From Trypanosoma brucei (lineage: Eukaryota), in the NCBI GenBank assembly GCA_000002445.1, contig CM000207.1, positions 576,001 through 640,000 of the forward strand: DNA of 64,000 nucleotides, given 5' to 3'. Below are positions 1 through 64,000 of this stretch, piece after piece (within the stretch, counting starts at the first letter, position 1; the number at the start of each line of letters is the position of its first letter). The notes beneath the pieces are model-generated. The model searched no databases. It saw only the letters and a list, made by a program, of their open reading frames with translations, and was not told the DNA's origin. Made by a program: the position numbers and the translations under genes.

Positions 1-1130
1 TCTGATATGCCACGAGGCGATGCTTGGCACTTCCTCACGTCTAGTAGCGAAACCCCTAAATGGATAGAAGGGTATTCATCCCCACTGCTATCCTTCCTTG
101 CCCCAGCATCATCGGTAGGGGTTTTGCAATCCCCTAAAAAGGACGGACAATACGTCGGTGATTGCACCTCCTCTTGCAAATAAGGTTGAGATCCAACTAC
201 TTTCTCCCGTTCAACAAGCTGCGCATACAAACGCACGAGATTCGGTGGGAAGAGGTGTGGTTCCCCGCGGAGCGATGCCAACCGCAACCGAGAGATATAT
301 ATGCTCAATATCTGGAATCCATAATCTTGAAGATTATTCCCCATGAGACGCAGCTCATCCAATGTGTCCGCCGACCAAAGGAGAAGTTTACCAATAAGCG
401 TAGCACTACGATGCGTAAGGTGGTTTTCACTTAAATCAAGTATGCGTAACCCACGAAGGGGGCCGTACCCACGCACCCCATTGCGGGATGCTGACAATAT
501 TTCATTTCTCCTGGGAACCAAGTCGTCGCTACTGGAGATGGTTTTTTCCCCTAAGGGGGGCAGAATACCGCGGACAGTGGGTAGATCTACCCGTCGTGCA
601 GACGGACCGGGTTTGCGACCGACAGCGTACGCAAGGGAGTGGCGTAGAAGCTCCGCCAGTTTTCTATCTGTTACTCCCATCCGCACCAACCGCAGTGACA
701 CTAGATTTGGCATGGCCGGCAGCATAGTTTGGCACAGCCAACTCCATTGTACGTTGTCTAAACTTACATCACTGAAATCGACTTGACGCACCTGTCCGAT
801 ACAGAGACGTTGCCGTAGCTGGCGGTAAAGAATAGCCCATTCCATGGTGGATGAAATGGAAAGGGCAACATGCACACTTTTAGCTACTTCCACCTCCGCC
901 GCCGACATCAGTACGGTGAGGCTGGGTGCACTCGAGAACCCGCCACTGCGTGAGCCCAACAAGTCCCCAAGCTCAAGCAGTTGTGGTGCCGGTGATAACT
1001 CACTTGGCCCGGGTTCCTCATCATCTACCGACCCACTAAGCAATCGTCGCTCAATATCACTGCTACCATTGTAAGGCAGTTCCGCGCCGTCGTTTAACTG
1101 AGACAAACTACTACGCAATAAATCAACCAT
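1..1130 (-). CDS. RNI-like leucine-rich-repeat protein, partial (start codon at 1128-1130, continues past the window start)
   Basis: My own reverse-complement translation from the ATG at 1130 is open to position 1, and an in-frame stop lies immediately upstream at 1140-1142. The product starts MVDLLRSSLSQLNDGAEL and contains LRLVRMGVTDRKLAELL, LRILDLSENHLTHRSATLIGKLL and LDELRLMGNNLQDYGFQILS, which are ribonuclease-inhibitor-type LRRs. It is absent from the ORF track, presumably because it is truncated by the window edge. Confidence 0.6.
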   Translation of the reverse strand, partial: MVDLLRSSLSQLNDGAELPYNGSSDIERRLLSGSVDDEEPGPSELSPAPQLLELGDLLGSRSGGFSSAPSLTVLMSAAEVEVAKSVHVALSISSTMEWAILYRQLRQRLCIGQVRQVDFSDVSLDNVQWSWLCQTMLPAMPNLVSLRLVRMGVTDRKLAELLRHSLAYAVGRKPGPSARRVDLPTVRGILPPLGEKTISSSDDLVPRRNEILSASRNGVRGYGPLRGLRILDLSENHLTHRSATLIGKLLLWSADTLDELRLMGNNLQDYGFQILSIYISRLRLASLRGEPHLFPPNLVRLYAQLVEREKVVGSQPYLQEEVQSPTYCPSFLGDCKTPTDDAGARKDSSGDEYPSIHLGVSLLDVRKCQASPRGIS

Positions 1131-1880
1131 AACCAGCCACTACTGCCGTCACAAAAATGATGAAAAAAAAATCACAAAAAAAAAACAACTCAAACAGCGG
1201 ACAACTTAAAAACACTGTGCGGTAACCACCACAAATGCGCAGCTTCGCACTAGCGTATGTTTCACACTTCTTTTAATCTATGTCCTTCTTGTTGTTTCCT
1301 TCCCTGCTCCGCAAACACTACCGCGTTGTCACCCTTCGCGTTTGCAAGCGTCACCAACACACAGCAAGTAAGTAGTGAAATAAAACAGAAGGAGGAGAAA
1401 GTGACCTCACTGCAATGCAAAGATGGGGCAAACACCACCACCCCTCTCCGCAGAGCACAGCCCGCGTGCTCTCCCTTACCTTAATCTATCTTCAGGAGAC
1501 AAGCTCTGCGTGTGGTGGGAGACACACTTACCTCTTTTCAGCAAATGTGGTAATAAGGATAAAATAAAAAGATCAACGGAAGAAAGACAGAAAAGAACAC
1601 ATGAGAGACGAAAGGAGAGAATAAATAAAAAAACAGAGAGTTTAATGACGCATATGCACATGCGCAGCCGTTTTTCCTTTAAGAGAAAAACTTAAGGTAT
1701 CAGTTACACGGAAGCGAGTAATCCCACCAAAGGTGAGCCTACAGTTCTGGAGGTACCTTCCCATTACCTTATTATCGTATCTTGGTTCACCGCTTCTGTC
1801 ATTAAACCCGTCACATATGTTAGAGAAAAGCGCTCAAAGGCATGTACGACGACGAAAAACAGAACCTTCAGCCAAACAAA

Positions 1881-1884
<4 letters not shown>

Positions 1885-1913
<29 letters not shown>
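1885..1913. repeat. (TA)n microsatellite
   Basis: Direct inspection. Confidence 0.95.
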
Positions 1914-1916
<3 letters not shown>

Positions 1917-2648
1917 AATATATATATGAATATCACAATATCGGTACACTTCAGAGAACCCACGCAACACGAAGCAATGCACCCCCATTACCACCACCCC
2001 ACCCGCCTTCCTCAAGCAACAGTACAAACCGCACCCCTGGATTAAAAGGAGGAGGTTGTCGCCAGCTCCGCTGTGAGGAACATAAATCTGCTAAAGCATT
2101 TGGGTGCATACGATAGTTGAGTAGGGATGCGAAGCGCAAATGCGACATCTTAGCGATTCGGTTGGAAGGGGTCGTCAGCAGTTTGCGAAGGGGGGGAGAA
2201 GGAGTCTAACAAAAACGATAATAGTTCTCCCTTTTTGTTAATCAGTTCATTTGCTATACGCAGTTACGTGCCTCTTCCGTCTTTTTTTTCTTTCTTTTAT
2301 GTACAGCGTCCATATTTAATTCCCCTCTCCCAAGTTGAGTTTGGGGAGGCGTACCGTTACCTTTTGACAATTCTGACATCCCTGGTCTAGTGACTCGAGC
2401 GACCCACCAGTACTAACCCTCGCAACCGCAACCCTCTAATTTTAACGTGTTCATGTGCTGAGGCAAATCAATTGTCCTAGCACATACACGGCGCGCAGGC
2501 AACAACGTGAGGAGTAAGAGATGTTGCTCCAACCAAATACCTTCTTCAACAGCCTCGCGGCAACAACAACAACAATAGGAATGCACGATTTCCCCCTTTC
2601 CACAAATACGGAAAACGGGAGCTGAAGAAATAGAACGAAGTAGACACA

Positions 2649-4469
2649 TCACTTAGTCTTTCTCCTCCGCCACAAAATGAATCCTGTTACCGTCAGAAAT
2701 GCGGCGCTTCCCACGAGCGGAATCAATACCCCATAGATCTGCGCCCTATTAAATCTGTAGCCACCCCAGTTTTGATAATCAGTGGAAATGTCTTTCGCCT
2801 TCCTCCCAGTCGTCCCACCACTCGCAGCATTTCTTCCCTGTCCCTCCTTTTCGGAAGCAGGACCACCCAACGACGATGCTGACATCACCCCGGGTTGCCC
2901 AGAAGCCGCCGCACCACCGCGCTCGGAAGCACCACGTCCAACAGTTGATTCCACCTTAATTCGACTAACCACAGGCAAATCGTACCACAATTTGGGATCA
3001 TTATAAAGAACGAGGGGCTGAGGTTTCTGGTTGACTTCGTGTTGGGAGGTTTGGATAAGGTACGTCGAAGGCGCGGAGTGCAACTCCTTAATAATGATAC
3101 GATAATTTTCAATGGGTTGGAACACAGCGTCAAATGCATCGAACAATGGGGCTAAATTCACACGCCGCCCCATAGCCTGAAGAAAGGACATGTTCTGAAG
3201 CGGCTCCAACTCTTCCACAGAAAGAACAACATCGGTGATGTCCTTTACCACATCGTCTTCGTAAATCGCCTCCACCCGCATGTTGGGCACCTCATCTGGG
3301 CACAAGCTAAGAACTTCATCACGATATTCCTTGCAGTTCACGTAACAAAAAGGAACGGCATAGCGCTTCCACACGGGACCATAACCAAACAAGACTTCAT
3401 CCGCTGATTTCAGCTGCTTCAGTACCTGGGCAAAATCGTAATGAAACTCCATCAGATCACCGGGAGTAAGGTCATGAAAGTGACGCGGACGGTAGTTAGT
3501 TACTAATGGGGCAACTACAAACTGCGCAACCGCCGTATGTGGTTGTCCAACCTTTCCAAAGCGTTGGTCTACTTTAATGTGCGGGAGTGAAGTCTTGCAA
3601 CGCTCGCGAAGAGGTGCCATAAAAGGTGAAACACTATGTAAGAGGGCGTTAGCGAAGGCTTCGAACGCATTTTTCTGAGCGGCCTCCCTCTTCTGTTGCC
3701 CCTTCGTTGGTTTTTTCCACCTCCGGTTACCGTTTGCCGTGAGAGGGGGCAAGGGCCGTCCAAATTCGTCAACATCATCATCACCGACACTTGAAGCCAT
3801 ACCATGCCCCCCTACAATACGGGACGTGCCGTGAACTCGATCGCCGTTGTGCTCCCTACCTTCCAGGTTAGTTAGTACAGTTTGTGCCTTCCCCTTCATT
3901 GCGGAGGCGGCCTTCAGCCACTTACCGCTCTGCAATGGTCTCACTACATCACATCCCGGAAGATCAGGGTACGCAGCAGGGTCAAGGATTGAGGCAGCAC
4001 CAGGTGTCGTCTTAGGAGTCGCACGTAATCCCTTCGGGTTGGAAACAGCATTTTCGGCCTCATGCTCCGCTGCTTCCTGTCTTCCCGGAGTGTCCTGCTC
4101 GCCGTTAAGCTGCCGCTCAAGGAGTTCTCGTGTAAGAGCCATGACGTTGTCAAACTCCTTCTTCCAATCTATTCCCTCAAGCGTAAACTCACCAACTTCC
4201 GTTGCATTCGGTGCTGAAATGCTTTGGCCGGCCAGCATAAACGAAGGGAAGTACGGAGGAGGATCACTAACCATGTCATTCCACTGCAACGTGTCATATT
4301 GTTCCTGCGGGGGTGAACCTGGAACGGTATTCATGCTACCATTCGTCCCTACTCCGCTCTTCTGCTCGAGTCCTTCACCTTCCGCAACGGCAGAATCTGG
4401 AAGGGAAAAAGCTGAAAAATCACCTGTTGGTACCCATTCCTTCGCATTCGCATTCAGCTGGCTAGTCAT
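2649..4469 (-). CDS. Hypothetical protein, 606 aa, with a C-terminal tail-anchor TM helix
   Basis: Long minus-strand ORF in the coding-strand context. The C-terminus reads YGVLIPLVGSAAFLTVTGFILWRRRKTK (hydrophobic helix followed by a basic stop-transfer). The central region is acidic and proline-rich. I recognise no family. Confidence 0.55.
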   Translation of the reverse strand: MTSQLNANAKEWVPTGDFSAFSLPDSAVAEGEGLEQKSGVGTNGSMNTVPGSPPQEQYDTLQWNDMVSDPPPYFPSFMLAGQSISAPNATEVGEFTLEGIDWKKEFDNVMALTRELLERQLNGEQDTPGRQEAAEHEAENAVSNPKGLRATPKTTPGAASILDPAAYPDLPGCDVVRPLQSGKWLKAASAMKGKAQTVLTNLEGREHNGDRVHGTSRIVGGHGMASSVGDDDVDEFGRPLPPLTANGNRRWKKPTKGQQKREAAQKNAFEAFANALLHSVSPFMAPLRERCKTSLPHIKVDQRFGKVGQPHTAVAQFVVAPLVTNYRPRHFHDLTPGDLMEFHYDFAQVLKQLKSADEVLFGYGPVWKRYAVPFCYVNCKEYRDEVLSLCPDEVPNMRVEAIYEDDVVKDITDVVLSVEELEPLQNMSFLQAMGRRVNLAPLFDAFDAVFQPIENYRIIIKELHSAPSTYLIQTSQHEVNQKPQPLVLYNDPKLWYDLPVVSRIKVESTVGRGASERGGAAASGQPGVMSASSLGGPASEKEGQGRNAASGGTTGRKAKDISTDYQNWGGYRFNRAQIYGVLIPLVGSAAFLTVTGFILWRRRKTK

Positions 4470-5008
4470 CTTATTCTTTTTTCCTACCCCTAACTCGCCA
4501 CGTATGTTCTCCTTTATGGGGGATTATCCTTCCTACTAAAGTGGTTAATATGTGCGATGGTGAACACGATTGGGGGTACACGTAAATAAATATATATGTA
4601 TATTTGGTCATATTTACAGAGGGGAAATGAAGAGGGGAAACAAATAATACACCTGACAGGAAACCGCAACATCACTTACTTCGTGTTGGTGATGACGCCG
4701 GCCCACACTCACCCCCTCCCTTCTCCCACAGTCAAAAGGGGCTTAACAAAAAAAAATCCGCGCAATAAAACTCCAACGGAGATTCGAAGAACAGGCGGCA
4801 AAGCAAAGGAGAATAGTTACGCGTATATGCGTACTTCAATGTCGGGTTTAGGAACTTCCCCCTTGGTAGAGATAACGACACGTATAGAAAATAATGCGCG
4901 ATCCTCATTTCCCCCCCCCCAGTCCCTTATGTTAAGAGGAGTCCAACACCATGCGCGTCGATATGAACGGTCCGGTTGCGGACTCATCAATACTCCATAG
5001 ATCCGTCC

Positions 5009-6118
5009 CTACTCGGGGGAGAAAAAGCTCTCTAGGAACTTAGACAAGTATTTGTTGTATTCCATAACGTGTGGAAGGTCACGATGCCAACACTCCTTGA
5101 AACTCAGCAATAGTTGATGATGGAGAGCGAAGTAGCCAACCTCGAAATCGCTCGTCTCCTCCCCCTCCGAGCAGTCGACGGAATTTTGAGAGAGTGCACC
5201 GATTGATTGAGTCCCCACTTCCGACATCGCAGCAGCACTACGCAAACTACCGGTAAGAATTCCGGGTTTATGACCACGCGAAATTGTGTCATAAAGCACC
5301 TCTAGTTGTGGAAGAAACACCTTGTAGTCCCGTTGAAGGAGTAATTGGGCTGTAAACTGAATGGAGACAACAGCGAGAAGGTACCAATGATTCTTTTTAT
5401 CGGCTAGCGCACGCTTATTGAATTCCATCATTCCTTTTAGATGGTCATTATATGCCTCAGCAAAGTGCAGAAATTGGCGGAGAGCGAGCACACCACCACC
5501 ACGGAGGTCTGTCACGGGGTCCATGCCCTGAAACCCGAGATCGTTCCACTCGCTACTCCTTCGGGCGAATGCCGACTTTGGTTTCCCCGCCGCCACCCAC
5601 AACCTTTCCAGTAGCGCAATATGCTGTGGGTTTCCGTCGTCGAATGCCGTGGCCCGTTCCGCCTCTAAGCGAGCCGCCTGCTCCTCGCAACGGCATAACT
5701 GTTGCATCATATGACACACATGCTCCTCTGCACCATTTGCACCATCCGCAGGTGGTTGGTCGGCAGTCCCCACCGGGAACGCCTCCTGCAGGCACTCGAA
5801 GAGCTTACGATTAATTCTAATCGCTTTCTCCTCCCCGCCACGGAAGAAGAACACCAACTGCCCAACCGTGGTGATTTCCCCCTTCATTATGTGTTCAGCA
5901 GCCTTCTTCACGGCTAACTCTGGCTGGTTTACAGCAATATTAACACTCTGTAAAACCGGCGTGCGACGACAGACCTTTCGTGTTTGGCAACGGTATACCT
6001 TATATAAGAGGAACAACAAACCCCCTGCTCCAGCTACAAGCGCCGCCATTACGGGTGTCGGGAGACCGAAACACCTGCTATCGCTCCCCACTTCCAGACA
6101 AGACATACTGGAACCCAT
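5009..6118 (-). CDS. ELMO/CED-12 domain-containing protein
   Basis: The translation contains EWNDLGFQGMDPVTDLRGGGVLALRQFLHFAEAY, which matches the ELMO-domain core (W..LGFQ..DP.TDFRG.G). The N-terminus MGSSMSC fits an N-myristoylation/palmitoylation motif and is followed by the hydrophobic stretch VMAALVAGAGGLLFLLYKVY. Confidence 0.75.
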   Translation of the reverse strand: MGSSMSCLEVGSDSRCFGLPTPVMAALVAGAGGLLFLLYKVYRCQTRKVCRRTPVLQSVNIAVNQPELAVKKAAEHIMKGEITTVGQLVFFFRGGEEKAIRINRKLFECLQEAFPVGTADQPPADGANGAEEHVCHMMQQLCRCEEQAARLEAERATAFDDGNPQHIALLERLWVAAGKPKSAFARRSSEWNDLGFQGMDPVTDLRGGGVLALRQFLHFAEAYNDHLKGMMEFNKRALADKKNHWYLLAVVSIQFTAQLLLQRDYKVFLPQLEVLYDTISRGHKPGILTGSLRSAAAMSEVGTQSIGALSQNSVDCSEGEETSDFEVGYFALHHQLLLSFKECWHRDLPHVMEYNKYLSKFLESFFSPE

Positions 6119-7379
6119 AACCTGCTGTTAGTAAATGCGTCTACAAATATATAAAGAAAAGGCGTTGGGCCTCAAATTAAGGCAAAGTTGCCGTATGCGA
6201 CCCTCCTGTCCCAAGTCGTTCGGCACCGCTTATAAGTTTCTACCCCCCCCCCCCTAGATACAAAATAGATGTAGCAGCACAAGGAGTATAGAAAGGGGGA
6301 AAAAACAGAAACGGGAGCAAGTGACTGCGTGTGCGTATGTGACTCACCAGCCTCGGAAAACTAGTAGTACCAAACGACGAGAAAGAGGATGGGAAGCGTA
6401 GCAGAGGGAAAAACAGAAAAAGACAAAAAAAGACACAGGTGGAAAAAGTGTAGTATACATCAACGACCCGGCATAATAGACTGTGACGCTACATCACCAT
6501 ATTTTTTCTTACTCTTTTTTCTTTCTCCCACTAAAAGGTGCATCAACGCACCCATTCCACTTGGCAAGTTTAGTAAATGAAATGAAAGAGGCAGTTACGA
6601 AAATAAAAATAATAAAAATAACAATGTGGTGACTATGGATAATACTTACAAAAGCGACGAACGAACAGGAGGTATTATTTTTTTTTAAAGCGTGAAAAGG
6701 GGGCATTACTAAAACTATGGATACATCGTGGCGCAAAAATGAGCATGGTATAGTTAAATACAGATATATTTATATTAAAATGCACTAAGTAGGAATAAAC
6801 GAACGAAAACAAAGCAACAGAGCAAAGTCCATCCTCCCCAAAGGCAGTCACTGAGAAAAAAGGATGAGAATTACAACAGCAAAAAGAATAATAAAAAAAA
6901 AAAAGCATCACCGCACCTCGGCTGGGATGCCGACAACCCCGAAGGAAGACTATACCAAAGGGTACGAAAAAAAAAGGAGGAACGGGGGAGGAAGGCGCGA
7001 AAGAGAGAAAAGTAAAATAAATTCTGTATTTTTTATGGAAGCATAAATGGAAATAACAATACACAACATGAAATTGAGGAAAGCAGTGAGGGAAAATCGA
7101 AAGGGGAAGGGAAATTGAAATCTGTATCAACCCTCATACACGCAAGATGGTGTGTATGTGTGGGAGATTGAACAATGGTGCCTGTGTAGTTCTATATCCC
7201 CATAGAAATACACTGAGACATTTATGGTTGCGGAATCGTTTCTATCCGTGACCCGCCTTACAGCAACCAACACACATCCGTTTGGTTGGCAACTTTCTTA
7301 ACCAAACGTTCACGCAAACCTCTCAACTACCTATACAAAAAGCATGACGGCGTGTACAACCCACCTCACTGTGCATATC

Positions 7380-8831
7380 CTACCGTGACCGCTGACGAAA
7401 CGACGAGTACCTGGCGGAAGGAACGTCACCAGCGAAGTTTATGGCTCTTCGTTGGCGCCGTCTCCCGGTTCTGTTGGTCCTGTCCAAACCTTGCATTAGG
7501 GAAGGTGTTTTGGCATTTCGTTGATCAATCGACCCTTCCCGCGATCTCCCCGACTCTTGTGAAACAGGGCAGATGACAGTCACAGCCCGGTCGTCATCCA
7601 CTGGGGAAACTTGCAGGCATCCACCGCTACAAGAGTCTAACAAAGAAGTTTGTGACGATTTACCTTCGGTCTCAGGCGCAGGTCCCTCTTTTGCATTCTC
7701 GATTATCGAGCTCACCGTTTCCAAAGGTCCAAACCACGCTGACGACCACCGTGACATCCCTCCTCTCGCTTCGGCCGGCAGAGAAAAAGACGGTGACCCC
7801 GAAGCAACGCACCCCGAGTATGTCCGAGGCGAATCGGTTGCCCACGCTCCCATTGTTTCATGCGGAGGCAAGATCCGACTATTATGGATATTACATGTAG
7901 TCATATCCTTTGGCATTCCGTTAGGAGACTCAACAGAAATATCACTGTTAGGGGAATGCGCCGTTATTGATTCATCCACAAACCACTCAGATTCTTCGGG
8001 TACCGCTTGGAACGTGTACGAGGGCACAAAGGGAGTGCGATGGTAAAAATTGACATCCAGCACATCAACGTACATGTCGTCTGACATCCGCGGTACAAAA
8101 GGGTGACTGCCAGTACCGTTAGGCACACCAAACCACGACCGATCCCTGTTATGTTGCGATGGTAACAAGATACCACCGCTTCGCATGCCACTTGACTCTT
8201 CACAAGGTATATATCGACTACCACCGTTTATTATAGAAGAAGGAAACCCCCTTCCCGTGAAGAGCGAACTGGTAGTGATGGGAGGCCCCTCGTGCTGGCT
8301 GGAGGGTAGAGGCAGTTTGCTTCCCTGCTGCCGCGCAACATCCACGCGGTGTGTTTTGTCAGTTCCGCCACCGTCAGCGATATTTCCCTCACTCGTTGAT
8401 TCATCCTTCAATGTGGGAGGCGTTGTGGACTCGTGCCCAACAGCATCGGTGGTAGTTTCCGCACGTGGCGACCGCAGCTCAGTTGCTGCCTTCACTGACC
8501 AGTCCAATGCCACGCAGTCGACCCCACGACTGCTACTTCCTCCGCTTGAGGTTAATCCAGTTGGGCGACGAGTGGAACGGCGGGCGCGCCTCGGGATCCT
8601 TGACGACCCTTCAGCCTTATTTCTCCCCAACCGAATACCACTGTTACTTCTATTAACATTGTTAATACCACCTTCACTCACGCGCATTGCAGGGTCGCTG
8701 TGACGAATAGAACCGATTTGATTATGGTCATCGCCTGCGTCTTGAAAACCAGTATTAGTGGTGTTGCTACTGGGAGCAAGGCCTCTTTGAACCGTTGCTC
8801 GCGCCTTACTGCCTCCGGTCCACCGAAGCAT
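7380..8831 (-). CDS. Hypothetical low-complexity (S/R/G/T-rich) protein, 483 aa
   Basis: Minus-strand ORF co-oriented with its neighbours. The composition is biased and I see no recognisable domain. The true start may be an internal Met. Confidence 0.45.
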   Translation of the reverse strand: MLRWTGGSKARATVQRGLAPSSNTTNTGFQDAGDDHNQIGSIRHSDPAMRVSEGGINNVNRSNSGIRLGRNKAEGSSRIPRRARRSTRRPTGLTSSGGSSSRGVDCVALDWSVKAATELRSPRAETTTDAVGHESTTPPTLKDESTSEGNIADGGGTDKTHRVDVARQQGSKLPLPSSQHEGPPITTSSLFTGRGFPSSIINGGSRYIPCEESSGMRSGGILLPSQHNRDRSWFGVPNGTGSHPFVPRMSDDMYVDVLDVNFYHRTPFVPSYTFQAVPEESEWFVDESITAHSPNSDISVESPNGMPKDMTTCNIHNSRILPPHETMGAWATDSPRTYSGCVASGSPSFSLPAEARGGMSRWSSAWFGPLETVSSIIENAKEGPAPETEGKSSQTSLLDSCSGGCLQVSPVDDDRAVTVICPVSQESGRSREGSIDQRNAKTPSLMQGLDRTNRTGRRRQRRAINFAGDVPSARYSSFRQRSR

Positions 8832-9266
8832 TACAGTATCTTGCGAAAGTTATGTTTGTACGACGCGCTATTAAGCGATCGTGCCTGAGTCCGAGGAAGT
8901 AATAGACAAGAGCAGTTTTACCACTACCGACGTGTCACTCCAACACCTCCCTTTCTGTACCTAATCCTGCTAAAAAAAAAGGGTTTCTTATGTGACCACA
9001 ACGCAATGTCACAAAGAGGGTCACAAAAACACACACAAAAACGAATATATCACTTGCTGCGAGAGTCCTTTCGTTTCTCATTTAATGTATTGTCAAATCG
9101 CAGAAATTAAATGGAAAAAATGCGGCACAACAGAAGAAAGATGAAAGGAGAAGTGAGTCTGGTACGCCAGATGCAAGAAAAACAACGAGTCCTGAAGAAG
9201 TATAATAGAAGGGTTAACACAAGAAAGATGGGAAGAAAACATAGTAACGTAAAACAAAACGAAACA

Positions 9267-9286
9267 CTCATTCACTCACTCACTCA

Positions 9287-9322
<36 letters not shown>
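9267..9322. repeat. Compound microsatellite (CACT)n(TA)n
   Basis: cactcactcactcactca followed by (ta)17. Confidence 0.95.
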
Positions 9323-9324
<2 letters not shown>

Positions 9325-10805
9325 AATAACACGACACCTGTGCATCAAAGCATGTGTACGCCGATAAGGAAAGAGACACTGGCAACAATCAGTAGCTAAG
9401 CCACCACAAACAGAGTAGGAAAGGAAAGAGAAAAAGAGAAGGCGAGAAAAAACCGTAAATGTGCTTCGACCATCGACCTCCTTCGATTAGTGTTGTTGTG
9501 GACCACAAAAAGGCCAAAGAAAAGAAGGATGCCAGTGAATTTAAAAAGAAAATTTCATGGCAACGATAAATGTAGGTGAAGTGGGCGGAATCATTTGCAT
9601 TGCATTCGCTTGCTTGCCCACTGAGTACAAGGGAAAGCAACAACAAAAAAGGGGAGAGGAAGCGAGGAGAGAAGGAAAAACAGCCGACATTCAGAAGTGT
9701 GTCGTGAAAAGAGGGAAGAGCGACAACAACTGCAAAAAGCAGTAGAACAAAGGTATATATATATATATAGTCCCCTCCAAACTCCCTAGAACCACACAAA
9801 CAAAAACGGTGGAAGTCAAACTATTTCCCTCGTTCTCACTCATATTTTTAAGCACTCAAGCGCATGTACATTCTACAATTATAACGGGGTCTATATTGAT
9901 CCCATGCAACCCGCTGACGGCACCGCTACCCTCACCGTCTCGTAACATGCTCAGTTACGCCATCAATACCCAGCCCCATGAACCGTTTTTATCCTCCCTG
10001 TGTTGCTTCGCTTCTGACGCACATAGATAAAGTGGAACAGGGATAAAAATAAACTCCCTTCCGGCAACAAGTCATTTTTTCACCTCTTATAACAGTCTAC
10101 AACCTTCTCCGTCCCACACCCACACCATCATTATCATTATCTTCGGTTTTTCAACTTTATCACCATCATCTTTTCACTCACACGACACACAAACCTTCAA
10201 CCCCCCCCCCACACACACACACCACACTCTAATACAACCACATCACATGCTCCAAAGAGCCTTTCACCTTATCCTCGTGATTACAAACAGCAACAAAAAG
10301 ACGCACTCCTATTCGTTTTCACTCCTTCGCTCCTACTCCAATTCCCTTTTTGCACCGAATCAAACAGCAATACTTACACGAGCCGACAAAAAACAGTGAG
10401 ACACCGGGGGCAGCGGTGGCGGTAAAGTAAAGTGAAGTTGAAGTGAAGGGGAAAAACAAACAAACGGACAAAAAAGAAGGGAGGAAGCAGTCATTCAGCT
10501 GCTGGACAAAATAAAAAGTAAAGGTTGTATAACAAGAAGTGCTCCTATAGGGTACAGCTGCTGTGCGCACATTTGACGAAGATAAGGAAAAAGGTGGTGT
10601 GGTGACGCGAACAGAGTGTGGCGGGGGGGGCATGGAAAAAAATAAGTGGATGTCGACATCTCCCTTCCCGAATATCCAAACAAAGTACACCAAACGAAGG
10701 GGAAAACAACAGTTATACATACCTACTTCAATCAATAGATTACCTTAATGGTTGAACAAGATTATAAGGTACCTCCCCTTCCCTCTTTCCTCTTCACTAA
10801 CTTTC

Positions 10806-13800
10806 TCATACGTAGCGCTCAGCAAACTTCAACAAGGGACCATCGAACTGCGCCCACTGGTAAAAGTCTGGTAATCCACCAACAACGGCACCAGGTTCAG
10901 TGAATGGCGTGGAAGATATGTTAGATGCTACCGAAGGGGATATTGTGCGGCACCGGCCATTAACTTCGCCTGCTTCCTGCCCTGACAAGTTCAATTTCGG
11001 CGTTGGTGTGCCCGCTTGCGCGTCAGTGTGTGCGCTCTCGCGGTACTGTCGGTAATATTTCGCCGCATCAATCAACAATTTGACACCCGATGGTTTTTCA
11101 TCCTGCGCGGCACGAAATGAGGAAACTCCCGCCGCAACAGCGTTACCCGATGGGGGCCCGCCTCCATTCACAGAGGCAGACGCACTGCCTTCCGTTCCCA
11201 AGCCAGAAGAGTCACCACCACCACCACCGTGCAGGGCAACCTTTTTGGCAAGTTGCCGCTCGTACTCCTCCACAGCATTCCATGACATAAGCTGCAGGGC
11301 TGCGGTAAGCAAAAACAATGGAGCGCAATAATACCCGCAAGGAGGAACACCGGTAGCACCTATATCCCTGCGGTGTCCAGGGTCAGGTACACCGTCCCTA
11401 AAGCACGGCATAAACCAAACATCAGCACGACATCGATTAGGGATGATACCAACAACTGGAATACGTGCGTAGAATGGTTGATCCGCAGATTGTAAAGTTG
11501 GACCGCAGTGGGAACCGAGGGAAGCAGTGTTGGTGGTTGAATCCACAAAGGAGAGCGATGGACTTGTATGTGTCGTCTCGTGAGCCACACCACTTGTAAT
11601 GGAGGCTTCACGGGCAGCCGCTGCATCCGCGCTGCTGCCATTCAAATCCACAGGCTTCTCGAAATTTGAGACGACGGCCGAACCCCCCGCAGCAATACCA
11701 CCAGCGGCTACGGAGGGTGATAAGGCTGGCGAAAGGGGTGCGGTGCAACCTGGAGACGCTGATTTCGGTGTCTGTGCTGTTGTTTGCTCTGCCACTGACA
11801 CTTCCCGCCGTGACGGGGCCCACATATCCCACCGTAAGGCTGCTCGGTCAGCACGAAAAACGGGACTCATCCAGCTCTTGTTCATGCATTCAAGAGCACT
11901 CGAAGACTGTGATAACGGCGCGATCTCATGACGTGGCGGCCGCGGTGCATAATAAACAATGAAACTGCCGCAATTGTGCTTGGCACAGTGGTTTTGATCG
12001 AACACAGGCCTCCAGAGCACAGCAATCCATGACTGGTAATCAAGTTCTGTGACGTTAGCAGTAAGAAGTACGGAATAGCGTGGATCCTGCGCGGCAAGAT
12101 CACGCACTTGCTCTAACACAAGGCTTCGTTGGTCAGGGCGTTCCGCGGCACCCCACGTGAGCCACCCCACACCGGAGCTATCATCCATCTCTTCTGATCC
12201 GTCACGTACCGTCGAAGCTGTTTCTACTGATCCCCTAGGTGTGGCACAATCCTTACCAGTTGCCGATTTTGTTATAGCAGGGTAGGTGCACGCAAGCGGG
12301 GGCTCATGGTCAGTATCCCCTTGGCCACTTTCCCCGGTGCAGACGCACGTCGGTGAAGTGCGGCCGCTAGCTGGCCGTCGTTGGAAGGCGTTACAGGAAT
12401 CGTCCCCCGATCTCGACTGCATAGCCTTCAGTTCCGCGTAGGTAGCGGACGATTCAAGAAAACGAAGCCGAAAACCACTAAGAAACGGACTATACACCAC
12501 GGTTTCCTGCGGAAATCGCATCGGCGTGAGGGGAACCGGTTGCGCTAGCCGAACCGCGCAGGCAAATGGCATGTCCAGCGACTCCCATATACAACGCAGA
12601 GGGATTAAGGGTTCAACAAACGTTGGAGGGTGACCTCCTCGAGATGGCGTGCGTTCCTCATTGCCGGGTGTTGCACTTTTTGGTGATGCAGTAGGCGACT
12701 CGACAAGGCGGGTGGCTAAAAGGATGGGAGAAACAGCACAGACAAATGAAACGATATTCCCGTAAACTTGCGGTTCAAATGGGATGTCGGCACCCCCCTC
12801 ATCAAAGAGATCCTCCAGTGCTCCATGTTGCTCATACATCGGAGGGTGGAGTGGCAAATGTCGGGCGTGGCCTGGTGCCCGCGCGTGACTCCACGGGCTT
12901 GCACTGCTTGGTGTCTGGGCTGTAGCCCTCCCGCCCCCATCCCCACATGTCAACCCCGACATTTGTGTGGGGCTTCCCTCTAACGGTTGCCGCCGGTGTT
13001 GAGAAGTAGGTGACTTCCACATGTAATTACCCGCAACACTCCTCACCGTTTCGTGGCCCCCTCCACCAGCAAGCAGGACGGGGCCCGACCGCTCACCACT
13101 CGCACATGATTCTGTGCAGGAGTAACCACCCTGATAAGCGATGCCCACTGCTATATTTGACCGATAGTGCTGCAAATCTTTAGGGGGTACGGGTTCCCAC
13201 TGCGATGCTCGGTGTGCTGTCGGAGACTTGTGTGAGCATCCTTGGTGATGCTTCGTCCCCAATGCTTCTGCTGCGGGAGGCCCACAAGTGGGAGACACAC
13301 CCGTCGGCGTATGTCCGAATAGGTTTGTTGGCTCCCCATACGGCTGCCTCTGATTGTGCAACATTTCCGTGTCGTGACCGTGATCACCAAGCATTGTTAG
13401 CGCTGGTGGTTTCAACTCTTGATTGCAAGAGATACATAGATTTCCCTCCCTTGCCTTCGGTTTCCCTTGATCGGTTTGACTTGTTTTTTGCCCAGCAGTA
13501 ACTTCGCACCCTGCGGCTCCCTGTTCATCTACCTTCCCAGGTAACTTGTTAGTTTTCTCCGTAGTGTTTATCTTGGTAGAGGCATACGACTCACCCTGTC
13601 CGCCGTTTTCACCCAGAGGGAACAAACCATCACTCTTATATTGACATGCATTTTGGTTACACCGTTTCCCAGCGTCGTTTGGGTGTAGGGGAAGTCCCCG
13701 GTGACCACCTTCGTCCAGCGAACAATGTTTTGTCCCCCCAAACGTCCTATTGTTTTCCCTGCTTCCGTCGTTGGAATTTTTACCATGACTATTTCTTCTT

Positions 13801-14942
13801 TCATTCAGATACCTAGAATCTCCAGGTGGGCCCGCAACACTTTTTTCTGTTTCCACACTTCGATCCAGAGCATCAGAACAATCCTCCTGACCAACCCCTG
13901 GTCCCCGCATGCTTCCCTCAACGAAAAAAGGAGGAGTTTCCCTAGAAGTGGAGCCGTCACCAGTATCACACCTCCTCCCGTCAACGTATGATGGAATGAT
14001 GCCCTTATTACCTCCACTCACCGCGGAGTCCGAGGGAAGCATCACACGCTCGTCGGTGCGTGGAGCTTCCCCGTAGAAGAACGTTGGAGGAGATGGATTT
14101 ATTGTGCCCCCAAAACACTGTTGGTGGTGACTATTGTGGTGAAAATTGTGATAGACCTGGTGTGGTTGATGATAACGATGTTGCTGCTGCTGCTGGTGCT
14201 CTCTATAGCGGTTCTGCTCATCCATCTGCTGACGAATTTGGTGGTATATGTAGGCGTCATCGTTGGTGGAAGGACCAGTTGCTATGGCAGTTGGGGCTGA
14301 TCGTGACAGGTAGCCGTAATGACGCGGGGTTGATCGCCACTGGTGGTTGTGACCATTGCCACTTGTACCTAACATGGCCGGCGCCAAAAGCGGTGGAACC
14401 AACCCTCCACAACCTGGTGGGGGCATACCAACAAATGGAGGAACCTGATGGAACGGACCCACCCGCTGCTGAGAAGGATTTTGCACACAATTTTCCATTG
14501 ACATATCCACAAACGAAGTTGCATCTGGAAGGGGAAGCGGTTGTGGCGGCTGCGGCACCGGGCGCGGACCTTCCCCAAATTGACCCCACCGATGTACCTG
14601 CTGACCAGATACCATTGAGGACTCAGCGGACCCCGGCGATGCGGCAACGCACGGGGCCCTTTGAGCAATTTTCATTAGCCATGGGCGCTGCGATTGCGAT
14701 GGTTGTTTCTGTTGCGGTTGATGTTTCTGAAAACTTGGTATGGGACCGCCTATAAGTGCCGGGGGTCCACTACGACACGTTGGTGCCTCCACGAAGACTC
14801 TCGAACAGTCTCCATTTCCCGCTGATGCGTCCATAACACACTGAAGGCCGTCCGCGCTACTACTACTAAGCTGACTCTTCGATGAAACATCACATGATAA
14901 CGGGGCAGTTACACCCTTCTCCACGTAAGTGTAGTTTAGCAT
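10806..14942 (-). CDS. Large hypothetical protein (1378 aa) with Q/H-rich low-complexity tracts
   Basis: An uninterrupted 4.1 kb minus-strand ORF. It contains HQQQQHRYHQPHQVYHNFHHNSHHQQ and a long S/T/P/G-rich linker. The C-terminal portion (GVGWLTWGAAERPDQRSLVLEQVRDLAAQDPRYSVLL...YYAPRPPRHE) looks globular. I could not confidently assign a family (a regulatory or RNA-binding role is speculative). Confidence 0.65.
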   Translation of the reverse strand: MLNYTYVEKGVTAPLSCDVSSKSQLSSSSADGLQCVMDASAGNGDCSRVFVEAPTCRSGPPALIGGPIPSFQKHQPQQKQPSQSQRPWLMKIAQRAPCVAASPGSAESSMVSGQQVHRWGQFGEGPRPVPQPPQPLPLPDATSFVDMSMENCVQNPSQQRVGPFHQVPPFVGMPPPGCGGLVPPLLAPAMLGTSGNGHNHQWRSTPRHYGYLSRSAPTAIATGPSTNDDAYIYHQIRQQMDEQNRYREHQQQQQHRYHQPHQVYHNFHHNSHHQQCFGGTINPSPPTFFYGEAPRTDERVMLPSDSAVSGGNKGIIPSYVDGRRCDTGDGSTSRETPPFFVEGSMRGPGVGQEDCSDALDRSVETEKSVAGPPGDSRYLNERRNSHGKNSNDGSRENNRTFGGTKHCSLDEGGHRGLPLHPNDAGKRCNQNACQYKSDGLFPLGENGGQGESYASTKINTTEKTNKLPGKVDEQGAAGCEVTAGQKTSQTDQGKPKAREGNLCISCNQELKPPALTMLGDHGHDTEMLHNQRQPYGEPTNLFGHTPTGVSPTCGPPAAEALGTKHHQGCSHKSPTAHRASQWEPVPPKDLQHYRSNIAVGIAYQGGYSCTESCASGERSGPVLLAGGGGHETVRSVAGNYMWKSPTSQHRRQPLEGSPTQMSGLTCGDGGGRATAQTPSSASPWSHARAPGHARHLPLHPPMYEQHGALEDLFDEGGADIPFEPQVYGNIVSFVCAVSPILLATRLVESPTASPKSATPGNEERTPSRGGHPPTFVEPLIPLRCIWESLDMPFACAVRLAQPVPLTPMRFPQETVVYSPFLSGFRLRFLESSATYAELKAMQSRSGDDSCNAFQRRPASGRTSPTCVCTGESGQGDTDHEPPLACTYPAITKSATGKDCATPRGSVETASTVRDGSEEMDDSSGVGWLTWGAAERPDQRSLVLEQVRDLAAQDPRYSVLLTANVTELDYQSWIAVLWRPVFDQNHCAKHNCGSFIVYYAPRPPRHEIAPLSQSSSALECMNKSWMSPVFRADRAALRWDMWAPSRREVSVAEQTTAQTPKSASPGCTAPLSPALSPSVAAGGIAAGGSAVVSNFEKPVDLNGSSADAAAAREASITSGVAHETTHTSPSLSFVDSTTNTASLGSHCGPTLQSADQPFYARIPVVGIIPNRCRADVWFMPCFRDGVPDPGHRRDIGATGVPPCGYYCAPLFLLTAALQLMSWNAVEEYERQLAKKVALHGGGGGDSSGLGTEGSASASVNGGGPPSGNAVAAGVSSFRAAQDEKPSGVKLLIDAAKYYRQYRESAHTDAQAGTPTPKLNLSGQEAGEVNGRCRTISPSVASNISSTPFTEPGAVVGGLPDFYQWAQFDGPLLKFAERYV

Positions 14943-15100
14943 GTGAACTCACTAGAGAGACATCAAAAGAATGTACAGCGTTATAGTGTTACAAAAAGGA
15001 GAAAAGAAGAAAAGAGAAGGGAAGAGAAACGAATCAGTGGCCGGAGCAAAGGAAGATCAAGTGCCGAGAAATAAAACGAATACAACGGTGTCCCTCGATG
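14943..15100 (-). promoter_or_regulatory. Polypyrimidine tract / candidate splice-acceptor region upstream of the 10806..14942 gene
   Basis: The plus strand is purine-rich (aaaaaggagaaaagaagaaaagagaagggaagagaaacg), so the minus strand carries a long pyrimidine run immediately 5-prime of the ORF. Confidence 0.4.
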
Positions 15101-15218
15101 CGAACTCGTTGTGTGGGCACCCACACAGCAGAGCAGAAAAAAAATGTGGTTATTTTCTCTTTCTTTTTTCAACCTATGTTACACACCGGGAGACATCAGG
15201 CTGTGGATATACATGCAC

Positions 15219-15219
<1 letters not shown>

Positions 15220-15250
<31 letters not shown>

Positions 15251-15270
15251 TTATATTTATTTATTTATTT
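15220..15270. repeat. Compound (TA)n(TTTATA)n(TTTA)n microsatellite
   Basis: Direct inspection. Confidence 0.9.
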
Positions 15271-16863
15271 ACGTAATAACGTACCTCTCTTTTCTCATTC
15301 CTAAACGGCCATTGGAGCTCCTCTGATCACCTCCAACTCCTCTTCACCTTCTTTTATTACCCCTACCCGAAGTGCTGCACGCACAGGCGTTTGAGAGTTT
15401 CCCCCATAATGACCCATAATGGAGTAATATACTCAGCATGGCACGATCTGACCTTACCACTTCTTATCAAAACTCCATTTGCTTCCTTCCCCTCCTTTAT
15501 CTCTTCTCTACTATCAGGAGGACGAAACAAACTCAATCCGCGCTTTCATCCTCTTCACACCAAACCTCTACACCCGTGTTCATCATTATTATCAATCCAC
15601 CTCATTAACCTTCCTTCTCTTCGCTCTGTTATTCAAATATATACACACCACAACTATCAGATCCGCACACATACACATACACACCTTCTTTTTTTTTCCT
15701 TCCTTCCTTCCTGTTATTCTCAACTTTACAGTCACATCGCTTTATTTTTGCCCACCTCTTCTTCCTTCCCACCACTTTCCCTGATTTATGTACCTCTTTC
15801 AGGTGCTTCTATCCATCAGAGGAATCTGAAATGTTTTTCCGGTGCATATCTTCTCTGGACTCGTAATATATTTTTGGTGGGCAAAAACATACGGAATGAA
15901 GGGGGAAAAAAAAAAGTACCAAGAAGGGGAAAGGGGGGGAAAAAGAAGTGAAAAAATCATTCAAATGATTTGCGTGTACATCCTCACCAGCCGCCAGGAG
16001 ATAAAAATCACAAGAGGTGCCTTTCAGCAACGGCGTGTTAGAGCACTTCAAAAAAAAAAAAAGAGGGAACATATGGAGTGGAGTGGAGTGGTGAACAACC
16101 TGAAGAGGTTGGCCAAAGAAAGAAATTTGAGAAAAAAAAAAAGAAGAAGCAAAAGGAATTCTCCACACAAAAAAAAAAAGAGGGGGGAGGTGATGGAGAA
16201 GAGGGGGGGAAAGAGTTTAAAAGAGGAAACCAAAGGTGTAAAACAACAAAGCGAAAAGACGGTAAACAAAAAAAGGAAGGAGGGAGAAAACGGACAAAGA
16301 GCAAGGAGTAACAAGAAAGAAAAGAACAAAATAGAGCAAACGTGAGCTAACCCCATTTTTTTTTGTCCTTTCACCACATAAAAGCAAACTCCAGATCAAA
16401 AAAAATTAAAAAACACGTATGTCTCTCTCTCCCTAGTTTCCCCTTGTTTTCCTCTCCTTTCCTTCCCTCTTTTGTTATTTCTATTTTTGGTCCCTCATAT
16501 TTAAAAAAAAAAACAGAGGATTCTTAACAAACCCATAGCGCATGTCTGCATTTGCCGTCGTTTGCCCGTGAGCAAACGTACACCAAGCACACGCATACAC
16601 ACACGCAAACATCTATTGTTGGCACTCTTCGTTCCGTTTTTTTGTTTTCCACCTTTCACTTCCCGATGTTATTATTGTTGCTTTTTGATTGCCCTCGTTT
16701 ACTGTTGTTTTTTTTTTGATATGGAGGTCTTCCTCATATATTCTAATGATATAATCGTAATAATGAATAAAAAGAAGGTCAGTTGAGCTAAAATCCCATT
16801 CACAAATCGTATGTGTGGTGGGCTGAAACGAGAGGGTGCAAGAAAAAAAAAGAAACGATCACA

Positions 16864-16888
16864 AACACACACACACACACACACACAC
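16864..16888. repeat. (CA)n microsatellite
   Basis: acacacacacacacacacacacaca. Confidence 0.9.
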
Positions 16889-17114
16889 GAGGAGAAAGGC
16901 ACGGGCTTGCACCGCACGTACATATGTAAATATATATAAGCAGAGAGCAACAGATAAAAAAATTGTGGCATATGAACACAAAAAGGGAAAGAAGAAACAT
17001 GAGCACATATTCGCTCGTATTAACTTCGCCTCCTCCCCCCTTACAAACATACACCCACTCGCGTGTCTCAATGCATAAGTAAGTAGCCGTAGAACCACTA
17101 GGGACAGTAGGAGC

Positions 17115-18758
17115 TTACTCTGCAGCGTACAATACATCCAACAATGCGGTCACCAATGTACGCGTCGAGCGGTCTGTGGATGACTCATCGACTAGAGGTA
17201 AAACAATAGCCTCCACCTGCCTCAACTTGTCGTAGTAAAACTGTCGCTCTCTAGTGGCTTTAAGCAATGCTGCTGCTGCCACCGCGGAGTCACCCTCGCT
17301 GCTGCTTTCCCCGCGGCTCCCTGAGCGTGACATTCCCGCTGACATGGAAGGTGTTGCCGCCGACACCGATTGCAGAAGCTTCCCTGACGCATTTTTCGAC
17401 ATCAGGGGTGATACTATCATCTCCACTGAAGCATGGGGGTCAACCGCACACCGTTCCCTCACATTTGAAGGATTCACCACACCGGAAAGGGAGTTTCTGC
17501 TCCTTACCGCGGTCCTCACAGGGGTAGTACCACCAGGCCGGCACGTGCGTTCGGAGATGTCGCCGCTACCACTAAGAACACCAGAACTGCTACCTGCATT
17601 ATTAGTCTTAGGCGGTATCATCGGTTGGTCACGGCCCCTGCGCACAATGTTGGGCCCCACAGCGCCTGACTTGGTTGTTGTAGCTTCTCCCATCGGAGTC
17701 ATATCCTTGTCATCGGTGGTGGATTCACTCGTCGATAACGGCGGTGTCTGCTTGTCCTCTACGGCTGCCGCTGCCTCGCCCGCAAACGCGGTACGGGGGC
17801 GAAACCCACTTCCCTCTTTCCCTGGTAGTGAGTGGCGGGGATTCGAGCGGCCGCGCATCGTGGGGGACTGTTGCGTAGCTCCACGTGGGCCGGTACTGTT
17901 CGTGTCCAGAAGCCGCCGCGCCCCGGCAGGGGTTGTGACCCTTGACCTATCCACAGGGGTGGACGTCCGTCTGGATATGGGAGACTTCTTTATACCATCC
18001 ACTGGTGCAGTGTGAAGTGTGGAAGTGCTCACAGCAGCAGGACCTTGAATGACGGGAGGCTCAGTGGATGGCGTTAACTTGCCCGAGCAACACACAGAAG
18101 TCGTTCGTGGAGATCCCCTCTTCAGCCCGGGGGCATCCCCGCGAGACGGTAACACTGCGCGGGAAGCTGCCGGTTTATCGTCGTTGGTGCCGACAGAGGT
18201 GCTATGCTGGCTCTGCTCAGAGATCAGTGACGCATCCTCTGAAGCATCGCAGTGGCGATACCTTGGTTGCCGCTGATATCCCGTCTCACCACTGTACTCC
18301 CCCCGACCGTTCTGCGGCATAAGCACATCACCAAGGCCACGGAACCACTGCAAGAGCTGCAGGTTGGCCTGGAATGCACCTTTTATAAGCTTATCCACAT
18401 CGTCCACAAGCACCTCAGGGGGCGGAATGCCGTTCTTCTGTAGAGCATCAGCCATGAGCTTCAGGTTCGACACTGCTTCAAAGTCATGTCTTGCGGGTAC
18501 CTTAGCTCTTGCTATAAGAGCTGGATGCACGAACGGAAGCATCTGCGGAAGCAACAGCACGTATGGCACACCATTGCCGCAGTGCTCCACTTTGCGCAAT
18601 CGAGGCACTTCATAGCCTGAGGCCGTCACGTGAGGCATAAGGTCATTAAGCCACGCAAGAAGCTCGGTACGCGTTCCACGTGATGGAACAATGTTCACCA
18701 GCCCATGGGTATTGCGATGGTCCATCGGTAACGATAATAACGGGGACGGTGGTAACAA
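17115..18758 (-). CDS. EB1: EB1-family microtubule plus-end binding protein (CH domain + EB1 C-terminal domain), with a long S/T/P-rich linker
   Basis: The N-terminus TRTELLAWLNDL...KVPARHDFEAVSNLKLMADALQKNGIPPPEVLVDDVDKLIKGAFQANLQLLQWF matches the EB1 calponin-homology domain pattern (LAW.N...KV.F.A..E.E...N.K.LQ..F......V.KL.KGKFQDN.EF.QWF). The C-terminus RERQFYYDKLRQVEAIVLPL...LLDVLYAAE matches the EB1 dimerisation/EEY-like tail. Confidence 0.85.
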   Translation of the reverse strand: MLPPSPLLSLPMDHRNTHGLVNIVPSRGTRTELLAWLNDLMPHVTASGYEVPRLRKVEHCGNGVPYVLLLPQMLPFVHPALIARAKVPARHDFEAVSNLKLMADALQKNGIPPPEVLVDDVDKLIKGAFQANLQLLQWFRGLGDVLMPQNGRGEYSGETGYQRQPRYRHCDASEDASLISEQSQHSTSVGTNDDKPAASRAVLPSRGDAPGLKRGSPRTTSVCCSGKLTPSTEPPVIQGPAAVSTSTLHTAPVDGIKKSPISRRTSTPVDRSRVTTPAGARRLLDTNSTGPRGATQQSPTMRGRSNPRHSLPGKEGSGFRPRTAFAGEAAAAVEDKQTPPLSTSESTTDDKDMTPMGEATTTKSGAVGPNIVRRGRDQPMIPPKTNNAGSSSGVLSGSGDISERTCRPGGTTPVRTAVRSRNSLSGVVNPSNVRERCAVDPHASVEMIVSPLMSKNASGKLLQSVSAATPSMSAGMSRSGSRGESSSEGDSAVAAAALLKATRERQFYYDKLRQVEAIVLPLVDESSTDRSTRTLVTALLDVLYAAE

Positions 18759-19638
18759 CGGTTGCAGTTCTTTGGTCTTACTGCCTACTTCACCAAACTA
18801 TATAAAACTTTATATTTCTCACAATCCTCTTTCTTTATTTTTGTATATGTAGCCCATGTAAAATAAAAACGGAAAGAGAGAGGCTGCAGATGCGAAACCC
18901 CACCGCCTACAACATTTCGTGTGGAGAGGTACGAAGATGTGACTGAAACACCCCTTGGTTAAGGACATACAATTTAAGGGCATTAAGGGAATTGCCCTCC
19001 GCCGTCAGACTCGCAACATGTTGCGTGAACATATCCAGCATATAAGAATATGCATATCCATTGTTGTCAGCGCTCCCGGTTGCGGCCCTCCCCATGGTAC
19101 CATCTCCCATCATTTTATGAAAATGGCACTCAAAACATTTAGTTACGCGGCATCAACAACAAGTGCACGTTCCCCGCCTTCTTCCCCCCTACCCCAACAT
19201 TACATTCCTCGAGTCACGTCGGAGTATGCGAGGACACAAAACGCTACTTTTCTAAATTCGACAGGCCGTATCACTCCATAGCCACACTGGACCAAATTTG
19301 CCCTCGCTCTTCACAGCGTACTGTGTGCAATGGCACGTGCCTAGAAAGAGCAATCACGAAAAACTGTGGTTGTAAAAAGACTCACGATGTCAATCACCAT
19401 TTCGGTTTAATTTCCCCACTCAGTCAGACAACTCGCTTATATATATATATATAACCAATATATCAGTGTCGGCCTTTCTAACGACCACCACCGTCCATTC
19501 CTTAACACACACACACACACCCTCACGCAAGGACGCGCTAGGAACAGAATGATAGGATGTAAACAAGTTTCCTTTGGTTGACCACGAGGTAACTACTCGA
19601 TGGACGAAACTACGCACGATGAATATTACCGGTAACAT

Positions 19639-20667
19639 CTAGCAGGGTGCCAATATACCGAGGCGCACAGTGGTACAATCCTCGGAGGGAACAAGCTCAC
19701 AGGGATGACGCCGGGCTACGTGTTTTAGCCAACGCTGCCGAGAGAGGAAGGTCGCCATGCAATCATCATACGGACATGTAAACGTAACGTTCTCTCCATA
19801 CGAGTGCAGACCAGCCTCCGCTGCCGAAATATTTAGCACTTCAGCCGAGTTAACATTCTGCTGGGCAGCAAAACTCTGAGCCACACCTGCACAGCGCCTT
19901 GAAACTATCAAGCGACTGCGCTTAGTTCTCTTGCGCAACGGGGACCCCTCGTCAGCGTCGCCACAAAGGTCAACAGAGAATACATCGTCATCGATACCAC
20001 AGTCGCCAAAAACATCATCGCGGAATGGACAATAGCACCTTAGATGCCGCTTCAACTGACGACGGTCGGCAAGTTCCTGTTCACAGTTTGGGCAAACGAA
20101 AAATGTATCAGCGGGACCAACGACAAACTCAGTGGGAGGAGGAGCACACGTGTTAACCCTAACTTGTGTGTTGTCTCGGTCGGACCAACTAAGTACACGA
20201 GGTGGGTTAGGCCTGGAAGAGCAGTGACGCTCATGCCTGGTCCGCTTCCCCTTACAGGAAAATCCAACGTTGCAAAAACGACAGTTTATTCCCTCATCAG
20301 AAGTGGTGGATGAAGCATTCGGTGCCCCTTCATTGCAATCTAAAGCTGCAGTTGACTGCCGAGGAGCGCTACCGGAAGATGCAGCCACCGGTGGCACTAC
20401 TACCTCAGGATGGAGGGTCCGAATATGTCTCTTCATGTTTGTGTTGGTTGTGAAGCCAACTAAGCACACATAGCACTTGTACGGCCTCTCCTTCGTATGA
20501 GTGAGGAGATGTCGGCGGAAATGCGTCCCACCGCTGCTGTCCGGGCTGCGCCTCGTGGTGTAACAGCAGTACGGACAGCGCATAATCAAGTTCCTGAGGC
20601 GCCGCCGCTTCCCAGAAACCGTCCGAGTGGGAACCTCCACTGCACCGCTGCAGCCTTCGTTATCCAT
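19639..20667 (-). CDS. C2H2 zinc-finger protein
   Basis: Tandem C2H2 fingers: CPYCCYTTRRSPDSSGGTHFRRHLLTHTKERPYKCYVCLVGFTTNTNMKRHIRTLH. Further Cys/His pairs (CRFCNVGFSCKGKRTRHERHC; CPNCEQELADRRQLKRHLRC) follow. Confidence 0.7.
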   Translation of the reverse strand: MDNEGCSGAVEVPTRTVSGKRRRLRNLIMRCPYCCYTTRRSPDSSGGTHFRRHLLTHTKERPYKCYVCLVGFTTNTNMKRHIRTLHPEVVVPPVAASSGSAPRQSTAALDCNEGAPNASSTTSDEGINCRFCNVGFSCKGKRTRHERHCSSRPNPPRVLSWSDRDNTQVRVNTCAPPPTEFVVGPADTFFVCPNCEQELADRRQLKRHLRCYCPFRDDVFGDCGIDDDVFSVDLCGDADEGSPLRKRTKRSRLIVSRRCAGVAQSFAAQQNVNSAEVLNISAAEAGLHSYGENVTFTCPYDDCMATFLSRQRWLKHVARRHPCELVPSEDCTTVRLGILAPC

Positions 20668-21430
20668 GTAGACTCCCAGCTAATTTCCACTTGACAGCCA
20701 GCTGGAAGGCAAAAAAGTGGGAGGGTACTCTGAGCAGAAGCAAAGATTTAAGGTGGACATTGAAGGATTAAAAAAAAAAAATACTTACTTACCCGCGCTG
20801 AAAGGTGTAACGGCAACGTCACAAATTGTAGTTAGACATCTGGTACAGATATACAAGAAATGTAAGACATGAAGATACACATCAAAGAAGAGAACTGGCA
20901 AAACAAGAGCGGTGTCAGACACATTTAAAGCAGCCCCAACATCATATGTCGTTTGGCTCTCAGTCTACCACTGCAGCCGATAATTACATAAAAGAGAGAT
21001 ATCTTAGGAAGGAACGTTTTATTTCGTCCCACACTATCGGGGGCTCATACCACACTGTCGCCACACCACCTCAATGGGAAACAGCGTCCAGCGCACAGCG
21101 ACACCAATTCAACACTGAGGTATTACGATATTCAAGAAAAATTCAAATAAAATATCCAGACAGTCAACATTATTTATGGTTTTTTAATGATGGAAGGGAG
21201 TGACCATCGTTAAGAAAAAAGATGACCGTCAATCCTACACACAAATAATTAAGTAATTGTACATCGAAGCAGACAGTCGCAAATCATACATCAAGTAAAA
21301 CTCTCGTTTTTTTTCTCTGCGACGATGTACTTCGACAAGATAAATATGTCCATCAAAACTTCCTTCATCCCATAACTCCCCTTAGAACAGGACTCGAACA
21401 TGTCCACATGCGTTTTTATCACTATTAAAC

Positions 21431-22105
21431 TTAAATAGCAACCATGATACCTCTTTCGTGACGCAGTAAAGCCAGCTTATCATCCAATATCTGAGCAAAT
21501 CCCAATAAAGAAGGCTTCACCCCTGCGATGCGGTGGACAGGAACCAACCCAAAGAAACAGTTGTCACGCAGCGCCCTTTCAGCGACACCAACCTGGAACT
21601 TTCTGCAGAAATATCGGTATTCCTTCTGTGTTCCAGCTTCGATTTTAATTACTTCCCTCCATACTTCGCCGTAATTAAACGCATCCGGTGGCATGTGTAA
21701 CGGAATTGACCTTAAAATATTATTTATTTCTCTCCTTCTTTTTTCCAAACCTTCAAGGCTGTCGCCCGATGGTGCAAGTGGATAGTTGAAATAGCGCCAA
21801 ACCAACAACGCGGTCCGTTCATGAGGGATGTGCGGAACGCCACCTTCTTCCGCGCCTGCGTTTTCATGCAACTGAGGGAATGGCACCTCCATAAGAGCTG
21901 CGTTGGGGCAGACTTTACGAAGCCACTCATTAACGTCAAAACGAGAGCCTTCCCTGTAGCAACACAAAACAGCGCCGCTTTCACCAACAAAGAGAAAAAT
22001 ACAACGCTTCCACCATAAAAGGCGATAAACAAATACAGTACAACGAACAACATCACAAGAAAACACGCAGAAAACCATGATAAAGCAAAAAACCAAATAC
22101 AACAA
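21431..22105 (-). CDS. Hypothetical protein; probable true start is an internal Met near 21892 (MEVPFPQLHE...)
   Basis: The ORF N-terminus (MLYLVFCFIMVFCVFSC...) is a translation of a pyrimidine-rich tract and is unlikely to be coding. The distal 150 aa (..RSIPLHMPPDAFNYGEVWREVIKIEAGTQKEYRYFCRKFQVGVAERALRDNCFFGLVPVHR..) looks protein-like. I recognise no family. Confidence 0.4.
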   Translation of the reverse strand: MLYLVFCFIMVFCVFSCDVVRCTVFVYRLLWWKRCIFLFVGESGAVLCCYREGSRFDVNEWLRKVCPNAALMEVPFPQLHENAGAEEGGVPHIPHERTALLVWRYFNYPLAPSGDSLEGLEKRRREINNILRSIPLHMPPDAFNYGEVWREVIKIEAGTQKEYRYFCRKFQVGVAERALRDNCFFGLVPVHRIAGVKPSLLGFAQILDDKLALLRHERGIMVAI

Positions 22106-23651
22106 TTTATATGTACAATTAAACTAAAATATTGTGCTTATAAGCAAAACGCCTACTACAATTGACGGAAAAAAAAAGAAAAAAACCATAACAAATATAT
22201 AAAACAATAGAACACACAATACATAAGTAATACGGCTCAACACCCCATTCACACTTCATATGGAGTTTATGAACACCACTAATGATATATTCATGACAGT
22301 TAATAGTTGGAAATAGAAAATGCAATGGCATATGACTTACACTCAGTGCATTGATAATTCCAATAACTCTACATTTCATACGGCACCTCATACCACTCCT
22401 TCAAATGAATACAAACATCTCCCATGTTCGGGTTAAAATGTAACGCAATACGCTAAGGGGGATTACCTTCATTTGTGAAACTAATAATATCATCACACCA
22501 TCATATTACTGAAATGAAACTATTTTTTTGTACAAAACATCCTCAACGACAAAACGAATTATATAGTGCAACACTATTGTTAGTCAGCACACACATACAC
22601 AACACACAAGTAACAACATAAATATATTCCTTCCTTTTGTCTAACACACTAATAAGAAGAAAAATATGAGAAATAGTGAATTTGACAAGAGAACATGTAT
22701 ATATACATTTATTTATTTATTTATTCATATACAGGTGATGAAGGGATTGACACAGTAACCCTCAGTATAATAACACAGCAACACGAAAGTAACATCGTAT
22801 CGCCATATTCCCTTACGATCAATATTAACAAAAACATATTATAAAACAAACACATGGAGGCCGTAACACCTGCCTGATTTATCCAAATACAACATATCAA
22901 CACATAATACGCTACGTCTGCACGATATATACATATACATATACTCGAACAAAGAAAAAATTGACACTTCACATAACTACTGATATGCGAATCATCACTT
23001 ACCGTCCGTACCATGTTACAGAAAAGAAAAAGGTTATTAATCAAAAAATAAAAAGAAAGGATATATAAAGTGATTACAAAGCTGACAATATAGAATATAT
23101 GCACAAGAAGGATCTACACACTTCACAATAATGCACAACATAAACACATACACAACGCATATAAGCATACAGCTAAGGGGGAAAAACATATAAGGATACA
23201 AACTCCATATAATTAGAGAAAGGTAGCAGAGAGAAAGCCTTAACACATAACTCAAGTATATTATATATGAAAGTTCAGCAGGTAAGTATTATTAATGAGA
23301 GAATAAGAAATGGAAGTGTATAGAGCAATACAAGGTAATATATATTCAAAATTAATGGAAATGAAACCAAATACTACTCATTAAGTGGTTCAACAATTTT
23401 CAAAATAAATAGTTGATTATTTCAAGAGAGTAACTGTAGTTGCTTCATGCAAACAGAAACATTTCACAAAGATTATAAAAACATTAAATACAAAAATATT
23501 ACGGTACAAAGGAAGGTACTTAAAGACATTGCGAAGAAATACAGTAGCAGAAAAAGACAATGTGACAATAGGGAAACATGACACACAACAGCACATCACT
23601 GCACACACCTCCATAAATTCTCATGCACATCATTAAACAAAAAGTATACAC

Positions 23652-24938
23652 TCACTCATCAGCTGCTGGAGTTTCCTGCTGATGGCTGGTAATGCTTAAA
23701 TGCTCCTCACCATTTGATGGTACCGCTGCCACTTCTGCTGCCTCCACATTAGATACGGGTGAGGTAACCTTTTCACGGAGAGACATTACAGTAATATACT
23801 TCTCATGACCTGCAAAACAGCAAAAGTATAAAAGAATAAGCAATACAGCAAGAAGAATAAATATTATAACAACAGCAGCACCGGCACCACCGCCACTTCC
23901 CTCACCATCGGAAGCTGTAGATGGCACAGTCTTATCTGATGCTTCATTACTTCCATTAGATATTTCATCAGCTATTGTATTTTCATCAGCTGTTGCATTT
24001 TCATCAGCTGTTGTATTTTCATCAGCTGTTGTATTTTCATCAGCTGTTGTATTTTCATCAGCTGTTGTATTTTCATCAACTGTTGTATTTTCATCAACTG
24101 TTGCATTTTCATCAACTGTTGTATTTTCATCAGCTGTTGTATTTTCATCAACTGTTGTATTTTCATCAACTGTTGTATTTTCATCAGCTGTTGTATTTTC
24201 GCTGTGAGGGGAAGCAGGTGGAAGCGGAGTTGGTACTGCAGAGGCTTCACAGAGAACCATGAAAAAGCGTGTACTTCTACCCCTAGTGTTCGTAAACATA
24301 GATATATTTCCAAAGTCGTCATCATCATCAAACCATGTGAAGCGACCAGAGGAATCCAGTTTAGCAATTACGTTTAATCTCCCGTACGCAGGATAATTTT
24401 CGAAAAAGGATGGGTAGTCATTCATACTACCAGCTCCTGTTACTTCATAGTAAGACCCACGCCAGAATGCAACACCATTATCGTCAGGAGTTGCCGGAGC
24501 AAACAATCCTGTGTTCCATCGATAGACACAATTTAATGATGAAGCGAGGTCACCTACTTTGCATCTGTCCTTTTCCTCATGTACTGAACTCGCACTGTAC
24601 TTGGCATCACCACCAAGGTAAGCATATAAATACCCCAATTCATTTTTCGGTTTTAATAGTTTATATATTAAACTGTTTGTGGCCTCAGAGTGGTCAGTAG
24701 CGAGGTTCATACCTTCAGCACGGCACACACGCTCAGAATTAACGTAATCCACATTATATACACCATTATTTTTAAACACTTCATGAGGATATATGGCGTA
24801 ACTCTTAGCTGCTGTAGTCACGGGACCCCCTCCAGAGCTGGCAGCCTGCAGTGGACGTAAAATACATTGCAATAACATCAGTATACCACACAGAGTTGTA
24901 ATCCGAGAGAAGTTTGATGGCACCATGCGGATTTCCAT
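23652..24938 (-). CDS. Type-I surface membrane glycoprotein with 13 tandem ENTT[A/V]D hexapeptide repeats
   Basis: N-terminal signal-like segment CGILMLLQCILRPLQAASS. A ~200 aa Cys-containing ectodomain (CRAEGMNLATDHSEATNSLIYKLL...WNTGLF...FWRGSYYE...FMVLCE) is weakly reminiscent of a C-type-lectin-like fold. Then come 13 repeats of ENTTAD/ENTTVD (each an N-x-T sequon), the TM helix AAVVIIFILLAVLLILLYFCCFAG and a ~60 aa cytoplasmic tail. Confidence 0.7.
   Translation of the reverse strand: MEIRMVPSNFSRITTLCGILMLLQCILRPLQAASSGGGPVTTAAKSYAIYPHEVFKNNGVYNVDYVNSERVCRAEGMNLATDHSEATNSLIYKLLKPKNELGYLYAYLGGDAKYSASSVHEEKDRCKVGDLASSLNCVYRWNTGLFAPATPDDNGVAFWRGSYYEVTGAGSMNDYPSFFENYPAYGRLNVIAKLDSSGRFTWFDDDDDFGNISMFTNTRGRSTRFFMVLCEASAVPTPLPPASPHSENTTADENTTVDENTTVDENTTADENTTVDENATVDENTTVDENTTADENTTADENTTADENTTADENATADENTIADEISNGSNEASDKTVPSTASDGEGSGGGAGAAVVIIFILLAVLLILLYFCCFAGHEKYITVMSLREKVTSPVSNVEAAEVAAVPSNGEEHLSITSHQQETPAADE
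23963..24200 (-). repeat. Coding 18-bp tandem repeat (~13 units, ttcatcagctgttgtatt on the plus strand) encoding the ENTT[A/V]D hexapeptides
   Basis: Direct inspection shows near-identical 18-mers with a/g and c/t variants at fixed positions. The repeat also generates the spurious antisense and alternate-frame ORFs 23972..24367(-) and 23975..24262(+). Confidence 0.9.
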
Positions 24939-26943
24939 GTTTACTGTTAAACTTGCTTGCTTATGAGTCTGTAGTTAATGTTGGGAAATCAAACAGATAT
25001 GAAAGGGTTAGTTAAAGGGGAAAGTCAAGGGACCGGGAAGTGAAGAAAGTAGTAATGGTTGTACAATCATAAAAGTGGTGCGCACACACATTGCGAAAAC
25101 TCAACATGAAAATAGTTCATCACTCATATTAGAAACTAGTAATTGGGAAGCAAATAACTGTCGTGGTGATAAATAAACTATCATTAAAAATACATGTTGC
25201 AGGTTGTGAGTAGTAAATTAAATAATGTGTGTTTGTGGGAATTGGCCTTCTTGCCAGGACGATAGAATACCACTCTTTCAGGCGAAGTTTGCAAGTACTG
25301 ACTGTGACGGTTGTCATTCTTTTATCCTATTTTTTTTCCTGCTGCAAATGTTGGTGTTTTTTTTTTCGCAGAGGGGGCATGATTGCTGGTAAATGGATCA
25401 AGTGGTGAGCGGGGCAACCTGTTTTAACGTTGCATTCTATGACATCTTGGTTGTAGTGCATTACTGTCTTTGTGTGTAGGCGTCCCTTGTCAATGTGTAA
25501 CCGAAAATAGTGTAATTTCATCGATATGGCACATGTAAGAAAGCGGTGTGTGCAAAACATCTGCGACGAAGATTCTGTACCAGTTCATTCCTCTGTTTTG
25601 TTTATATAGCGTCTTGTACGGCAGAGGTTAAAAGTGATACGGAGAGTCATGTACATGTGGCAGCATACGTACATTAGAGGCTATACTCCCGTCCTTTAGA
25701 ACCTTGCCAATAAGGTGCTCACTGCGCAAGTCGCTATACAACGGCTCATGATAATCGTGTCGCCGTGTTAAACCTTTCTGAGATTTACCGGCTTTTTATT
25801 TCTTAAGCCGCGAGCGGCTCCGTGTCAGTCCGCCTCTATCCAACATGTATACAAATACATGAATGAAAGATCGACCCCCCTTCCAATACCGCGCCGCCCC
25901 ACAACCTTTGGTGGAAGGAAGCGGGAAAGAAACGATTGGAATGTGTGGCGCTAAACGCACTAAAGACACCCGGGAAGGAACTTACCCTGCACTCCCCCTC
26001 ATTTACACCATGCGAAAGGGGGATAAAAAAGGACTGAGTAGTTTCTCGGGCAGCCAACAGTGTTGGAAAATTTATGAACACCAGCAGTCACTTATGGCGA
26101 GCCGCTGCTGCCGCCACAACTTCCACGGTGCAGAAGTTGCATTATTCGTATTCATCTGTCCTTAACAAAACATACTTCACTTCCACTTCCTTTCATCAAA
26201 AAAATGACAATGACAGAAAGGAAGGAAAGAAATGGCTACCGCTGCCTTTGCGGGATAGAGAGACGTTCGAAGCGCTGCACAGAGAGCACCTCTGAACCTT
26301 ATCACGAGGGTACAAAAAATGGATATTATTCATGCATCAAAGAGGGGCTCCTCACCAACACTCCCGGTCCTGATGGTTTATTTTTCAACTTAGAACTTAA
26401 ACGCTTAACGAGAACCTTAAAATTAAAAAATTTAAAAACTGTAGAGAAAAATAAAGAAGGGATACCAAGACCAAAACCTTTGTCCCTCACCCATGCGTCA
26501 CTCCCGCAGGTAAACAACGCAAAGTTTGAGCAGGCCTCACTCTGAAATGCCACCAACACCACATCTGTCAAGAGGGGGAAAAGGTAGCAGTAGAAGTAAA
26601 AAAGTGGGACCATCTAAAGGAATGGAAAAAAACAACTACATTAATGCCCCCGTTCACCCATTTGGGCCCAGTACACCTGTTATCTCCCATTGTATCCTTC
26701 CGCTGCAAATGTTTCCACGTCCAACTGCCACCGCGACGCACGCCCAATTTCGCGATGTGCGTGCGCTCCCCCACTTATCCACAAGCGAGACGCTCGCCGT
26801 CATTTCCCCAACTGATCTGTAATACCATTTAAAAAAAATTGGAAATGAAAGATAGTAACCAGCTCTTGACTTAGAGAGCTACCTCACCGAGATGTCATCA
26901 TGTACATGTACTCCAAGGCACACCCTTCCCATTGCAGCGGGTA

Positions 26944-29900
26944 TCAGGAACCCATCGCATACAGGACATCTTGGCCCGTAATGGATGAAAGATGTCCACA
27001 CAACCTCCGCGCCTGCTCCACAACGACGTCGTCGCGGTCCTCTGTAAGCTCCGCAACGGAAGGAAGCATTTCAGCCATGAGCCGCGCAGCCAATTCACCT
27101 CCACCGTCCTCGTAAATGCGATCAAGACACAACAGCGCCACACGCCGTACATGACGACTCGGGTGACGAAGCGAACGCAGCACTTCACGCTGAGTGTCGC
27201 TCTGCTGCTTGGAAGATGTCAATGAGAGGAACAGCGCACGGACAGCAGGGATGACACATTGCTCCGCGCGAAAGGCGTAGTCATGTGTGCTGTCGGCAAG
27301 GTACACGAGATTTGTGAGTTGCCGAACGACTGCAGGCATTACGGCGCTGAACACCTCGTGTGTTGCAAGGTAATTGTCCACCGGAATGCTATGATCATGG
27401 TGCGGTGGTGCTGTTTGGGCGGAAGCTATGATCCTGATGCTGTTGAGCGCACCTTCAAGCGTACGCGCTATGAGATCTGCCGCATGGCGCGCAGCATGTG
27501 TTGTAGATGAGCAGTAGCTCGCAAGGGTACCGACGATGTACGGCAGAAGAACAGGAAACGCAAAATCCATGATGGATCCCAACCTCTCCAGCAAATGGTT
27601 GCACAATGCATAGAAGAGAAGCCAACGATGCACAATCACACGGGGAACGGACGCTACGTCGTCCCTCTCCCGCACGTCCTCAGATTCTTTGCCTGCCGAC
27701 TCCTTTGCCTGCTGTTTCTCAGTCGATTTGACGAAGCCCTCCGCAGCTCCACCAAAGGCCCACTCAGCCATTGTGGATATGAAAGATGTACAGTGTTTGG
27801 CCTTAAACTTTAAAAAGAACATCGTGTATGCCTCGAGAACTGGCTGAACGGCATCTGGTGATGGAAGCGTCGGTGCACTGGCTAGCGTCTGCATCGATGA
27901 GAGCCAAAAGTTGTCACGAGCTGTGGTTCCTCCCACGAAGAGACTCAAATGTTTTAACTCCTCGCGGCCAAGGCTCGTCACCCGCCGTTGTATACTGGAG
28001 TAAAGCAGTGCTAGAGAGTGGGTGTCAACCCGCACGCGCAGAACCCTTTTTGATCGCTTCCCCGATTCATCTGCGGCCACCTCCTGTTCGACAATCCCCC
28101 GCACGCACTCGGCGGATGCCTCAATAAACAACTGCGGCTCAAGGGCAACCTCCAACATAGACATCACCTCCACACTAAGATAGTTAGTCTCCGTGTCATC
28201 GACGTTTTGCAAGTGTGTCGCGACGTAAATGATGCGGGAAAGGTATGGCTGACACATGAGCCAGGACGACGGAAAGGTACGAAGTAAGCAATTGAGAGAT
28301 GACTGACGAAGCACGGACCCCACTTCACCCCGTGAAACGGTAGGTGGGACACCCGCTGCTGCAAAAACGGCAGCATCCACTACGACTTGCAGTGTGACGT
28401 TACTATGCGGCACGGTGAAAGCAGTACCCATCACCTGGCTCACTGTGCCGAGCGCCGTCAAAAGAGCAGCTGCGGCAAACAGACAATCCTCCTTGGAGCC
28501 GTGCGTATGCTCTTCATCCTGATTACGACACGACCGAATAACACGGGGTAGTACAGAAACCATGCTGTCCACCCAACGATGAACTTCCTCCACGCGGGAA
28601 TGGTTGCCAAACAGTTTGTTAAGTCTGTCTTCCGTTACCCGAGCAGTACGGTTTACGTTTAGTAGAGCCGCCTCTGCGTGTTGACTACCACCACTAGCTA
28701 TAATACGAACAAGTTCCTCCATACATGCAACGCTGAGTGTCAGTAACCTCAAATTGTCTACCCTCTCGGCTTTTCCAACCTGCACCCCCGCCGCCGACAT
28801 CATCAACGCGAAAATATGAGAGAAGAGGGTGAAGGACCGCTTCGTCGCAAATGGTCTTGCCTTAAGGCGAACAACGTCTGTAAGGGTTAATCTGCTCTTG
28901 GGATCGCGTAGCTTCTGGCGCCCCCGTTCCACCTCCTCCTTCGTGAGGATCTGCTCAACAGTTGGCAAAGCGTTGTGCAAGCGGTCCAGCAGCATTTCCA
29001 GTCCCTTCAACTGCACCGCCGCACGGTGGTCTGTAAGAAGGTTCTTCATGCACAAAACAAATGTAGGTTCATTAATACCGGCAAGTACACAAGCCAGCGT
29101 GTTGCCAGCGAGGAGTTCCAACAGCATCACAAACGCCTTTTTTTCCCCGTACGCCGGGGCGCCCACAAACCCACCATCGGAATGTTGACTGGCAGCAGCG
29201 GTGCCGGCATCGTTTTCTGTGGCTGTGTTGAGCTCCGTGTAGTATGCAAACAGTTTGAGAGAGGCAACAAGGAGTGCCATGCACTCGTTGCTTTTGTCGA
29301 TTCCCTCAAACAAGGAGCTCTCCCCATATTTGGTCCCACTGGTATCGTCCCTTTGTACACCACCATCAGCATGTGCTGTGTCCAAACAAAGCACCGCGGT
29401 GCTGTGCTGGAGCGCCACAAACCCGGCGAGGAACTCCTCTGATTTAATCGTGTCGTTGATGAGGTACATAATCTCCTCCTGTCGATTTACCACTTGATTG
29501 GGTTTCAATAGCTTCCGAAACAGCCGCTTCATAGTGTAATCATCATCATTTTCAGAACACCCGACGTCACCTGTGTCCATACCTTCGACCTTTCCTCTCC
29601 GATTACCACCAACCTTTGGCGACGATAGGGAAAGTTGTTTGTGCGGATCAACAAGCAGCTCCATCATACCCGTGAGACAAAGCAGCTGTGTTTGCACATC
29701 AAAACTAACTAAGAGATGGCGGCATACCTCCATGGCACTGGTGTAGTTGTGTTTTCCAGACTCGAAGTTTACCGACTCCAGACGGATGAGAAGGGCGACG
29801 ACCGGTATATGCAGCGCAACCCTTCCACCAACAGAAAAATCATTGGAATGCATTGGTGTAACAGCGGGGGTAAAAAGCGGCGAAACGATCCTTAGCAACT

Positions 29901-32900
29901 CTGTGACGGTACCGATGGTGCGGCCAGAAAAAACGGAATTGGGGCGTGCAGCTTCAGATGCCGAAGCCGGCTTCTGTGCTCCGCTTGACGACGGTAAATC
30001 CGGAGTAAATAAGCCAGCCATGAGGATTACACTCTGCCTCACAACTTCTTGGCGTATAACCGCTGCGCCATCTGGCTGACCATCGTTTAATGCCCCTGGT
30101 GACGAAAGACACAGATTCACAAGGCAACGAATAAATGACAAAGCAAGGCGATACAACGAGTTCCCAGAGGCACCAACATCAGCACTATCGTTGTCTTCGA
30201 GAAGTGGAAGCAGGGATGCCAGCGGGAACGAATTCAGAACCTCTCTAACCAAATTAAATAATGATGAATCCCCCAAGTCCTCTCCTCCTTCCCCCTCTCT
30301 TTTGCCCACATCGTCCCCATCGAACCTGATCAAGTGCGATGATTCAAAAATAGCACACAGAATGCGCAGTGCTGGTAAGGTGTTGCCTTCTCGTCTCCAC
30401 ACAATTTCTTCCCCGCCATCGGCCCGACTCAACGACTTCGCACAAAGCTGAAGAATAGACTCAACATCTGTGGACTTCAGCGGGTCATAAAGAGTACACC
30501 ACGATGGTGGCTCCCATGCGTCCACCGTATCCCCTCCCTCTCCTTCCGACCCCGGTAATGGCGAGGAAGGTGACGCAGCTGCAACTGCCTCGAGCGCATC
30601 CGCAATAATTGACAAGTCCGGACTCCGCTGTTTCAGTTTCTGTGACACAAGTGGTAAAAATAGGCGTTGGTAGCCGCCAACAGTACCGACCAACAGTGAA
30701 AGTGCATCAGCACCCATCCGACTTAGGCAAACAGCGTCGTCCAGTACCACCTCCGAAACCACACTAGCCACCCTTTTGGCGTAATCCTCGTCGTCGCTTT
30801 TTTCCAATAAATTATTCGTGCCCTGTGAAGTATTTCGCGTTGGCTTTGGTACAAAGACAAGTGGGTTTGCAGAAGATACATCACACCCCCGACTCAACAC
30901 CGAAGCAAAGGTACTGAGGGCGTGGCGATACACTAAGCGGGTACGGCGACCACTGACTCGAAGAAACGGGTGGCGAACAAGGGCAAGGTTCAGCTGCAGT
31001 AAGGCATTCTTTTCTTCGTTGCTGATGGTTGCCATTTCTGCGCAAATCTGTGCGCGATTGCAGATGGCTTGCACAAAGTTTGCTGCTTCTGGGCTCACCG
31101 TCCCCTCTCCACCGTCGCCGCCCGCTTCTAGAAGTGATATTAAAAGCGGCAGGAGAGCGTTAACCACGATGCCACTTTTCCGGGCGCGCAGTGGATAGAA
31201 GTGCTCCACCACAAGGTTCAGAAAGGAAAAGGGCGCTGTTGTTTCTTCATTTCCACCGTTTCCAACTCCGTCAACTATCATGCGGCACAGAAGCTCGGAG
31301 GCGGTGTGCGTCAGGTGTGCGTGAGAATCCTCCAGAGCTATTGCCTCAACGAGGGCATTCAGTGTTGTGATGGAAATGGATCCCTGACGCAACGCAGCCT
31401 CCAAAAATAGCTGTGCGCTGCTCATGTTAGTTATCGTTAGTCTCTTCTTTGCGTCTCTGGTACTCCTCTTAACATCGTCCGCAGCAGAAAGTATGAGCCC
31501 CTGCAACGTTGTCAATACATCCTCCCGGCGACCAGCCGGCGCGGCTAGGGGTGAGGTCACAGCCACAAATAACCCTGACAGAGAGAAGTAACTTCCACAG
31601 TTCGATTTCAGAGTGACAGGGGACTCGAACACGGAGCGGTAGACGAGACGGAACCAGTCCACGGGTAGCTGTACATTCCAGTCATCGCCCGCAACGTCGC
31701 TAGCGGTGTTACACAACTCCAGCATATGCAGGTAAGCGGGTGGAAGCCACATGGGACTGACTGCCGCAGCCGGGAGGGGGGCATCCAAATAACCCAGCAA
31801 ACGCCCCATGTACGCCAGCGTATTGGTTGAATTGAACGCCATCTTCTCGCCCTCAACGCAACTACCGACCTCAGAGTTTCTAGCCAAACGCGTTTCCATG
31901 CTGATGCGAATAGTGGCACCCATTATCCTGGTAAACAGATTTTTCGGCAAAAATGGCGACGACCCGTCGTTTGCAGCTCCTCGTCCAACACGTCCTCTCA
32001 TCCCGCCCGCTGCCGCTCTTTGTGATCCCTGTAAATTCATCAAGTAGCCGCCTCTCATCCCAATAGAATACTTACTGGTACGGACGCCGCCGTTCCTACC
32101 ACTCACAAAGAACTGGAACAGCATGTGTGTGACGTCGGCCAGCTCAGAATCATAAGCTGTTGATAATAGCGCCGCGCAGCCCACGCAACACTCGAGCATA
32201 ATTGCCCTCGCGGAAGGACGGTCATCTTCGTTAGCCTCACGCAGACACAGCAGCCGCTCGAGGGTCGGACGAACCTGCACAGAAGCCTCATGGTAGAGCG
32301 CCAACAGTAATGGGGTGCATTCAAACACAGAAAGGCAGAACCCCTCCTCCCCTTGTTCATCGTCTAAGAGACTGGTCACACCACCCATGAAGGCCGCGGC
32401 GCTCTTTCCGCCTTCAGTGCTGGCATCACAATCGGCAAATTCATACAGTGGATCACATCCCGGGTACAACGCAGGGGTAAAGAGAGTTGCCGTCCGACCA
32501 ATGCCCGGAACGGTTTCCACCAAATGCTTCTCTAATTTCATCACCAACTTAGTCAACTCGGCATCTGTACTTTCCCCGGCACACAAACGCTCCTTGGCGG
32601 ACCCTCCATTGACACTCCTTTCCCGCACAAGCAGATCAATAGCATGTACGTACAACAATGTCGCATAGTAAAGCAGCAGACCCCATCCGATACGACAGGC
32701 ATCTCCCATCTCGGGAACTTTCAGCTTCTTCTTCGACCCACCCAGAAATACCCCCCGTTGCTCATCAACCTGTTGCATGAGTGGAAGGAGGATCAACTGG
32801 TAGAACCTCTCCTGTATCGCAACACAGCCTTGAGTGACAGTCATCGTCCAGAAGCAACGAAACAACCTCCGCAAAATGCCGATCGCGTCGTCCACAGGGT

Positions 32901-34839
32901 TGCCGGAACCCTGTGTTTCATCTGAAAAAGACCTTGAAGGCGTTTCCCCGGCCCCCGCTCCACTTGACAGGATCACGCGTATAAGTTTGTTGGACGCAGC
33001 ACCGGCGACTTCCAGAAACATCATGGCAACTTCTGGTGACTGCTCGTACTGCGCTACGTGGCCAAGAAGGTCCAGAAGAGTGTTTCCCCTTTCATTACCT
33101 CGGCTACCGTCCAGTGTCGATAAGGATGACGTGGTTAACTGTCCGATAGACATCTCCCTCATGCGCTCCGCCGCAAATCGTCGCACCTCTGCAACCGGAT
33201 GCAGTAGACAAGCGAACAACGGCAGTTGTTCCGTTGACCCAGACGATCCACGGACTTCCAGCAGTTCGTACCGCGCACCACTGAGGTGCCGCGCAAGAAA
33301 CCTTGCGGCAGCATTCTGGGTAGTGACATCATTGAGCAACTGCGACAGCGTAGTATCAAAAACGTGGCAGAAGCGCCTCTCGAGAGCTTGTATCCACATG
33401 GTCACACACTTCCTCCCGGTCGAACTCTGCCCATGTTTACTACCCCCTCGGCCGCTTTGTAACTGCTTCACGCCCAAGTGGACCTCCTCTTCGTTCTCTC
33501 CGTTTTGGTGGTTCGCCATTGTCGCCGTCTCCTCAACGTTGCACGACACTAACGTCGCTATCGTCTCTGCCACAAGTGCATCGTTGAGAGGTAAAAACTC
33601 CACAGCACACTGCACAAACACCAGGACGTCAGACGAAACTGACTGCAGTGAATGGGTCGATTTAAGCCGGTAGAGACAGTCACGCAACAGCACGGAAACA
33701 AGGGTGTCGCATATCCGCGCCTCAGAAGAGTCGATAAACCGGACCCAATGTCCCCACGGAAACGAGAGCATGAACTTAAGTTGGGGCGAAAACGTGACGT
33801 CCAACACAGCCTCGCGCTGAGTATGGAAGAGTACATCAAGAACCGCTAACAGATCAACCACTGAAACGGTGAAAGAGGCGGAACCATCCACACCTGTAGT
33901 CAACAGATGGTAAATTGGTTTCACAACGGCTCTCAGGGTTGCGGATGACAACTTCACCTCATTACTCCACGCCACCAGCGCCACGAGCGCGCTGCACGCA
34001 GCCTCCCGACTGGGTGAAAATCTCGACACCCCGCTGCCATCTAAGTCCTCACCAATCCATGGACTCTCGTCACCTTCATTTACCTCCTGCAACTCAGAAT
34101 TAGACAGTTTCTCTGTTGATCTCCCAACGGTTATGAATTCCACAACAAATGGTAAAAGTACGCGCCATGTTGCCTCGGCGTTGGGGTAGGAAGCCAACTG
34201 AACCGCCACACCGGCGAAAAGCGCGTGTGCAGCGCTGTTGTGAACGCGCATTCGCACCGATATCGCAACGGTAAGACACACGAGTTGCAATACTTTTCTA
34301 CTCACAGCGCACGCCTGCACCAAGTGTTCCCGAAGCAGTGGGGATCCGGTCTCCTGATTTGCTGCAAGGAACTCAAGACCAGTATCTCGCAAATCCAGCA
34401 GCAGCAGCACACGAGAAAACAAACTGTGATCATGGTATGGCAAGAAGGCACGTAGCACCGCTGAAACGTTGTAAACGTGCACCTCATGCACACGTACGAG
34501 ATATTCGAAAACTTGATGCGCTGCAGTAAGAAAAATGTGGGGACTAAGCAGCGTAAGGAACTGTTCCACCGCCTCGTTCAGTTCCTGGTTGGCGTCCCTT
34601 CTAAGTTGCTTCCGCTCTGCACGAGTACCATGTGGGTCAAAGAGTCGGTTAACAAAGAAGTGGAAGCGATTGTCAACCGCAATCAGTGTTTGAAGACCGT
34701 GGACAGCAAGCTGATGTATCTGTTCACGCGAAAAGTTACGTGAATCACCATCGCTGAATAAGAACGACCCGGATAGACGTTTGTCGTCCACTGGTCGATG
34801 CTGCAACTTCTGTAGCTGCGAAGCGAGTTGAGACGACAT
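26944..34839 (-). CDS. UTP10: UTP10/HEATR1-like giant HEAT-repeat protein (U3 snoRNP / SSU processome component), 2631 aa
   Basis: The N-terminus MSSQLASQLQKL...SFLFSDGDSRNF...QLAVHGLQTLIAVDNRFHFF...QELNEAVEQFLTLLSPHIFLTAAHQVFEYLVRVHEVHVYNVSAVLRAFLPYHDHSLFSRVLLLL parallels the HEATR1/U3snoRNP10 N-terminal domain (...FLIHLSPYFLLKPAQKCLEWLIHRFHIHLYNQDSLIACVLPYHETRIFVRVIQLL). The protein is helical-repeat throughout, and the C-terminus (RHVRRVALLCLDRIYEDGG...) resembles the terminal BP28CT/HEAT unit. Confidence 0.8.
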   Translation of the reverse strand: MSSQLASQLQKLQHRPVDDKRLSGSFLFSDGDSRNFSREQIHQLAVHGLQTLIAVDNRFHFFVNRLFDPHGTRAERKQLRRDANQELNEAVEQFLTLLSPHIFLTAAHQVFEYLVRVHEVHVYNVSAVLRAFLPYHDHSLFSRVLLLLDLRDTGLEFLAANQETGSPLLREHLVQACAVSRKVLQLVCLTVAISVRMRVHNSAAHALFAGVAVQLASYPNAEATWRVLLPFVVEFITVGRSTEKLSNSELQEVNEGDESPWIGEDLDGSGVSRFSPSREAACSALVALVAWSNEVKLSSATLRAVVKPIYHLLTTGVDGSASFTVSVVDLLAVLDVLFHTQREAVLDVTFSPQLKFMLSFPWGHWVRFIDSSEARICDTLVSVLLRDCLYRLKSTHSLQSVSSDVLVFVQCAVEFLPLNDALVAETIATLVSCNVEETATMANHQNGENEEEVHLGVKQLQSGRGGSKHGQSSTGRKCVTMWIQALERRFCHVFDTTLSQLLNDVTTQNAAARFLARHLSGARYELLEVRGSSGSTEQLPLFACLLHPVAEVRRFAAERMREMSIGQLTTSSLSTLDGSRGNERGNTLLDLLGHVAQYEQSPEVAMMFLEVAGAASNKLIRVILSSGAGAGETPSRSFSDETQGSGNPVDDAIGILRRLFRCFWTMTVTQGCVAIQERFYQLILLPLMQQVDEQRGVFLGGSKKKLKVPEMGDACRIGWGLLLYYATLLYVHAIDLLVRERSVNGGSAKERLCAGESTDAELTKLVMKLEKHLVETVPGIGRTATLFTPALYPGCDPLYEFADCDASTEGGKSAAAFMGGVTSLLDDEQGEEGFCLSVFECTPLLLALYHEASVQVRPTLERLLCLREANEDDRPSARAIMLECCVGCAALLSTAYDSELADVTHMLFQFFVSGRNGGVRTSKYSIGMRGGYLMNLQGSQRAAAGGMRGRVGRGAANDGSSPFLPKNLFTRIMGATIRISMETRLARNSEVGSCVEGEKMAFNSTNTLAYMGRLLGYLDAPLPAAAVSPMWLPPAYLHMLELCNTASDVAGDDWNVQLPVDWFRLVYRSVFESPVTLKSNCGSYFSLSGLFVAVTSPLAAPAGRREDVLTTLQGLILSAADDVKRSTRDAKKRLTITNMSSAQLFLEAALRQGSISITTLNALVEAIALEDSHAHLTHTASELLCRMIVDGVGNGGNEETTAPFSFLNLVVEHFYPLRARKSGIVVNALLPLLISLLEAGGDGGEGTVSPEAANFVQAICNRAQICAEMATISNEEKNALLQLNLALVRHPFLRVSGRRTRLVYRHALSTFASVLSRGCDVSSANPLVFVPKPTRNTSQGTNNLLEKSDDEDYAKRVASVVSEVVLDDAVCLSRMGADALSLLVGTVGGYQRLFLPLVSQKLKQRSPDLSIIADALEAVAAASPSSPLPGSEGEGGDTVDAWEPPSWCTLYDPLKSTDVESILQLCAKSLSRADGGEEIVWRREGNTLPALRILCAIFESSHLIRFDGDDVGKREGEGGEDLGDSSLFNLVREVLNSFPLASLLPLLEDNDSADVGASGNSLYRLALSFIRCLVNLCLSSPGALNDGQPDGAAVIRQEVVRQSVILMAGLFTPDLPSSSGAQKPASASEAARPNSVFSGRTIGTVTELLRIVSPLFTPAVTPMHSNDFSVGGRVALHIPVVALLIRLESVNFESGKHNYTSAMEVCRHLLVSFDVQTQLLCLTGMMELLVDPHKQLSLSSPKVGGNRRGKVEGMDTGDVGCSENDDDYTMKRLFRKLLKPNQVVNRQEEIMYLINDTIKSEEFLAGFVALQHSTAVLCLDTAHADGGVQRDDTSGTKYGESSLFEGIDKSNECMALLVASLKLFAYYTELNTATENDAGTAAASQHSDGGFVGAPAYGEKKAFVMLLELLAGNTLACVLAGINEPTFVLCMKNLLTDHRAAVQLKGLEMLLDRLHNALPTVEQILTKEEVERGRQKLRDPKSRLTLTDVVRLKARPFATKRSFTLFSHIFALMMSAAGVQVGKAERVDNLRLLTLSVACMEELVRIIASGGSQHAEAALLNVNRTARVTEDRLNKLFGNHSRVEEVHRWVDSMVSVLPRVIRSCRNQDEEHTHGSKEDCLFAAAALLTALGTVSQVMGTAFTVPHSNVTLQVVVDAAVFAAAGVPPTVSRGEVGSVLRQSSLNCLLRTFPSSWLMCQPYLSRIIYVATHLQNVDDTETNYLSVEVMSMLEVALEPQLFIEASAECVRGIVEQEVAADESGKRSKRVLRVRVDTHSLALLYSSIQRRVTSLGREELKHLSLFVGGTTARDNFWLSSMQTLASAPTLPSPDAVQPVLEAYTMFFLKFKAKHCTSFISTMAEWAFGGAAEGFVKSTEKQQAKESAGKESEDVRERDDVASVPRVIVHRWLLFYALCNHLLERLGSIMDFAFPVLLPYIVGTLASYCSSTTHAARHAADLIARTLEGALNSIRIIASAQTAPPHHDHSIPVDNYLATHEVFSAVMPAVVRQLTNLVYLADSTHDYAFRAEQCVIPAVRALFLSLTSSKQQSDTQREVLRSLRHPSRHVRRVALLCLDRIYEDGGGELAARLMAEMLPSVAELTEDRDDVVVEQARRLCGHLSSITGQDVLYAMGS

Positions 34840-35723
34840 TTGCTCAAGCAGTTACTTAAGCCTTCCACCGCTTGCACCCTCCCCCTTGCAGGTGGTACTG
34901 CTTTCTTTCGCTTTACTGAGATGCTCCAGCAGAATAATTGAGCGAGTTTGTTACGACTCTGATCGAAAGGTAAAAAGAGTTCCTTATATTAAGCGCCAAC
35001 GCACACGAAATCCTTTCCTTCCGCTCTATTCCCACCAATGCTATATCCCTTCGCCTTAATAATGTTAGTACTCGTGACAGACTACTCTTTACTTGTCTCC
35101 TCGTGGGATCCTTATTGCCACGATTATTAGCTACACCGTTCGTAAAACTTCGCCCTGAAACCTTGTCACTGTCCCCAGAGCCCGCAAACAACGAAAAGTA
35201 AAAGTACGTATACGTGCCTATCGACGACAACCGAAAGAAAGCACCACAGAAACCACTCCGCGGCTGCTGTTGTCGTTTCGACTCTTCCCCTGCTTCCTCC
35301 ACCAGTTTTCACCTTCTTCCCTTTCCAATTTCCTACTACTTTTCTGCTTGGCAATCCACACGTCAGGTAGAAGCTGTAGTAGGGAGCCTGCAAACAGCGA
35401 GTGGCAGCTTCTTTATACACGCGGTCGTGTAAGACAGCTAAAACTGGTGTGAACAGTGTAGGGGGGGGGGAAAGCGACAAAAAAAAAATACAAGAAGTGG
35501 TTCGACCGTATTCGATCTAAGGTAAACAACGCGCAAAAAAAACCAAGCATATATGTTACAAGATGGGTGGAAAGGCACAAAGAAAACTAGTCAGCTCGGT
35601 CAGAAACATTACCCTGACCCAGTTAAGAGGTGGAAATGCCCATCAACGTGCGCATCAAACTGGTTCCCAGGAACGCGAAACGGTTAACACGCCGAGACAT
35701 GTCCTTTCATCGCCACGACCATA

Positions 35724-36266
35724 TTATCCCTTCCCACGTGCCCGCTTACGCGTGCGCTTCGTTGCCTCTGCCTCCTCCTGAGCGGCTTCAAGAGTTTTCA
35801 CCCGCTCAACAGTCCCTAGAGCCCCAACGGATGATGCGGTAAAGATTCGATCACTGGGCGTGAAGCGGTGCAACCGCTCGCGATAAGCGGCAACTCTGGC
35901 ATCGAGAGCCGTACCCAACGATGAGCTGCTGGCGGTAGTGCTAGCAGAAGTCGAGGTTGCAGTGGCAGTTGCAGTTGCGGTACACCACAGTTGCTGCCGC
36001 TCCAGGCCAAAACCATCAAAAAGGCAGCCCCCGAGCTCTACATAGTGCCGAAGATAGGTAGTCTCAAGGTCGTATACGCAAACATCCAGCCCCTCTAACT
36101 GCCTCTCTATAGCTTCACGACGAGCCTGCAGATACTGCAACTGCGACTGTGCCGTCGCGGTGCCGTTCTCCTGTGGCTCAGCAAGAGCGGAACTGGCTTT
36201 TACTTCCCTTTTGCTCCCTGGGGGCGCCGCTACCCCTCTACCCCGACCATGACCCCTACCGGACAT
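35724..36266 (-). CDS. Eaf6/MEAF6-like small coiled-coil protein (putative NuA4 HAT complex subunit)
   Basis: LQARREAIERQLEGLDVCVYDLETTYLRHYVELGGCLFDGFGLERQQ....RERLHRFTPSDRIFTASSVG parallels the Eaf6 pattern (LE.QIY..E..YLE....GNII.GW.........ERLFS.SSV). A glycine/arginine-rich N-terminus (MSGRGHGRGRG) and a basic C-terminus flank it. Confidence 0.6.
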   Translation of the reverse strand: MSGRGHGRGRGVAAPPGSKREVKASSALAEPQENGTATAQSQLQYLQARREAIERQLEGLDVCVYDLETTYLRHYVELGGCLFDGFGLERQQLWCTATATATATSTSASTTASSSSLGTALDARVAAYRERLHRFTPSDRIFTASSVGALGTVERVKTLEAAQEEAEATKRTRKRARGKG

Positions 36267-37921
36267 GCAACCAGCTCGCGCCTCTAAAGTGCGTGTGAGT
36301 TCTTACAGTCTATTACCCACTGTGGCAACGCTCAGCGTTCACCAGAGGCAATCTGAACTACCTTACGACGGCAGCAACCAAGGAAAAGGCAAAAAAGAGA
36401 GAACACAAAAAAACGATCAAAAGAAAACACAGGTACCGGACAACTGTAAGTAGCACGAAACTAAAGTATTATTTGAGTCCCTCACATACAGACCGCAAGG
36501 TAAGCAGCGCCAACACGCACAAAAGGAGGCAACAAACTGCAAAAAGCGGAGAAGGAACTCAAAGAAAAGAAAAGGGGGGAAACGTCCTTAAGCCCGTTAA
36601 TTTTACATTGTGGTCGGAGAACTGAGAAGGTGCCTCCCACCGCCAGCGGCTTCGATGTAGAACACACAGAGAGGCAGGGGAACAATGAACTTATGAAGGG
36701 GTAAGATTCTGAGAAGATTGCGAAGAAAGAGACAAAGAAAAGAGAGAAAACGCAAAAACAAAGCAGAGGGACGTCGAAATCATCCTGTCTCACGCTGCTT
36801 TTTCCGTTTATTTTCTCTCGTTGGTATCTACTTTTTTTTTTCGTCGTCCACTTCCACCCATCTACTATCAGTAACCCTTTCATTGTCCGTGCTTAATTCC
36901 CCTCCTCCCGCATCCAAAGCGCGAACTGCTCACTCGCTGAAAAATACACGACACCCTCATGCGTCCTTAAAGAAACGGCTGCAACGTTCTGAAGCCAACA
37001 TAAATGTACACAGGAGAACTGCAGCTGAGCAAGATACAAAACGACGGGGGAAGAAAATATTATAAACGCGCCTGGAACAAACAGCGTACAACGTTTTCCT
37101 GTACTTGTATGTGCACAAATGCACAAAGACAGAGAGGTAGACGCACATCTACTCAAGAAACAGATTGACAGTACAGTGGTGGGGTAGCGTTTGAAGCCCA
37201 TATGAGCCACCAAACGCAAATGCGGAAACCGAAAAAGAAAACAGCGATGTAATGGAATGCAGCGCAATACGAATGATGATAATTGGGACAATAAAGTACA
37301 CAATAAAACAATCGTCATACGATGTAAAAGCTCCTAACAACTACCACTATTGCCCGGAGAATTAAACAAGGGGAAAGAAAGTTGCGATGAAAAGCACTGG
37401 TTTAACGAAAGTCTCCCTTAAAATGTTGCGCTGCCACTTTGGAGGAGTCCGCTGTCTCACGAGTATCTCCCAGTACCTTTCCATTGGTTGTACTACCTAG
37501 CCCACTGCTACTTCCAGCCATTGCCTTCCACCCCTTCTCATGTATTGCTATCTAACCCTTGTACACAGAGTTCCACCTCATACCTCCACCACTACCCGCT
37601 TATTTCTCATCCTCTTTACAAACCATCCTCCTCGGCCGCACGAGTCCTTGAACTGCGCCCATCCACCAACGGCGAGGTGGAGCAGCCACAATAGACGCAA
37701 TACCCGACATGGAGACGCCAATCCCAACGCCAGTGATCCACTCACGCCCGCTCACTCACCTCAATTATGAACGACAGGTTCTTACCACTGTATGAGTGTA
37801 CGTATCCGCATACGTCCTTACGTCGTTCGAACCCAGTACAGACAGGGCCCCAGGTTCCCCCTTCCTCTTTTCTGCTGAAGTCAGCTATGCAAAGCCACAT
37901 CCCAAGTCCAACTCCCAATAC

Positions 37922-39538
37922 TCAACGATGTTGGGGAATGAGGTCATAAAGCTGCATTAAGTTGGGGAAGCCATGTTCCCAGAGGGCAGACTGAAACTGG
38001 CGGCTCGTGCGTGTATCGTAGCTGAGCCTTGTTATGATTACCAATAACGAATTGGGGGCACTAAACGACGTCGTGATAGCCTCACGCGGTATGCCCAAAG
38101 AAGAACAGAGGTCTAGCACAACGGCACCCGTCAATCTGCCAAAGTCTTTCTGAATCAAATCACTCCATTCCTCATCAGGGGAAGTCAGACGCAGTCGTGT
38201 GACCCGGGGAACGCACTTGTCCGGCTCAACCTTCATCGGACTGTCAACATGAAGAGAAAACAAATTCATACGTTCTATAAGAGACAGCTGAACCGATGAC
38301 GAAGGCTCATCCGAACAATTTCCGTTATTCTGCGCCGGCTCCACACGTTCGGAGGACATTTGTAATGAAGCCTGATCAGTCGATTGCGGTAATTCTTCCA
38401 CTTGGGTTTGCTTGCAGTTAGACAGTGAATACCTTGACATTCTGTACATCGCCGTGCTCTCAGTTGCACGCAGGATGAGTCGTGTAGTAGCCTCATCGGA
38501 ACTTATCTTCCCGCGGCTTATCTCCTCCTCTACGCTAAGATCACGGCAAACGGCCTCATCAAGTCTCAGCTCCTCTTCAGGTGCTGGTACGTGGCCCTTA
38601 ACCTGTGGAGCCCTGAACAACAGCGAAGCCAATGCGTTTGGAGAACTCAACACAGTCCCGTAACCGCCAGTTCGCTTTACAACACCATCCACCTTCAAGA
38701 GGGTCTTAGTCCCCTCCACTGCAAGTGCTTCCGATGGTGCCGCAAGCTCTAACGGCACATCTGCCATCTGGCCCGTCTCATCTTTTTTCACTTCAACAAT
38801 TACATGAAAGCAGTCGGCGTGGAATTGCACCGTCTGTGGCGTCAGCAACGCAAAAGAATCAAAATCCTTATCCAAGTATGTAACGTACAGCACCTGAAAC
38901 TTAAGAAGTGCAGCCTTATCATGAATTATACCCATGACGTCGTCAAAATTCGCTCCCTCCTCTTCACATGGTGCTGGTACTTTCAACTCGCCCAGTTTGG
39001 CACCGGACTCCGTTGCAAAGCACAAGGTCCAATAGCCGGAGTCGTTGATGCAACAATCAGCCAAACAACGATCGTCTGAGGCTGCCACCGGCTGGCGGAA
39101 TCCGTACTCGACAGCCACTTCGCTGAGTTGTATATTTGGAAGTGCCGACGATGCCTTGCAACCCTTCACTTCAAACGGCATAAGACTCTCAATTGACCTT
39201 GCCGTGTCCATTAGCCCTGGGTTTGGTATGTGTTCCTGATGTGCTCTTAAGCAAACACCATCCGGATATGGCGAGAGCGTCTCCGCAGTTGGTAAAAAAC
39301 GGCCGGGCGTCGTCCCGCTGCGAACCGTCAAGTGGGATCCCGATTCCTTCGGGGGAAGGGTATCCACATAGCGCTCAAAGAAGCCACCACGGGGCGATTT
39401 GTCGATCATAGGAAGGCTTTCAACAAAATTTTCTAAATAACGGTACAAAAAGACGGCCGCACCCAACCGCAAATACACAAAGATGTGTGTAGCTCTATGG
39501 ATGGGTGGGTCCCCGTCAAAAATAAGATATATGAGCAA
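37922..39538 (-). CDS. Hypothetical protein, 538 aa
   Basis: Long minus-strand ORF with balanced, protein-like composition. I recognise no family. Confidence 0.5.
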   Translation of the reverse strand: MLIYLIFDGDPPIHRATHIFVYLRLGAAVFLYRYLENFVESLPMIDKSPRGGFFERYVDTLPPKESGSHLTVRSGTTPGRFLPTAETLSPYPDGVCLRAHQEHIPNPGLMDTARSIESLMPFEVKGCKASSALPNIQLSEVAVEYGFRQPVAASDDRCLADCCINDSGYWTLCFATESGAKLGELKVPAPCEEEGANFDDVMGIIHDKAALLKFQVLYVTYLDKDFDSFALLTPQTVQFHADCFHVIVEVKKDETGQMADVPLELAAPSEALAVEGTKTLLKVDGVVKRTGGYGTVLSSPNALASLLFRAPQVKGHVPAPEEELRLDEAVCRDLSVEEEISRGKISSDEATTRLILRATESTAMYRMSRYSLSNCKQTQVEELPQSTDQASLQMSSERVEPAQNNGNCSDEPSSSVQLSLIERMNLFSLHVDSPMKVEPDKCVPRVTRLRLTSPDEEWSDLIQKDFGRLTGAVVLDLCSSLGIPREAITTSFSAPNSLLVIITRLSYDTRTSRQFQSALWEHGFPNLMQLYDLIPQHR

Positions 39539-39630
39539 TACCCTTTCAGTCGGACACCTTCTAACAAAAAGGTGAAGAAAAATTTAAAAATATACAGACG
39601 CAGATCGAAATAACAAATCAATAAAACAGA

Positions 39631-40610
39631 GAAGGCAACTATATCAGCACGTTTCCCGTTAAATCTGCTATCAGTACACCCCAACAAGAGGGCACCGTGC
39701 CATTACATTCCATTGCACGAAAGTGCTGAAAAAAGGTACACTCAGTTCGCGGGATCATCACGAAGCAGACGAACACATGCTTCTCCGGAGCCACCAGAAG
39801 GCATCATGCGGCACGAAGTGAAGCTCACTGACCTCGGATTGCCCCGTGTTGTGCCTTGAATGCATGGAGGGGAGAGAGTAGGTTCAAATCAAGAAAGCAC
39901 AGAGGGTGAAGAAAGGATTAGATTAAAACTAAGGCAGACACTCCTGGGGAAGGTACAAAATAACGCATCTCGCACAGTGTCGGCACTAGAGCAGCAGCGG
40001 TACGCCATAACTAGCTTCATTTTCTGTGCTGTACAACACTCACACTCTCACACGCCTCAGGAACCCAAGTGGAAGCAGTCATACCCGTTGGGAGCTAATA
40101 GCGCGTTCTCAGTGTACGGAGAAGTTGATATCACTGTAGTGAAGGCAACTATATCAGCACGTTTCCCGTTAAATCTGCTATCAGTACACCCCAACAAGAG
40201 GGCACCGTGCCATTACATTCCATTGCACGAAAGTGCTGAAAAAAGGTACACTCAGTTCGCGGGATCATCACGAAGCAGACCAACACATGCTTCTCCGGAG
40301 CCACCAGAAGGCATCATGCGGCACGAAGTGAAGCTCACTGACCTCGGATTGCCCCGTGTTGTGCCTTGAATGCATGGAGGGGAGAGAGTAGGTTCAAATC
40401 AAGAAAGCACAGAGGGTGAAGAAAGGATTAGATTAAAACTAAGGCAGACACTCCTGGGGAAGGTACAAAATAACGCATCTCGCACAGTGTCGGCACTAGA
40501 GCAGCAGCGGTACGCCATAACTAGCTTCATTTTCTGTGCTGTACAACACTCACACTCTCACACGCCTCAGGAACCCAAGTGGAAGCAGTCATGCCCGTTG
40601 GGAACTAACC
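39631..40610. repeat. Tandem direct duplication: two ~466 bp units with a 510 bp period (39631-40096 and 40141-40606), ~99% identical, in an intergenic region
   Basis: By eye the two copies are identical apart from a few substitutions (gacgaacacatg vs gaccaacacatg; catacccgttgggagctaat vs catgcccgttgggaactaac). The duplication explains the twin plus-strand ORFs 39860..40369 and 40370..40624, which share an N-terminus. Confidence 0.9.
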
Positions 40611-41242
40611 ATATTGTTCTCTAAACCACGAAATATCAAAAAAGGGGGGAAAAGTGATTACCGTGCTTGGGTATCCCTCAATGAATCTTAGCTCAGCAGT
40701 AAACAATGTAAAAGAAATATAATTGTTACTTTACGATTCCATACCTCTTCCTCGGGTGTCAGGGTTAGTAAAGGGACGGACAAAATGCGACACCGTACAT
40801 TCCGTAAGTTTTTATTTTTCAACCGTATCTTCTCTTTTCTTCTCCTCGTTTCCAACTGCTTTCCCTCTATTCTACCTTCCGCGGTCGAGTGGGGCACCGC
40901 ACAAAACAGTGTGGACCATATCCTTCCCTACAGTAGGAAACGGGCATGGCATAGTGGCCCCCTTCACTACAACGCTGGCACAAAAGGAAAAGCATGAGAC
41001 GTTGTCGATCGGGAGGTGAAAACGCCGATAATTATACAGCTTCACATGCAAAATTCAACGCCAAACACCATCTGTCTGGTGTTCAACCACATCAATTAGA
41101 GTGTGCGTGTGGAGGCGCTCACAAAAAATACATTCATGCTTCCCTGGTACATGGAGTTTGGCATCTCACACTCAACAATCAAACCCCACATGCTCATCTT
41201 GTCACTTTCTATCCTCTAAAAGGCAGATGTTTCTTGCATCGC

Positions 41243-41488
41243 TTAGGCAGTTGCGGTTAACCGCGAGCGGTAGTTTCGGAAAGCGCGTTGAATGACTCGG
41301 GCAGACTTTTCATGAGTGGCAGCCGTCGCCTTCGCGCACCGCGCAGTCGCCCATTGTCGTAGGAACTCGTAAACATCATTAGGCTTCTCGCGGACAGCAT
41401 CGGCAACGAAATCCTCAAGGAGGGGGCCTACACCAATGCGCTCGAGATAGTCGCGCTGTCCCTCGCTGTATTCAAGGCCAAAACTCAT
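41243..41488 (-). CDS. Small RIIa (dimerisation/docking) + IQ-motif protein, SPA17/ropporin-like; likely flagellar
   Basis: MSFGLEYSEGQRDYLERIGVGPLLEDFVADAVREKPNDVYEFLRQWA is an RIIa/DPY-30-type docking domain. ARVIQRAFRNYRSRL is an IQ motif. The ORF in the track extends to 41836, but that extension (MCVCFHVLELRTVFFF...) is a translation of a (CA)n/A-run-rich non-coding tract, so I call the start at 41488. Confidence 0.7.
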   Translation of the reverse strand: MSFGLEYSEGQRDYLERIGVGPLLEDFVADAVREKPNDVYEFLRQWATARCAKATAATHEKSARVIQRAFRNYRSRLTATA

Positions 41489-42222
41489 GATGCCCGGTAT
41501 GCACTCACAAACCTTACCTTTCCCCCTCACCCTTCTCAGCACTCTAAACGTATCCAGATGAATCCAGCAGAAGGGTGACAATGAGAAGAGGAAGCAGCAC
41601 TGGCACTGAGAAAAAATACAGTCAGCACATGTCCGCCAACGACTGGCCTTACATGCGGATTCACACACACAACACACGCTCTTATCCTTGTCGACGTTAA
41701 CCAATAAATAGCAAAAAAAAGGTAACCAAACGAAACGTACTGAGGTACGACTTTGGTGTCCAGTGAGTTTTGCTACAACTATGGTTGAAAAAAAAAAAAC
41801 AGTACGTAACTCCAAAACATGAAAACACACACACACACGTTCGCAGCGGCCAAACCAACAAAAAATCGCGCAGAGATCTGAAACATATCATCCAAGGCAA
41901 CACACGGACAGTGAACTAAAATAAAAAAGTATTATAAGATAATTCGGCAGCCAGGAAAGCATGTGCCTTACACCCACACGACAACAGAGCTCTGTGGGTT
42001 GGAAACCCCTGTACGACTGTGTACACAGACCCCATGCCCCACCACCGCATACCCAAATCCCCCTAATATCTGTTCCCATTTGTTATTCCAAACCCGCCTT
42101 CCGAGGTAGTGCACTAACTTACTCGAGGCATAGTGTGAAGACCGGTGTTGCTCAGGGGTTGGTGGGGCTGGGGAGAAAACCCATGTTCCCGTCGGCCCAG
42201 GCAGAGGAAGAAGAGCATAAAG

Positions 42223-43068
42223 CTAATTCTCCCACGAAATTCTACTTCCCAGACTTGAGGGGCACGACCGGCACCGAGGTAAGGTAGCAAAAGACTCCTC
42301 GTAAGGCATTGGCGACAGAAATACATTTGATTCCCGCCGCCGCCGGCGCCAGTGCGGCTGTAAACTTCGGGGGTACTGTTGGTGGGAGTCACCCGTCTGC
42401 TTTTCCTCAACTTCTGTATTGTCAGCGAACCCCTCGGCAAGGGGGCACTCATTAAGCAACCGCCAGTACGGCGAGTCCTGAGTAATGCAACGCTGCTCCC
42501 GTATGCATATCCGCCGTCCAGCTGCCTTTGTGAAGGCTGTGGGAACCCAAATTGTGATAGCTGGTATATCATGATTATCACCACTCTCCACGTCGATGTT
42601 GATCTCGTTCTCAGCGGCGGCATAAAATGCAGTAACGCCCTCTGTAGCGCAGCTTCCGGGCGACTGCATCTTTCCAAAGAACTCCCCATCACAGGATCCA
42701 CATAGAGAAGGCGACTTTTTGTGAACAGGGGACAAGAAGTCAGCAGCAAAGGCGGCGTCTGCATCACCGCGGTCCACAGTAAATCCGTCTGCAGCCGCCG
42801 ACTGTACGGCAACCTCTCGTTCCCGGGAGTATTCACCACCACCTGCGTCCAGTTGGACATTCTCTTTCGCTTCCTCCATATGGCTTTTAGAAGTTTTGAA
42901 TAGTAAGGAATGCCTTCTACTGCGAAGCGAGGCTGGCGCTGACGCCGGCGGCTGTAGCAAGAAAAGGAAAGAGAAAGCACAGCTCGAAAGCTCTTTTTTC
43001 TTGTGCGGGCCCAAATGTGTGTCATGTGATGCAACAGGGCTGGGGTTACGGGGACAAGTGCTATCCAA
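42223..43068 (-). CDS. Hypothetical acidic protein (frame choice uncertain)
   Basis: Two overlapping minus-strand ORFs exist. This frame has protein-like composition (..FYAAAENEINIDVESGDNHDIPAITIWVPTAFTKAAGRR..), whereas the overlapping 42114..43034 frame is R/S/L-rich junk. The start may be the internal MEEAKENVQ. Confidence 0.35.
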   Translation of the reverse strand: MDSTCPRNPSPVASHDTHLGPHKKKELSSCAFSFLFLLQPPASAPASLRSRRHSLLFKTSKSHMEEAKENVQLDAGGGEYSREREVAVQSAAADGFTVDRGDADAAFAADFLSPVHKKSPSLCGSCDGEFFGKMQSPGSCATEGVTAFYAAAENEINIDVESGDNHDIPAITIWVPTAFTKAAGRRICIREQRCITQDSPYWRLLNECPLAEGFADNTEVEEKQTGDSHQQYPRSLQPHWRRRRRESNVFLSPMPYEESFATLPRCRSCPSSLGSRISWEN

Positions 43069-43123
43069 AATACAGTGGAATCACTTCAAATACCTGCCCA
43101 GCGCATACATCCACCCACACAAT

Positions 43124-43125
<2 letters not shown>

Positions 43126-43161
<36 letters not shown>
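43126..43161. repeat. (TA)n microsatellite
   Basis: Direct inspection. Confidence 0.95.
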
Positions 43162-43778
43162 TCGACTGCTACGTCCACAATCAACTTTTTTCTGTGAAAC
43201 AATCCAAAACGGTATAATAAGCAGCAGCAAAAGAAAAAGAATCGCGGGAAAGTTGCTGCGGACGAACCAAGCACCCAGCTAGATGGCCCCTCAGCCACGT
43301 GCCGGAAGAAGCGAGATGAGGAAATTTTGTGTTCATTAAGGAAGGATCCAATCCCGAATCTTCTCCTCGGTTCCTCACTTTTCAACGCAACACAGTCACG
43401 GTGTTAAGAAATCCTGACCACCCTCCTGTCTATCACGTTAAGAGGATTGAAAATGTTACAACGCCTTTCATTGTTTCGCTCAAACTATAGTTACCAACTG
43501 TTGGGTGAACGATTGTTACTCGCATCCCTGCTGCTCATTCACACCCAAGTCCTTTCGTGTAGACTCAGTGAAGCCAACCTGTGAAAAGGTGGGAAACAGT
43601 CCTTGAACGAGGCTCGCACGTGCAGTGAGAAAACACACTACTTATCATCTGGGGGTACGTAATGATGAGCCCAGTTGCTTCATCGTGCATATGTGCTCAG
43701 AAGATTATCGCAGCATTAGATGAAGCACTCCAATTTATTCACTCCCGCACTTCTCTCGCCCCCTCAGAAACCGTTTAC

Positions 43779-44366
43779 TCAGAAAGTTCCTGGACACCTT
43801 GAGTGTTCTCCTGTCGCAAGTGCGGCCACGTCCATGCCGATACTGCTTGGTCCGAACGGTTGCGGCAGCAACTCTGAAAGTCGAAAGAGCCTCGCGTGCT
43901 CCTGGTCAAAAGTAACAAGGACAACAAGAAAGTCGTTCATATTTCCCGATAAATCAGCAACTTCAGCGAGCAGCTGCCGGCAGAATCCACATGGAGGGAC
44001 TGTGGCATCAGCCGCTGCGGCAGCGGCAGTGGGTAGCACACTGCGGCCGTAAATAGCAACCGCTTGCGCGGTACGATACCCATCCATGTTAGCCTTCACA
44101 ATAGCACAAGCCTCGGCACATGTCCCCTTGTAAACACAAGTTTCGTAATTGCAACCCGAAGTAACCTTCCCGTCGTCGTGGAGGAGCGCAGCACCCACCG
44201 CAAAGTTAGAATATGGACAGTAACTTCGCTGGTGGGCACTAACTGCGGTGCGTCCAGCTTGCTGCAGCCCCTCTGGAAGTTGAGATAGTAGCTTCAAGCA
44301 ACCGGTCTTCAATGATGAGCATTGCATTGTGACGCGATGCTTCTCCCTATAGTAGTGTCTAAACAC
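43779..44366 (-). CDS. cdd: Cytidine deaminase (CDA, zinc-dependent)
   Basis: Contains the CDA zinc-ligand motifs C-A-E-A-C-A-I (CAEACAI) and PCGFCRQLL, in a ~180 aa protein. An alternative start MQCSSLK lies at 44327. The C-terminus runs ...PFGPSSIGMDVAALATGEHSRCPGTF. Confidence 0.85.
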   Translation of the reverse strand: MFRHYYREKHRVTMQCSSLKTGCLKLLSQLPEGLQQAGRTAVSAHQRSYCPYSNFAVGAALLHDDGKVTSGCNYETCVYKGTCAEACAIVKANMDGYRTAQAVAIYGRSVLPTAAAAAADATVPPCGFCRQLLAEVADLSGNMNDFLVVLVTFDQEHARLFRLSELLPQPFGPSSIGMDVAALATGEHSRCPGTF

Positions 44367-45674
44367 GTGGCCGTAACAAAATGGGGAAAAATAGGAAAAG
44401 ATTGCAATGTCGTTCGTTACCGTAACCCCCCCCCCCTGCCTTCGACAACGTTTTTACACACCAGAAAACAGAGAGTGCCATTGGCCGTGGCAAAGCGACA
44501 CCTTCTAGTGATTCGCACGCATATTCCCACACAGTTCTTATAAATGATGCCGCGACCATCTCCTAAAAAGCCCAAATACCCACCAGCCGCAGGGTTGAGT
44601 CGCGGCGACATTAAAAGGAAGATGAGCTTACACAGTGGTGCAGTTCCCCCATCAATTGTACATATGGAAAATACATCTGAAGTACGGGGGGAAATCGCAG
44701 CAAAAAACACAGATACCTTTACGCTTCTACATGTTCACAGGCAAAATAAGAACAAATACCGCGGTGTCTTCCCACAAACTTCGTCCAACCACACACGCAC
44801 ATCACATCAATGCGTCATCGGTGAAGATAACCCACTCCCCCCATAACCTTTCGCGTATTCGCGCACAACCAGCCTATTTGCGCCTCTGAGTGCCGGCTAA
44901 CAGATGTTACCACCGAAGGGAGGTACTCAATTCGCATATCCGATACCCTCGAGCTACAGAAAGACGTACTCGAGGGTGGTGTGTGACGAAATCACATGCA
45001 CTGCCGAGGCCCAGCCTATGATCCAGCGGCCGAAGTGGGCGCTTGGCCTCCTGAAGTGTTCTCAGCATTTCTCTCCCTCTGTTTCCGGGAGGCCCACAAG
45101 GCGAAATACTCGCATGCGTTCTCTGGCCGCTCTAAAATCACATCGGCAATGAGAAGTTCAAGCATTCCTCGTACATTGTGCGAGTGCAGGTACTCCTGGT
45201 CCCTCTGAATGCTACTGATGCTTCCCACACTGCTCTTAGAACTCATCCCCCCAGCGAAATCCCCTGAAACTTTTTCTAATTGATGATGCCCTCGAGCACG
45301 CTACCTTTGCTCTTTCCCTACTGCTGCTGATAGTACGCTTCACATGACAGAAAAAAAAGGTAAGGTAGGTAAAGACACTCCTCAATAACAACACATTCGG
45401 CATGTCCGCACATAACTGCTTTCATCACGCTATGATTTTTTCCACCCCAATGGCAACTAGAACAACACAGGTCGCCAATAAATTGGTCAGCCTTTTATTC
45501 ACATAGAATTTCCCCGTAAAATATCGGTTGACACACAAGCGGACACACAACACCAGTCACCGACAGATTTCAGGGAGGTCACAACATAATGAAATCTAAA
45601 GCCAATAAAACACAGAAGAAACGTATCTCAGGTAATGTCGTGGCGTCCACCCCTTCAGGTTCCTGCCATCAGCT

Positions 45675-46613
45675 TTAGCGCTTTTTACCTATTGGTGGTA
45701 GTTTCCCCTCAGAAGTAGGCGGTGGAACGGGGGTGGGTTGTACTCCCGATTGCGTTCCGGGCATGTGCGAGGCGGCGAATTTGGGCTTTGCGGAATCCAG
45801 CATTGATTCGGGGAGTGGAGGGGGTGGGGGAATAGTTTTCCCGTACGATCGCACGTAGTAACCGAGGTCCTTATCAAAGGACACACCGCACGACGCACAC
45901 TTTTTGCTTGCTTTTGGTCCCTCAAAAATAGAGGTATTTCCGCGGCCGTGTTTACAGGACTTTACGATCTGCTCTTGCTCCTTCAAATGACGAACCATTT
46001 GCCTCTCATACTTCTGTCTCAACTTTCCTTCCACCCTCTCGCGCTCCTCACGCAGAATCACCTGCTCTGGACTATTATAGAAATTCTCGTAAGCTATTCG
46101 CTCCGCTTCCTCGCGCTCTTCCCGCTCTTTTCTCCACAACTCTTCCCACGCATCGCTCTCCTCTGCCACCACCCCGCGCCGGTACCGCACCTCAGTTCCC
46201 ATTACAAATGCGCATGCGGCACGGACGGTGTTTTCTTGCTCCCTCTTCCATTCCTCGAAAGCCCGCAAGTACTCCCCATACGCGGCCTTCTCCTCTACCT
46301 CCCGCCGCCACTCTGCACGGCCTTCTTCGCGCAGGGCCTCCTCAAGGGCATATCGACGTTGATCCTCGATTGCCTCTCTGTCCTTCAGACGTTCAATAAA
46401 ATACAACAGCTCCCTTCCCCTCGCCAACTTCTTGCATTTCTCGACGTTACGCGTCGCTAGTGCTTCAAAAAAAAATAGTGCTTGCTCGACGAGGCGCTCA
46501 CGCGCGTCGGCCTCCATACGCTCTACATCCGACAACTCATCAGCCATTTTCATCCTTAAATACTCCCGCAACGCATCCTCCCTGATGGCACACAGCTCCT
46601 GTGGCTCAAACAT
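45675..46613 (-). CDS. Coiled-coil protein with a C-terminal Cys cluster and a proline-rich tail
   Basis: Highly charged heptad-like region (EEALREEGRAEWRREVEEKAAYGEYLRAFEEWKREQ...EREEREEAERIAYE), followed by CKHGRGNTSIFEGPKASKKCASCG and PPPPPLP. The ORF in the track extends to 46979, but its first ~120 codons translate a polypyrimidine tract (FFPGFFSFP). I call the start at MFEPQELC (46613). Confidence 0.5.
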   Translation of the reverse strand: MFEPQELCAIREDALREYLRMKMADELSDVERMEADARERLVEQALFFFEALATRNVEKCKKLARGRELLYFIERLKDREAIEDQRRYALEEALREEGRAEWRREVEEKAAYGEYLRAFEEWKREQENTVRAACAFVMGTEVRYRRGVVAEESDAWEELWRKEREEREEAERIAYENFYNSPEQVILREERERVEGKLRQKYERQMVRHLKEQEQIVKSCKHGRGNTSIFEGPKASKKCASCGVSFDKDLGYYVRSYGKTIPPPPPLPESMLDSAKPKFAASHMPGTQSGVQPTPVPPPTSEGKLPPIGKKR

Positions 46614-46789
46614 GCGGCGAACCGCCAGGCCAGGATGTGAGGTCTTGAGTTTAGAATGGCTCCCCGACAACGAATGAACCGCAGCAGTGGACACCAGAAG
46701 CAGCGGAGCAGAGGCGACAAGGGTGACATCCGGGCCCGAAGGCACACCCACATTAGAGCGCACGACCACATTTTGCGAATCACGGCCAG

Positions 46790-46910
46790 GGGGAAAAACC
46801 GACATGAGGCACCTGCACCTCACTAGCTTTGGAAACGAAAAAAAACCGGGAAAAAAACGTGAAAGCAGCACCAGGAAAAGAAATGAGGGACCTACAAAAA
46901 AAACAGAACC
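46790..46910 (-). promoter_or_regulatory. Polypyrimidine tract / candidate trans-splice acceptor region upstream of the 45675..46613 gene
   Basis: The plus strand is purine-rich (ggaaaaaaccg...gaaaaaaaaccgggaaaaaaacgtgaaagc...caaaaaaaacag), so the minus strand is pyrimidine-rich. It lies just 5-prime of the gene on the transcribed strand. Confidence 0.4.
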
Positions 46911-47741
46911 AATGATGTACAAAGACGTCACAGGTCCTTCCCATTCAGCCAGCTGGGCAAATCGAGCACCTGGGTGCAATACAGTTCACCTGCTTCCAAT
47001 GCTGAAAAAATCGCACCAGCGCGCCCAGCCGTAAGGCTCAAAAATCCCTCCCTCTTTCCGGAAACCACGGGTGAAAACCAGCAACAACGTACTTTGTCCC
47101 ACAAATGAACTAAACCCCGGTCATTCATTCACAAATATACACAAAAGTGAATGAAGCGAAGCCTGCGAACACGCTACGCGTTTGCGCCATAGGCAACCGC
47201 ACATATTACGCATCAACCTTTCCTTCGTACCCAGTCGCTGCGCCAACTCAACATGAAGTGGCCCTGACATCGCTGTTTGGTGGGTGCGAAAAATTGGTGC
47301 TCAGCACCCACAACACAAATGAATGAGGGAACAATAAATAAAAATAAAAATGCACAATACGCGGCAGAACACCATACAGCACAGTCGGACGCAACATTTC
47401 CTCCACCAGAGTCAACGGCACTTCCTCGCATACACTCACCTTAGTGGGCATTAACCACAGTAAGAACAGCATAAAGAGAGGGGAAAGCAACGAGCAGATC
47501 CTCGATTCGAGTAAACACGAGAAGGGTGAAGAAGGGGTGAGCTCACCTGGGAGACATTGCATTAATACACTGCTAGCGAGAGGACGTGTCATCAGAGCAA
47601 CAAAATCAGTTGCTTATAAGTAAGAAGAGGAAAACACCCCCGGACGCGTCTCTGTATGGTTAGTGCCAAGTTTCTGACAGCATCCTGAGCAAATGACGAG
47701 GCAATATTGCGTGGCACAACTTTCCTACCAGCGCCGTGCCA

Positions 47742-49148
47742 TCAAACGATTTTGTCAATCGGCGGGGCGGAAGCCCGATCGCAGCGGAAAACCTCTATCA
47801 GGTCGTTCAACAGTTCCAACCTTCTCATCTGCGTGCCCCCTTCCAGGGTGTAGAGCCGAACACCATTTGAGATGAATGCATCCGACGAAAGAAGCCCTGC
47901 GGGGTCATTTCGCAAATAATCCTCCATCGTTCTGATGGTGCCACCCAACATGGTCGCTGGCGCCTTACCTCGCAACGCTTCATATGGCATCGTCACCACG
48001 TGGGAGGTTGTTGCGTTAACGAGGAGTTGATGAAAGGCATGCCGACAGAGCTCGGATAATGCAAGTGCATCGCAACCATCGGCAACGAATTTTAGTTGCC
48101 GGTTAGAAACCGTGGGCACATCAGTCGACATTAGTTGCGACGCACCCAGAGCGCAGTAGTACTCTCGACTCTTCGTCGCCACATCACAAAACACTTTCAT
48201 TGAGTCCTGAACCTTACCGTTAAACGACAACCATATGCCCGTGTTGAAATCTACAAGGCATTCGTGAAAGTTCTGCACACAAGGAGCAGCTTCACTAACG
48301 TTAATACTGGCAATACTTTGGTAAATGCTATTTGCAAAGGAAGCATTGCCACAAAATAAGGCCAGCGCTGCAAACTGGTGAAGGTGCAACATGCGCCGGA
48401 GCAGCGCGTAGGATCCCATGTCGTCGCCGTCGGCGTTTCCCTCCACCGCAATGAGTTCATTGTATATTCGAAGCGCTTCTGAATACTGTTCTACTTGATA
48501 GTGGCTCACAACCAATGCACGCTGCACTCGCTTGATGCGAGCTACCCAAACTGCAGATGCATATTTTCCCAGATTCTCTCTGCAATCCCGTAAGAGAGCG
48601 TAGAGTCGCTGCTGAGAATCCATCTTCGTGCCGATATACAACGGAATAATGGCGCTAATAAAGCGAAGGGAAAACGGAACAGTAGACTCACTCGTTTTCG
48701 GGTCAATATACCGCTCACTGTTCAGGTCACCTAAAGATTCTACCAGTTTCTTCGCCACGTTGTAGCGCTGCATGTGAAAATTCGCAGTTACCTGCACAAG
48801 AATGAACTGCAACCTCCTTGACAATCCCTCAGCCGTTTCTTCCGTTGCCGCAGCACTCAGTCGCTCTGCGAGCTCCGCAACGGCGCTCCAATTTCCGTCG
48901 GCAGCCAAACACCGCAGACCCGCCTCGTTATGAGGCACACTGTCCAAACCGCGGTCGCAGCGTACTGAGTCCTCCGCTACGGTGCCTAGGAATGACCGTG
49001 CGGACTGCAACGCTGACGGCTGTGGCATCCTGCACTTTTTCCACCACACCACTAATTGTCTCCCCTTCTTTGTTTTATCCCCTATTACCCTCCGGCACAA
49101 AGCTCTTCTGGAACGCTCTTTTGTACCGCCAGTGTTGTACAGTGCCAA
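47742..49148 (-). CDS. Hypothetical helical (TPR-like?) protein, 468 aa
   Basis: Long minus-strand ORF with predicted helical-repeat character. I recognise no family with confidence. Confidence 0.5.
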   Translation of the reverse strand: MALYNTGGTKERSRRALCRRVIGDKTKKGRQLVVWWKKCRMPQPSALQSARSFLGTVAEDSVRCDRGLDSVPHNEAGLRCLAADGNWSAVAELAERLSAAATEETAEGLSRRLQFILVQVTANFHMQRYNVAKKLVESLGDLNSERYIDPKTSESTVPFSLRFISAIIPLYIGTKMDSQQRLYALLRDCRENLGKYASAVWVARIKRVQRALVVSHYQVEQYSEALRIYNELIAVEGNADGDDMGSYALLRRMLHLHQFAALALFCGNASFANSIYQSIASINVSEAAPCVQNFHECLVDFNTGIWLSFNGKVQDSMKVFCDVATKSREYYCALGASQLMSTDVPTVSNRQLKFVADGCDALALSELCRHAFHQLLVNATTSHVVTMPYEALRGKAPATMLGGTIRTMEDYLRNDPAGLLSSDAFISNGVRLYTLEGGTQMRRLELLNDLIEVFRCDRASAPPIDKIV

Positions 49149-49621
49149 GAAGTTGCCCCAGGGATAAAAATATATATATTTTTTTTACAAGAAGAGTTGA
49201 AGTTCATAGAATACCCAACAAGCTCAAAGGAGAGAGCCTGCCGCGGGAGACAGCGGAAATGCACAACCGAAAACAACATTGCTGACAACAAAAAACAAGG
49301 CGGGAAATATATTTAATTAGCAGTGCAGAGGACTCGAAAAATAAAAAAAATAACAATGGTGAAAGTGAAGCAAAGTAGGAAAGCACACGGACGAAAATAA
49401 CAAAACGAGAACAAACAAACGAAAAAAGAACTGTATGAAATAATGTGATAAAGTGAATGCAAAAAATTGAAAATAGGGCGGGCATATCTCGTGGATCTAA
49501 ACCGGGTAGCAGCTGAAAAGCACTAGTGAGGGCCAATCCTTCACCCAGAGCGTCTGAGCCTCATACTTGCTACCCAGTGCCCTGCCAAAAGCAGAAAACG
49601 AGCACGTGACTCCCCGAAGTT

Positions 49622-50827
49622 TCACCGCTGGCTGGATGCAACAGTACACTTCACAAACGCTCTTATATTGCTTGTTGGCGAGTAACAGTGCTCCACAACG
49701 GGCACCATGCTGTTGCCCTCGTCATCTCGTTCTGTAGGCCACTTTGAACCAAATTTTAAGAGAAGCTTCAGAAACTCAACAACACTCCTCTTCCGTAAGC
49801 CAAGTACACACCACATTGCGGGAGTGCGTCCCGCATTGTCCTTGTCGTCCACGTGTTGATGGAGCCCGTAGTGCTGGAAGAAATCCAATAGCAGTTCCTT
49901 GCAGCCAAGGCGTGCCGCGTGATGGAGTGCAGTGGCTCCGTGGCTGTCAGGGCGCCACACAACCTTCTTGCCCAAGGTGTGAACAAGTAGCTGCAGGACG
50001 GCGGTGAATCCTGCTTCAGCGGCGGGGTAGAGGGCCTCAACAGCGACCTCATGTGATGCTAATCCGTGGAGTTGCATAAAATACCGAAGGGAATCCGCGT
50101 GTCCGTACAGGGCAGCACGCTGAACACAACGCACGGCGTTTTCCTCCGCAGGCCCCAACGCACAGAAAGGATGTGAAGTATCCAACCAATGCAAAACAGG
50201 AACTGAACCGTACACGAACGCCGTTTCGTACACACTGAGCGACTGCCCCAAAGGCTCAAGGTCCGGATGCGTGTGTTGTCCTAATATGGCGGCCGCTCCA
50301 AAGCGTCGCACCAGGGCAGCAATAAATTCAACATGACCCTTTTTTGCAGCAATATGCGAAAGGTAATTCCCTTCACCATCAGGCAGGGTGAAGGTGATTA
50401 TGTCCAACGGAACTTGTTCGAACGCACATGAGGGCCCTAGAGCATAATTCGTTACATGTACACCCCGAGGCAAAAGAATCCCACCTTCAGCCATACCAAG
50501 TAGAGGGATGCTTCCAAGTTCTGCTGCGAAGTGAGCCACCGTGTAGTTTTCCAACGCCCGGTAGCCTCCGGGAAGCTGTGCTTCACTAAGTTTTTTATTG
50601 AGCAACTGCACCTCATACAAGTGATAGCGTCCGGCGCACTGATTAGTCGCCGTTGCCGGTGTCACACCACCCTGCCCAGTAGTGGCGACTGCCTCAATGA
50701 GCAGAGAGCGCTCATACCATCGATGTAGCACGTCAGCAAAGCAAGAAGCTGAGTTATTTTGCAATGTCTCCTCGACGAAACTGCGGCACCGCTGTGGCTG
50801 GCAAAGTTGGACAATCGTACGTCTCAT
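49622..50827 (-). CDS. Ankyrin-repeat protein
   Basis: Ankyrin-type repeats are visible: NYLSHIAAKKGHVEFIAALV, GATALHHAARLGCKELLLDFF and GRTPAMWCVLGLRKRSVVEFLKLLLKFG. Confidence 0.7.
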   Translation of the reverse strand: MRRTIVQLCQPQRCRSFVEETLQNNSASCFADVLHRWYERSLLIEAVATTGQGGVTPATATNQCAGRYHLYEVQLLNKKLSEAQLPGGYRALENYTVAHFAAELGSIPLLGMAEGGILLPRGVHVTNYALGPSCAFEQVPLDIITFTLPDGEGNYLSHIAAKKGHVEFIAALVRRFGAAAILGQHTHPDLEPLGQSLSVYETAFVYGSVPVLHWLDTSHPFCALGPAEENAVRCVQRAALYGHADSLRYFMQLHGLASHEVAVEALYPAAEAGFTAVLQLLVHTLGKKVVWRPDSHGATALHHAARLGCKELLLDFFQHYGLHQHVDDKDNAGRTPAMWCVLGLRKRSVVEFLKLLLKFGSKWPTERDDEGNSMVPVVEHCYSPTSNIRAFVKCTVASSQR

Positions 50828-51366
50828 ATCCCAAAGCTACGAGAACCCCATCCTTTGAAACCCACGGGTCACACAGAAAGAGAGGACGAGGAATTGTAAA
50901 TGAAGAAGAGTGCGGGGGAAAAAAACGACAGTCAAATGGTGAGCGACAACACAAGACCATGGCAATCAATGATCATGAAAAAAAAAATATGGTGGCAACA
51001 ACTGAAATCATACCCACCACCCCCGACACACACACACACACTGCAACGTTAACTTGGCCATGTCGTATAAAGAGCCTCCCATCGCAGAATGAGAACCCCC
51101 AACCACAACGAGTTCAACAGCATGATGTCTACACTGATGCGTGCTGAACGCAGCGTACACGCAAAGCGTTCCACGGCGTAGTCACTTCACCAAACAACTA
51201 AAGATAAACATTACCGATTACATACTACGAACGAACAAGAAGAAATGTACCGTCAGAGAGAAAAAACTAAATGTAAAAGTGAAACAAAAATGGAACATTA
51301 AAAAAAAAAGCAACAGTTTCTGTACGTTCGCGGCTACACATTAGCACCAACCATGAGTACGTTTGC

Positions 51367-54300
51367 CTACGAATGGGGTTGTGTGGTGATGGTAAGCGAA
51401 CTCACATACTGCTTCTCCCTGCTAAATATATCAGGTAGTGACTCCACCTCAGCACTGCAACTGCTACTGAATAGGCGGTGCAACAGAAGGTCAGCCGCAG
51501 TCGCTCTCCCTTCAGGTTGGAGGCAGAAACACATGCGTAAGAAATCACAGAGGACAGGGTTGCTTGTAAGTCCATCTACGTAGTAATCAACATCTGTCAT
51601 ATCTGCTAGCATGTGGGGAGTCTCCATAAATAAGGGTGGGCAGTCAAAGAGCTCAGCTGCTACACAACCAACTGACCAAATATCGCATGGGCTGCAGTGA
51701 TCCTCACCACGGTACACCTCAGGCGCCATGTACCGCAACGTGCCCTGTACGTCCTCGCTTCCAACCCCTTGGCGGGCCGTTCCAAAATCAGTGATTTTCA
51801 CAACGTCGCCCTTTATCAGAATATTCTGCGGCTTCACATCACGGTGTGCCACCCCACGCGCGTGCAAATAGGTCAGTGCTGTGAGCAGCTGCCGAAGGAC
51901 CTTGATAACCGTCAGGTCTGGTGGCTTCTGACTTCGGCCGTATATGATGTCGCCCAGTGAACAACAACAAAGCTCCATGAAGAGGTTCACACTGTTTTCT
52001 TTCCGCTCACAGTGAAAGTAGTGAACAATATTTGGGTGATTCAGGCTACACATTATCTTAATTTCATTAAGTAAGGCGTTAATAGACTCCTCTAAGTCCT
52101 CCGTAAAGTAAAACATCTTCACTGCCATCTTCCCCCCTGTCAAATCACTGGTGGCCTCATATACGGCACCGAAAGAACCTCGACCAAGCAGCACACCTTT
52201 CGTCCACGGTGAGTCTTGCCTCAGTGTCAGAATACGTTCTCGCTCCTCCTGCGCGGTAGCTGCATTCTTCCGCAGTGACACTGCAGTGCCGATCGCCATC
52301 AATACCTTACGGACTTCAGTACTCGATATGGGGGTGTTTATAACGTACTGAAACCCCTCTAACGCAAGGCGTACACCCGGTTCAGAGATGGGGACAACAA
52401 TAATATCGTAACTGAGGGAATGTACTAAATCCTGCACCGAGTTTAGCCATCCACGATCGCATACAATCACATCGATATCACTTGGTGATGACTGCAAGCG
52501 CTTCTCTAACTCGCATCGCTCCCGGACACTTGTCAGAGAAACAAACATCGTCCTGAGCAGGATCATAGAAATATTGTGTTGGTCCACAAGGTTTGTTATC
52601 AGCGTCAGCACATTCACAGTGCAATTCACGATGGCACGGGTTTGATCGATAACGTAGCGTTCATTCAGTGCGTCAGCTGGTCGGAAGGTTGCGTCATCAA
52701 TGTCCTCCAGTGCGGCTGTGATTTGGCAAGGAAATCGGAATACAACGGTGCCGTCGTCCTCGCGAATACTTCCACAGGTACTGCGCAAGTGGGGCAGCAA
52801 TTTCTCGCGTAACTCGCTTATCTGGGCTGTGCTTGGCGCTGCCTGGGCAACAGGAGTTGCGACAATCTGTAGAGCAAAGGTATTCCTGGAAGAGTTCAAA
52901 ATCTGCAACCTCAAATGGCATGGGACACGCAGACTATTCAGCAACGTGGCGACAGCTTCCGGGATACATGGATGGAGACAAAGCGTGCCGGGAAACAGCG
53001 AATCAACGCTCGTCTTGTGATCAAGTGGAGACAAGCGGAGCATCTGCCCCAGAAGCTGTTCTGAAGATGTCCACTCCCATTCTGCTAGCATCCCTCGCGC
53101 CAACTCCTCCACTTGCTTCCCGTACCCATATTCCAAGAATGACTGAAGAGGACCAATAACGGACAATCCTCTTGGCGTAACGGCTTTTCCTTCTAAGATC
53201 TCAGATAACGATAAGTTTACTTCCGACACCACGTAGTCGCGAATGTAGGTGCGGTACTCCCCCAAATTGTCCTTTGCATTAGCACAAATAAGAATCCTCC
53301 CAATTAAGGACCCCTCCTGGTTCAATATGGGGACAGCGACAGTGAACAATGTGACGGGAACTGTGGCAAAGGCACGCAGCTTCAGTTTGAGTACCTCACC
53401 TGAAAACACCTGGAGAGGTGCTAAGTCTCGCTCAATGTCCCCTGTTGGGGTTATAACCAAGTCGGAGAGCGGTTTTCCGACACATCCAGACTCGAGAAAC
53501 CCTGTCACAACCTCGGCGGCCATGTTCCACCGGGTTATACGGTATTTGTCATCGAAGCCAATCATCACGACCTGGGCGTCAACGTGCTTTCCTTCAATGT
53601 AACCCAATGCGTTGCCGTAGGGGATTGTGTAGTAGCCGTTCTTTGTATTATGTCCACGAGTAACCTGCGGAACCGCCGCCCCGGCCGACGGCCCCGTTGT
53701 ACTGAGGTCTCCTTCAGACGATGCGGAAGAAAGCAGCACGGTGTACATGCGCTCTTCAAGAATCCAGGTGTGGAGCACCTTCAGTGCCTTCGCCGATGTG
53801 ACAAAGAGGTAAAGGAATCCACAACTAACAACACTCACAAGGAGAAACGCAGTCAACCCTACCAGTAACCCCACGGTGGTTGAGGGTGACAGTGTCGGCA
53901 GCGTCACCAACACAACGAGGGTGAAGACAACGGAAGCCGCAAAAATCGCAATAACAAGTATAAATGCAACAGAGCTGTATGAAACTGCCTCCCTGAGTAG
54001 AACTGACATGAAAGGAAACTCAACATAAGCACATCGCATCCGCTGTGCGACCTCCTCTGCTAAACGCATCACCGGTACCCTCCAGTTCAATGATTGAGGG
54101 CCAACCACAACAATGTCACCCAAAAAAAGATGGCCCATTCGCTTAATCCGTTCATAAATTTCCCAGTCTATACTTCGTTTCTCATCGTTTGTACGGTAAG
54201 CGGAGGCAGGTACCCTGCACAGAACGCTGACTATAGTTTGAATACTGTGGTACGTAGCGAAGGCCTGCTTTGCCTCTTCACACTTGCCATCCGTGTACAC

Positions 54301-54546
54301 ACGCTCAAGTGAGGTAAAGAAATTTTCAACCATATCTGGTAGGGAAAGAATGCTCTCTTGCACATACTGTCTGTCGTCATCTGACGCTAAAATGGGGTGA
54401 GGCAACATCTTTGCTATTCGATCACATGTTGGTCCCATTAAGAAAGGTGTAAACGCAGTGGAGATTAACAACGGAGAAAAAAAACGAACAGGGCAAAGGC
54501 AATGAGAGAAAAACCAACTACGTGTTAAGCAATATTGGGGAGGCAA
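51367..54546 (-). CDS. Membrane-anchored serine/threonine protein kinase (STE-group-like catalytic domain), 1059 aa, with PAS-like and receiver-like regions
   Basis: Kinase motifs: GRGSFGAVYEA...AVK (GxGxxG and the VAIK-type lysine), HRDVKPQNILI, DFGTA, YMAPEV, DIWSVGC. Two hydrophobic helices sit near residues 190-260 (AFILVIAIFAASVVFTLVVLVTL; GLLVGLTAFLLVSVVSCGFLYLFV). There is a PAS-like stretch (HVDAQVVMIGFDDKYRITRWNMAAEVVTGF) and a receiver-like D-x-V-x-D block (DIDVIVCDRGW...YDIIVVPIS). Confidence 0.85.
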   Translation of the reverse strand: MPPQYCLTRSWFFSHCLCPVRFFSPLLISTAFTPFLMGPTCDRIAKMLPHPILASDDDRQYVQESILSLPDMVENFFTSLERVYTDGKCEEAKQAFATYHSIQTIVSVLCRVPASAYRTNDEKRSIDWEIYERIKRMGHLFLGDIVVVGPQSLNWRVPVMRLAEEVAQRMRCAYVEFPFMSVLLREAVSYSSVAFILVIAIFAASVVFTLVVLVTLPTLSPSTTVGLLVGLTAFLLVSVVSCGFLYLFVTSAKALKVLHTWILEERMYTVLLSSASSEGDLSTTGPSAGAAVPQVTRGHNTKNGYYTIPYGNALGYIEGKHVDAQVVMIGFDDKYRITRWNMAAEVVTGFLESGCVGKPLSDLVITPTGDIERDLAPLQVFSGEVLKLKLRAFATVPVTLFTVAVPILNQEGSLIGRILICANAKDNLGEYRTYIRDYVVSEVNLSLSEILEGKAVTPRGLSVIGPLQSFLEYGYGKQVEELARGMLAEWEWTSSEQLLGQMLRLSPLDHKTSVDSLFPGTLCLHPCIPEAVATLLNSLRVPCHLRLQILNSSRNTFALQIVATPVAQAAPSTAQISELREKLLPHLRSTCGSIREDDGTVVFRFPCQITAALEDIDDATFRPADALNERYVIDQTRAIVNCTVNVLTLITNLVDQHNISMILLRTMFVSLTSVRERCELEKRLQSSPSDIDVIVCDRGWLNSVQDLVHSLSYDIIVVPISEPGVRLALEGFQYVINTPISSTEVRKVLMAIGTAVSLRKNAATAQEERERILTLRQDSPWTKGVLLGRGSFGAVYEATSDLTGGKMAVKMFYFTEDLEESINALLNEIKIMCSLNHPNIVHYFHCERKENSVNLFMELCCCSLGDIIYGRSQKPPDLTVIKVLRQLLTALTYLHARGVAHRDVKPQNILIKGDVVKITDFGTARQGVGSEDVQGTLRYMAPEVYRGEDHCSPCDIWSVGCVAAELFDCPPLFMETPHMLADMTDVDYYVDGLTSNPVLCDFLRMCFCLQPEGRATAADLLLHRLFSSSCSAEVESLPDIFSREKQYVSSLTITTQPHS

Positions 54547-54944
54547 GTGAAAAACAAACTGTTGTTAAAGTTACATCATGCGAGTGATTCTGGCGGCGCC
54601 ACTTGCTATTAACGCCCGCCCACCACCAAATTTAGCCGTGTAAGCGGTAATTGGTACATGACATCTACAACGAAGCCTTCACAAGGGAGGGAACTGCCAG
54701 TGGCCAGTAACGTGTCCCCAAGCTACTGACCCTTTCACCTAATATATTGGCGAGTGATCACGCGCGCTTGTACGACCACCCGAGGCAGCGATCACAAACT
54801 GAGGGCGGAACTGGACAATGCACCCCTCCATCATTCTACCAGCTGTCGAACACTTTAGCCGCACAGAGGGCAATAGCAACCCGTCTCGCCTCCAGATCCG
54901 TACCGGAATAACATTTTTGAAAGAGGCGGAAACCGTCCTCTCTT

Positions 54945-56645
54945 CTATTGCTTTTCTGTTCCCCCCCTGCTTTTGCAACTAGACTTCCGTGAAGAAGATC
55001 TCCGCTTCCTACGGCTATGGCTACGGCTACGGCTACGACTCTTTCTCTTTCTTCTCGGCTTGCCCTTTCGGCGTTTCTTCCTCGAAGGAGAACCCAGGCG
55101 CGTGCCTCTCGAACAGAGCGTAGGTCGCCGGCGGCCCATATGAGGGAACGTAGATGAAAGCTCGGGTGGTATAGGAGGACGCAGGAAGCCCATTGTCCCA
55201 AAGGAGAACCGACGTAAGTCCAGTGATGTAGGATTTACAATAGGAGGCAGGTTAGTACTGCCATTACCAAGCACATCAGCGCTTATCAGCCCATATTCTT
55301 CGCGGCGATCCACGTAGTGGTGGGTAAGTCTGTCGGAGCACGAACCGATATTGTATGTCTTATCATCGTAGCGAACAGGCAAGGTGTCTGTGTATTTGGG
55401 TACGACGGCACGCAGTGCGTCCTCGGTTACTTCATCATCATCAGAACTGTCTCCTTCTGCGACGAAAAGGTTAACCGCAGACCGGCCAACACTATATTGG
55501 CGTCTTCCCTCTCGTTTCACCCGTGGTATATTGCGAAGCAGATCATCTGGTGCAAGGCTGTCGGTAAATGGAGTTGGACTCTTCTCGCGCAGGTGATCAG
55601 CATCGTCTATGTAGTCGTCAAAAGAATCCATGCTCTCACTATCATGGTCAGCGGCTGAATGGCTGAGAAAGCGAAGGAAGTCAAACGTGTAGTTGGCAGG
55701 ATCCACAAGCCCTCGGGATTGGAGAGCCTTTACGACACCCTTGACGTCCTGCTGCACCAGAGTTTCTCCAAGTCGAACGAGCTCCCAAGCACTCTCAGAA
55801 CAGTTTTTCCTTTTGCGTACCATCAGCACAATGCATGAATTATGCCCCACAGTCGTCACTTGCACGGGAACAATTGCTAAGGGAAGTCTTTCATTTGCCT
55901 TTTTTACCGCATAATACACTCCTGTCGCTTCGCAGAGGGGCACCTCTTTCGTAAATAAAGTGGAGCACAAAGAAAAACCGGCGCACATCGACACTTTCTT
56001 CAAGTTTGCAACGACAGTATCACCAGCCACCACCTTCGGACCACCAGCAGGTTCGAGGAAGTTGTCTGAAACTTTACAAGCAGTGTCAACAGAAACCACA
56101 TCGTGCGCCCTATGCAGGAGGCCTTTATCATTCGTCATCCTTCGCCCGACGCCAACATAATCAATCTGTCTCCCATGTTCTCTAAAAAGACAAGCTGTTG
56201 TGTCGAAAAATAATAATGGTTTACCGTCCTCAGGCAAGGGACGATAAAGGGTTATCTCAAGCTCGGTGACGTGACTGCTGATGAGTGAAGATTCGCCTTC
56301 TCCAAGAACTGGAACTGGAGATATCGCCCCTTCGGGGGAGTTAGTTCCTGACTCTGACGAAGTCATCCCCGCTTTGCTCACTTTCCTGACCGAGCCGCGT
56401 CGCTTTCCACGCCTCGACCCGGTCCGAGAGCGACGAGACGAACGACGAGACGAGCGGCGTCGCCTACCCTTTGATTTACTTCTCCGGCCACCTCTACGTT
56501 TTGTTTTAGATTTACTTTTTGATCTCCTCCGCCTCTGGCGCGGGGAACCCGCTCTCGAACCTTTTCTCGTTGGTGGCCCAGTGGGAATCTTTGTCCCACT
56601 CAGCGTCCCGGCTAAGCTCCGATCCTCGTCACTACCAAGATCCAT
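54945..56645 (-). CDS. Protein with arginine/serine-rich (RS) domains at both termini, 566 aa
   Basis: N-terminus RRRRSKSKSKTKRRGGRRSKSKGRRRRSSRRSSRRSRTGSRRGKRRGS and C-terminus RKKRRKGKPRRKRKSRSRSRSHSRRKRRSSSRKSS flank an ~400 aa acidic/globular core. I identified no RRM. Confidence 0.6.
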   Translation of the reverse strand: MDLGSDEDRSLAGTLSGTKIPTGPPTRKGSRAGSPRQRRRRSKSKSKTKRRGGRRSKSKGRRRRSSRRSSRRSRTGSRRGKRRGSVRKVSKAGMTSSESGTNSPEGAISPVPVLGEGESSLISSHVTELEITLYRPLPEDGKPLLFFDTTACLFREHGRQIDYVGVGRRMTNDKGLLHRAHDVVSVDTACKVSDNFLEPAGGPKVVAGDTVVANLKKVSMCAGFSLCSTLFTKEVPLCEATGVYYAVKKANERLPLAIVPVQVTTVGHNSCIVLMVRKRKNCSESAWELVRLGETLVQQDVKGVVKALQSRGLVDPANYTFDFLRFLSHSAADHDSESMDSFDDYIDDADHLREKSPTPFTDSLAPDDLLRNIPRVKREGRRQYSVGRSAVNLFVAEGDSSDDDEVTEDALRAVVPKYTDTLPVRYDDKTYNIGSCSDRLTHHYVDRREEYGLISADVLGNGSTNLPPIVNPTSLDLRRFSFGTMGFLRPPIPPELSSTFPHMGRRRPTLCSRGTRLGSPSRKKRRKGKPRRKRKSRSRSRSHSRRKRRSSSRKSSCKSRGGTEKQ

Positions 56646-57250
56646 TCCCTAAAAAATCACTAAACAAAGAGGGGGTCACGACGTATATGTGCACCCAGAG
56701 AAAGTAACACAGTCACAACCCCAGTAAAATATCGTAGTGTGAGCAATACAACTGGTTTTTAAAAAAAACGAAGCCTCGAGGGCTCAGCTCGTCCGTCCCT
56801 ACAAAAACAACATGCGCTAAGACAAGAGAACTTTTGCTTAGCCACGGCGAACAAGAAGTTGCTGAAGTTCACATAACACAACCGGAAAAAGCAAAAGTGA
56901 AAAAAAGTGGTAACAAAAAAACGGAAAAAATAAATACAAAAAATGGGTAAACTTTCCATGAACCGTAAGCACGAACTACACATAATTGAGCATACAAAAT
57001 AAACATATGCATTATAAACACCTGGAACAAAATAAACAGCAGTGCAAGACACCGGCTAAGCACCATGACCTTGTGATCATATGCAGCAAGGGTGAACTTC
57101 GGGTACTTTCCTCCCCCCCCAAAAAAAAAGCCCCTTAACCCATAATCATGTCAACTTACACAACAAAGAAAAAAATCATCAAATATTAAAAACCGAACGA
57201 AGCAAAATTAAACGTAAAAACAAGTAAGCGATTTTTAAAAAAAGGGTGCA

Positions 57251-57253
<3 letters not shown>

Positions 57254-57282
<29 letters not shown>
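57254..57282. repeat. (TA)n microsatellite
   Basis: Direct inspection. Confidence 0.95.
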
Positions 57283-57286
<4 letters not shown>

Positions 57287-58722
57287 CATACAGTGATAGC
57301 TGATCGTGAGAAGATGCACGGAGGTTTGATAACGACTCATTTTAAAACAATGGCGTACATGGGGGAAATATTTAAGTTCGTTTGTTTTTGTTTTTTTTTT
57401 TTAAACAGGCACATAACCGCCTTTCGTGGAGAATTTTCGGTGTCCACGAGTAGCCATGCCAATAAACCAAGTAAATTTCTTAACTACAGCTTGCCGAGAG
57501 CGAGCGTCTTATCGCTGGAGTCCACAATCGTAAAAATATTCATCACACGTCATACATAAATGGGAAAGAAAAAAACATTAAAATGTAACGTGGCGATGGG
57601 AAAACAAGAATTTTATCCACACAACCTTATGGCTCCACTATTTTCCCCCTCCCCAGCCTCGCGCACAAAATCCTACCAAATTGTCGCTGGTTACATTCTT
57701 CACCCGAAATGAAATGAGCATGTCCTGCATCCAATGAGAGAGTGAGTGAATGGAAGAAGGTCTGTTTTAAAAAGGGGGGGAGGAAGTCGCTCTTCAACAA
57801 GAAAACATGCTCGCCTTCTGCAATCACCATTTAACAAACATGGTTGAAGCAAACGAACCATCTTCCAAAACACTCGTTTTCTAGCTAATAACTACGTATA
57901 TGTATATTATAACTAAATTGACAAATATTCGTATTTGTATATAAACAACGACAACAACACCAATAATAATAATGGTGATAGCAATTGAAAATGTGCACCT
58001 CATTCCCTTAATTGAACACTTCCGTTGAAGCAGTAAATTAAAGGGAAACACAAAGCATTATAATGATCCCACGTTGAGTCCGAGTGGTGCGATTATGTGT
58101 CATTAAAGCGAATATTCCGTGGAAAGAACGGGTCTCAGCAACAGCATCACCTCGTCAGATCAGTATCCACTACCACAGTTCATTATATCATTTAATTTTT
58201 GCAGCATATCAGGTACCGACACTAGTTCTGGCATGTCAAAAACTGCAATAAAAGGGAAATGGCTAGCACAACTGCTCTCAGCCGGAGTTACCCTCAGTCA
58301 CAACAACCCATATAACTAAGCATTTTTATCCTACACTACCAAAGATAGTAAAATAAACAACAATGCTTGACAATGTTTTTACCCAATAAAAAAAAAAGGT
58401 CAGCTGGTGACAAAAGGATAGAAAAGTTAGAGTAAAACAGATACACCGAGAAGAAACATAGCGCACATTCCAAACGCGACAATTATGTTTCGCCCACCCA
58501 GAGAAAACGTATGTATTGTTCCACAACCCTCCGCTACGGTAAGGGGTAAAAGATATATATGTATGTGTCAACAAAACAGGCTAACAAAACGACGGAATAC
58601 AGTCCTTTACATCAACTCAACCCATTGGGTGTTATACTAGTATTGGCTATGGTCCTACTTTAAAACAATCAAAAAAATAAAAAATGGAAGTAATAACCCC
58701 ATCCGTGAAGATACTAAAGCTA

Positions 58723-59313
58723 CTAGTTACTGATTTTGTTCCCATCCTTGAAAATCTCAGGTCGTTCAATGACAGCAGGTGTCTGGAACACATGATCTGG
58801 TATCTCCGCTCCACGATAAAGCGATTCGAGAAGCGAGGCGGCACCTCGGGGAGTGGCCTCCCACTTCATGGTCTCCAGAAGGGACTTTGCCAAAAAATCC
58901 ACGAGCTCAATGTGTGGTATAACCACCTTTGCATAATCGTCATCAGGGTCAGCAAATGCCTCGAGGTGGTGTCCATCCATCTCAACAGTAAGTTGTCCAC
59001 CTTTGTCATCAAGGATTGGGTAAGCTGTGAGGCTGTAACACTTCAATAGTCGATGTGGGTCACCCAAGTGAGGTGGAAGAAACACCCGAATGTATGTCTT
59101 GTTTTCTTTGGCAACTTCACCTAATCGACGCAGAACATCGGCATCACGAGGATCCATCGTCGAGGCGTACTGACTTCTGATGCGGTCATTTACTTCGGGC
59201 TTGCGAAGCATGCAGCTGAAAATTGTGTCCAACGCCGCATTATCCCAACCTTTCCCAAAGAAGTTACGACTCAAAGGCACAGTTGCCAAAAATGGTGTGA
59301 CAAAGCGCTTCAT
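58723..59313 (-). CDS. Hypothetical protein, 196 aa (globular, protein-like composition)
   Basis: Clean minus-strand ORF with a purine-rich (minus-strand pyrimidine) tract immediately upstream. No motif I can name. Confidence 0.55.
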   Translation of the reverse strand: MKRFVTPFLATVPLSRNFFGKGWDNAALDTIFSCMLRKPEVNDRIRSQYASTMDPRDADVLRRLGEVAKENKTYIRVFLPPHLGDPHRLLKCYSLTAYPILDDKGGQLTVEMDGHHLEAFADPDDDYAKVVIPHIELVDFLAKSLLETMKWEATPRGAASLLESLYRGAEIPDHVFQTPAVIERPEIFKDGNKISN

Positions 59314-59830
59314 CTAAAACAATAGATCGTTCTATTATCTCTTCAACTTATCTGCTCGTTTGAATTGGGCGATCAAAAAAATACAGAAGATGTTTAGAAC
59401 GGTAAAAATAGGGGTTTACAAAAAAAAATCTCATCGGGAACAGGAAAATGATTTTAAACCAAAGAAAACTCTCGCCTTAACCCTCAATATTTTTATTAGT
59501 CGTTAAAAGGTCAAACGGCATTTTCGGTACCTAAATATTCCATGTAAGTAGATAGACAAGAGCCACCGTGCGATACTGACACCGCCTCAAACCATAAATA
59601 AAGCGGCGAGGGAAAACAACCCGACAATAGATGATGGGACCGACAGAAGACATATTTCGGGAACATATTGTTCCATCCAATTGAGGGGGAACAAGCAACG
59701 AAAGCGTTTTGATTAAATCCTATCTCTGCTTAAGTGTTACCTTACATTGACAACAAGTTCTTCTTTGTATCAACGACCACAGCACCAATAGTGAAACAGG
59801 AAGCGCAGATGCTTTCTATTATGTTCAAAT

Positions 59831-59866
59831 ATGTATATATATACATATATATACATATATACATGT
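59831..59866. repeat. Imperfect (TA/TG/CA)n microsatellite
   Basis: atgtatatatatacatatatatacatatatacatg. Confidence 0.85.
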
Positions 59867-62800
59867 AGTTATTGACAGTGTTTTCCAATAGTGTTGATAA
59901 GTGTGCTCTCGACTTTGAAACAATAATTTCACTCAACCGAAAACTACGAGAAATCAACGTAGTGTCGTATCACTAACAAAAAACTTAAGGTGAAAAAGTG
60001 CAAGAATAGTGCTAACGCACAGGAAAATCTGAGTGGAGCATTAGAATAATTCCACCATCAACAAACTGAGCATTACTACCCCCAAGACGTTCTTGGTTGA
60101 AATTTACACTCCGAAAAAAATCGTCAATTATGCATCAACTCTTTCCTCACAAAGTACGGTACCTTCAAGGCAACGCGACGTTGAAAGTTAATAAAGCTCA
60201 TGGAACCCATACATCAACCACATGTGCATAAAGCAAAAACATCTTTTTCCTTCAAAACAAGAAATTAGGCCACAAAACTTAAAGATCATTCAACCCCCCC
60301 CCCCTCAGTCAGGAGCTCAACACCACAGGGGGGGTACTCATCTCCCACATCATCGATGTTACGATTACCCTCTAAATAAATCCACATAATGTGGCAAAAA
60401 AAACCCTTCTACATAGACTAGAAACGTAAGCAGGTAACGGGAAACAATACTAAGAACATCCTTTGTAAGGAAAAGGAAAACGCAAACATCCCATAGACAA
60501 GAGCCAGGAATCACTGCGTATTTATTAGCATCCCGTGGGCACCCACAAACTGTACGCCGCAAGCAGTAAATTCCACATAATTAAGGTCAAAGTAATGTCA
60601 CTGTAGCGTCAGCTGCACCTTGCTTACCCTTTTAGGTGCCGCCAATAAGCATACCACTTGGACTACCAGACGATGAAAAGTTAGGTGCCCGCCGGCAAAC
60701 CAATACCAAAAATTAATAACAGTAATGATAACTTTCATAAGGGTGGGACCATGTTGTAGGTATGGACGGCATGCCCCACATGGCAACAAGTGAATATACA
60801 CCAACGCCAAATACCAAATGCACAACCTCAAGTTATCATCAAAGAAAAATATTAATATGGGCGGGAAATGACCAGCCTGACATGGGTTGCACTGGCCAGA
60901 GCGCCTCACCAACCAGTCAAAAGGCATATGGCGGGGGCAAGACACTTTCTATCTGTTACTACCCGAATATGCTCACAAAAGCAATGACATCACACAGAGC
61001 CACACTCTCTCTCTCTCGCCCTCCTTGTCTCGGTTGAAGGAGAAGCGTAGCGGGCCGTACCACCTTAGCCGTTCCACGAATCACCTAAGCCAATCCATCA
61101 CAGCATTCAACTCCACACAACATGTAACTCCGGTTCAGATTATACGTACGCAACCCCACCCCAACCCGCTCATCACATAAATTTAAAATATTGCGGTGCA
61201 TCCTCGCCTCGGTTTCTCGAACAAAAACAAGCAACATCCGCAAAAACTAAACAAAGTAGAGGGACCAAATATGAAAAGGCATAGAATGCGTCGACCCTCA
61301 GCAGCCGTCTCGAAACTGTTGGTGCCGCACCACACACCACAACAACTGCAGCAACAACAACCGCATTCGCTACCCATGGGATAAGAGGGGGGAAATGAGC
61401 AGGTGGGAGCGTGTTCAGGAAATTCTCCACGGCGAGGTAGCCCCTGAGTAGCGACAACCCGAAGCAGAAAGACTTGGGAAGGGGTGGTCGAGCCACAGCA
61501 GTGGCAACCAATCGACGCGCACCGCCAGCATACGCCAGACGGGGAAAGGACTCCCACGCCACCCCGCATTACAAGCAGCGCCGCCACCACAGCGCCGCAG
61601 AAAATAAGGTAAAGTCAGGGGGGAAAACACTCCAACCAGCAACGCGGTACAAATTCCCATACCTTTACCCATGCAGGAGTCGCCAACGTGCCTCAACCCC
61701 CAATACCCCTCGTCAGGAATAGATTGAAATGGAAGAGTATGAAAATAATCTGTCGCGTGACGTCCAACAGTAGCGTTACGGTTCAAGAATGGACACCAGA
61801 ACCCCCTACCACGCAGTTGTGCCAAACACCCAACAAAAAACACAGTCCGGACGAAGTCACCTCGCACCGGCCATATGGAGGTGAGTCCCAGGCCTGCCCC
61901 GCCCAGCACTAAGCACAATGCTGCCCATCTCTCTTATACAGAACGAACAAGGTCAAAAAATGTGCAAACTGCGAAAAAAGCCATCTTCTCTACACCGAAA
62001 GGGCAAATTTCAACCGGTGGAAGAAAAACGACCCCATCCACCCCTCACAAGAGCACCGGCTGCCGGCTGTGACTCAAAGAGAAAAGGAATGCCCATCCTC
62101 TTTCTTGAACACACGGCGATAGTACTTACGTTGCGGCGTTTCGCCGCAAAAAACTTATCCGCACGTCACAGCACACAGCGCAGTTTCCCCGTCCCACATT
62201 CACATCCGGCCGCTTCCCTGCGCCCCAAAAAGGTTATCGCGGGACGACCGGACGACACCTACCCCTTGGTGTGCGCTAAGCCCGTCCCCTCAGTTGACGA
62301 CAGAGATTCTGCACTTTATTGGCGCGCGTTTGGTATCTGCAACGACAAAAAACGTGGTGGGGAACCCCCACCGCAATATTCATCAAAAAAAAAAAAAGCT
62401 GGCGTTGTACGCGACACAACTTGCTAATGGAACTACCCTGTTGCAAACCGAGTGCCACGGGCCACTAAGGACAATGAACGCCACACAACGTTATTTACTG
62501 TTTTGGTGTGTGCCGCAACTCCGAAGAGCCACCAATTTCACTGCAAATATCCTTAAGAGAATCATATCCGTGGAAACACGATAACTTGGGGAAGCCGAAA
62601 CTCATCACACAGGAGAAACTTGGAAATACTAAGGACTAGAGAAATACCCACAGCCATACCGACGCACAGCTGCAACAGTCATTCATGATGGACCGCCCGC
62701 CGCAGCCCGGTGGGTAGAACAATATCGGGGACCCTTGTTCCGTGACAATGGGGTTGGCCAAAATGGAGAATGAGACGGATGCTTCCGCAAGTAATATTGA

Positions 62801-64000
62801 GCGGAAACGCCATGCAGCACAGAGGCGAACGTCTTTATATGGCGGTGCTCGACTCCAACGGTGTCAAGAGAAACGTTACAAAATGAGTATATCCAATAAA
62901 AACGGCCTGAAACGTCAGCGGCCGAGTTTAGTACAGTGCTTCCAGGCAGCGACCGCCGGATTTGGAAACAGAACAACGAGGCAACACCATTCCACGCACC
63001 AGTTAGTGATGGCCTGCGCCACGATGCCATCAAAACGCTACAAACACGTACTGCGGGTATACCGAAGGGTAAAAACACTACTGGAATAAGATAATGGAAA
63101 AGGGTTAGTTCCTGTTGAAAACGAACAGCATAAATTCGTGCTAAGACTCTTGAGAACCCCCAGTAGTTCCTAATTCCCAACCCTTCTTGACGACAAACTT
63201 GGTGTGAGAATCACATCGCACCGAGGGAGAAGATGGGCAATTACTCCATAACTCCGAATATATCTGAAGGGTTAAATCCTGTCCCATCTCCTTCCCCGCC
63301 CGACACTGACCATTTCAAAGGTGATAGAAAGAGAAAACTGTGAGAACATATGGCGACAGGTGAAACGGTGAAAGTCCAAGCGGGGGTTTAGCCACGCCAT
63401 CCTCTTTATTGTTTGTTCCAAATCACCTCAAACAGCGAGCTAAATGAGGGGTGCGCAACAAATTCGCAAACATGGTGCATCAAGCTCACCTACTCTCTAC
63501 ACCGCCTTCTTTCCAACAGATCAAGTGGCAGCAGCTCAATTGGACGAATCTCCCCGACTCCAACAAGTATAGTTTAACAAAGGTTAAACAAAAAGCACAA
63601 TCCCAAAACTCTGCTGTTACTAGCCGCAACTGCTTTCTTTCCCAACCTACGTCCCCTACTGCGGAACTAAATCACCAAAATAGTTTCCTCCCTAACACCC
63701 AAGCGATAAGGAGCAAGGCTGCTAATGAATATGCGCCACGGAATGAGCGCCGCACCTACGAATAGGACACGTAAACACATTGGTAGACTCAAAAAAAAAA
63801 AAAGAGGCATATATAGTCCAGAAAATCCTTTCGAGCTACTGCGACCCTGACAAGCTCCGACAACCACGTCAAAGCAAAACTATATTCCTCTCGTCACCTA
63901 TTGACAATCCGAGGTTTGTAGCGTTCTGTTCACATCAGGAAAAAGAATATGGTCCTGCACTATTCAAAACGAAAAAGAGAAGGCTACTACCGACAAGGCT

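What the first reader, a model, noticed from the sequence alone, without database searches (positions are those of the whole stretch)
23652..24938. Surface glycoprotein with 13 hexapeptide ENTT[A/V]D repeats (one N-glycosylation sequon per repeat) and a possible C-type-lectin-like ectodomain
The protein has a signal peptide, a Cys-containing ~200 aa ectodomain, a perfectly periodic acidic repeat in which every unit carries N-T-T, and a single TM followed by a cytoplasmic tail. This is the architecture of an invariant or stage-regulated kinetoplastid surface protein with a heavily glycosylated stalk. The 18-bp DNA repeat is likely copy-number polymorphic between strains and is a source of assembly collapse. 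The ectodomain pattern (C...W.G...W..G...C-E) loosely resembles a CTLD, which would be unusual in trypanosomatids.
Basis: partly seen in the sequence, partly recalled or inferred. Interest (0 to 1): 0.6.

Follow-up and report, generated by a model that had tools for sequence, protein, structure and literature searches.

The report
Known trypanosome ER lectin-like glycoprotein IGP48

Summary
A 428-aa ORF on the minus strand (23652-24938) encodes a signal peptide, a ~200-aa domain with four cysteines, 13 in-phase 18-bp/hexapeptide units, one TM helix and a 51-aa tail.

None of this is new. This is the IGP48 subfamily of the invariant glycoprotein family (Fam77), described in 2014 with the same repeats.

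"Surface protein" is the weak part. Tagged T. brucei IGP48 is mainly in the ER, held there by its lumenal domain, which also mediates homo-oligomerisation. Only the T. congolense relatives (TcoClecs) are reported as surface-exposed.

The polymorphism and assembly predictions are borne out. Four T. b. gambiense tandem copies carry 7, 11, 12 and 15 units, against one 13-unit copy here. A draft-assembly contig also ends about 30 bp from the array-unit boundary.

Low interest; already known.

The parts
23652..24938 (-). Complete IGP48 coding sequence (428 aa plus stop; predicted core 46.2 kDa, pI 4.3)
   Evidence: ORF list; translation and properties; PF16825 hit; 86% identity over 100% of the query to T. 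b. gambiense DAL972 protein P0001
24840..24938 (-). Signal peptide region (about aa 1-33; hydrophobic core TTLCGILMLLQCIL; likely cleavage around LQAAS/S)
   Evidence: 11-residue hydropathy peak of 2.47 at residues 13-27. The cleavage site is inferred from the -3/-1 rule; no predictor was run
24246..24758 (-). IGP-family C-type-lectin-like domain (aa 61-231; Cys72, Cys126, Cys137, Cys230)
24201..24245 (-). Pro-rich linker (aa 232-246, ASAVPTPLPPASPHS)
   Evidence: Translation; lower confidence in the model's last two 10-residue blocks, pLDDT 79 and 78
23967..24200 (-). 13 in-phase 18-bp units encoding ENTT(A/V)D; 12 N-glycosylation sequons; 26 D/E and no K/R in 78 aa
   Evidence: TRF; per-unit listing; charge count
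23880..23966 (-). Degenerate 14th unit (EISNGS, with an NGS sequon) and Ser/Gly-rich juxtamembrane segment (aa 325-353)
   Evidence: Translation and sequon scan
23808..23879 (-). Transmembrane helix (aa 354-377, AAVVIIFILLAVLLILLYFCCFAG)
   Evidence: 19-residue Kyte-Doolittle maximum of 3.39
23655..23807 (-). Cytoplasmic tail (aa 378-428, 51 aa, ends ...TPAADE; no KKxx or KDEL-type end)
   Evidence: Sequence. The published work found no potent sorting signal in the TM and tail
22228..25162 (-). One ~2.9-kb array unit (5' flank, CDS and AT-rich 3' region) that is tandemly repeated in T. b. gambiense but present once in this window
   Evidence: blastn of L001 against the window: four full or partial units all map to 25162..22228; no second copy in the window; GC 0.334 for 22001-24000

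Best explanation
The ORF is a member of the IGP48 subfamily of the trypanosomatid 'invariant glycoprotein' family (IGP, also Fam77 or TbClec, Pfam PF16825). It lies at the conserved locus syntenic with a T. b. gambiense DAL972 record that I take to be chromosome 9, in a Trypanosoma brucei-group genome. It is a type I membrane protein. A signal peptide directs the N-terminal part into the ER lumen. A divergent C-type-lectin-like domain follows; two disulfides are inferred (Cys72-Cys230 in the canonical alpha1-beta5 position, and Cys126-Cys137 family-specific). Next comes an extremely acidic array of 13 (A/V)DENTT hexapeptides that is N-glycosylated at up to 12 sites, then a TM helix and a 51-aa tail without a recognisable sorting motif. 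By homology with the experimentally studied paralogue Tb09.v4.0147, the protein should sit mostly in the ER with a minor Golgi presence. There it forms homo-oligomers through its lumenal part, and that part (not the tail) retains it. It is up-regulated in stumpy forms and is needed for normal proliferation and ER morphology. An ERGIC-53-like role as a cargo or glycoprotein-handling factor has been proposed, but the ligand is unknown. Inferred here: the canonical Ca2+/sugar site is not conserved (Y-P-A in the place of E-P-N, W-F-D in the place of W-N-D), so any glycan binding would be non-canonical. Also inferred: because the sequons lie in a strongly acidic context, they should be preferred substrates of the oligosaccharyltransferase TbSTT3A. 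[quoted passage not shown] At DNA level, the 18-bp array and the ~3-kb gene array both expand and contract by slippage or unequal recombination, giving different repeat numbers in every copy examined.
For: Identity: PF16825 at E = 7.7e-76, full-length profile match. All 38 aligned relatives hit PF16825. The ectodomain is 93% identical to the T. b. gambiense protein. Synteny with the MGMT-like, C2H2 zinc-finger and EB1 genes. The repeat starts at residue 247, exactly as published for IGP48 ('Residues 247-336... multiple DENTTV repeats').

Function, from the literature on the paralogue: ER co-localisation with BiP. Tunicamycin and PNGase F each shift the protein by ~15 kDa, and Endo H by ~10 kDa. 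Tomato-lectin binding is lost when the repeat domain is deleted. Homo-oligomers were seen by native PAGE and co-immunoprecipitation. [quoted passage not shown] Protein level is ~4-fold higher in stumpy forms.

Glycosylation inference: 26 acidic and 0 basic residues in the 78-aa repeat; TbSTT3A preference for acidic sequons.

Repeat dynamics: 7, 11, 12 and 15 units in four gambiense copies against 13 here, with different unit variants (GNTNAD units in gambiense only).
Against: No localisation, glycosylation or binding data exist for this particular copy. The published localisation used C-terminally HA-tagged, ectopically expressed protein. Family members in T. congolense are reported to be surface-exposed. 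IGP48 knock-down produced no detectable change in global N-glycans, so a lectin function is unproven. The Ca2+-site mapping rests on motif spacing and predicted secondary structure, not on a structural superposition. The profile alignment to rat MBP-A was unreliable (probability 9%).
Confidence: 0.88

Rival explanations
1. One reading: a plasma-membrane (surface or flagellar-pocket) invariant glycoprotein whose lectin domain is held out on a glycosylated stalk and contacts host or vector ligands.
For: The type I architecture resembles ISGs. The homologous TcoClecs of T. congolense are detected on the surface of bloodstream forms and removed by trypsin. IGP48 is recognised by sera of T. b. rhodesiense patients. 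It carries Endo H-resistant glycans and binds tomato lectin. Window-versus-gambiense amino-acid differences are about 5 times denser than in neighbouring genes: pN 0.025-0.029 against 0.005. They cluster in the loops that form the ligand face of CTLDs: 10 of 14 fall in residues 161-225 (Fisher p = 0.0012, region chosen after looking).
Against: In T. brucei, tagged IGP48 co-localises with BiP and shows no lysosomal presence. [quoted passage not shown] The location is unchanged in stumpy cells. Antibody recognition was explained by release from dying stumpy cells. Endo H resistance can arise from TbSTT3A-type glycans. pN/pS is about 0.5, not above 1.
Confidence: 0.1
2. The hexapeptide array folds as a left-handed beta-helix (LpxA-like) trimerisation domain, as proposed in the 2014 paper, rather than as an extended, mucin-like glycosylated spacer.
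For: VDENTT fits the generic hexapeptide-repeat pattern [LIV]-[GAED]-x2-[STAV]-x (pattern from my own knowledge). The only PDB sequence hits of the repeat are three left-handed beta-helix proteins: LpxD, a gamma-carbonic-anhydrase-like subunit and eIF2B-epsilon. Pfam LbH_EIF2B gives a weak hit. The repeat domain alone suffices for ER retention, and IGP48 homo-oligomerises.
Against: None of the hits is significant: E = 0.07-0.5, and 14.4 bits against a cutoff of 54. Pfam Hexapep PF00132 is not hit even at E <= 10. Only 5 of 13 units have Val at the core position; the others have Ala. One third of the residues are acidic with no counter-charge. Up to 12 N-glycans on a 78-residue segment would crowd a compact helix. 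Unit numbers of 7, 11, 12, 13 and 15 show no preference for whole turns of three units.
Confidence: 0.15
3. The single 13-unit copy is partly an assembly product: a multi-copy tandem IGP48 array collapsed into one unit, so the exact repeat number and sequence may be a consensus rather than a real allele.
For: T. b. gambiense has at least four complete copies plus a partial one at the same position. The studied T. brucei 927 IGP48 has an unplaced-contig style identifier, Tb09.v4.0147. A 7.2-kb draft contig, 99.5% identical to the window, ends at window ~22259, about 30 bp from the array-unit boundary at 22228. This exact protein is not on record in the large protein collection.
Against: The ORF is intact and in frame, and the repeat has no indels. 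Both flanks are unique and colinear with the last gambiense unit. Array size is known to differ between lineages, so a genuine single copy is possible.
Confidence: 0.3

Closest known systems
T. brucei IGP48 (e.g. Tb09.v4.0147; Allison et al. 2014, PMC4497807)
   Same: Same subfamily. It has a signal peptide, a PF16825 lectin-like domain, (V/A)DENTT repeats beginning at residue 247, a TM helix and a short tail. It lies in a housekeeping polycistronic locus, in tandem arrays in the relative examined.
   Different: [quoted passage not shown] The predicted core is 46.2 kDa rather than 48 kDa. There is a single copy in this window.
T. b. gambiense DAL972 IGP48 array (FN554972.1; P0001 and three neighbouring copies)
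   Same: Positional orthologues with ~93% ectodomain identity, near-identical TM and tail, and the same flanking genes.
   Different: 7, 11, 12 and 15 units, including GNTNAD and GNTTAD variants and a terminal ENTNTD unit that are absent here. Only 4-10 repeat sequons per copy, against 12 here.
T. congolense TcoClecs (Thonnus et al. 2017, PMC5349194)
   Same: Same family (Fam77/PF16825): CTLD, tandem amino-acid repeat, TM; 36-42% ectodomain identity to the T. congolense proteins P0005, P0007 and P0009.
   Different: A different repeat motif, and reported surface exposure in bloodstream forms rather than ER residence.
Animal C-type lectin CRDs (tetranectin, collectin-11, SP-A/SP-D, CD23, codakine)
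   Different: 11-21% identity. No Pfam Lectin_C hit for this protein. No EPN/QPD or WND motif. The canonical beta3-loop disulfide is replaced by a family-specific Cys126-Cys137 pair (inferred).
ERGIC-53/LMAN1 cargo receptor
   Same: Works-like analogy proposed by Allison et al.: a type I lectin plus stalk, oligomeric, ER-Golgi distribution, and no bulk secretion defect on depletion.
   Different: No sequence relationship. ERGIC-53 has an L-type (legume-like) lectin domain and a C-terminal KKFF signal (my knowledge). The IGP48 tail ends ...TPAADE with no di-lysine motif, and retention maps to the lumenal domain.

Membership tests
IGP / Fam77 family (Pfam PF16825) | PF16825 (DUF5075, IGP family C-type lectin domain) above the gathering score | tested here: met
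   254 bits against a cutoff of 22.6, E = 7.7e-76, profile positions 1-173 of 173
IGP / Fam77 family (Pfam PF16825) | Type I topology: N-terminal signal peptide, one TM helix, short cytoplasmic tail | tested here: met
   Hydropathy only: N-terminal core at 13-27, TM at 354-377, 51-aa tail. No SignalP or TMHMM was available. The topology of the paralogue was confirmed experimentally by glycosidase sensitivity
IGP / Fam77 family (Pfam PF16825) | Four conserved ectodomain cysteines | tested here: met
   C72, C126, C137 and C230. C72, C126 and C137 are invariant in the 7-sequence alignment. C126 and C137 are conserved at 90% or more across 38 sequences. Four conserved Cys are noted in PMC5349194
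IGP / Fam77 family (Pfam PF16825) | Kinetoplastid-restricted; housekeeping (non-telomeric) locus; tandem arrays | tested here: met
   Every named significant homologue is from a Trypanosoma species. Only 45 representatives at E <= 1e-3 among 1.84 billion proteins (that library carries no names). The gene is embedded in a same-strand run of conserved genes. It is tandemly arrayed in T. b. gambiense, but present as a single copy in this window
IGP48 subfamily | Array of (V/A)DENTT hexapeptides carrying N-glycosylation sequons between the lectin domain and the TM | tested here: met
   13 units at residues 247-324, 12 with sequons. The published description gives residues 247-336
IGP48 subfamily | 85-100% identity within the subfamily | tested here: met
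   93% ectodomain identity to P0001. 86% over the full length; the shortfall is largely the repeat-length difference
IGP48 subfamily | ER localisation, lumenal-domain-dependent retention, homo-oligomerisation | not testable with these tools
   Known only from experiments on Tb09.v4.0147
C-type lectin-like domain superfamily | CTLD fold (double loop; alpha1, alpha2, beta1-beta5) | tested here: met
C-type lectin-like domain superfamily | Sequence-level match to Pfam Lectin_C (PF00059) | tested here: not met
   No PF00059 hit for this protein at E <= 10. Only 2 of 38 family members reach E ~0.1. The family profile hits PDB CTLDs only at E ~1e-3, over the first ~55 residues
Ca2+-dependent carbohydrate-binding C-type lectins (true CRDs) | EPN or QPD motif plus WND motif forming Ca2+ site 2 | tested here: not met
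   None of EPN, QPD, EPD, QPN, EPS or WND occurs. By spacing, the Y-P at residues 182-183 (invariant in the 7-sequence alignment) and W-F-D at 202-204 occupy the expected positions: 19 residues from P to W, against 18 in MBP-A. This is inference, not a superposition
Ca2+-dependent carbohydrate-binding C-type lectins (true CRDs) | Demonstrated glycan binding | not testable with these tools
   No ligand is known. Knock-down did not change global lectin-blot patterns
Left-handed beta-helix hexapeptide-repeat (LpxA-like) domains | Significant match to Hexapep or LbH profiles or structures | tested here: not met
   PF00132 not hit; PF25084 at 14.4 bits against a cutoff of 54; PDB hits at E = 0.07-0.5 only
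Left-handed beta-helix hexapeptide-repeat (LpxA-like) domains | Aliphatic core residue in every hexapeptide; compact trimeric prism | tested here: inconclusive
   Val in 5 of 13 units and Ala in 8 of 13.

The most novel reading that the evidence does not exclude
IGP48 may not be purely an ER resident in T. brucei-group parasites. Like its T. congolense relatives, a fraction could reach the surface or flagellar pocket at some stage, for example stumpy forms. The elevated, loop-focused amino-acid divergence of the lectin face and the strain-specific repeat and sequon numbers would then reflect host- or vector-driven diversification of a non-canonical (Ca2+-site-less) lectin.
Probability: 0.1. 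Interest if true: 0.5.

Novelty: already known. Interest (0 to 1): 0.15.

Why it matters
Little is new. The gene family, the subfamily, its lectin-like domain, its hexapeptide repeat, its glycosylation and its localisation were all published in 2013-2017, and the family has its own Pfam entry.

The useful outcomes here are corrective and confirmatory:
- The protein should be annotated as IGP48 (ER-resident by homology), not as a surface protein.
- The lectin-like fold, previously supported only by a weak sequence match (1.24e-4), now has strong structural-prediction support.
- The canonical Ca2+/sugar site appears to be missing, which bears on the unresolved question of what IGPs bind.
- Repeat number and sequon content differ in every copy examined, and the locus is a documented assembly break-point. 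Copy number and repeat length in any assembly should therefore be treated with caution.

Tried and rejected
1. The full-length protein search was swamped by the low-complexity repeat. It returned only one true relative plus three unrelated hits: P0002 matches through its own DENxxA-type acidic repeats, and P0003 and P0004 cover only 19-29% of the query. These are not homologues. Searching the ectodomain alone found the family.

2. The first AlphaFold run, with 7 sequences, gave pLDDT 46.5 and was discarded. A 38-sequence alignment gave pLDDT 87.

It could not be used to map the Ca2+ site, so motif spacing and predicted secondary structure were used instead.

4. The exact-sequence look-up of the 428-aa product found nothing on record, so the source strain could not be identified. 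A neighbour's exact protein is found only in GCA_001457755.2, which I recall as T. equiperdum OVI. That contig is 99.5%, not 100%, identical to the window.

5. The afdb50 fold library was unavailable.

6. ORFs in the other frames and on the other strand across the repeat (23972..24367 -, 23975..24262 +) were rejected as by-products of a stop-free periodic sequence.

7. Positive selection was rejected as a claim: pN/pS is about 0.44-0.57, elevated relative to neighbours but below 1.

Full report
**Observation**

The window carries a 428-aa ORF on the minus strand at 23652..24938 with an ATG start. Tandem Repeats Finder reports one array inside it, at 23963-24200: period 18, 13.2 copies, 95% matches, no indels, score 420.

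Translated in frame, this gives 13 hexapeptides at residues 247-324: ENTTAD x6, ENTTVD x4, ENATVD, ENATAD and ENTIAD. A degenerate 14th unit, EISNGS, follows. The 13 DNA units differ at only three nucleotide positions, and all three differences are non-synonymous. That pattern points to recent expansion or homogenisation.

Ten units have NTT, two have NAT (still sequons) and one has NTI (no sequon). The repeat therefore holds 12 sequons. Further sequons are NGS at 328 and NIS at 211 in the lectin domain.

The other features also hold:
- The N-terminus has a hydrophobic core at about residues 13-27, preceded by Arg4 and Arg12.
- There is a single strongly hydrophobic segment at 354-377.
- The tail is 51 residues.
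- The ectodomain has four cysteines: 72, 126, 137 and 230.

**Identity**

Pfam gives one strong hit: PF16825 (DUF5075, "IGP family C-type lectin domain"). It scores E = 7.7e-76 and 254 bits against a cutoff of 22.6, covers residues 61-231 and matches the full length of the profile.

The closest protein on record is a "hypothetical protein, conserved" of T. brucei gambiense DAL972. It is 86% identical over the full length, with the shortfall largely due to repeat number. The ectodomain alone is 93% identical. More distant relatives (36-42%) are from T. congolense, T. b. brucei TREU927 and T. b. equiperdum, and all carry PF16825.

An exhaustive profile search of 1.84 billion representative proteins found only 45 relatives at E <= 1e-3. 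All 38 that I aligned hit PF16825.

The family has been described three times:
- as the invariant glycoproteins IGP34, IGP40 and IGP48, with 20 genes in T. brucei 927 (PMC4497807);
- as TcoClecs in T. congolense (PMC5349194).

[quoted passage not shown] This is the same repeat, in a shifted frame, starting at the same residue as here. The ORF is therefore an IGP48 gene.

**Fold**

The 2014 paper rested the lectin assignment on a weak match to PF00059 (1.24e-4). I tested it independently.
- At sequence level this protein does not hit Pfam Lectin_C at all. The family profile reaches solved CTLDs (DEC-205, SP-A, tetranectin, a TSG-6 Link module) only at E ~1e-3, and only over the first ~55 residues.
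- An AlphaFold model from 7 sequences was unusable (pLDDT 46.5). A 38-sequence alignment gave pLDDT 87 and pTM 0.82.
- The top 50 Foldseek hits are likewise all C-type lectin CRDs.

The canonical carbohydrate site appears to be absent. No EPN, QPD or WND tripeptide occurs. By spacing and predicted strands, Y-P (residues 182-183, invariant in the 7-sequence alignment) and W-F-D (202-204) occupy the positions of E-P-N and W-N-D. The distance from P to W is 19 residues, against 18 in MBP-A. This mapping is inference. A profile alignment to MBP-A was unreliable, and I had no access to the model coordinates.

**How it most likely works**

Shown experimentally for the paralogue Tb09.v4.0147:
- It co-localises with the ER marker BiP, with a minor Golgi presence.
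- Tunicamycin and PNGase F each increase its mobility by ~15 kDa, and Endo H by ~10 kDa.
- Tomato-lectin binding depends on the repeat domain.
- It forms homo-oligomers, shown by native PAGE and co-immunoprecipitation.
- The protein is ~4-fold up-regulated in stumpy forms.
- Knock-down impairs proliferation and ER morphology without a global glycan change.

The authors propose an ERGIC-53-like role, but the ligand is unknown.

Two points are inferred here. First, the 78-residue repeat has 26 acidic and no basic residues. [quoted passage not shown] The repeat should therefore be a dense TbSTT3A substrate, which fits the Endo H-resistant, tomato-lectin-binding fraction. Second, the paper's suggestion that the repeat is an LpxA-like left-handed beta-helix is not supported at significance. 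Pfam Hexapep is not hit, and LbH_EIF2B scores 14.4 bits against a cutoff of 54. The only PDB hits are three LbH proteins at E = 0.07-0.5. I rate that idea at 0.15.

**Surface or not**

T. congolense relatives are reported as surface-exposed, and patient sera recognise IGP48, so a minor surface reading cannot be excluded.

Compared with four gambiense copies, non-synonymous divergence of the lectin region is about 5 times that of two neighbouring genes: pN 0.025-0.029 against 0.005. However, pN/pS is only 0.44-0.57. Ten of the 14 variable ectodomain positions fall in residues 161-225, the loops that make the ligand face in CTLDs (Fisher p = 0.0012; the region was chosen post hoc). This is a hint, not evidence of selection.

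**Locus, polymorphism and assembly**

All large ORFs in the window lie on the minus strand, as expected of a trypanosomatid polycistronic unit. The genes downstream of IGP48 (in the direction of transcription) are an MGMT-like protein, a C2H2 zinc-finger protein and an EB1 homologue. Upstream is a 2631-aa protein with a weak HEAT-repeat hit.

The same downstream genes follow the gambiense gene on FN554972.1. There, a ~3.1-kb unit corresponding to window 25162..22228 is tandemly repeated. It gives four complete copies of 440, 422, 392 and 416 aa, with 15, 12, 7 and 11 repeat units, plus a partial copy. The unit variants GNTNAD, GNTTAD and ENTNTD are absent from the window. The window has one copy only.

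A 7.2-kb draft contig (GCA_001457755.2), 99.5% identical to the window, ends at window ~22259. That is about 30 bp from the array-unit boundary at 22228. Whether the window's single copy is genuine or collapsed cannot be decided without reads; I give collapse 0.3.

**Verdict**

The feature is real and the lectin inference correct, but it is an already described gene (IGP48, Fam77, PF16825). The localisation claim is probably wrong for T. brucei. Novelty: already known. Interest: 0.15.

Noticed in passing
window 22721-23104 (-); L001 1528-1818, 2677-2967, 5802-6092, 14833-15123: A 96-aa ORF (MIRTVSDDSYIISYVKCQFF...) is called as a gene downstream of IGP48 units in the T. b. gambiense record. 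Its counterpart in the window is the 127-aa GTG ORF. It lies in the AT-rich 3' part of the array unit, is Cys/Ile/Leu-rich and has no Pfam hit on record. It is most likely a spurious call within the 3' UTR that is conserved only because the whole unit is duplicated.
   Followed up: partly
window 22001-24000: GC drops to 0.334, against ~0.47-0.54 elsewhere. The region coincides with the IGP48 3' flank and intergenic part of the array unit. A second low-GC stretch (0.41-0.43) lies at 56001-60000.
   Followed up: no
L002 1-237 vs window 22057-22295: The first 237 bases of the draft contig CZPT02000688.1 match the same window segment as the following bases, but at only 88% identity. This suggests a diverged duplicate of the array-boundary sequence at the contig end.
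   Followed up: no
window 23972-24367 (-) and 23975-24262 (+): The 18-bp repeat is stop-free in other frames and on the opposite strand. It creates artefactual ORFs of 131 and 95 aa (MKIQQL... and FHQLLY... repeats) that a gene caller could mis-annotate.
   Followed up: yes
window 26944-34839 (-): A very large ORF (2631 aa) lies immediately upstream of IGP48. Its only Pfam hit is a sub-threshold HEAT repeat near the C-terminus (20.1 bits against a cutoff of 23.5). It was not characterised.
   Followed up: no
window 37922-39538 (-) and 10806-14942 (-): A 538-aa ORF gives a weak hit to the FAZ1 conserved domain (22.7 bits against a cutoff of 27.5). A 1378-aa ORF hits DUF789. Both are ordinary conserved trypanosomatid genes by appearance.
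   Followed up: no
whole window: All 17 non-overlapped ORFs of 200 aa or more are on the minus strand, and GC skew is negative throughout (cumulative -2.75). This is consistent with a single polycistronic transcription unit with no strand switch in 64 kb.
   Followed up: no
protein P0002 (metagenomic, 594 aa, PF00448): An unrelated PF00448 (SRP54-type GTPase domain) protein from a metagenome carries a long DENISADENLPPI-type acidic repeat that mimics the IGP48 repeat (E = 7e-14). This is a convergent low-complexity match, not homology.
   Followed up: partly

What the first reader, a model, noticed from the sequence alone, without database searches (positions are those of the whole stretch)
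39631..40610. Near-perfect 510-bp-period tandem duplication in an intergenic region: candidate small-RNA (snoRNA) array
Two ~466 bp units (~99% identical) sit between two protein genes. In trypanosomatids snoRNA genes are typically organised as tandemly reiterated clusters of a few hundred bp inside polycistrons, processed from the pre-mRNA. On the transcribed (minus) strand each unit contains a C-box-like GUGAUGA (plus-strand gatcatcac near 39755 and 40265) followed shortly by CUGA. That is suggestive but not proof. The alternative is a recent segmental duplication of a UTR, or a regulatory element in two copies.
Basis: partly seen in the sequence, partly recalled or inferred. Interest (0 to 1): 0.6.

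Follow-up and report, generated by a model that had tools for sequence, protein, structure and literature searches.

The report
Known trypanosome snoRNA gene cluster, duplicated

Summary
The repeat is real. There are two head-to-tail copies with a 510-bp period (40099-40608 and 39628-40098), differing at 4 of 471 positions.

All RNA genes lie on the minus strand, the same strand as every conserved gene in the window. Rfam finds three trypanosomatid H/ACA-like (AGA-box, single-hairpin) snoRNAs in each copy, all above the curated thresholds: TB9Cs1H3, TB9Cs1H1 and TB9Cs1H2.

This is a box C/D snoRNA (39663-39770 and 40173-40280). Its C box, D box and a 15-nt block are invariant in five Trypanosoma species. 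It is most likely TB9Cs1C1.

Six proteins from the window match T. brucei brucei TREU927 chromosome 9 entries exactly, so this is the named locus itself.

Unit copy number differs between Trypanozoon assemblies (1, 2, 3 and 4). T. vivax carries a two-copy array at the same syntenic position. The tandem array is therefore real and old, although the count in any one assembly is uncertain.

Two plus-strand ORFs across the repeat, annotated "hypothetical protein, unlikely", are antisense artefacts.

The parts
40099..40608 (-). Repeat unit 1 (5'-most on the transcribed strand): one full 510-nt period.
39628..40098 (-). Repeat unit 2: 471 nt, 99.15% identical to unit 1. The array ends here.
40556..40619 (-). 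TB9Cs1H3, edge copy. Its 5' ~15 nt lie outside the homogenised block and have diverged, which weakens the lower stem. Probably impaired or a pseudogene.
   Evidence: Rfam RF01553 scores 35.5 bits (gathering 35) with two non-canonical pairs. Minimum free energy is -13.3 against -20 kcal/mol for the intact copy.
40478..40540 (-). TB9Cs1H1 H/ACA-like snoRNA, copy 1: single hairpin with a 3' AGA box.
   Evidence: Rfam RF01861, 82.1 bits (gathering 55), full length.
40359..40477 (-). Pyrimidine-rich spacer between H1 and H2, copy 1.
   Evidence: No Rfam hit at E<=10. The identical copy-2 spacer has no stable fold (z +0.22). Not conserved in T. vivax, and shorter there.
40289..40358 (-). TB9Cs1H2 H/ACA-like snoRNA, copy 1.
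   Evidence: Rfam RF01552, 65.5 bits (gathering 35).
40173..40280 (-). Box C/D snoRNA, copy 1 (most likely TB9Cs1C1). C box GUGAUGA at 40271-40265, D box CUGA at 40184-40181.
   Evidence: Identical to copy 2. Boxes located.
40046..40111 (-). TB9Cs1H3 H/ACA-like snoRNA, intact copy. It straddles the unit junction.
   Evidence: Rfam RF01553, 73.5 bits (gathering 35). Hairpin of -20 kcal/mol.
39968..40030 (-). TB9Cs1H1 H/ACA-like snoRNA, copy 2.
   Evidence: Rfam RF01861, 82.1 bits.
39849..39967 (-). Pyrimidine-rich spacer between H1 and H2, copy 2.
39779..39848 (-). TB9Cs1H2 H/ACA-like snoRNA, copy 2.
   Evidence: Rfam RF01552, 65.5 bits.
39663..39770 (-). Box C/D snoRNA, copy 2 (most likely TB9Cs1C1). 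C box at 39761-39755. Conserved block UGAGUGUACCUUUUU at 39744-39730. D box CUGA at 39674-39671. A 7-bp terminal stem pairs GUCUGCU with AGCAGAU. Mature ends are not known.
   Evidence: Fold z -2.0 with the terminal stem. Boxes and the 15-nt block are invariant in 5 species. Segment is invariant in all 10 Trypanozoon units.
39860..40369 (+). Antisense ORF of 169 aa. Its length, including the stop, equals the 510-nt period. Annotated 'hypothetical protein, unlikely' in TREU927. An artefact, not a gene.
   Evidence: Exact match to EAN76392.1. No Pfam family. No similarity to the T. vivax antisense ORF, E 0.098.
40370..40624 (+). Second antisense ORF (84 aa), the truncated continuation of the first. 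Also annotated 'hypothetical protein, unlikely'.
   Evidence: Exact match to EAN76393.1.
41243..41488 (-). Upstream flanking gene: an 81-aa protein with weak RIIa and IQ motif matches.
37922..39409 (-). Downstream flanking gene: a 495-aa protein with a weak FAZ1_cons match.

Best explanation
This is the TB9Cs1 snoRNA gene cluster of Trypanosoma brucei brucei TREU927 chromosome 9, present as a 1.92-copy tandem array. On the minus strand each unit encodes, in order, the H/ACA-like snoRNAs TB9Cs1H3, TB9Cs1H1 and TB9Cs1H2, then one box C/D snoRNA, most likely TB9Cs1C1.

Shown here: the sequences, the family matches, the strand, the synteny, and the variation in copy number.

Taken from the literature: the three H/ACA-like RNAs are expressed in both life stages. 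They are assigned to pseudouridines in SSU rRNA (H1, H2), in LSU-5' (H3) and in LSU-3' (H1); U2-Psi14 is also listed for H1 in the table's scaRNA-target column. TB9Cs1C1 is assigned to 2'-O-methylation of LSU-beta G71 and U73.

Inferred from general trypanosomatid biology: the array is transcribed by RNA polymerase II as part of the minus-strand polycistronic unit. The individual RNAs are then cut and trimmed out of the precursor and assembled into CBF5-type and NOP1 (fibrillarin)-type particles. Tandem reiteration sets gene dosage, and the array changes size by unequal crossing-over, which also keeps the units nearly identical.
For: Rfam gathering-level matches for H3, H1 and H2 occur in both units, all on the minus strand. 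Six window proteins, including the two antisense ORFs, are exact matches to TREU927 entries EAN76388-EAN76397 on a 3,057,547-bp record. The 81-aa sequence is listed only for TREU927 among the members of its cluster. Sixteen of the 18 ORFs of at least 250 aa are on the minus strand, and the two plus-strand ones overlap longer minus-strand ORFs. The same snoRNAs lie at the syntenic position in T. vivax (two identical ~460-bp units), T. theileri, T. cruzi and T. rangeli. Between T. brucei and T. vivax, the conserved blocks coincide with boxes, pockets and the guide, while spacers diverge with indels. The H1 lower stem covaries: CACAG/CUGUG against CGAGG/CCUCG. The C/D gene has invariant GUGAUGA, UGAGUGU(A/G)CCUUUUU and CUGA in five species. 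Unit counts are 1, 2, 3 and 4 in four Trypanozoon assemblies, always (N-1) x 510 + 471 nt. Literature support: expression values and targets of TB9Cs1H1, H2 and H3 (PMC4855143 Table S1); TB9Cs1C1 assigned to LSUb_71 (G) and LSUb_73 (U), both reduced on NOP1 silencing (PMC9283944 Table 2).
Against: No small-RNA reads could be examined here. No trypanosome rRNA sequence was available, so no guide-target pairing was tested with a tool. The conserved 15-nt block of the C/D RNA is not followed by a recognisable D' box. The edge copy of H3 barely passes its threshold and may not work. One paper states that TB9Cs1 lies opposite to two hypothetical protein genes (PMC3273796). That is explained here by the two 'unlikely' antisense ORFs.
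Confidence: 0.95

Rival explanations
1. The duplication is an assembly artefact: a single-copy snoRNA cluster wrongly doubled, or a longer array collapsed to two.
For: The T. equiperdum OVI assembly carries only one 471-nt unit at this locus. Near-identical tandem repeats are often mis-counted in assemblies.
Against: Independent assemblies carry 3 units (T. b. gambiense DAL972) and 4 units (T. b. equiperdum, GCA_003543875.1), with unit-specific substitutions. T. vivax has two units at the syntenic site. The only intact H3 gene straddles a unit junction, so a one-unit locus would lack it. Tandem organisation is therefore real; only the exact count in any one assembly is uncertain.
Confidence: 0.1
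2. The repeat encodes proteins on the plus strand: the annotated 169-aa and 84-aa ORFs.
For: Both ORFs exist and are deposited as proteins in TREU927. Two 169-aa versions are deposited for DAL972.
Against: The depositors themselves label them 'unlikely'. The 169-aa ORF is exactly one repeat period long, as expected for a frame that happens to stay open through a unit whose length is a multiple of three. It has no Pfam family. It shows no significant similarity to antisense ORFs of the T. vivax array, best E 0.098. It lies antisense to the polycistronic unit.
Confidence: 0.01
3. A recent duplication of untranslated or regulatory sequence with no RNA-gene function.
For: It lies between two protein genes and contains pyrimidine-rich tracts like those used for trans-splicing.
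Against: There are six Rfam matches above curated thresholds. The same four RNA genes are conserved at the syntenic site across Trypanosoma while the spacers are not. Expression data for these RNAs are published.
Confidence: 0.01

Closest known systems
TB9Cs1 snoRNA cluster of T. brucei (named in Liang et al. 2005 according to PMC4855143 Table S1; Rfam RF01861 TB9Cs1H1, RF01552 TB9Cs1H2, RF01553 TB9Cs1H3)
   Same: Same organism and chromosome by exact protein matches. The same three H/ACA-like RNAs at full model length. It has the antisense relation to two hypothetical ORFs that PMC3273796 describes for TB9Cs1.
   Different: Nothing of substance: this is the locus itself. Small additions from this work are the array size in four assemblies, the degraded edge copy of H3, and the identity of the two 'hypothetical proteins' as artefact ORFs.
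Box C/D methylation-guide snoRNAs (here TB9Cs1C1, assigned to LSU-beta Gm71/Um73 in PMC9283944)
   Same: C box GUGAUGA, D box CUGA, a terminal stem, an internal hairpin before a C'-like box, and one conserved antisense-like block.
   Different: No Rfam family matches it. The conserved block is not followed by a canonical D' box. The sequence upstream of the D box is not conserved between salivarian and stercorarian species, and in my manual reading of it (no fold was run) it looks self-complementary. The target pairing is unverified.
Tandemly reiterated snoRNA clusters of other trypanosomatids
   Same: Mixed C/D and H/ACA-like genes in a unit of a few hundred bp, repeated head to tail inside a polycistronic unit. 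This is seen here in T. vivax and T. theileri too.
   Different: Unit composition differs by species. T. theileri has H1-H2 pairs at a 284-bp period and a GP63 gene inside one unit.

Membership tests
Trypanosomatid H/ACA-like snoRNAs TB9Cs1H1, H2, H3 (Rfam RF01861, RF01552, RF01553) | Covariance-model score at or above the curated gathering score, over the full model. | tested here: met
   H1 82.1 bits (gathering 55) twice. H2 65.5 (gathering 35) twice. H3 73.5 and 35.5 (gathering 35). All match from the first to the last model position.
Trypanosomatid H/ACA-like snoRNAs TB9Cs1H1, H2, H3 | A single hairpin with an internal pseudouridylation pocket, followed by a 3' AGA box. | tested here: met
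   The Rfam structure lines show lower stem, pocket and upper stem, and each RNA has an AGA box at or a few nucleotides from its 3' end (H2 ends GGAGAAGC). The intact H3 and H1 fold into that hairpin as the minimum-energy structure; H2 does not on its own.
Trypanosomatid H/ACA-like snoRNAs TB9Cs1H1, H2, H3 | Two-part complementarity of the pocket to rRNA flanking a target uridine. | not testable with these tools
   No trypanosome rRNA sequence was available. From my own recall of conserved rRNA (not a tool result): the H1 3' pocket GCCGACA is complementary to the universal LSU sequence UGUCGGC-UC, and the H2 pocket strands UCUGGUG / AAUCCG fit the SSU sequence ACCAGA-UC-CGGA. The literature assigns H1 to SSU and LSU-3', H2 to SSU and H3 to LSU-5'.
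Trypanosomatid H/ACA-like snoRNAs TB9Cs1H1, H2, H3 | Expressed as stable small RNAs. | not testable with these tools
   Published read counts for TB9Cs1H1, H2 and H3 in procyclic and bloodstream forms (PMC4855143 Table S1).
Box C/D snoRNA (TB9Cs1C1) | C box RUGAUGA near the 5' end and D box CUGA near the 3' end, conserved in orthologues. | tested here: met
   GUGAUGA and CUGA are invariant in T. brucei, T. vivax, T. cruzi, T. theileri and T. rangeli.
Box C/D snoRNA (TB9Cs1C1) | A terminal stem that brings the C and D boxes together. | tested here: inconclusive
   There is a 7-bp stem in T. brucei and a possible 6-bp stem in T. theileri by eye. No convincing stem in T. cruzi or T. rangeli.
Box C/D snoRNA (TB9Cs1C1) | An antisense element of 10 nt or more, complementary to rRNA and ending next to a D or D' box. 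| tested here: inconclusive
   A conserved 15-nt block exists, but no canonical D' box follows it. The predicted target AAAAAGGUACACUCAGUU contains G-G-U, which would fit the reported Gm71/Um73 lying two positions apart. The only test I could run found 9 metagenome matches, none in rRNA.
Box C/D snoRNA (TB9Cs1C1) | Sequence identity with the published TB9Cs1C1. | not testable with these tools
   The original description could not be opened, and no held text gives the sequence.
Protein-coding gene on the plus strand | Conservation of the protein or a recognisable domain. | tested here: not met
   No Pfam family. No similarity to T. vivax antisense ORFs. Labelled 'unlikely' by the annotators.

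The most novel reading that the evidence does not exclude
Array size at this locus varies between Trypanozoon lineages (1 to 4 units). Only junction-spanning copies of TB9Cs1H3 are intact. A real one-unit allele, as in the T. equiperdum OVI assembly, would therefore carry only the degraded H3 and could lack or reduce one LSU pseudouridine. That would be a natural loss-of-guide variant, and more generally a dosage polymorphism for four modification guides.
Probability: 0.1. Interest if true: 0.3.

Novelty: already known. Interest (0 to 1): 0.08.

Why it matters
It matters little beyond housekeeping. It confirms that a reader working from sequence alone can spot a trypanosomatid snoRNA array. 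It shows that two deposited 'hypothetical proteins' (EAN76392, EAN76393) are antisense artefacts of the repeat. It also explains a published remark that this cluster runs opposite to its neighbours: it runs with the real neighbours. The variation in copy number and the degraded edge copy of H3 are minor points that might interest people who study rRNA modification dosage in trypanosomes.

Tried and rejected
- Rfam at E<=10 on 39300-41000 gave no family for the C/D gene or the H1-H2 spacer. The only extra hits were meaningless EBV sisRNA matches at E 5.6.
- The H1-H2 spacer was considered as a fifth RNA gene and rejected. It has no fold signal (z +0.22), no boxes, and is not conserved in T. vivax.
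- The CUGA 9 nt after the C box was considered as a D' box with a 9-10-nt guide. This was rejected as the main guide because that stretch differs in every species.
- The second CUGA at 39647 was considered as the D box. This was rejected because it lies outside the terminal stem and is not conserved.
- A metagenome scan for the predicted C/D target gave only chance matches.
- A text search for the guide or target sequence in papers found nothing relevant.
- The original 2005 description could not be opened by DOI or by a guessed PMC id.
- The T. congolense orthologue of the 495-aa protein had no contig on record.
- The primer for the nearby solitary snoRNA TB9Cs1''H1 does not match the window.
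- There are no tRNAs in the window.

Full report
**Observation.** The tandem duplication is real. Shifting the sequence by 510 bases gives a continuous run of identity from 39631 to 40098, with 3 mismatches and chance-level identity on both sides. The repeat finder reports the same pair. BLAST of one period against the window finds 40608-40099 and 40098-39628 (471 nt, 99.15%) and nothing else in 64 kb. TRF is silent only because its longest period is 500. The array is thus one full 510-nt period plus a 471-nt partial one.

**What it is.** A scan of the whole window against Rfam at the curated thresholds returns six matches, all inside the repeat and all on the minus strand.
- TB9Cs1H3: 40111-40046 (73.5 bits) and 40619-40556 (35.5 bits; gathering score 35).
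- TB9Cs1H1: 40030-39968 and 40540-40478 (82.1 bits; gathering score 55).
- TB9Cs1H2: 39848-39779 and 40358-40289 (65.5 bits; gathering score 35).

These are the single-hairpin, AGA-box H/ACA-like snoRNAs typical of trypanosomatids. The alignments show the lower stem, pocket, upper stem and an AGA box at or near the 3' end. A permissive scan of 39300-41000 adds nothing meaningful.

**The fourth gene.** The stretch 39770-39663 reads GUCUGCU-UCG-UGAUGA ... CUGA-U-AGCAGAU. It folds with a 7-bp terminal stem that brings the two boxes together, at z -2.0 against shuffles. I fetched the syntenic loci of T. vivax, T. cruzi, T. theileri and T. rangeli. In each, a homologous sequence follows H2. In the five-species alignment three elements are invariant: GUGAUGA, the block UGAGUGU(A/G)CCUUUUU, and the D-box CUGA. 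A short hairpin after the block changes sequence but keeps its pairing (GCAC/GUGC, GCCG/CGGC, GCGC/GCGC). The 9-10 nt between the C box and the first CUGA differ in every species.

This is the conservation pattern of a box C/D guide RNA with one functional antisense element. The literature lists a C/D member of this cluster, TB9Cs1C1. It is assigned to 2'-O-methyl G71 and U73 of LSU-beta, and both fall when NOP1 is silenced (PMC9283944 Table 2). This is the only C/D candidate in the unit, so I equate the two, but I could not see the published sequence.

The complement of the conserved block, AAAAAGGUACACUCAGUU, contains G-G-U. That would fit two methylated residues two positions apart. This is an inference. 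I had no trypanosome rRNA, and an exact-match scan of metagenome contigs gave nine hits, none in rRNA. No canonical D' box follows the block.

**Organism and locus.** Six proteins translated from the window are exact matches to T. brucei brucei TREU927 entries EAN76388 to EAN76397, on a 3,057,547-bp record. They are the 81-aa and NuA4 proteins, the cytidine deaminase, and three small plus-strand ORFs. Among the members listed for its cluster, the exact 81-aa sequence is held only by TREU927. The window is therefore TREU927 chromosome 9, or something indistinguishable from it, and the repeat is the locus after which the Rfam families are named.

**Strand and context.** Sixteen of the 18 ORFs of at least 250 aa are on the minus strand, and the two plus-strand ones overlap longer minus-strand ORFs. 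The flanking genes are conserved in other trypanosomes and also lie on the minus strand: the 81-aa RIIa/IQ protein, the 495-aa protein with a weak FAZ1_cons match, NuA4/Eaf6 and cytidine deaminase. The snoRNAs are thus co-directional with their polycistronic unit.

One paper says TB9Cs1 lies opposite to two hypothetical protein genes (PMC3273796). Those are evidently the plus-strand ORFs 39860-40369 (169 aa) and 40370-40624 (84 aa), deposited as 'hypothetical protein, unlikely'. The first is exactly one repeat period long. It has no Pfam family and no similarity to antisense ORFs of the T. vivax array. They are artefacts of an open antisense frame in a unit whose length is a multiple of three.

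**Array dynamics.** The distance between the flanking genes and BLAST with one unit give the following unit counts.

| Assembly | Units |
|---|---|
| T. equiperdum OVI | 1 |
| This window (TREU927) | 2 |
| T. b. gambiense DAL972 | 3 |
| T. b. equiperdum GCA_003543875.1 | 4 |

In every case the array is (N-1) x 510 + 471 nt. Rfam finds the matching numbers of H1, H2 and H3. Across the ten units there are 16 variable columns: 9 in spacers, 7 in the H/ACA genes and none in the C/D gene.

In every assembly the 5'-most H3 is the weak one. Its first ~15 nt lie outside the homogenised block, two lower-stem pairs are lost, and its minimum free energy is -13.3 against -20 kcal/mol. One edge-specific base is shared by the first unit of all four arrays. 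Because intact H3 copies straddle unit junctions, a one-unit locus has only the weak H3. This makes me suspect that the OVI assembly is collapsed, but I cannot show it.

T. vivax has two 100%-identical units of about 460 bp at the same syntenic site, in the same gene order. Its edge H3 is also degraded and has lost the AGA box. Between the two species, conserved blocks coincide with pockets, boxes and the guide. The spacers are unalignable. The H1 lower stem covaries. All this is the usual picture of an old tandem array kept homogeneous within species by unequal exchange.

**How it works.**
- Shown here: gene content, strand, conservation and copy-number variation.
- From the literature: TB9Cs1H1, H2 and H3 are expressed in procyclic and bloodstream forms. 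They are assigned to pseudouridines in SSU (H1 twice, H2), LSU-5' (H3) and LSU-3' (H1); the table's scaRNA-target column also lists U2-Psi14 for H1 (PMC4855143 Table S1).
- From my own recall of conserved rRNA, not a tool result: the H1 3' pocket strand GCCGACA complements the universal LSU sequence UGUCGGC-UC. The H2 pocket strands fit the SSU sequence ACCAGA-UC-CGGA.
- Inferred from general trypanosomatid biology: the array is transcribed with the polycistron, the RNAs are released by nuclease processing, and they assemble into CBF5-type and NOP1-type particles.

**Verdict.** The feature is already known, and interest is low. The small new points are:
- the 1-4 unit variation between assemblies;
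- the conserved degraded edge copy of H3;
- the artefactual nature of two deposited ORFs;
- the absence of a canonical D' box next to the conserved block of the C/D RNA.

Noticed in passing
L007 (T. theileri) 3089-7150; L006 (T. cruzi) 1-2400: In T. theileri a GP63 (Peptidase_M8) gene at 4596-6296 sits inside a snoRNA unit. It lies between H1 (4276-4338) and H2 (6910-6980), with the C/D orthologue after H2. T. cruzi likewise has GP63 just upstream of H2 and the C/D gene, while T. rangeli has H1 and H2 adjacent. T. theileri also has extra H1-H2 pairs at a 284-bp period without the C/D gene, ending in an assembly gap.
   Followed up: partly
window 39860-40369 and 40370-40624 (+); window 40785-40997 (+): Three small plus-strand ORFs between the flanking genes are deposited as proteins in TREU927 (EAN76392, EAN76393, EAN76394), all labelled 'hypothetical protein, unlikely'. 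The third is also named 'Secreted protein' in UniRef and is annotated in T. equiperdum. The first two are antisense to the snoRNA array.
   Followed up: partly
window 39730-39744 (-) and 40240-40254 (-): The conserved 15-nt block of the C/D snoRNA starts inside the CUGA that looks like a D' box and is followed by UUCA/UCGA-like sequence rather than a canonical D' box. How the methylated position is measured in this RNA is unclear.
   Followed up: partly
L001 (T. equiperdum OVI) 5301-5782: This assembly has a single unit and therefore only the degraded H3 copy (35.5 bits). Either the repeat was collapsed during assembly or this strain lacks an intact TB9Cs1H3.
   Followed up: no
window 37922-39409 (-): The 495-aa downstream neighbour has a weak FAZ1_cons match (22.9 bits, below the cut-off of 27.5). 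The same family is recorded for the T. congolense and T. theileri orthologues, so the gene may be a flagellum attachment zone-related protein.
   Followed up: no

What the first reader, a model, noticed from the sequence alone, without database searches (positions are those of the whole stretch)
51367..54546. Kinase with a sensor-like architecture: TM helices + PAS-like + receiver-like block + STE-type catalytic domain
Eukaryotic protein kinases that combine membrane anchoring with PAS and a receiver-like D-x-D region are uncommon. The arrangement is reminiscent of two-component logic fused to a Ser/Thr kinase. The kinase motifs are canonical, which argues that it is active. The N-terminal modules are assigned only from short motif resemblance.
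Basis: partly seen in the sequence, partly recalled or inferred. Interest (0 to 1): 0.5.

Follow-up and report, generated by a model that had tools for sequence, protein, structure and literature searches.

The report
Known trypanosome kinase DAK (Tb927.9.3120)

Summary
The ORF is real. Its product is identical to T. b. brucei TREU927 XP_803617.1, which is gene Tb927.9.3120. Jensen et al. 2021 (PMC8519429) named it DAK, "dual ancestor kinase". The true CDS is window 51367-54408 (-), 1013 aa. The first 46 codons of the reported ORF are a translated polypyrimidine/splice-acceptor tract.

- Two TM helices form a hairpin.
- There is an STE/STE11 kinase with all catalytic motifs invariant.

Together these make a complete hybrid histidine-kinase cassette.

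The histidine-kinase chemistry is gone in T. brucei. There is no phospho-acceptor His and there are no N/G1/G2 ATP boxes. The receiver keeps only the acceptor Asp. The most likely role of the cassette is as a dimerising, PAS-gated regulatory scaffold for the active kinase. That role is inferred, not shown.

Small additions from this work: about ten divergent environmental relatives with the same architecture, one of them on a kinetoplastid-like contig, and no relative found in 185,579 bacterial and archaeal genomes.

Verdict: already known. Interest is modest.

The parts
51367..54408 (-). Coding sequence of Tb927.9.3120 (DAK), 1013 aa plus stop. It starts at the ATG at 54408 (ORF residue 47).
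   Evidence: Identical to TREU927 XP_803617.1 over the annotated 1023 aa. The conserved start is MLPHPILA. The published kinase numbering of 737-980 fits only this start. The splice-acceptor context also supports it.
54409..54546 (-). Not coding: a polypyrimidine tract, the likely trans-splice acceptor and the 5' UTR. It was included in the reported ORF only because the frame stays open back to a TTG. The GenBank model starts at the ATG at 54438.
   Evidence: Read directly from the sequence: a pyrimidine run, with no AG until about 54415/54411. There is no conservation upstream of MLPHP in orthologues.
54034..54381 (-). N-terminal four-helix bundle (DAK residues 10-125). Topology places it on the cytosolic side.
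53905..53979 (-). Transmembrane helix 1 (ORF 190-214, DAK 144-168).
   Evidence: Hydropathy 3.14. AF2 helix at 147-173. Published TMHMM call.
53797..53874 (-). Transmembrane helix 2 (ORF 225-250, DAK 179-204). With TM1 it forms a hairpin with a loop of about 10 residues, so both termini lie on the same side of the membrane.
   Evidence: Hydropathy 2.44. AF2 helix at 177-232. Published TMHMM call.
53278..53571 (-). PAS domain (ORF 326-423).
53095..53265 (-). DHp-like helical hairpin (ORF 428-484). Ser441, or Arg436 in the other possible register, sits where the phospho-acceptor His would be.
52720..53076 (-). CA-like (GHKL-like) alpha/beta domain (ORF 491-609), without N, G1 or G2 boxes.
52321..52617 (-). 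Receiver-like domain (ORF 644-742). The acceptor-position Asp697 (DAK D651) is at 52456-52458.
52216..52323 (-). Long helix (ORF 742-777) joining the receiver-like domain to the kinase N-lobe. It ends in the invariant motif ERERILTLRQDSPWTKG.
   Evidence: AF2 helix at cassette residues 445-480. 30% invariant columns, second only to the kinase.
51469..52200 (-). STE/STE11-type protein kinase domain (ORF 783-1026, DAK 737-980) with canonical catalytic motifs.
   Evidence: Pkinase E 1e-53. Motif positions. Best PDB hits are TAO3 and MAP3K2. Parsons 2005 Table S1 lists it as STE/STE11.

Best explanation
The gene is Tb927.9.3120, DAK or 'dual ancestor kinase', of Trypanosoma brucei brucei TREU927, chromosome 9.

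**Architecture (shown here).** From N to C terminus the protein has:
- a cytosolic four-helix bundle;
- a two-helix membrane hairpin with no luminal domain;
- a low-complexity linker;
- a PAS domain;
- a DHp-like helical pair;
- a CA-like domain;
- a receiver-like domain;
- a long conserved helix;
- an STE11-type Ser/Thr kinase with every catalytic residue intact.

**Loss of histidine-kinase chemistry (shown from sequence).** There is no acceptor His in T. brucei. No ATP-binding N/G1/G2 boxes are present in any family member. The receiver keeps the acceptor-position Asp but lacks the acidic Mg2+ pair and the conserved Lys.

**Mechanism (inferred).** The protein sits in an endomembrane as a dimer held by the DHp-like bundle. 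The cytosolic PAS domain takes the input, either a small ligand or a protein partner. The decayed CA and receiver domains, together with the long helix, pass a conformational change to the kinase. No phosphoryl group is passed. The kinase then phosphorylates downstream targets, possibly an STE7/MAPK module.

The conservation gradient fits this reading. PAS, the receiver and the linker helix are clearly more constrained than DHp, CA and the four-helix bundle.
For: **Identity.**
- The product is 100% identical to the TREU927 protein.
- The orthologue accessions A0A0S4IKM7 and Q4Q920 are the ones the DAK paper names.
- Kinase-domain and TM numbering match the paper.

**Architecture.**
- Pfam detects PAS and Pkinase.
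- AF2 models were built for the cassette and for the N-terminal part.
- Foldseek aligns 350-380 colinear columns with phytochromes (PAS-PAS-HKRD) and LOV/PAS histidine kinases at E about 1e-11.
- Published HHpred gives over 95% probability for DHp, CA and REC.

**Degeneracy.**
- No HisKA, HATPase_c or Response_reg hit at E<=1 in 12 orthologues.
- Residue mapping supports the losses listed above.

**Active kinase.** The catalytic motifs are invariant.

**Constraint.** Mean majority fraction per domain is: kinase 0.78, linker helix 0.74, PAS 0.70, REC 0.67, CA 0.54, four-helix bundle 0.54, DHp 0.52.

**Membrane location.** ER in bloodstream forms, from a C-terminal tag.

**Family-wide architecture.** About ten divergent environmental relatives all end in Pkinase with canonical HRD/DFG/APE, and most keep hydrophobic segments upstream of PAS.
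Against: - No functional data support any step of the mechanism.
- RNAi gives no phenotype in T. brucei. The L. mexicana null mutant is viable as a promastigote.
- The cassette model has only moderate confidence (mean pLDDT 68, pTM 0.41). Domain orientations, and the apparent lack of helix alpha4 in the receiver, are therefore uncertain.
- Dimerisation was not modelled.
- The invariance of the receiver Asp across kinetoplastids is not explained by a purely structural role.
- Localisation is reported differently in Leishmania: lysosome and flagellum.
Confidence: 0.65

Rival explanations
1. A residual phosphorelay still operates. The receiver-like Asp (DAK D651) is phosphorylated, either by a small phosphodonor such as acetyl phosphate or by an unrecognised kinase, and this switches the STE11-type kinase on or off. 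This would resemble Ssk1 controlling Ssk2 in yeast.
For: - The Asp is invariant in all 19 kinetoplastid orthologues and sits exactly at the end of beta3.
- The receiver and the following helix are among the most conserved non-kinase parts.
- Bodo and related bodonids keep more canonical residues: His at the H-box position, Thr at the end of beta4, and Lys before the beta5 Pro.
- Two distant relatives, P0166 and P0169, keep Asp plus a canonical K-P.
Against: - In T. brucei the Mg2+-binding acidic pair is Thr-Asn and the Lys position is Asn/Thr.
- The CA domain has no ATP-binding boxes in any member.
- The Asp is Ala, Ser or Glu in six of the ten divergent relatives (P0140, P0142, P0143, P0147, P0148, P0153).
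- The published kinome lists no two-component histidine kinase, only PDK-type GHKL kinases. I know of no HPt protein in trypanosomatids; that is my own knowledge, not a test.
Confidence: 0.12
2. The cassette is an evolutionary relic. It now only anchors and dimerises a constitutively active kinase and has no sensing role. Any regulation comes from expression level or activation-loop phosphorylation.
For: - DHp, CA and the four-helix bundle are weakly conserved, 0.52-0.54.
- There is no knock-down or knock-out phenotype.
- All histidine-kinase catalytic motifs are lost.
Against: - The PAS core is strongly conserved: 23% invariant columns, including AAEx(x)TGFLExxCxGKPL.
- The full domain order has been kept from trypanosomes to bodonids and to divergent environmental lineages. 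That is hard to reconcile with a mere tether.
Confidence: 0.2
3. It is a classical receptor kinase that senses a luminal or extracellular ligand through a domain on the far side of the membrane.
For: - It is a membrane protein with a C-terminal kinase.
Against: - There are two TM helices with a loop of about 10 residues and no signal peptide-like N-terminus. This puts the bundle on the same side as the kinase.
- The tagged protein is in the ER, not at the surface.
Confidence: 0.03

Closest known systems
DAK / Tb927.9.3120 (Jensen, Vaney, Flaspohler, Coppens, Parsons 2021, PLoS One, PMC8519429)
   Same: It is this gene. The two TMDs, the PAS domain, the DHp-CA-REC cassette found by HHpred, the C-terminal ePK at aa 737-980, the mutated His, the retained Asp, and the conservation through to Bodo saltans are all described there.
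   Different: Nothing differs in substance. Added here:
- the N-terminal four-helix bundle model;
- a residue-by-residue account of the receiver active site, and of the bodonids keeping more canonical residues;
- the per-domain conservation gradient;
- about ten divergent environmental relatives;
- the absence of a detectable relative in bacterial and archaeal genomes.
Plant ethylene receptor ETR1 together with the Raf-like MAP3K CTR1
   Different: In plants these are two polypeptides; here there is one. ETR1 senses through its TM/GAF region and binds copper and ethylene, whereas DAK has a cytosolic PAS domain. CTR1 is a TKL/Raf-like kinase, not STE.
Plant phytochromes (PAS-PAS-HKRD output module)
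   Same: They are the best Foldseek matches, colinear over about 370 columns at E 1e-11, and phytochrome B PAS is hit by sequence profile. They carry a histidine-kinase-related domain that has lost the acceptor His (established knowledge).
   Different: Phytochromes are soluble, carry a bilin photosensory core, and have neither a receiver nor an ePK domain.
Moss PAS-containing MAP3K PpANR / CTR1-like (PDB 5iu1)
   Different: It has no membrane anchor and no DHp-CA-REC cassette, and its kinase is Raf-like.
Fungal group X hybrid histidine kinases (Chk1 / Mak1 type) and bacterial HK-ePK fusions
   Same: One chain combines an ePK-like domain with a hybrid histidine-kinase cassette. The DAK paper notes that such fusions exist, mostly in bacteria and some in fungi. 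The fungal family name is from my own knowledge.
   Different: In the fungal proteins the kinase-like domain is N-terminal and the histidine kinase is catalytically intact and feeds a His-Asp relay. In DAK the order is reversed and the histidine-kinase chemistry is lost.

Membership tests
DAK orthologous group (Tb927.9.3120) | Sequence identity to the T. brucei gene product, with the same orthologues as published | tested here: met
   The product shows 0 differences to TREU927 XP_803617.1. The orthologue clusters contain UniProt A0A0S4IKM7 and Q4Q920, which the paper names.
DAK orthologous group (Tb927.9.3120) | Domain coordinates: ePK at aa 737-980, TMDs at 146-161 and 181-203 | tested here: met
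   Pkinase at ORF 783-1026, minus 46, gives 737-980. The hydrophobic segments at ORF 190-214 and 225-250 correspond to DAK 144-168 and 179-204.
Eukaryotic protein kinase, STE group / STE11 family | ePK fold with a complete catalytic motif set (G-loop, VAIK Lys, alphaC Glu, HRDxKxxN, DFG, APE) | tested here: met
   Pkinase E 1e-53. All motifs are present and invariant.
Eukaryotic protein kinase, STE group / STE11 family | Closest affinity to STE kinases and classification as STE11 | tested here: inconclusive
   The best PDB hits are TAO3 (STE20) at 6e-32 and MAP3K2 (STE11) at 2e-28, but PLK3 and CDK2 follow closely. Published classifications are STE/STE11 and STE. No phylogeny was run here.
Eukaryotic protein kinase, STE group / STE11 family | Acts as a MAP3K on an STE7-type kinase | not testable with these tools
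   This needs biochemistry or phosphoproteomics.
PAS domain | Match to PAS family profiles and the PAS fold | tested here: met
Two-component (hybrid) histidine kinase | DHp helical hairpin followed by a CA (GHKL) domain, colinear with the sensor domain | tested here: met
Two-component (hybrid) histidine kinase | Phospho-acceptor His in the H box | tested here: not met
   In T. brucei the position is Ser441 (register from alignment to a real H box), or Arg436 in the alternative register. Bodonids have His at the first position. The paper also states that the His is mutated.
Two-component (hybrid) histidine kinase | ATP-binding N, G1, F and G2 boxes; Pfam HisKA and HATPase_c | tested here: not met
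   No HisKA or HATPase_c hit at E<=1 in 12 orthologues or at E<=0.001 in 7 distant relatives. No Gly-rich boxes appear in the alignment.
Response-regulator receiver domain | Flavodoxin-like (beta-alpha)5 fold | tested here: met
Response-regulator receiver domain | Acceptor Asp at the end of beta3 | tested here: met
   Asp697 (DAK D651) follows strand VIVC. It is invariant in 19 orthologues. It is not kept in six of the ten divergent relatives.
Response-regulator receiver domain | Acidic Mg2+-binding pair after beta1, Thr/Ser at the end of beta4, and Lys at the end of beta5 | tested here: not met
   After beta1 the residues are Ile-Thr-Asn. The end of beta4 is Ser in T. brucei but hydrophobic in most orthologues. 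The beta5 motif is Y-V-I-N-T-P, whereas other orthologues have R or K at the Asn position. There is no Pfam Response_reg hit.
Receptor kinase with an extracytoplasmic sensor | [quoted passage not shown] | tested here: not met
   The topology is a hairpin with a loop of about 10 residues and no signal peptide.

The most novel reading that the evidence does not exclude
The DAK family may be an old, Euglenozoa-restricted class of membrane kinases in which the receiver Asp is still a working phospho-switch. This would apply at least in free-living bodonids, which keep His, Asp, Thr and Lys at the canonical positions. A remnant of His-Asp-type signalling would then directly gate a MAP3K-like kinase in a lineage thought to lack two-component signalling. 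Parasitic trypanosomes would be caught part-way through losing it.
Probability: 0.07. Interest if true: 0.7.

Novelty: already known. Interest (0 to 1): 0.3.

Why it matters
Trypanosomatids have almost no recognisable receptors. How they sense host and vector environments is still an open question. DAK is one of only ten T. brucei kinases with membrane spans, and the only one carrying a whole histidine-kinase cassette. That makes it a plausible, though unproven, entry point for signal sensing.

The architecture is already in the literature, so this finding adds no new kind of object. Its practical value lies in a sharper set of testable residues: D651, the PAS core, and the REC-kinase helix. 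It also shows that the family reaches into uncultured kinetoplastid-like lineages. Finally, the origin of the cassette, bacterial or eukaryotic, cannot be settled by sequence.

Tried and rejected
1. **RDK1.** My first guess from memory was RDK1, another membrane STE kinase. I rejected it: RDK1 is Tb927.11.14070 and has a sensor/cyclase-like architecture.
2. **HMM-level detection of the cassette.** Pfam and NCBIfam found only PAS and kinase. A family profile against PDB sequences found only PAS domains. The DHp, CA and REC assignments therefore rest on fold comparison and on published HHpred.
3. **hhalign against canonical sequences.** The result was not significant (probability under 1%), although the register agreed for the Asp and the beta5 Pro. 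I do not use it as evidence.
4. **N-terminal domain profile against the PDB.** Nothing found.
5. **Foldseek against AFDB50.** The library was not available.
6. **Bacterial or archaeal donor.** A pattern-plus-tblastn scan of 185,579 genomes found no relative. The 1.84-billion-protein profile search found nothing outside the family beyond PAS-only or PAS-plus-first-DHp-helix matches. The published 'bacterial incursion' idea could therefore be neither supported nor refuted.
7. **TM helix in the first 36 ORF residues.** Rejected, because this is a translated polypyrimidine tract.
8. **Third hydrophobic segment at ORF 390-408.** Rejected as a TM helix, because it is a PAS beta-strand pair.
Full report
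**1. Observation**

The window carries an open frame at 51367..54546 on the minus strand: 1059 codons from a TTG. Sixteen of the eighteen ORFs of at least 250 aa lie on that strand, and GC skew is negative throughout. This is the pattern of one trypanosomatid polycistronic unit.

The product is 100% identical to 'protein kinase, putative' of Trypanosoma brucei. Over the annotated 1023 residues it shows no difference from T. b. brucei TREU927 XP_803617.1 / Q38FL3. It shows one difference from T. b. gambiense and two from T. equiperdum.

The frame is open for 46 codons upstream of the real start. That stretch is a pyrimidine-rich tract. The first AG dinucleotides after it lie at about 54415/54411, immediately before the ATG at 54408. 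All orthologues begin at the equivalent MLPHPILA. Only this start reproduces the published numbering. The CDS is therefore 51367-54408, 1013 aa.

**2.

- **Kinase.** Pfam Pkinase matches ORF 783-1026 at E 1e-53. GRGSFGAV, AVK, the alphaC Glu, HRDVKPQN, DFG and APE are present and invariant in 19 orthologues.
- **Kinase class.** The best solved relatives are TAO3, MAP3K2 and MST1. The TriTryp kinome lists the gene as STE/STE11 under its old identifier Tb09.160.1780.
- **Membrane segments.** Two hydrophobic segments lie at ORF 190-214 and 225-250, separated by about ten residues. They agree with published TMHMM calls and with two long helices in the AF2 model.
- **PAS.** PF00989 is borderline on the whole ORF (21.4 bits against a cut-off of 22.6). 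It passes on the excised region (23.0 bits) and is found in 12 of 12 orthologues, best E 4e-8. A profile of the family hits the PAS domain of the moss MAP3K ANR (5iu1, E 6e-6) and phytochrome B PAS domains.
- **Receiver-like block.** The 'D-x-D' block is DIDVIVCD at ORF 690-697.

**3. What lies between PAS and kinase**

No HMM library sees anything there. I built an AF2 model of ORF 298-778 with 12 orthologues. It has mean pLDDT 68. Its secondary structure reads, in order: PAS; two long helices; an alpha/beta domain; a beta-alpha-beta-alpha-beta-alpha-beta-loop-beta unit; and a 36-residue helix.

- Histidine-kinase DHp-CA modules: GacS 12.3, ShkA hybrid kinase 11.7, KdpD 11.7, NtrB CA 11.5 over 110 residues at 2.7 A, and ETR1 CA 11.4.

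Foldseek aligns 350-380 colinear columns with plant phytochromes (PAS-PAS-HKRD) and with PAS/LOV histidine kinases (YF1, SB2F1, WalK, VicK, EL346) at E about 1e-11. The region is thus a complete hybrid histidine-kinase cassette, PAS-DHp-CA-REC.

**4. This is already published**

Jensen et al. 2021 (PMC8519429) describe Tb927.9.3120 with:
- TMDs and a PAS domain;
- HHpred matches above 95% to DHp, catalytic and receiver domains;
- the ePK at aa 737-980;
- a mutated His and a retained receiver Asp;
- ER localisation of a C-terminally tagged copy in bloodstream forms;
- about twofold higher translation in procyclics;
- no RNAi phenotype;
- conservation in T. cruzi, L. major (Q4Q920) and Bodo saltans (A0A0S4IKM7).

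They name it DAK, 'dual ancestor kinase'. Those two UniProt accessions are in my orthologue clusters, and the coordinates match. Identity is therefore settled.

No later paper in the searchable library mentions the gene or the name. The L. mexicana orthologue LmxM.26.1730 is listed as STE and as dispensable in promastigotes. It was seen in the lysosome and flagellum with an N-terminal tag.

**5. State of the ancestral chemistry**

*DHp.* Aligning the family profile to a genuine PAS histidine kinase puts its H-box THELRSPL over VVSEVNLSL. The acceptor His then corresponds to Ser441. In the only other plausible register it is Arg436. Bodonids have His at the first position (DYHIHRI). Leishmania and others have His at the second. 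Neither column is conserved.

*CA.* No N, G1 or G2 box is present in any member, bodonids and distant relatives included.

*Receiver.* The DSSP string laid over the sequence shows the following:
- Strand beta1 is VNVLTL, followed by Ile-Thr-Asn where the acidic pair should be.
- Strand beta3 is VIVC, followed directly by Asp697 (DAK D651). This Asp is invariant in 19 orthologues.
- Strand beta4 is IVVPIS. The final position is not conserved.
- Strand beta5 is YVINTP. The Lys position is Asn in T. brucei, but Arg in most orthologues and Lys in Bodo.

In T. brucei the receiver therefore retains one of its five canonical residues with certainty. I read the cassette as a pseudo-histidine kinase with a pseudo- or near-pseudo-receiver.

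**6. N-terminal part**

An AF2 model of DAK 1-254 has pLDDT 80.5 and pTM 0.66. It gives a four-helix bundle (residues 10-125), a short helix, and two long helices that are the TM hairpin.

With two TM helices and no signal peptide, the bundle lies on the same side of the membrane as the kinase. There is no luminal domain, so a classical receptor-kinase reading is excluded on topology.

**7. Family and origin**

I searched a profile of the cassette against 1.84 billion representative proteins. It finds the kinetoplastid orthologues and about ten divergent lineages: P0139, P0140, P0142, P0143, P0144, P0147, P0148, P0153, P0166 and P0169. All come from metagenomes and none has a taxon name.
- The seven scanned against Pfam all end in a Pkinase domain.
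- All ten have canonical HRD/DFG/APE motifs, and most keep hydrophobic segments upstream of PAS.
- Six of the ten have Ala, Ser or Glu at the acceptor-Asp position. Two (P0166, P0169) keep Asp plus a canonical Lys-Pro.

One relative lies on a 45.6-kb contig whose genes are all on one strand and are eukaryotic (Sec24, RPB10, GCN5L1). Its Sec24 is 44% identical to T. cruzi Sec24C, against 31-33% to fungal, plant and animal Sec24. That contig therefore comes from a divergent kinetoplastid-like organism.

Outside the family, only PAS or PAS-plus-first-DHp-helix matches appear. A scan of 185,579 bacterial and archaeal genomes found no relative. The published suggestion of a bacterial origin can thus be neither confirmed nor refuted by sequence. 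The best sequence and Foldseek matches being plant PAS and phytochrome modules is a caution against assuming a bacterial donor.

**8. Mechanism**

Shown here: the architecture, the topology, the intact ePK catalytic set, the loss of the histidine-kinase motifs, and a conservation gradient. The gradient is kinase 0.78 > REC-kinase helix 0.74 > PAS 0.70 > REC 0.67 > CA 0.54 = four-helix bundle 0.54 > DHp 0.52.

Inferred:
- The protein is an endomembrane dimer held by the DHp-like bundle.
- The cytosolic PAS domain is the input.
- The receiver-like domain and the invariant helix (ERERILTLRQDSPWTKG) form the kinase-proximal switch.
- Signalling is conformational, not by phosphotransfer.
- The output is Ser/Thr phosphorylation, possibly at the top of a MAPK module.

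I put about 0.65 on this package. Identity and architecture are near certain; the mechanistic steps are not.

Rivals:
- A still-phosphorylatable Asp (0.12). It is favoured by the invariance of the Asp and by the more canonical bodonid sequences. It is disfavoured by the missing Mg2+ ligands and Lys, and by the lack of any ATP-binding CA domain.
- A relic that only tethers and dimerises the kinase (0.2).
- A luminal-ligand receptor (0.03).

**9. Verdict**

The object is the published DAK. Novelty is 'already known'. Interest is about 0.3: the protein is unusual and functionally uncharacterised, but nothing here would surprise a specialist who has read the 2021 paper.

Noticed in passing
window 54409-54546 (-): The first 46 codons of the reported ORF translate a polypyrimidine tract, the likely trans-splice acceptor region. 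The GenBank model (1023 aa, ATG at 54438) also starts upstream of the first AG that follows the tract. The conserved start is the ATG at 54408.
   Followed up: yes
window 54945-56645 (-): The upstream neighbour is a 566-aa ORF with long Arg/Ser/Lys-rich tails at both ends (RRRRSKSKSKTKRR..., ...RKRKSRSRSRSHSRRKRR). It has no Pfam hit.
   Followed up: partly
window 49622-50827 (-): The downstream neighbour is a 401-aa ankyrin-repeat protein (Ank_2, E 1e-12). The next two ORFs (47742-49148 and 45675-46979) have no Pfam hit.
   Followed up: partly
window 22001-24000: GC content drops to 0.334, against about 0.5 elsewhere in the window. I did not examine this region.
   Followed up: no
window 1-64000: Sixteen of the eighteen ORFs of at least 250 aa are on the minus strand. 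The two plus-strand ORFs overlap larger minus-strand ORFs. GC skew is negative throughout and there are no tRNA genes. The whole window is one directional gene cluster of T. b. brucei TREU927 chromosome 9.
   Followed up: partly
P0017-P0019 (bodonid orthologues), alignment A1 columns 951-1130: Bodonid orthologues carry an acidic/Pro-rich insertion of about 110 residues between beta4 and beta5 of the receiver-like domain. In Bodo saltans (P0019) the insertion appears twice in tandem. This is either an assembly artefact or a real repeat.
   Followed up: no
P0202 (2473 aa, metagenomic), residues 1332-1417: A much larger protein carries the family's distinctive DHp/CA junction (WEYTSA..., FPATV...) without an obvious match to the rest of the cassette. 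It may be a differently built relative.
   Followed up: no
L001 (JGI metagenome 3300066132, 45.6-kb contig), gene at 9911-14131: A distant DAK relative (P0280, 1406 aa) sits in a one-strand cluster with Sec24, RPB10, GCN5L1 and a CFAP65/HYDIN-like flagellar protein. Its Sec24 is 44% identical to the T. cruzi protein. The contig comes from an uncultured kinetoplastid-like eukaryote.
   Followed up: partly
Literature: PMC8519429 versus PMC7902614: The reported localisations differ. In T. brucei bloodstream forms the protein is in the ER (C-terminal tag, strong promoter). In L. mexicana promastigotes it is in the lysosome and flagellum (N-terminal tag). The bar-seq read fractions for the L. mexicana null look higher in the last dozen samples of the table, but I did not identify the column headers.
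   Followed up: no

What the first reader, a model, noticed from the sequence alone, without database searches (positions are those of the whole stretch)
59314..64000. 4.7 kb gene-poor region at the 3-prime end of the window, with frame-fragmented overlapping ORFs at 61173-61918
Upstream (on the transcribed strand) of the last confident gene there is no clean long ORF for 4.7 kb. This is much longer than the other intergenic gaps. At 61173-61918 all three minus-strand frames carry overlapping 130-170 codon ORFs, plus plus-strand ORFs, in a C/A/G-rich tract. The pattern is typical of a decayed gene or retroelement remnant (frameshifted pseudogene), or of a stop-codon-poor compositional island. 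It could also be the approach to a strand-switch or transcription-start region just beyond the window.
Basis: seen in the sequence. Interest (0 to 1): 0.5.

Follow-up and report, generated by a model that had tools for sequence, protein, structure and literature searches.

The report
Gene-free start region of a trypanosome transcription unit
The 4.7 kb "gene-poor" stretch is one arm of an already catalogued 7 kb divergent strand-switch region on Trypanosoma brucei chromosome 9, where two gene arrays start in opposite directions, and its overlapping ORFs are by-products of T-poor base composition rather than a decayed gene.

Summary
Nothing longer than 169 codons is open in 59314-64000. Three overlapping minus-strand ORFs in three frames sit at 61173-61918, where T is only 14%.

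The window is T. b. brucei TREU927 chromosome 9, 626,962-690,961. The last gene is COXV (Tb927.9.3170). In related strains the next real gene, an acidocalcisomal exopolyphosphatase, lies 7.06 kb away on the opposite strand. [quoted passage not shown]

Published Bdf3 CUT&RUN peaks flank it. The coding strand is GT-rich throughout (15:0 strand bias of published start-region 10-mers, plus a G11 run).

The ORFs show:
- no codon bias;
- no Pfam match in six frames;
- no homologue outside T. brucei "hypothetical, unlikely" calls;
- neutral-looking substitutions;
- no frameshift differences between three assemblies.

The pseudogene/retroelement reading is not supported.

One unexpected detail: 895 bp (62034-62928) recur in a chromosome 1 strand-switch region. 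The position and orientation are the same there, and the two copies evolve in concert.

The parts
58723..59313 (-). COXV (cytochrome c oxidase subunit V, Tb927.9.3170), the first gene of the leftward polycistronic unit. A strong published Bdf3 site (TREU927 685862-686262 = window 58901-59301) lies inside it.
   Evidence: 99% identical to the T. brucei-group COXV. (PMC9241505 Tables S4 and S1; coordinate offset 626961).
59314..64000 (-). COXV-side arm of the divergent strand-switch region. It is non-coding, and its coding (minus) strand has G+T of 0.59. The whole region is 7057-7058 bp and runs about 2.4 kb beyond the window.
   Evidence: opposite-strand DHH/DHHA2 gene in L001. (collinearity at 98.4-98.7%). 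(composition). (TREU927 coordinates).
59314..59480 (-). Probable COXV 5' UTR with polypyrimidine tracts (T9 at 59420-59428, T7 at 59375-59381 on the minus strand) and AG acceptors. The position of the splice site is inferred, not shown.
   Evidence: Sequence read directly; inference from the known trans-splicing signal.
59820..59861 (.). TA/TATACA microsatellite. It is the only sequence of the region with other matches inside the window.
60294..60304 (-). G11 run on the coding strand, about 1 kb upstream of the COXV ATG. G10 is the 10-mer most enriched on the coding strand at the 5' end of T. brucei start regions.
   Evidence: (Wedel 2017 Dataset EV1: 132 coding-strand against 17 non-coding-strand occurrences in region 1).
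61000..62500 (.). GC-rich (0.52-0.55), T-poor hump of the arm. It has the lowest stop-codon density and the highest divergence between strains (16-22 substitutions per kb against T. b. gambiense).
61173..61918 (-). The three overlapping minus-strand ORFs (129, 135 and 167 aa) of the finding. They are chance ORFs. The 135-aa frame carries the TREU927 (64 aa) and DAL972 (128 aa) 'hypothetical protein, unlikely' calls. The GT 10-mer cluster at 61328-61362 lies inside it.
60762..61037 (+). ORF annotated as Tb09.160.1830 (91 aa, 'T. brucei spp.-specific protein'). It is antisense to the COXV unit and shows 1 synonymous against 3 non-synonymous changes versus T. b. gambiense. Probably not a gene.
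62034..62928 (-). 895 bp block with sharp ends that is also present in a chromosome 1 divergent strand-switch region. Its orientation relative to the downstream unit is the same, and it lies 2.7 kb (chr 9) and 2.4 kb (chr 1) upstream of the first gene. The copies are homogenised within T. b. gambiense.
63205..63477 (-). Older, diverged homology (67-73% identity) to the same chromosome 1 strand-switch region, collinear with the 895 bp block.
63325..63725 (.). Weak published Bdf3 consensus site (TREU927 690286-690686).
63964..64000 (.). First 37 bp of a 1.66 kb segment that forms the skew-neutral centre of the strand-switch region. The segment is duplicated at 99.4% identity about 50 kb away on chromosome 9.

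Best explanation
The region is the COXV-proximal arm of the divergent strand-switch region between Tb927.9.3170 (COXV, leftward) and Tb927.9.3280 (acidocalcisomal exopolyphosphatase, rightward) on T. brucei chromosome 9. RNA polymerase II starts transcription of the two polycistronic units in such regions.

The arm encodes no protein. Its coding strand is rich in G and T, so the plus strand is poor in T. All three stop codons need a T on one strand or an A on the other, so stops are rare in all six frames where T falls to 14%. Overlapping ORFs of 130-170 codons appear there by composition alone.

Inferred, not shown: transcription towards COXV starts somewhere in the arm. The most likely place is the proximal kilobase between the G11 run (60294-60304) and COXV, just upstream of the strong Bdf3 peak. 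RNA made upstream of the first trans-splice acceptor would be discarded.

The distal GC-rich part includes an 895 bp block shared with a chromosome 1 strand-switch region and kept similar to it by ectopic gene conversion.
For: Identity of the window.
- Trypanosomatid TB9Cs1 snoRNAs are present.
- The ORF at 60762-61037 is identical to TREU927 Tb09.160.1830.
- Gene coordinates match TREU927 v5.1 with an offset of 626961.

Divergent arrangement.
- All long ORFs of the window are on the minus strand.
- In T. b. gambiense and T. b. equiperdum, the next real gene upstream of COXV is a DHH/DHHA2 exopolyphosphatase on the opposite strand, 7058 bp away.
- The same holds in TREU927: 686275-693331.

Composition.
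- G+T is 0.34-0.37 on the exopolyphosphatase side, neutral in the centre, and 0.56-0.64 all the way to COXV. The switch falls at the window end.
- Published start-region 10-mers hit the coding strand 15 times and the other strand 0 times.

Chromatin.
- Published Bdf3 CUT&RUN sites lie at 685862 (strong), 690286 (weak) and 694863 (strong).
- Bdf3 marks start sites, and 162 of the 268 dynamic sites in that study are within 5 kb of divergent strand-switch regions.
- General model of two directional promoters per 5-10 kb divergent region.

No coding signal.

No assembly error: three independent assemblies are collinear, with 0-3 indel columns across 60600-62600.
Against: - GT-richness and the density of the published 10-mers are no higher here than in ordinary intergenic/UTR stretches of the same unit. 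Composition alone therefore does not prove promoter function.
- G runs of at least 10 on the coding strand also occur at four other places inside the unit.
- The strong Bdf3 summit lies on the COXV coding sequence, not in the arm, and only a weak site lies within it.
- I could not examine any start-site, H2A.Z or Pol II track for this locus, so where transcription actually begins is an inference.
- The cause of the GC-rich hump is unexplained.
Confidence: 0.85

Rival explanations
1. A decayed protein-coding gene (frameshifted pseudogene) lies at about 61.0-63.2 kb. One candidate would be the remnant of the Lipid_DES/fatty-acid desaturase gene that sits directly upstream of COXV in T. cruzi.
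For: - GC content (0.52-0.55) is coding-like rather than intergenic-like.
- There are more long open stretches than dinucleotide shuffles give.
- T. cruzi has an extra gene between the strand switch and COXV.
Against: - tblastn with the T. cruzi desaturase finds nothing in this region (no hit at E <= 10 in the window segment or in L001/L002).
- No Pfam family in six frames.
- No homologue for the ORFs outside T. brucei.
- Codon-usage scores are -0.15 to +0.03 bits per codon, against 0.07-0.27 for the window's 18 real genes.
- The frames are open over the same bases instead of in succession.
- Stop depletion relative to shuffles is generic for non-coding DNA in this window.
Confidence: 0.05
2. 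The region, or its repeated parts, is a remnant of a non-LTR retroposon (ingi/RIME/DIRE) that inserted into the strand-switch region.
For: - Two parts of the strand-switch region are repeated elsewhere: 895 bp on chromosome 1, and 1.66 kb about 50 kb away on chromosome 9.
- The second copy of the 1.66 kb segment lies about 1.5 kb upstream of a degenerate reverse-transcriptase ORF.
Against: - No RT, endonuclease or RNase H similarity in the window region or in the repeated segments.
- No poly(A) tail or target-site duplication at the ends of the 895 bp block.
- No other copy inside the 64 kb window or the fetched loci.
- RIME itself is non-coding. I had no reference sequence for it, so it could not be tested.
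Confidence: 0.07
3. The arm encodes a functional non-coding RNA, or a small T. brucei-specific protein such as Tb09.160.1830.
For: - A T13 polypyrimidine tract followed by AG at about 62340-62397 on the coding strand could serve as a trans-splice acceptor (read from the sequence).
- Curators kept Tb09.160.1830 as a 'T. brucei spp.-specific protein'.
Against: - No Rfam family reaches its threshold. The only sub-threshold hits are driven by the microsatellite.
- Folding energies are not different from shuffles (z -0.57 and -0.21).
- This is the most diverged part of the locus between strains.
- ORF changes are mostly non-synonymous.
- The gene IDs I tried for this region (Tb09.160.1830, Tb927.9.3160, Tb927.9.3180) were not found in the paper library searched.
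Confidence: 0.08

Closest known systems
Divergent strand-switch regions / RNA polymerase II transcription start regions of Trypanosoma brucei (Siegel 2009, from my own knowledge; Wedel 2017 PMC5579346; Cordon-Obras 2022 as summarised in PMC11796357 and PMC13532274)
   Same: - A gene-free interval of 5-10 kb between two divergently oriented gene arrays.
- G/T-rich coding strand on each arm, with G runs.
- Bromodomain factor Bdf3 peaks on both sides.
- No conserved promoter motif.
   Different: Nothing essential differs. This locus is one of the catalogued regions. Its specific traits are the asymmetric arm lengths (0.75 kb and 4.65 kb around a 1.66 kb centre) and the repeated blocks shared with other start regions.
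Synthetic and natural GT-rich promoter elements of Wedel et al. 2017
   Same: The published 10-mers occur only on the coding strand (15:0). They include G10 and mixed G/T 10-mers of the kind enriched in the 5' fifth of start regions.
   Different: Their density is no higher than in ordinary UTR/intergenic DNA of the same unit. Promoter activity was not tested here.
'Hypothetical protein, unlikely' ORF calls of the TREU927 and DAL972 annotations
   Same: The ORFs at 61183-61590 and 62683-63180 carry this label in the public annotations. The ORF at 60762-61037 is instead labelled 'hypothetical protein Tb09.160.1830' / 'T. brucei spp.-specific protein'.
   Different: The 167-aa ORF at 61415-61918 was never annotated.
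ingi/RIME/DIRE retroposon remnants
   Same: Parts of the strand-switch region are dispersed repeats, and one repeat copy lies next to a degenerate RT.
   Different: There is no retroposon protein similarity, no poly(A) tail and no target-site duplication in the window region.

Membership tests
Divergent strand-switch region / Pol II transcription start region (T. brucei) | Lies between two gene arrays transcribed away from each other | tested here: met
   COXV and all genes to its left are on the minus strand. The next real gene is on the opposite strand, 7.06 kb away, in three genomes.
Divergent strand-switch region / Pol II transcription start region (T. brucei) | No protein-coding gene inside | tested here: met
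   No Pfam match, homologue, codon bias or purifying selection. The gene table used in PMC9241505 Table S4 lists no gene in 686275-691262.
Divergent strand-switch region / Pol II transcription start region (T. brucei) | G/T excess on the coding strand of each arm, with the sign switching in the middle, plus G runs | tested here: met
   The feature is not specific, because ordinary intergenic DNA of the unit has the same skew.
Divergent strand-switch region / Pol II transcription start region (T. brucei) | Start-site chromatin marks (Bdf3; H2A.Z/H2B.V; H4K10ac) | tested here: inconclusive
   Published Bdf3 CUT&RUN sites: strong at COXV and just past the exopolyphosphatase gene, weak at window 63325-63725. 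H2A.Z and H4K10ac tracks could not be examined.
Divergent strand-switch region / Pol II transcription start region (T. brucei) | Mapped primary-transcript 5' ends / Pol II peak | not testable with these tools
   No access to RNA-seq or ChIP-seq coverage.
Pseudogene of a conserved kinetoplastid gene | Frameshift-joined similarity to a protein | tested here: not met
ingi/DIRE/SLACS-type retroposon remnant | Similarity to endonuclease, reverse transcriptase or RNase H | tested here: not met
ingi/RIME retroposon remnant | Nucleotide match to the RIME/ingi ends; poly(A) tail and target-site duplication | tested here: inconclusive
   No poly(A) tail or duplication at the ends of the 895 bp block. 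No RIME/ingi consensus sequence was available for comparison.
Dispersed repeat homogenised by ectopic gene conversion | Copies within one genome are more alike than orthologous copies between strains | tested here: met
   T. b. gambiense chr 1 and chr 9 copies differ by 5 substitutions. Each differs by 16-20 from the TREU927 and T. equiperdum copies, and about 13 sites are shared only by the two gambiense copies.

The most novel reading that the evidence does not exclude
The 895 bp block (62034-62928), and perhaps the 1.66 kb centre segment, may be a sequence-specific component of T. brucei transcription start regions. Possible roles are a promoter-proximal, boundary or hub-targeting element. 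It would be kept at the same distance and orientation upstream of the first gene on different chromosomes and homogenised by inter-chromosomal gene conversion, perhaps because start regions lie close together in the nucleus.
Probability: 0.1. Interest if true: 0.6.

Novelty: already known. Interest (0 to 1): 0.25.

Why it matters
As a strand-switch region it is ordinary: it is one of about 150 such regions in a well-studied reference genome. The result matters mainly as a caution. T-poor, GT-skewed start regions produce overlapping ORFs that look like frameshifted pseudogenes and were once annotated as 'unlikely' proteins.

The only point of wider interest is the repeated DNA. Two strand-switch regions on different chromosomes share an 895 bp block in the same position and orientation, and the block evolves in concert. 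If this proved general, it would bear on the open question of whether trypanosome Pol II start regions contain specific sequence elements. It would also bear on whether clustered start regions exchange sequence.

Tried and rejected
- Exact look-ups of the window's COXV and Tb09.160.1830 products found no contig. Relatives had to be used instead.
- tblastn with the T. cruzi syntenic desaturase, the T. cruzi retroelement RT, RNase H and endonuclease ORFs, and the T. vivax neighbour genes gave only chance-level hits in the region.
It was repeated with stops masked and found nothing.
- A protein hit to P0090 (E 2e-4) is a repetitive 1448-aa protein matching a short low-complexity stretch. I rejected it.
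- Rfam at a relaxed threshold gave only microsatellite-driven miRNA-like noise.
- There is no canonical G-quadruplex motif in the region on either strand.
- RNA folding of the focal tract and of the 895 bp block gave no signal.
- The Cordon-Obras 2022 paper is not held, so its core-promoter motifs could not be tested.
- The replication-origin supplement (PMC3607257) holds nothing on this locus.
- A literature search for repeats or gene conversion between strand-switch regions found no description.
- GT-only 10-mer counts and G runs were considered as proof of promoter identity. They were rejected as non-specific, because other intergenic stretches score similarly.
Full report
**Where the window comes from.** Rfam finds the trypanosomatid TB9Cs1 snoRNA cluster at 39.8-40.6 kb. 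All ORFs of at least 180 aa that look like genes are on the minus strand. The last one, 58723-59313, is cytochrome c oxidase subunit V (COXV) and is 99% identical to the T. brucei-group protein. The small ORF at 60762-61037 is identical to TREU927 Tb09.160.1830. The positions of three genes agree exactly with TREU927 v5.1 chromosome 9 coordinates printed in Table S4 of PMC9241505, with an offset of 626,961. The window is therefore T. b. brucei TREU927 chr 9, about 626,962-690,961, and the finding is 686,275-690,961.

**Checking the observation.**
- Nothing longer than 169 codons is open in 59314-64000. Other gaps between long ORFs are at most 2.2 kb.
- The three minus-strand ORFs at 61173-61918 exist, in three different frames, and are overlapped by plus-strand ORFs.
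- T is 14.3% there. Stop-trinucleotide density drops to 0.023-0.030, against 0.043-0.057 in the neighbouring non-coding DNA.
- The longest open stretch is not unusual for the composition: 10-19% of dinucleotide shuffles reach it.
- The number of stretches of at least 130 codons is higher than in shuffles. However, five ordinary non-coding stretches of the window show an equal or stronger deficit of stop trinucleotides relative to the same kind of shuffle. This excess is therefore not evidence of coding.

**What lies beyond the window.** Loci fetched through the COXV protein are collinear with window 56000-64000 at 98.4-98.7% identity. In T. b. gambiense DAL972 and T. b. equiperdum, the next real gene upstream of COXV is an acidocalcisomal exopolyphosphatase (DHH/DHHA2). 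It lies on the opposite strand, 7058 bp away. PMC9241505 gives the same layout for TREU927: COXV at 685684-686274 (-) and Tb927.9.3280 at 693332-694483 (+). That table lists no gene between 686275 and 691262. [quoted passage not shown]

**Composition across the whole region.** Next to the exopolyphosphatase gene, G+T (read on the COXV coding strand) is 0.34-0.37, meaning GT-rich on that gene's own coding strand. About 1.5 kb in the centre is neutral. From the point corresponding to the window end down to COXV, G+T is 0.56-0.64. T. vivax also has opposite-strand genes upstream of COXV. T. cruzi has one more same-strand gene (Lipid_DES) before the switch.

**Is there a dead gene or retroelement?** I found no support.
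- tblastn with the T. cruzi desaturase, with the T. cruzi retroelement RT, RNase H and endonuclease ORFs fetched in L007/L009, and with the T. vivax neighbours gave only chance-level hits.
- Pfam found nothing for the individual ORFs or for all six stop-masked frames of 60.3-64.0 kb.
- The 167-aa ORF has no homologue among 5.8 billion proteins.
- The 135-aa ORF matches only TREU927's own 64-aa 'hypothetical protein, unlikely'. A second hit is a low-complexity artefact.
- Public annotations call these ORFs 'hypothetical protein, unlikely'.
- A codon-usage score trained on the window's 18 real genes gives those genes 0.07-0.27 bits per codon in frame. The minus-strand ORFs here score -0.15 to +0.03.
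- Against T. b. gambiense, 60600-62600 is the most diverged part of the locus: 16-22 substitutions per kb, against 0-8 in coding DNA. Codon changes in the ORFs are mostly non-synonymous.
- There are only 0-3 indel columns across that stretch, so the frame pattern is not a sequencing error.
- No tRNA or Rfam family is found, and no unusual RNA folding energy.

**How it most likely works.** Established knowledge:
- In T. brucei, Pol II starts polycistronic units in 5-10 kb divergent strand-switch regions that hold two oppositely directed promoters (PMC11796357; PMC13532274).
- GT-rich sequence on the coding strand can drive directional initiation and H2A.Z deposition (PMC5579346).

What I found at this locus:
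- The 157 10-mers that Wedel et al. list as coding-strand-enriched in start regions hit the coding strand of 59314-64000 fifteen times and the other strand never. The hits include a G11 run at 60294-60304 and a cluster at 61328-61362.
- Published Bdf3 CUT&RUN sites lie at window 58901-59301 (strong, on COXV), at 63325-63725 (weak), and just past the exopolyphosphatase gene (strong).
- My inference is that initiation towards COXV happens in the arm, probably in the AT-richer proximal kilobase below the G run. RNA upstream of the first splice acceptor would be discarded.

Caveats:
- GT skew, 10-mer density and G runs are no stronger here than in ordinary intergenic DNA of the same unit.
- I could not see start-site, Pol II or H2A.Z tracks.

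**An unexpected detail.** The 165-aa ORF at 62683-63180 hit an 'unlikely' ORF on T. b. gambiense chromosome 1.
- That locus is another divergent strand-switch region. It is 9.1 kb long, lies between a 256-aa gene and an enkurin-domain gene, and has the same two-arm composition.
- Window 62034-62928 (895 bp) matches it at 97.6% with sharp ends and no poly(A) tail or target duplication.
- It has the same orientation relative to the downstream unit. It ends 2.7 kb (chr 9) and 2.4 kb (chr 1) before the first gene.
- A further 278 bp just upstream is 67% identical.
- Within T. b. gambiense the two copies differ at 5 sites. Each differs at 16-20 sites from the TREU927 and T. equiperdum copies, and about 13 variants are shared only by the two gambiense copies. 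That pattern indicates ectopic gene conversion.
- A T. equiperdum contig ends inside the block, as repeats often cause.

**A second repeat.** The skew-neutral 1.66 kb centre of the region, whose last 37 bp are window 63964-64000, is duplicated at 99.4% identity about 50 kb away on chromosome 9, near a degenerate reverse-transcriptase ORF. Pfam finds nothing in that segment. I could not count the copies of either repeat genome-wide, and I found no description of them in the paper library.

**Verdict.**
- The pseudogene/retroelement interpretation is not supported.
- The 'compositional island' and 'approach to a strand switch' alternatives are right.
- The object is a known, catalogued kind of region in a reference genome, so novelty is low.
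- The shared, concertedly evolving block between start regions on two chromosomes is a modest lead worth a genome-wide check.

Noticed in passing
window 62034-62928; L014 10064-10961; L015 6710-7606: An 895 bp block of the chr 9 strand-switch region is also present in a chr 1 strand-switch region, in T. b. gambiense and T. equiperdum. Its orientation and its distance to the first gene are similar in both places. The copies within T. b. gambiense are more alike (5 differences) than copies between strains (16-20), which indicates inter-chromosomal gene conversion.
   Followed up: partly
window 63964-64000 and beyond; L001 3692-5346; L012 7081-8743: The skew-neutral 1.66 kb centre of the strand-switch region is duplicated at 99.4% identity about 50 kb away on chr 9, in inverted chromosomal orientation. 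The second copy lies upstream of a degenerate ingi/DIRE-type reverse-transcriptase ORF. Weak Bdf3 sites lie near the first copy and near the expected position of the second, with a strong one 5-7 kb downstream of each.
   Followed up: partly
window 42114-43068: Two overlapping minus-strand ORFs, 42114-43034 and 42223-43068. The codon-usage score favours the frame of the second (0.22 against 0.07 bits per codon), so the real gene is probably 42223-43068.
   Followed up: no
window 21431-22105 and 41243-41836: Two ORFs of about 200 aa on the transcribed strand have non-coding-like codon scores (-0.03 and -0.01) and intergenic-like A/T skew. They may be chance ORFs in UTRs.
   Followed up: no
window 39779-40619: Tandemly duplicated H/ACA snoRNA cluster (TB9Cs1H1, H2 and H3, two copies each, period about 510 bp).
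   Followed up: no
L007-L010 (T. cruzi) 8356-9408: T. cruzi has a Lipid_DES/fatty-acid desaturase gene between the strand switch and COXV. It is absent from this position in T. brucei and T. vivax, and no remnant was detected in T. brucei. Retroelement ORFs (RT, RNase H, endonuclease) flank the T. cruzi locus.
   Followed up: partly
window 54945-56645 versus L002 12933-14345: The 566-aa conserved hypothetical protein (Tb927.9.3130) is called as only 470 aa in the T. b. equiperdum assembly, and the alignment shows 9-10 indel columns there. This is either a strain frameshift or an assembly error.
   Followed up: no
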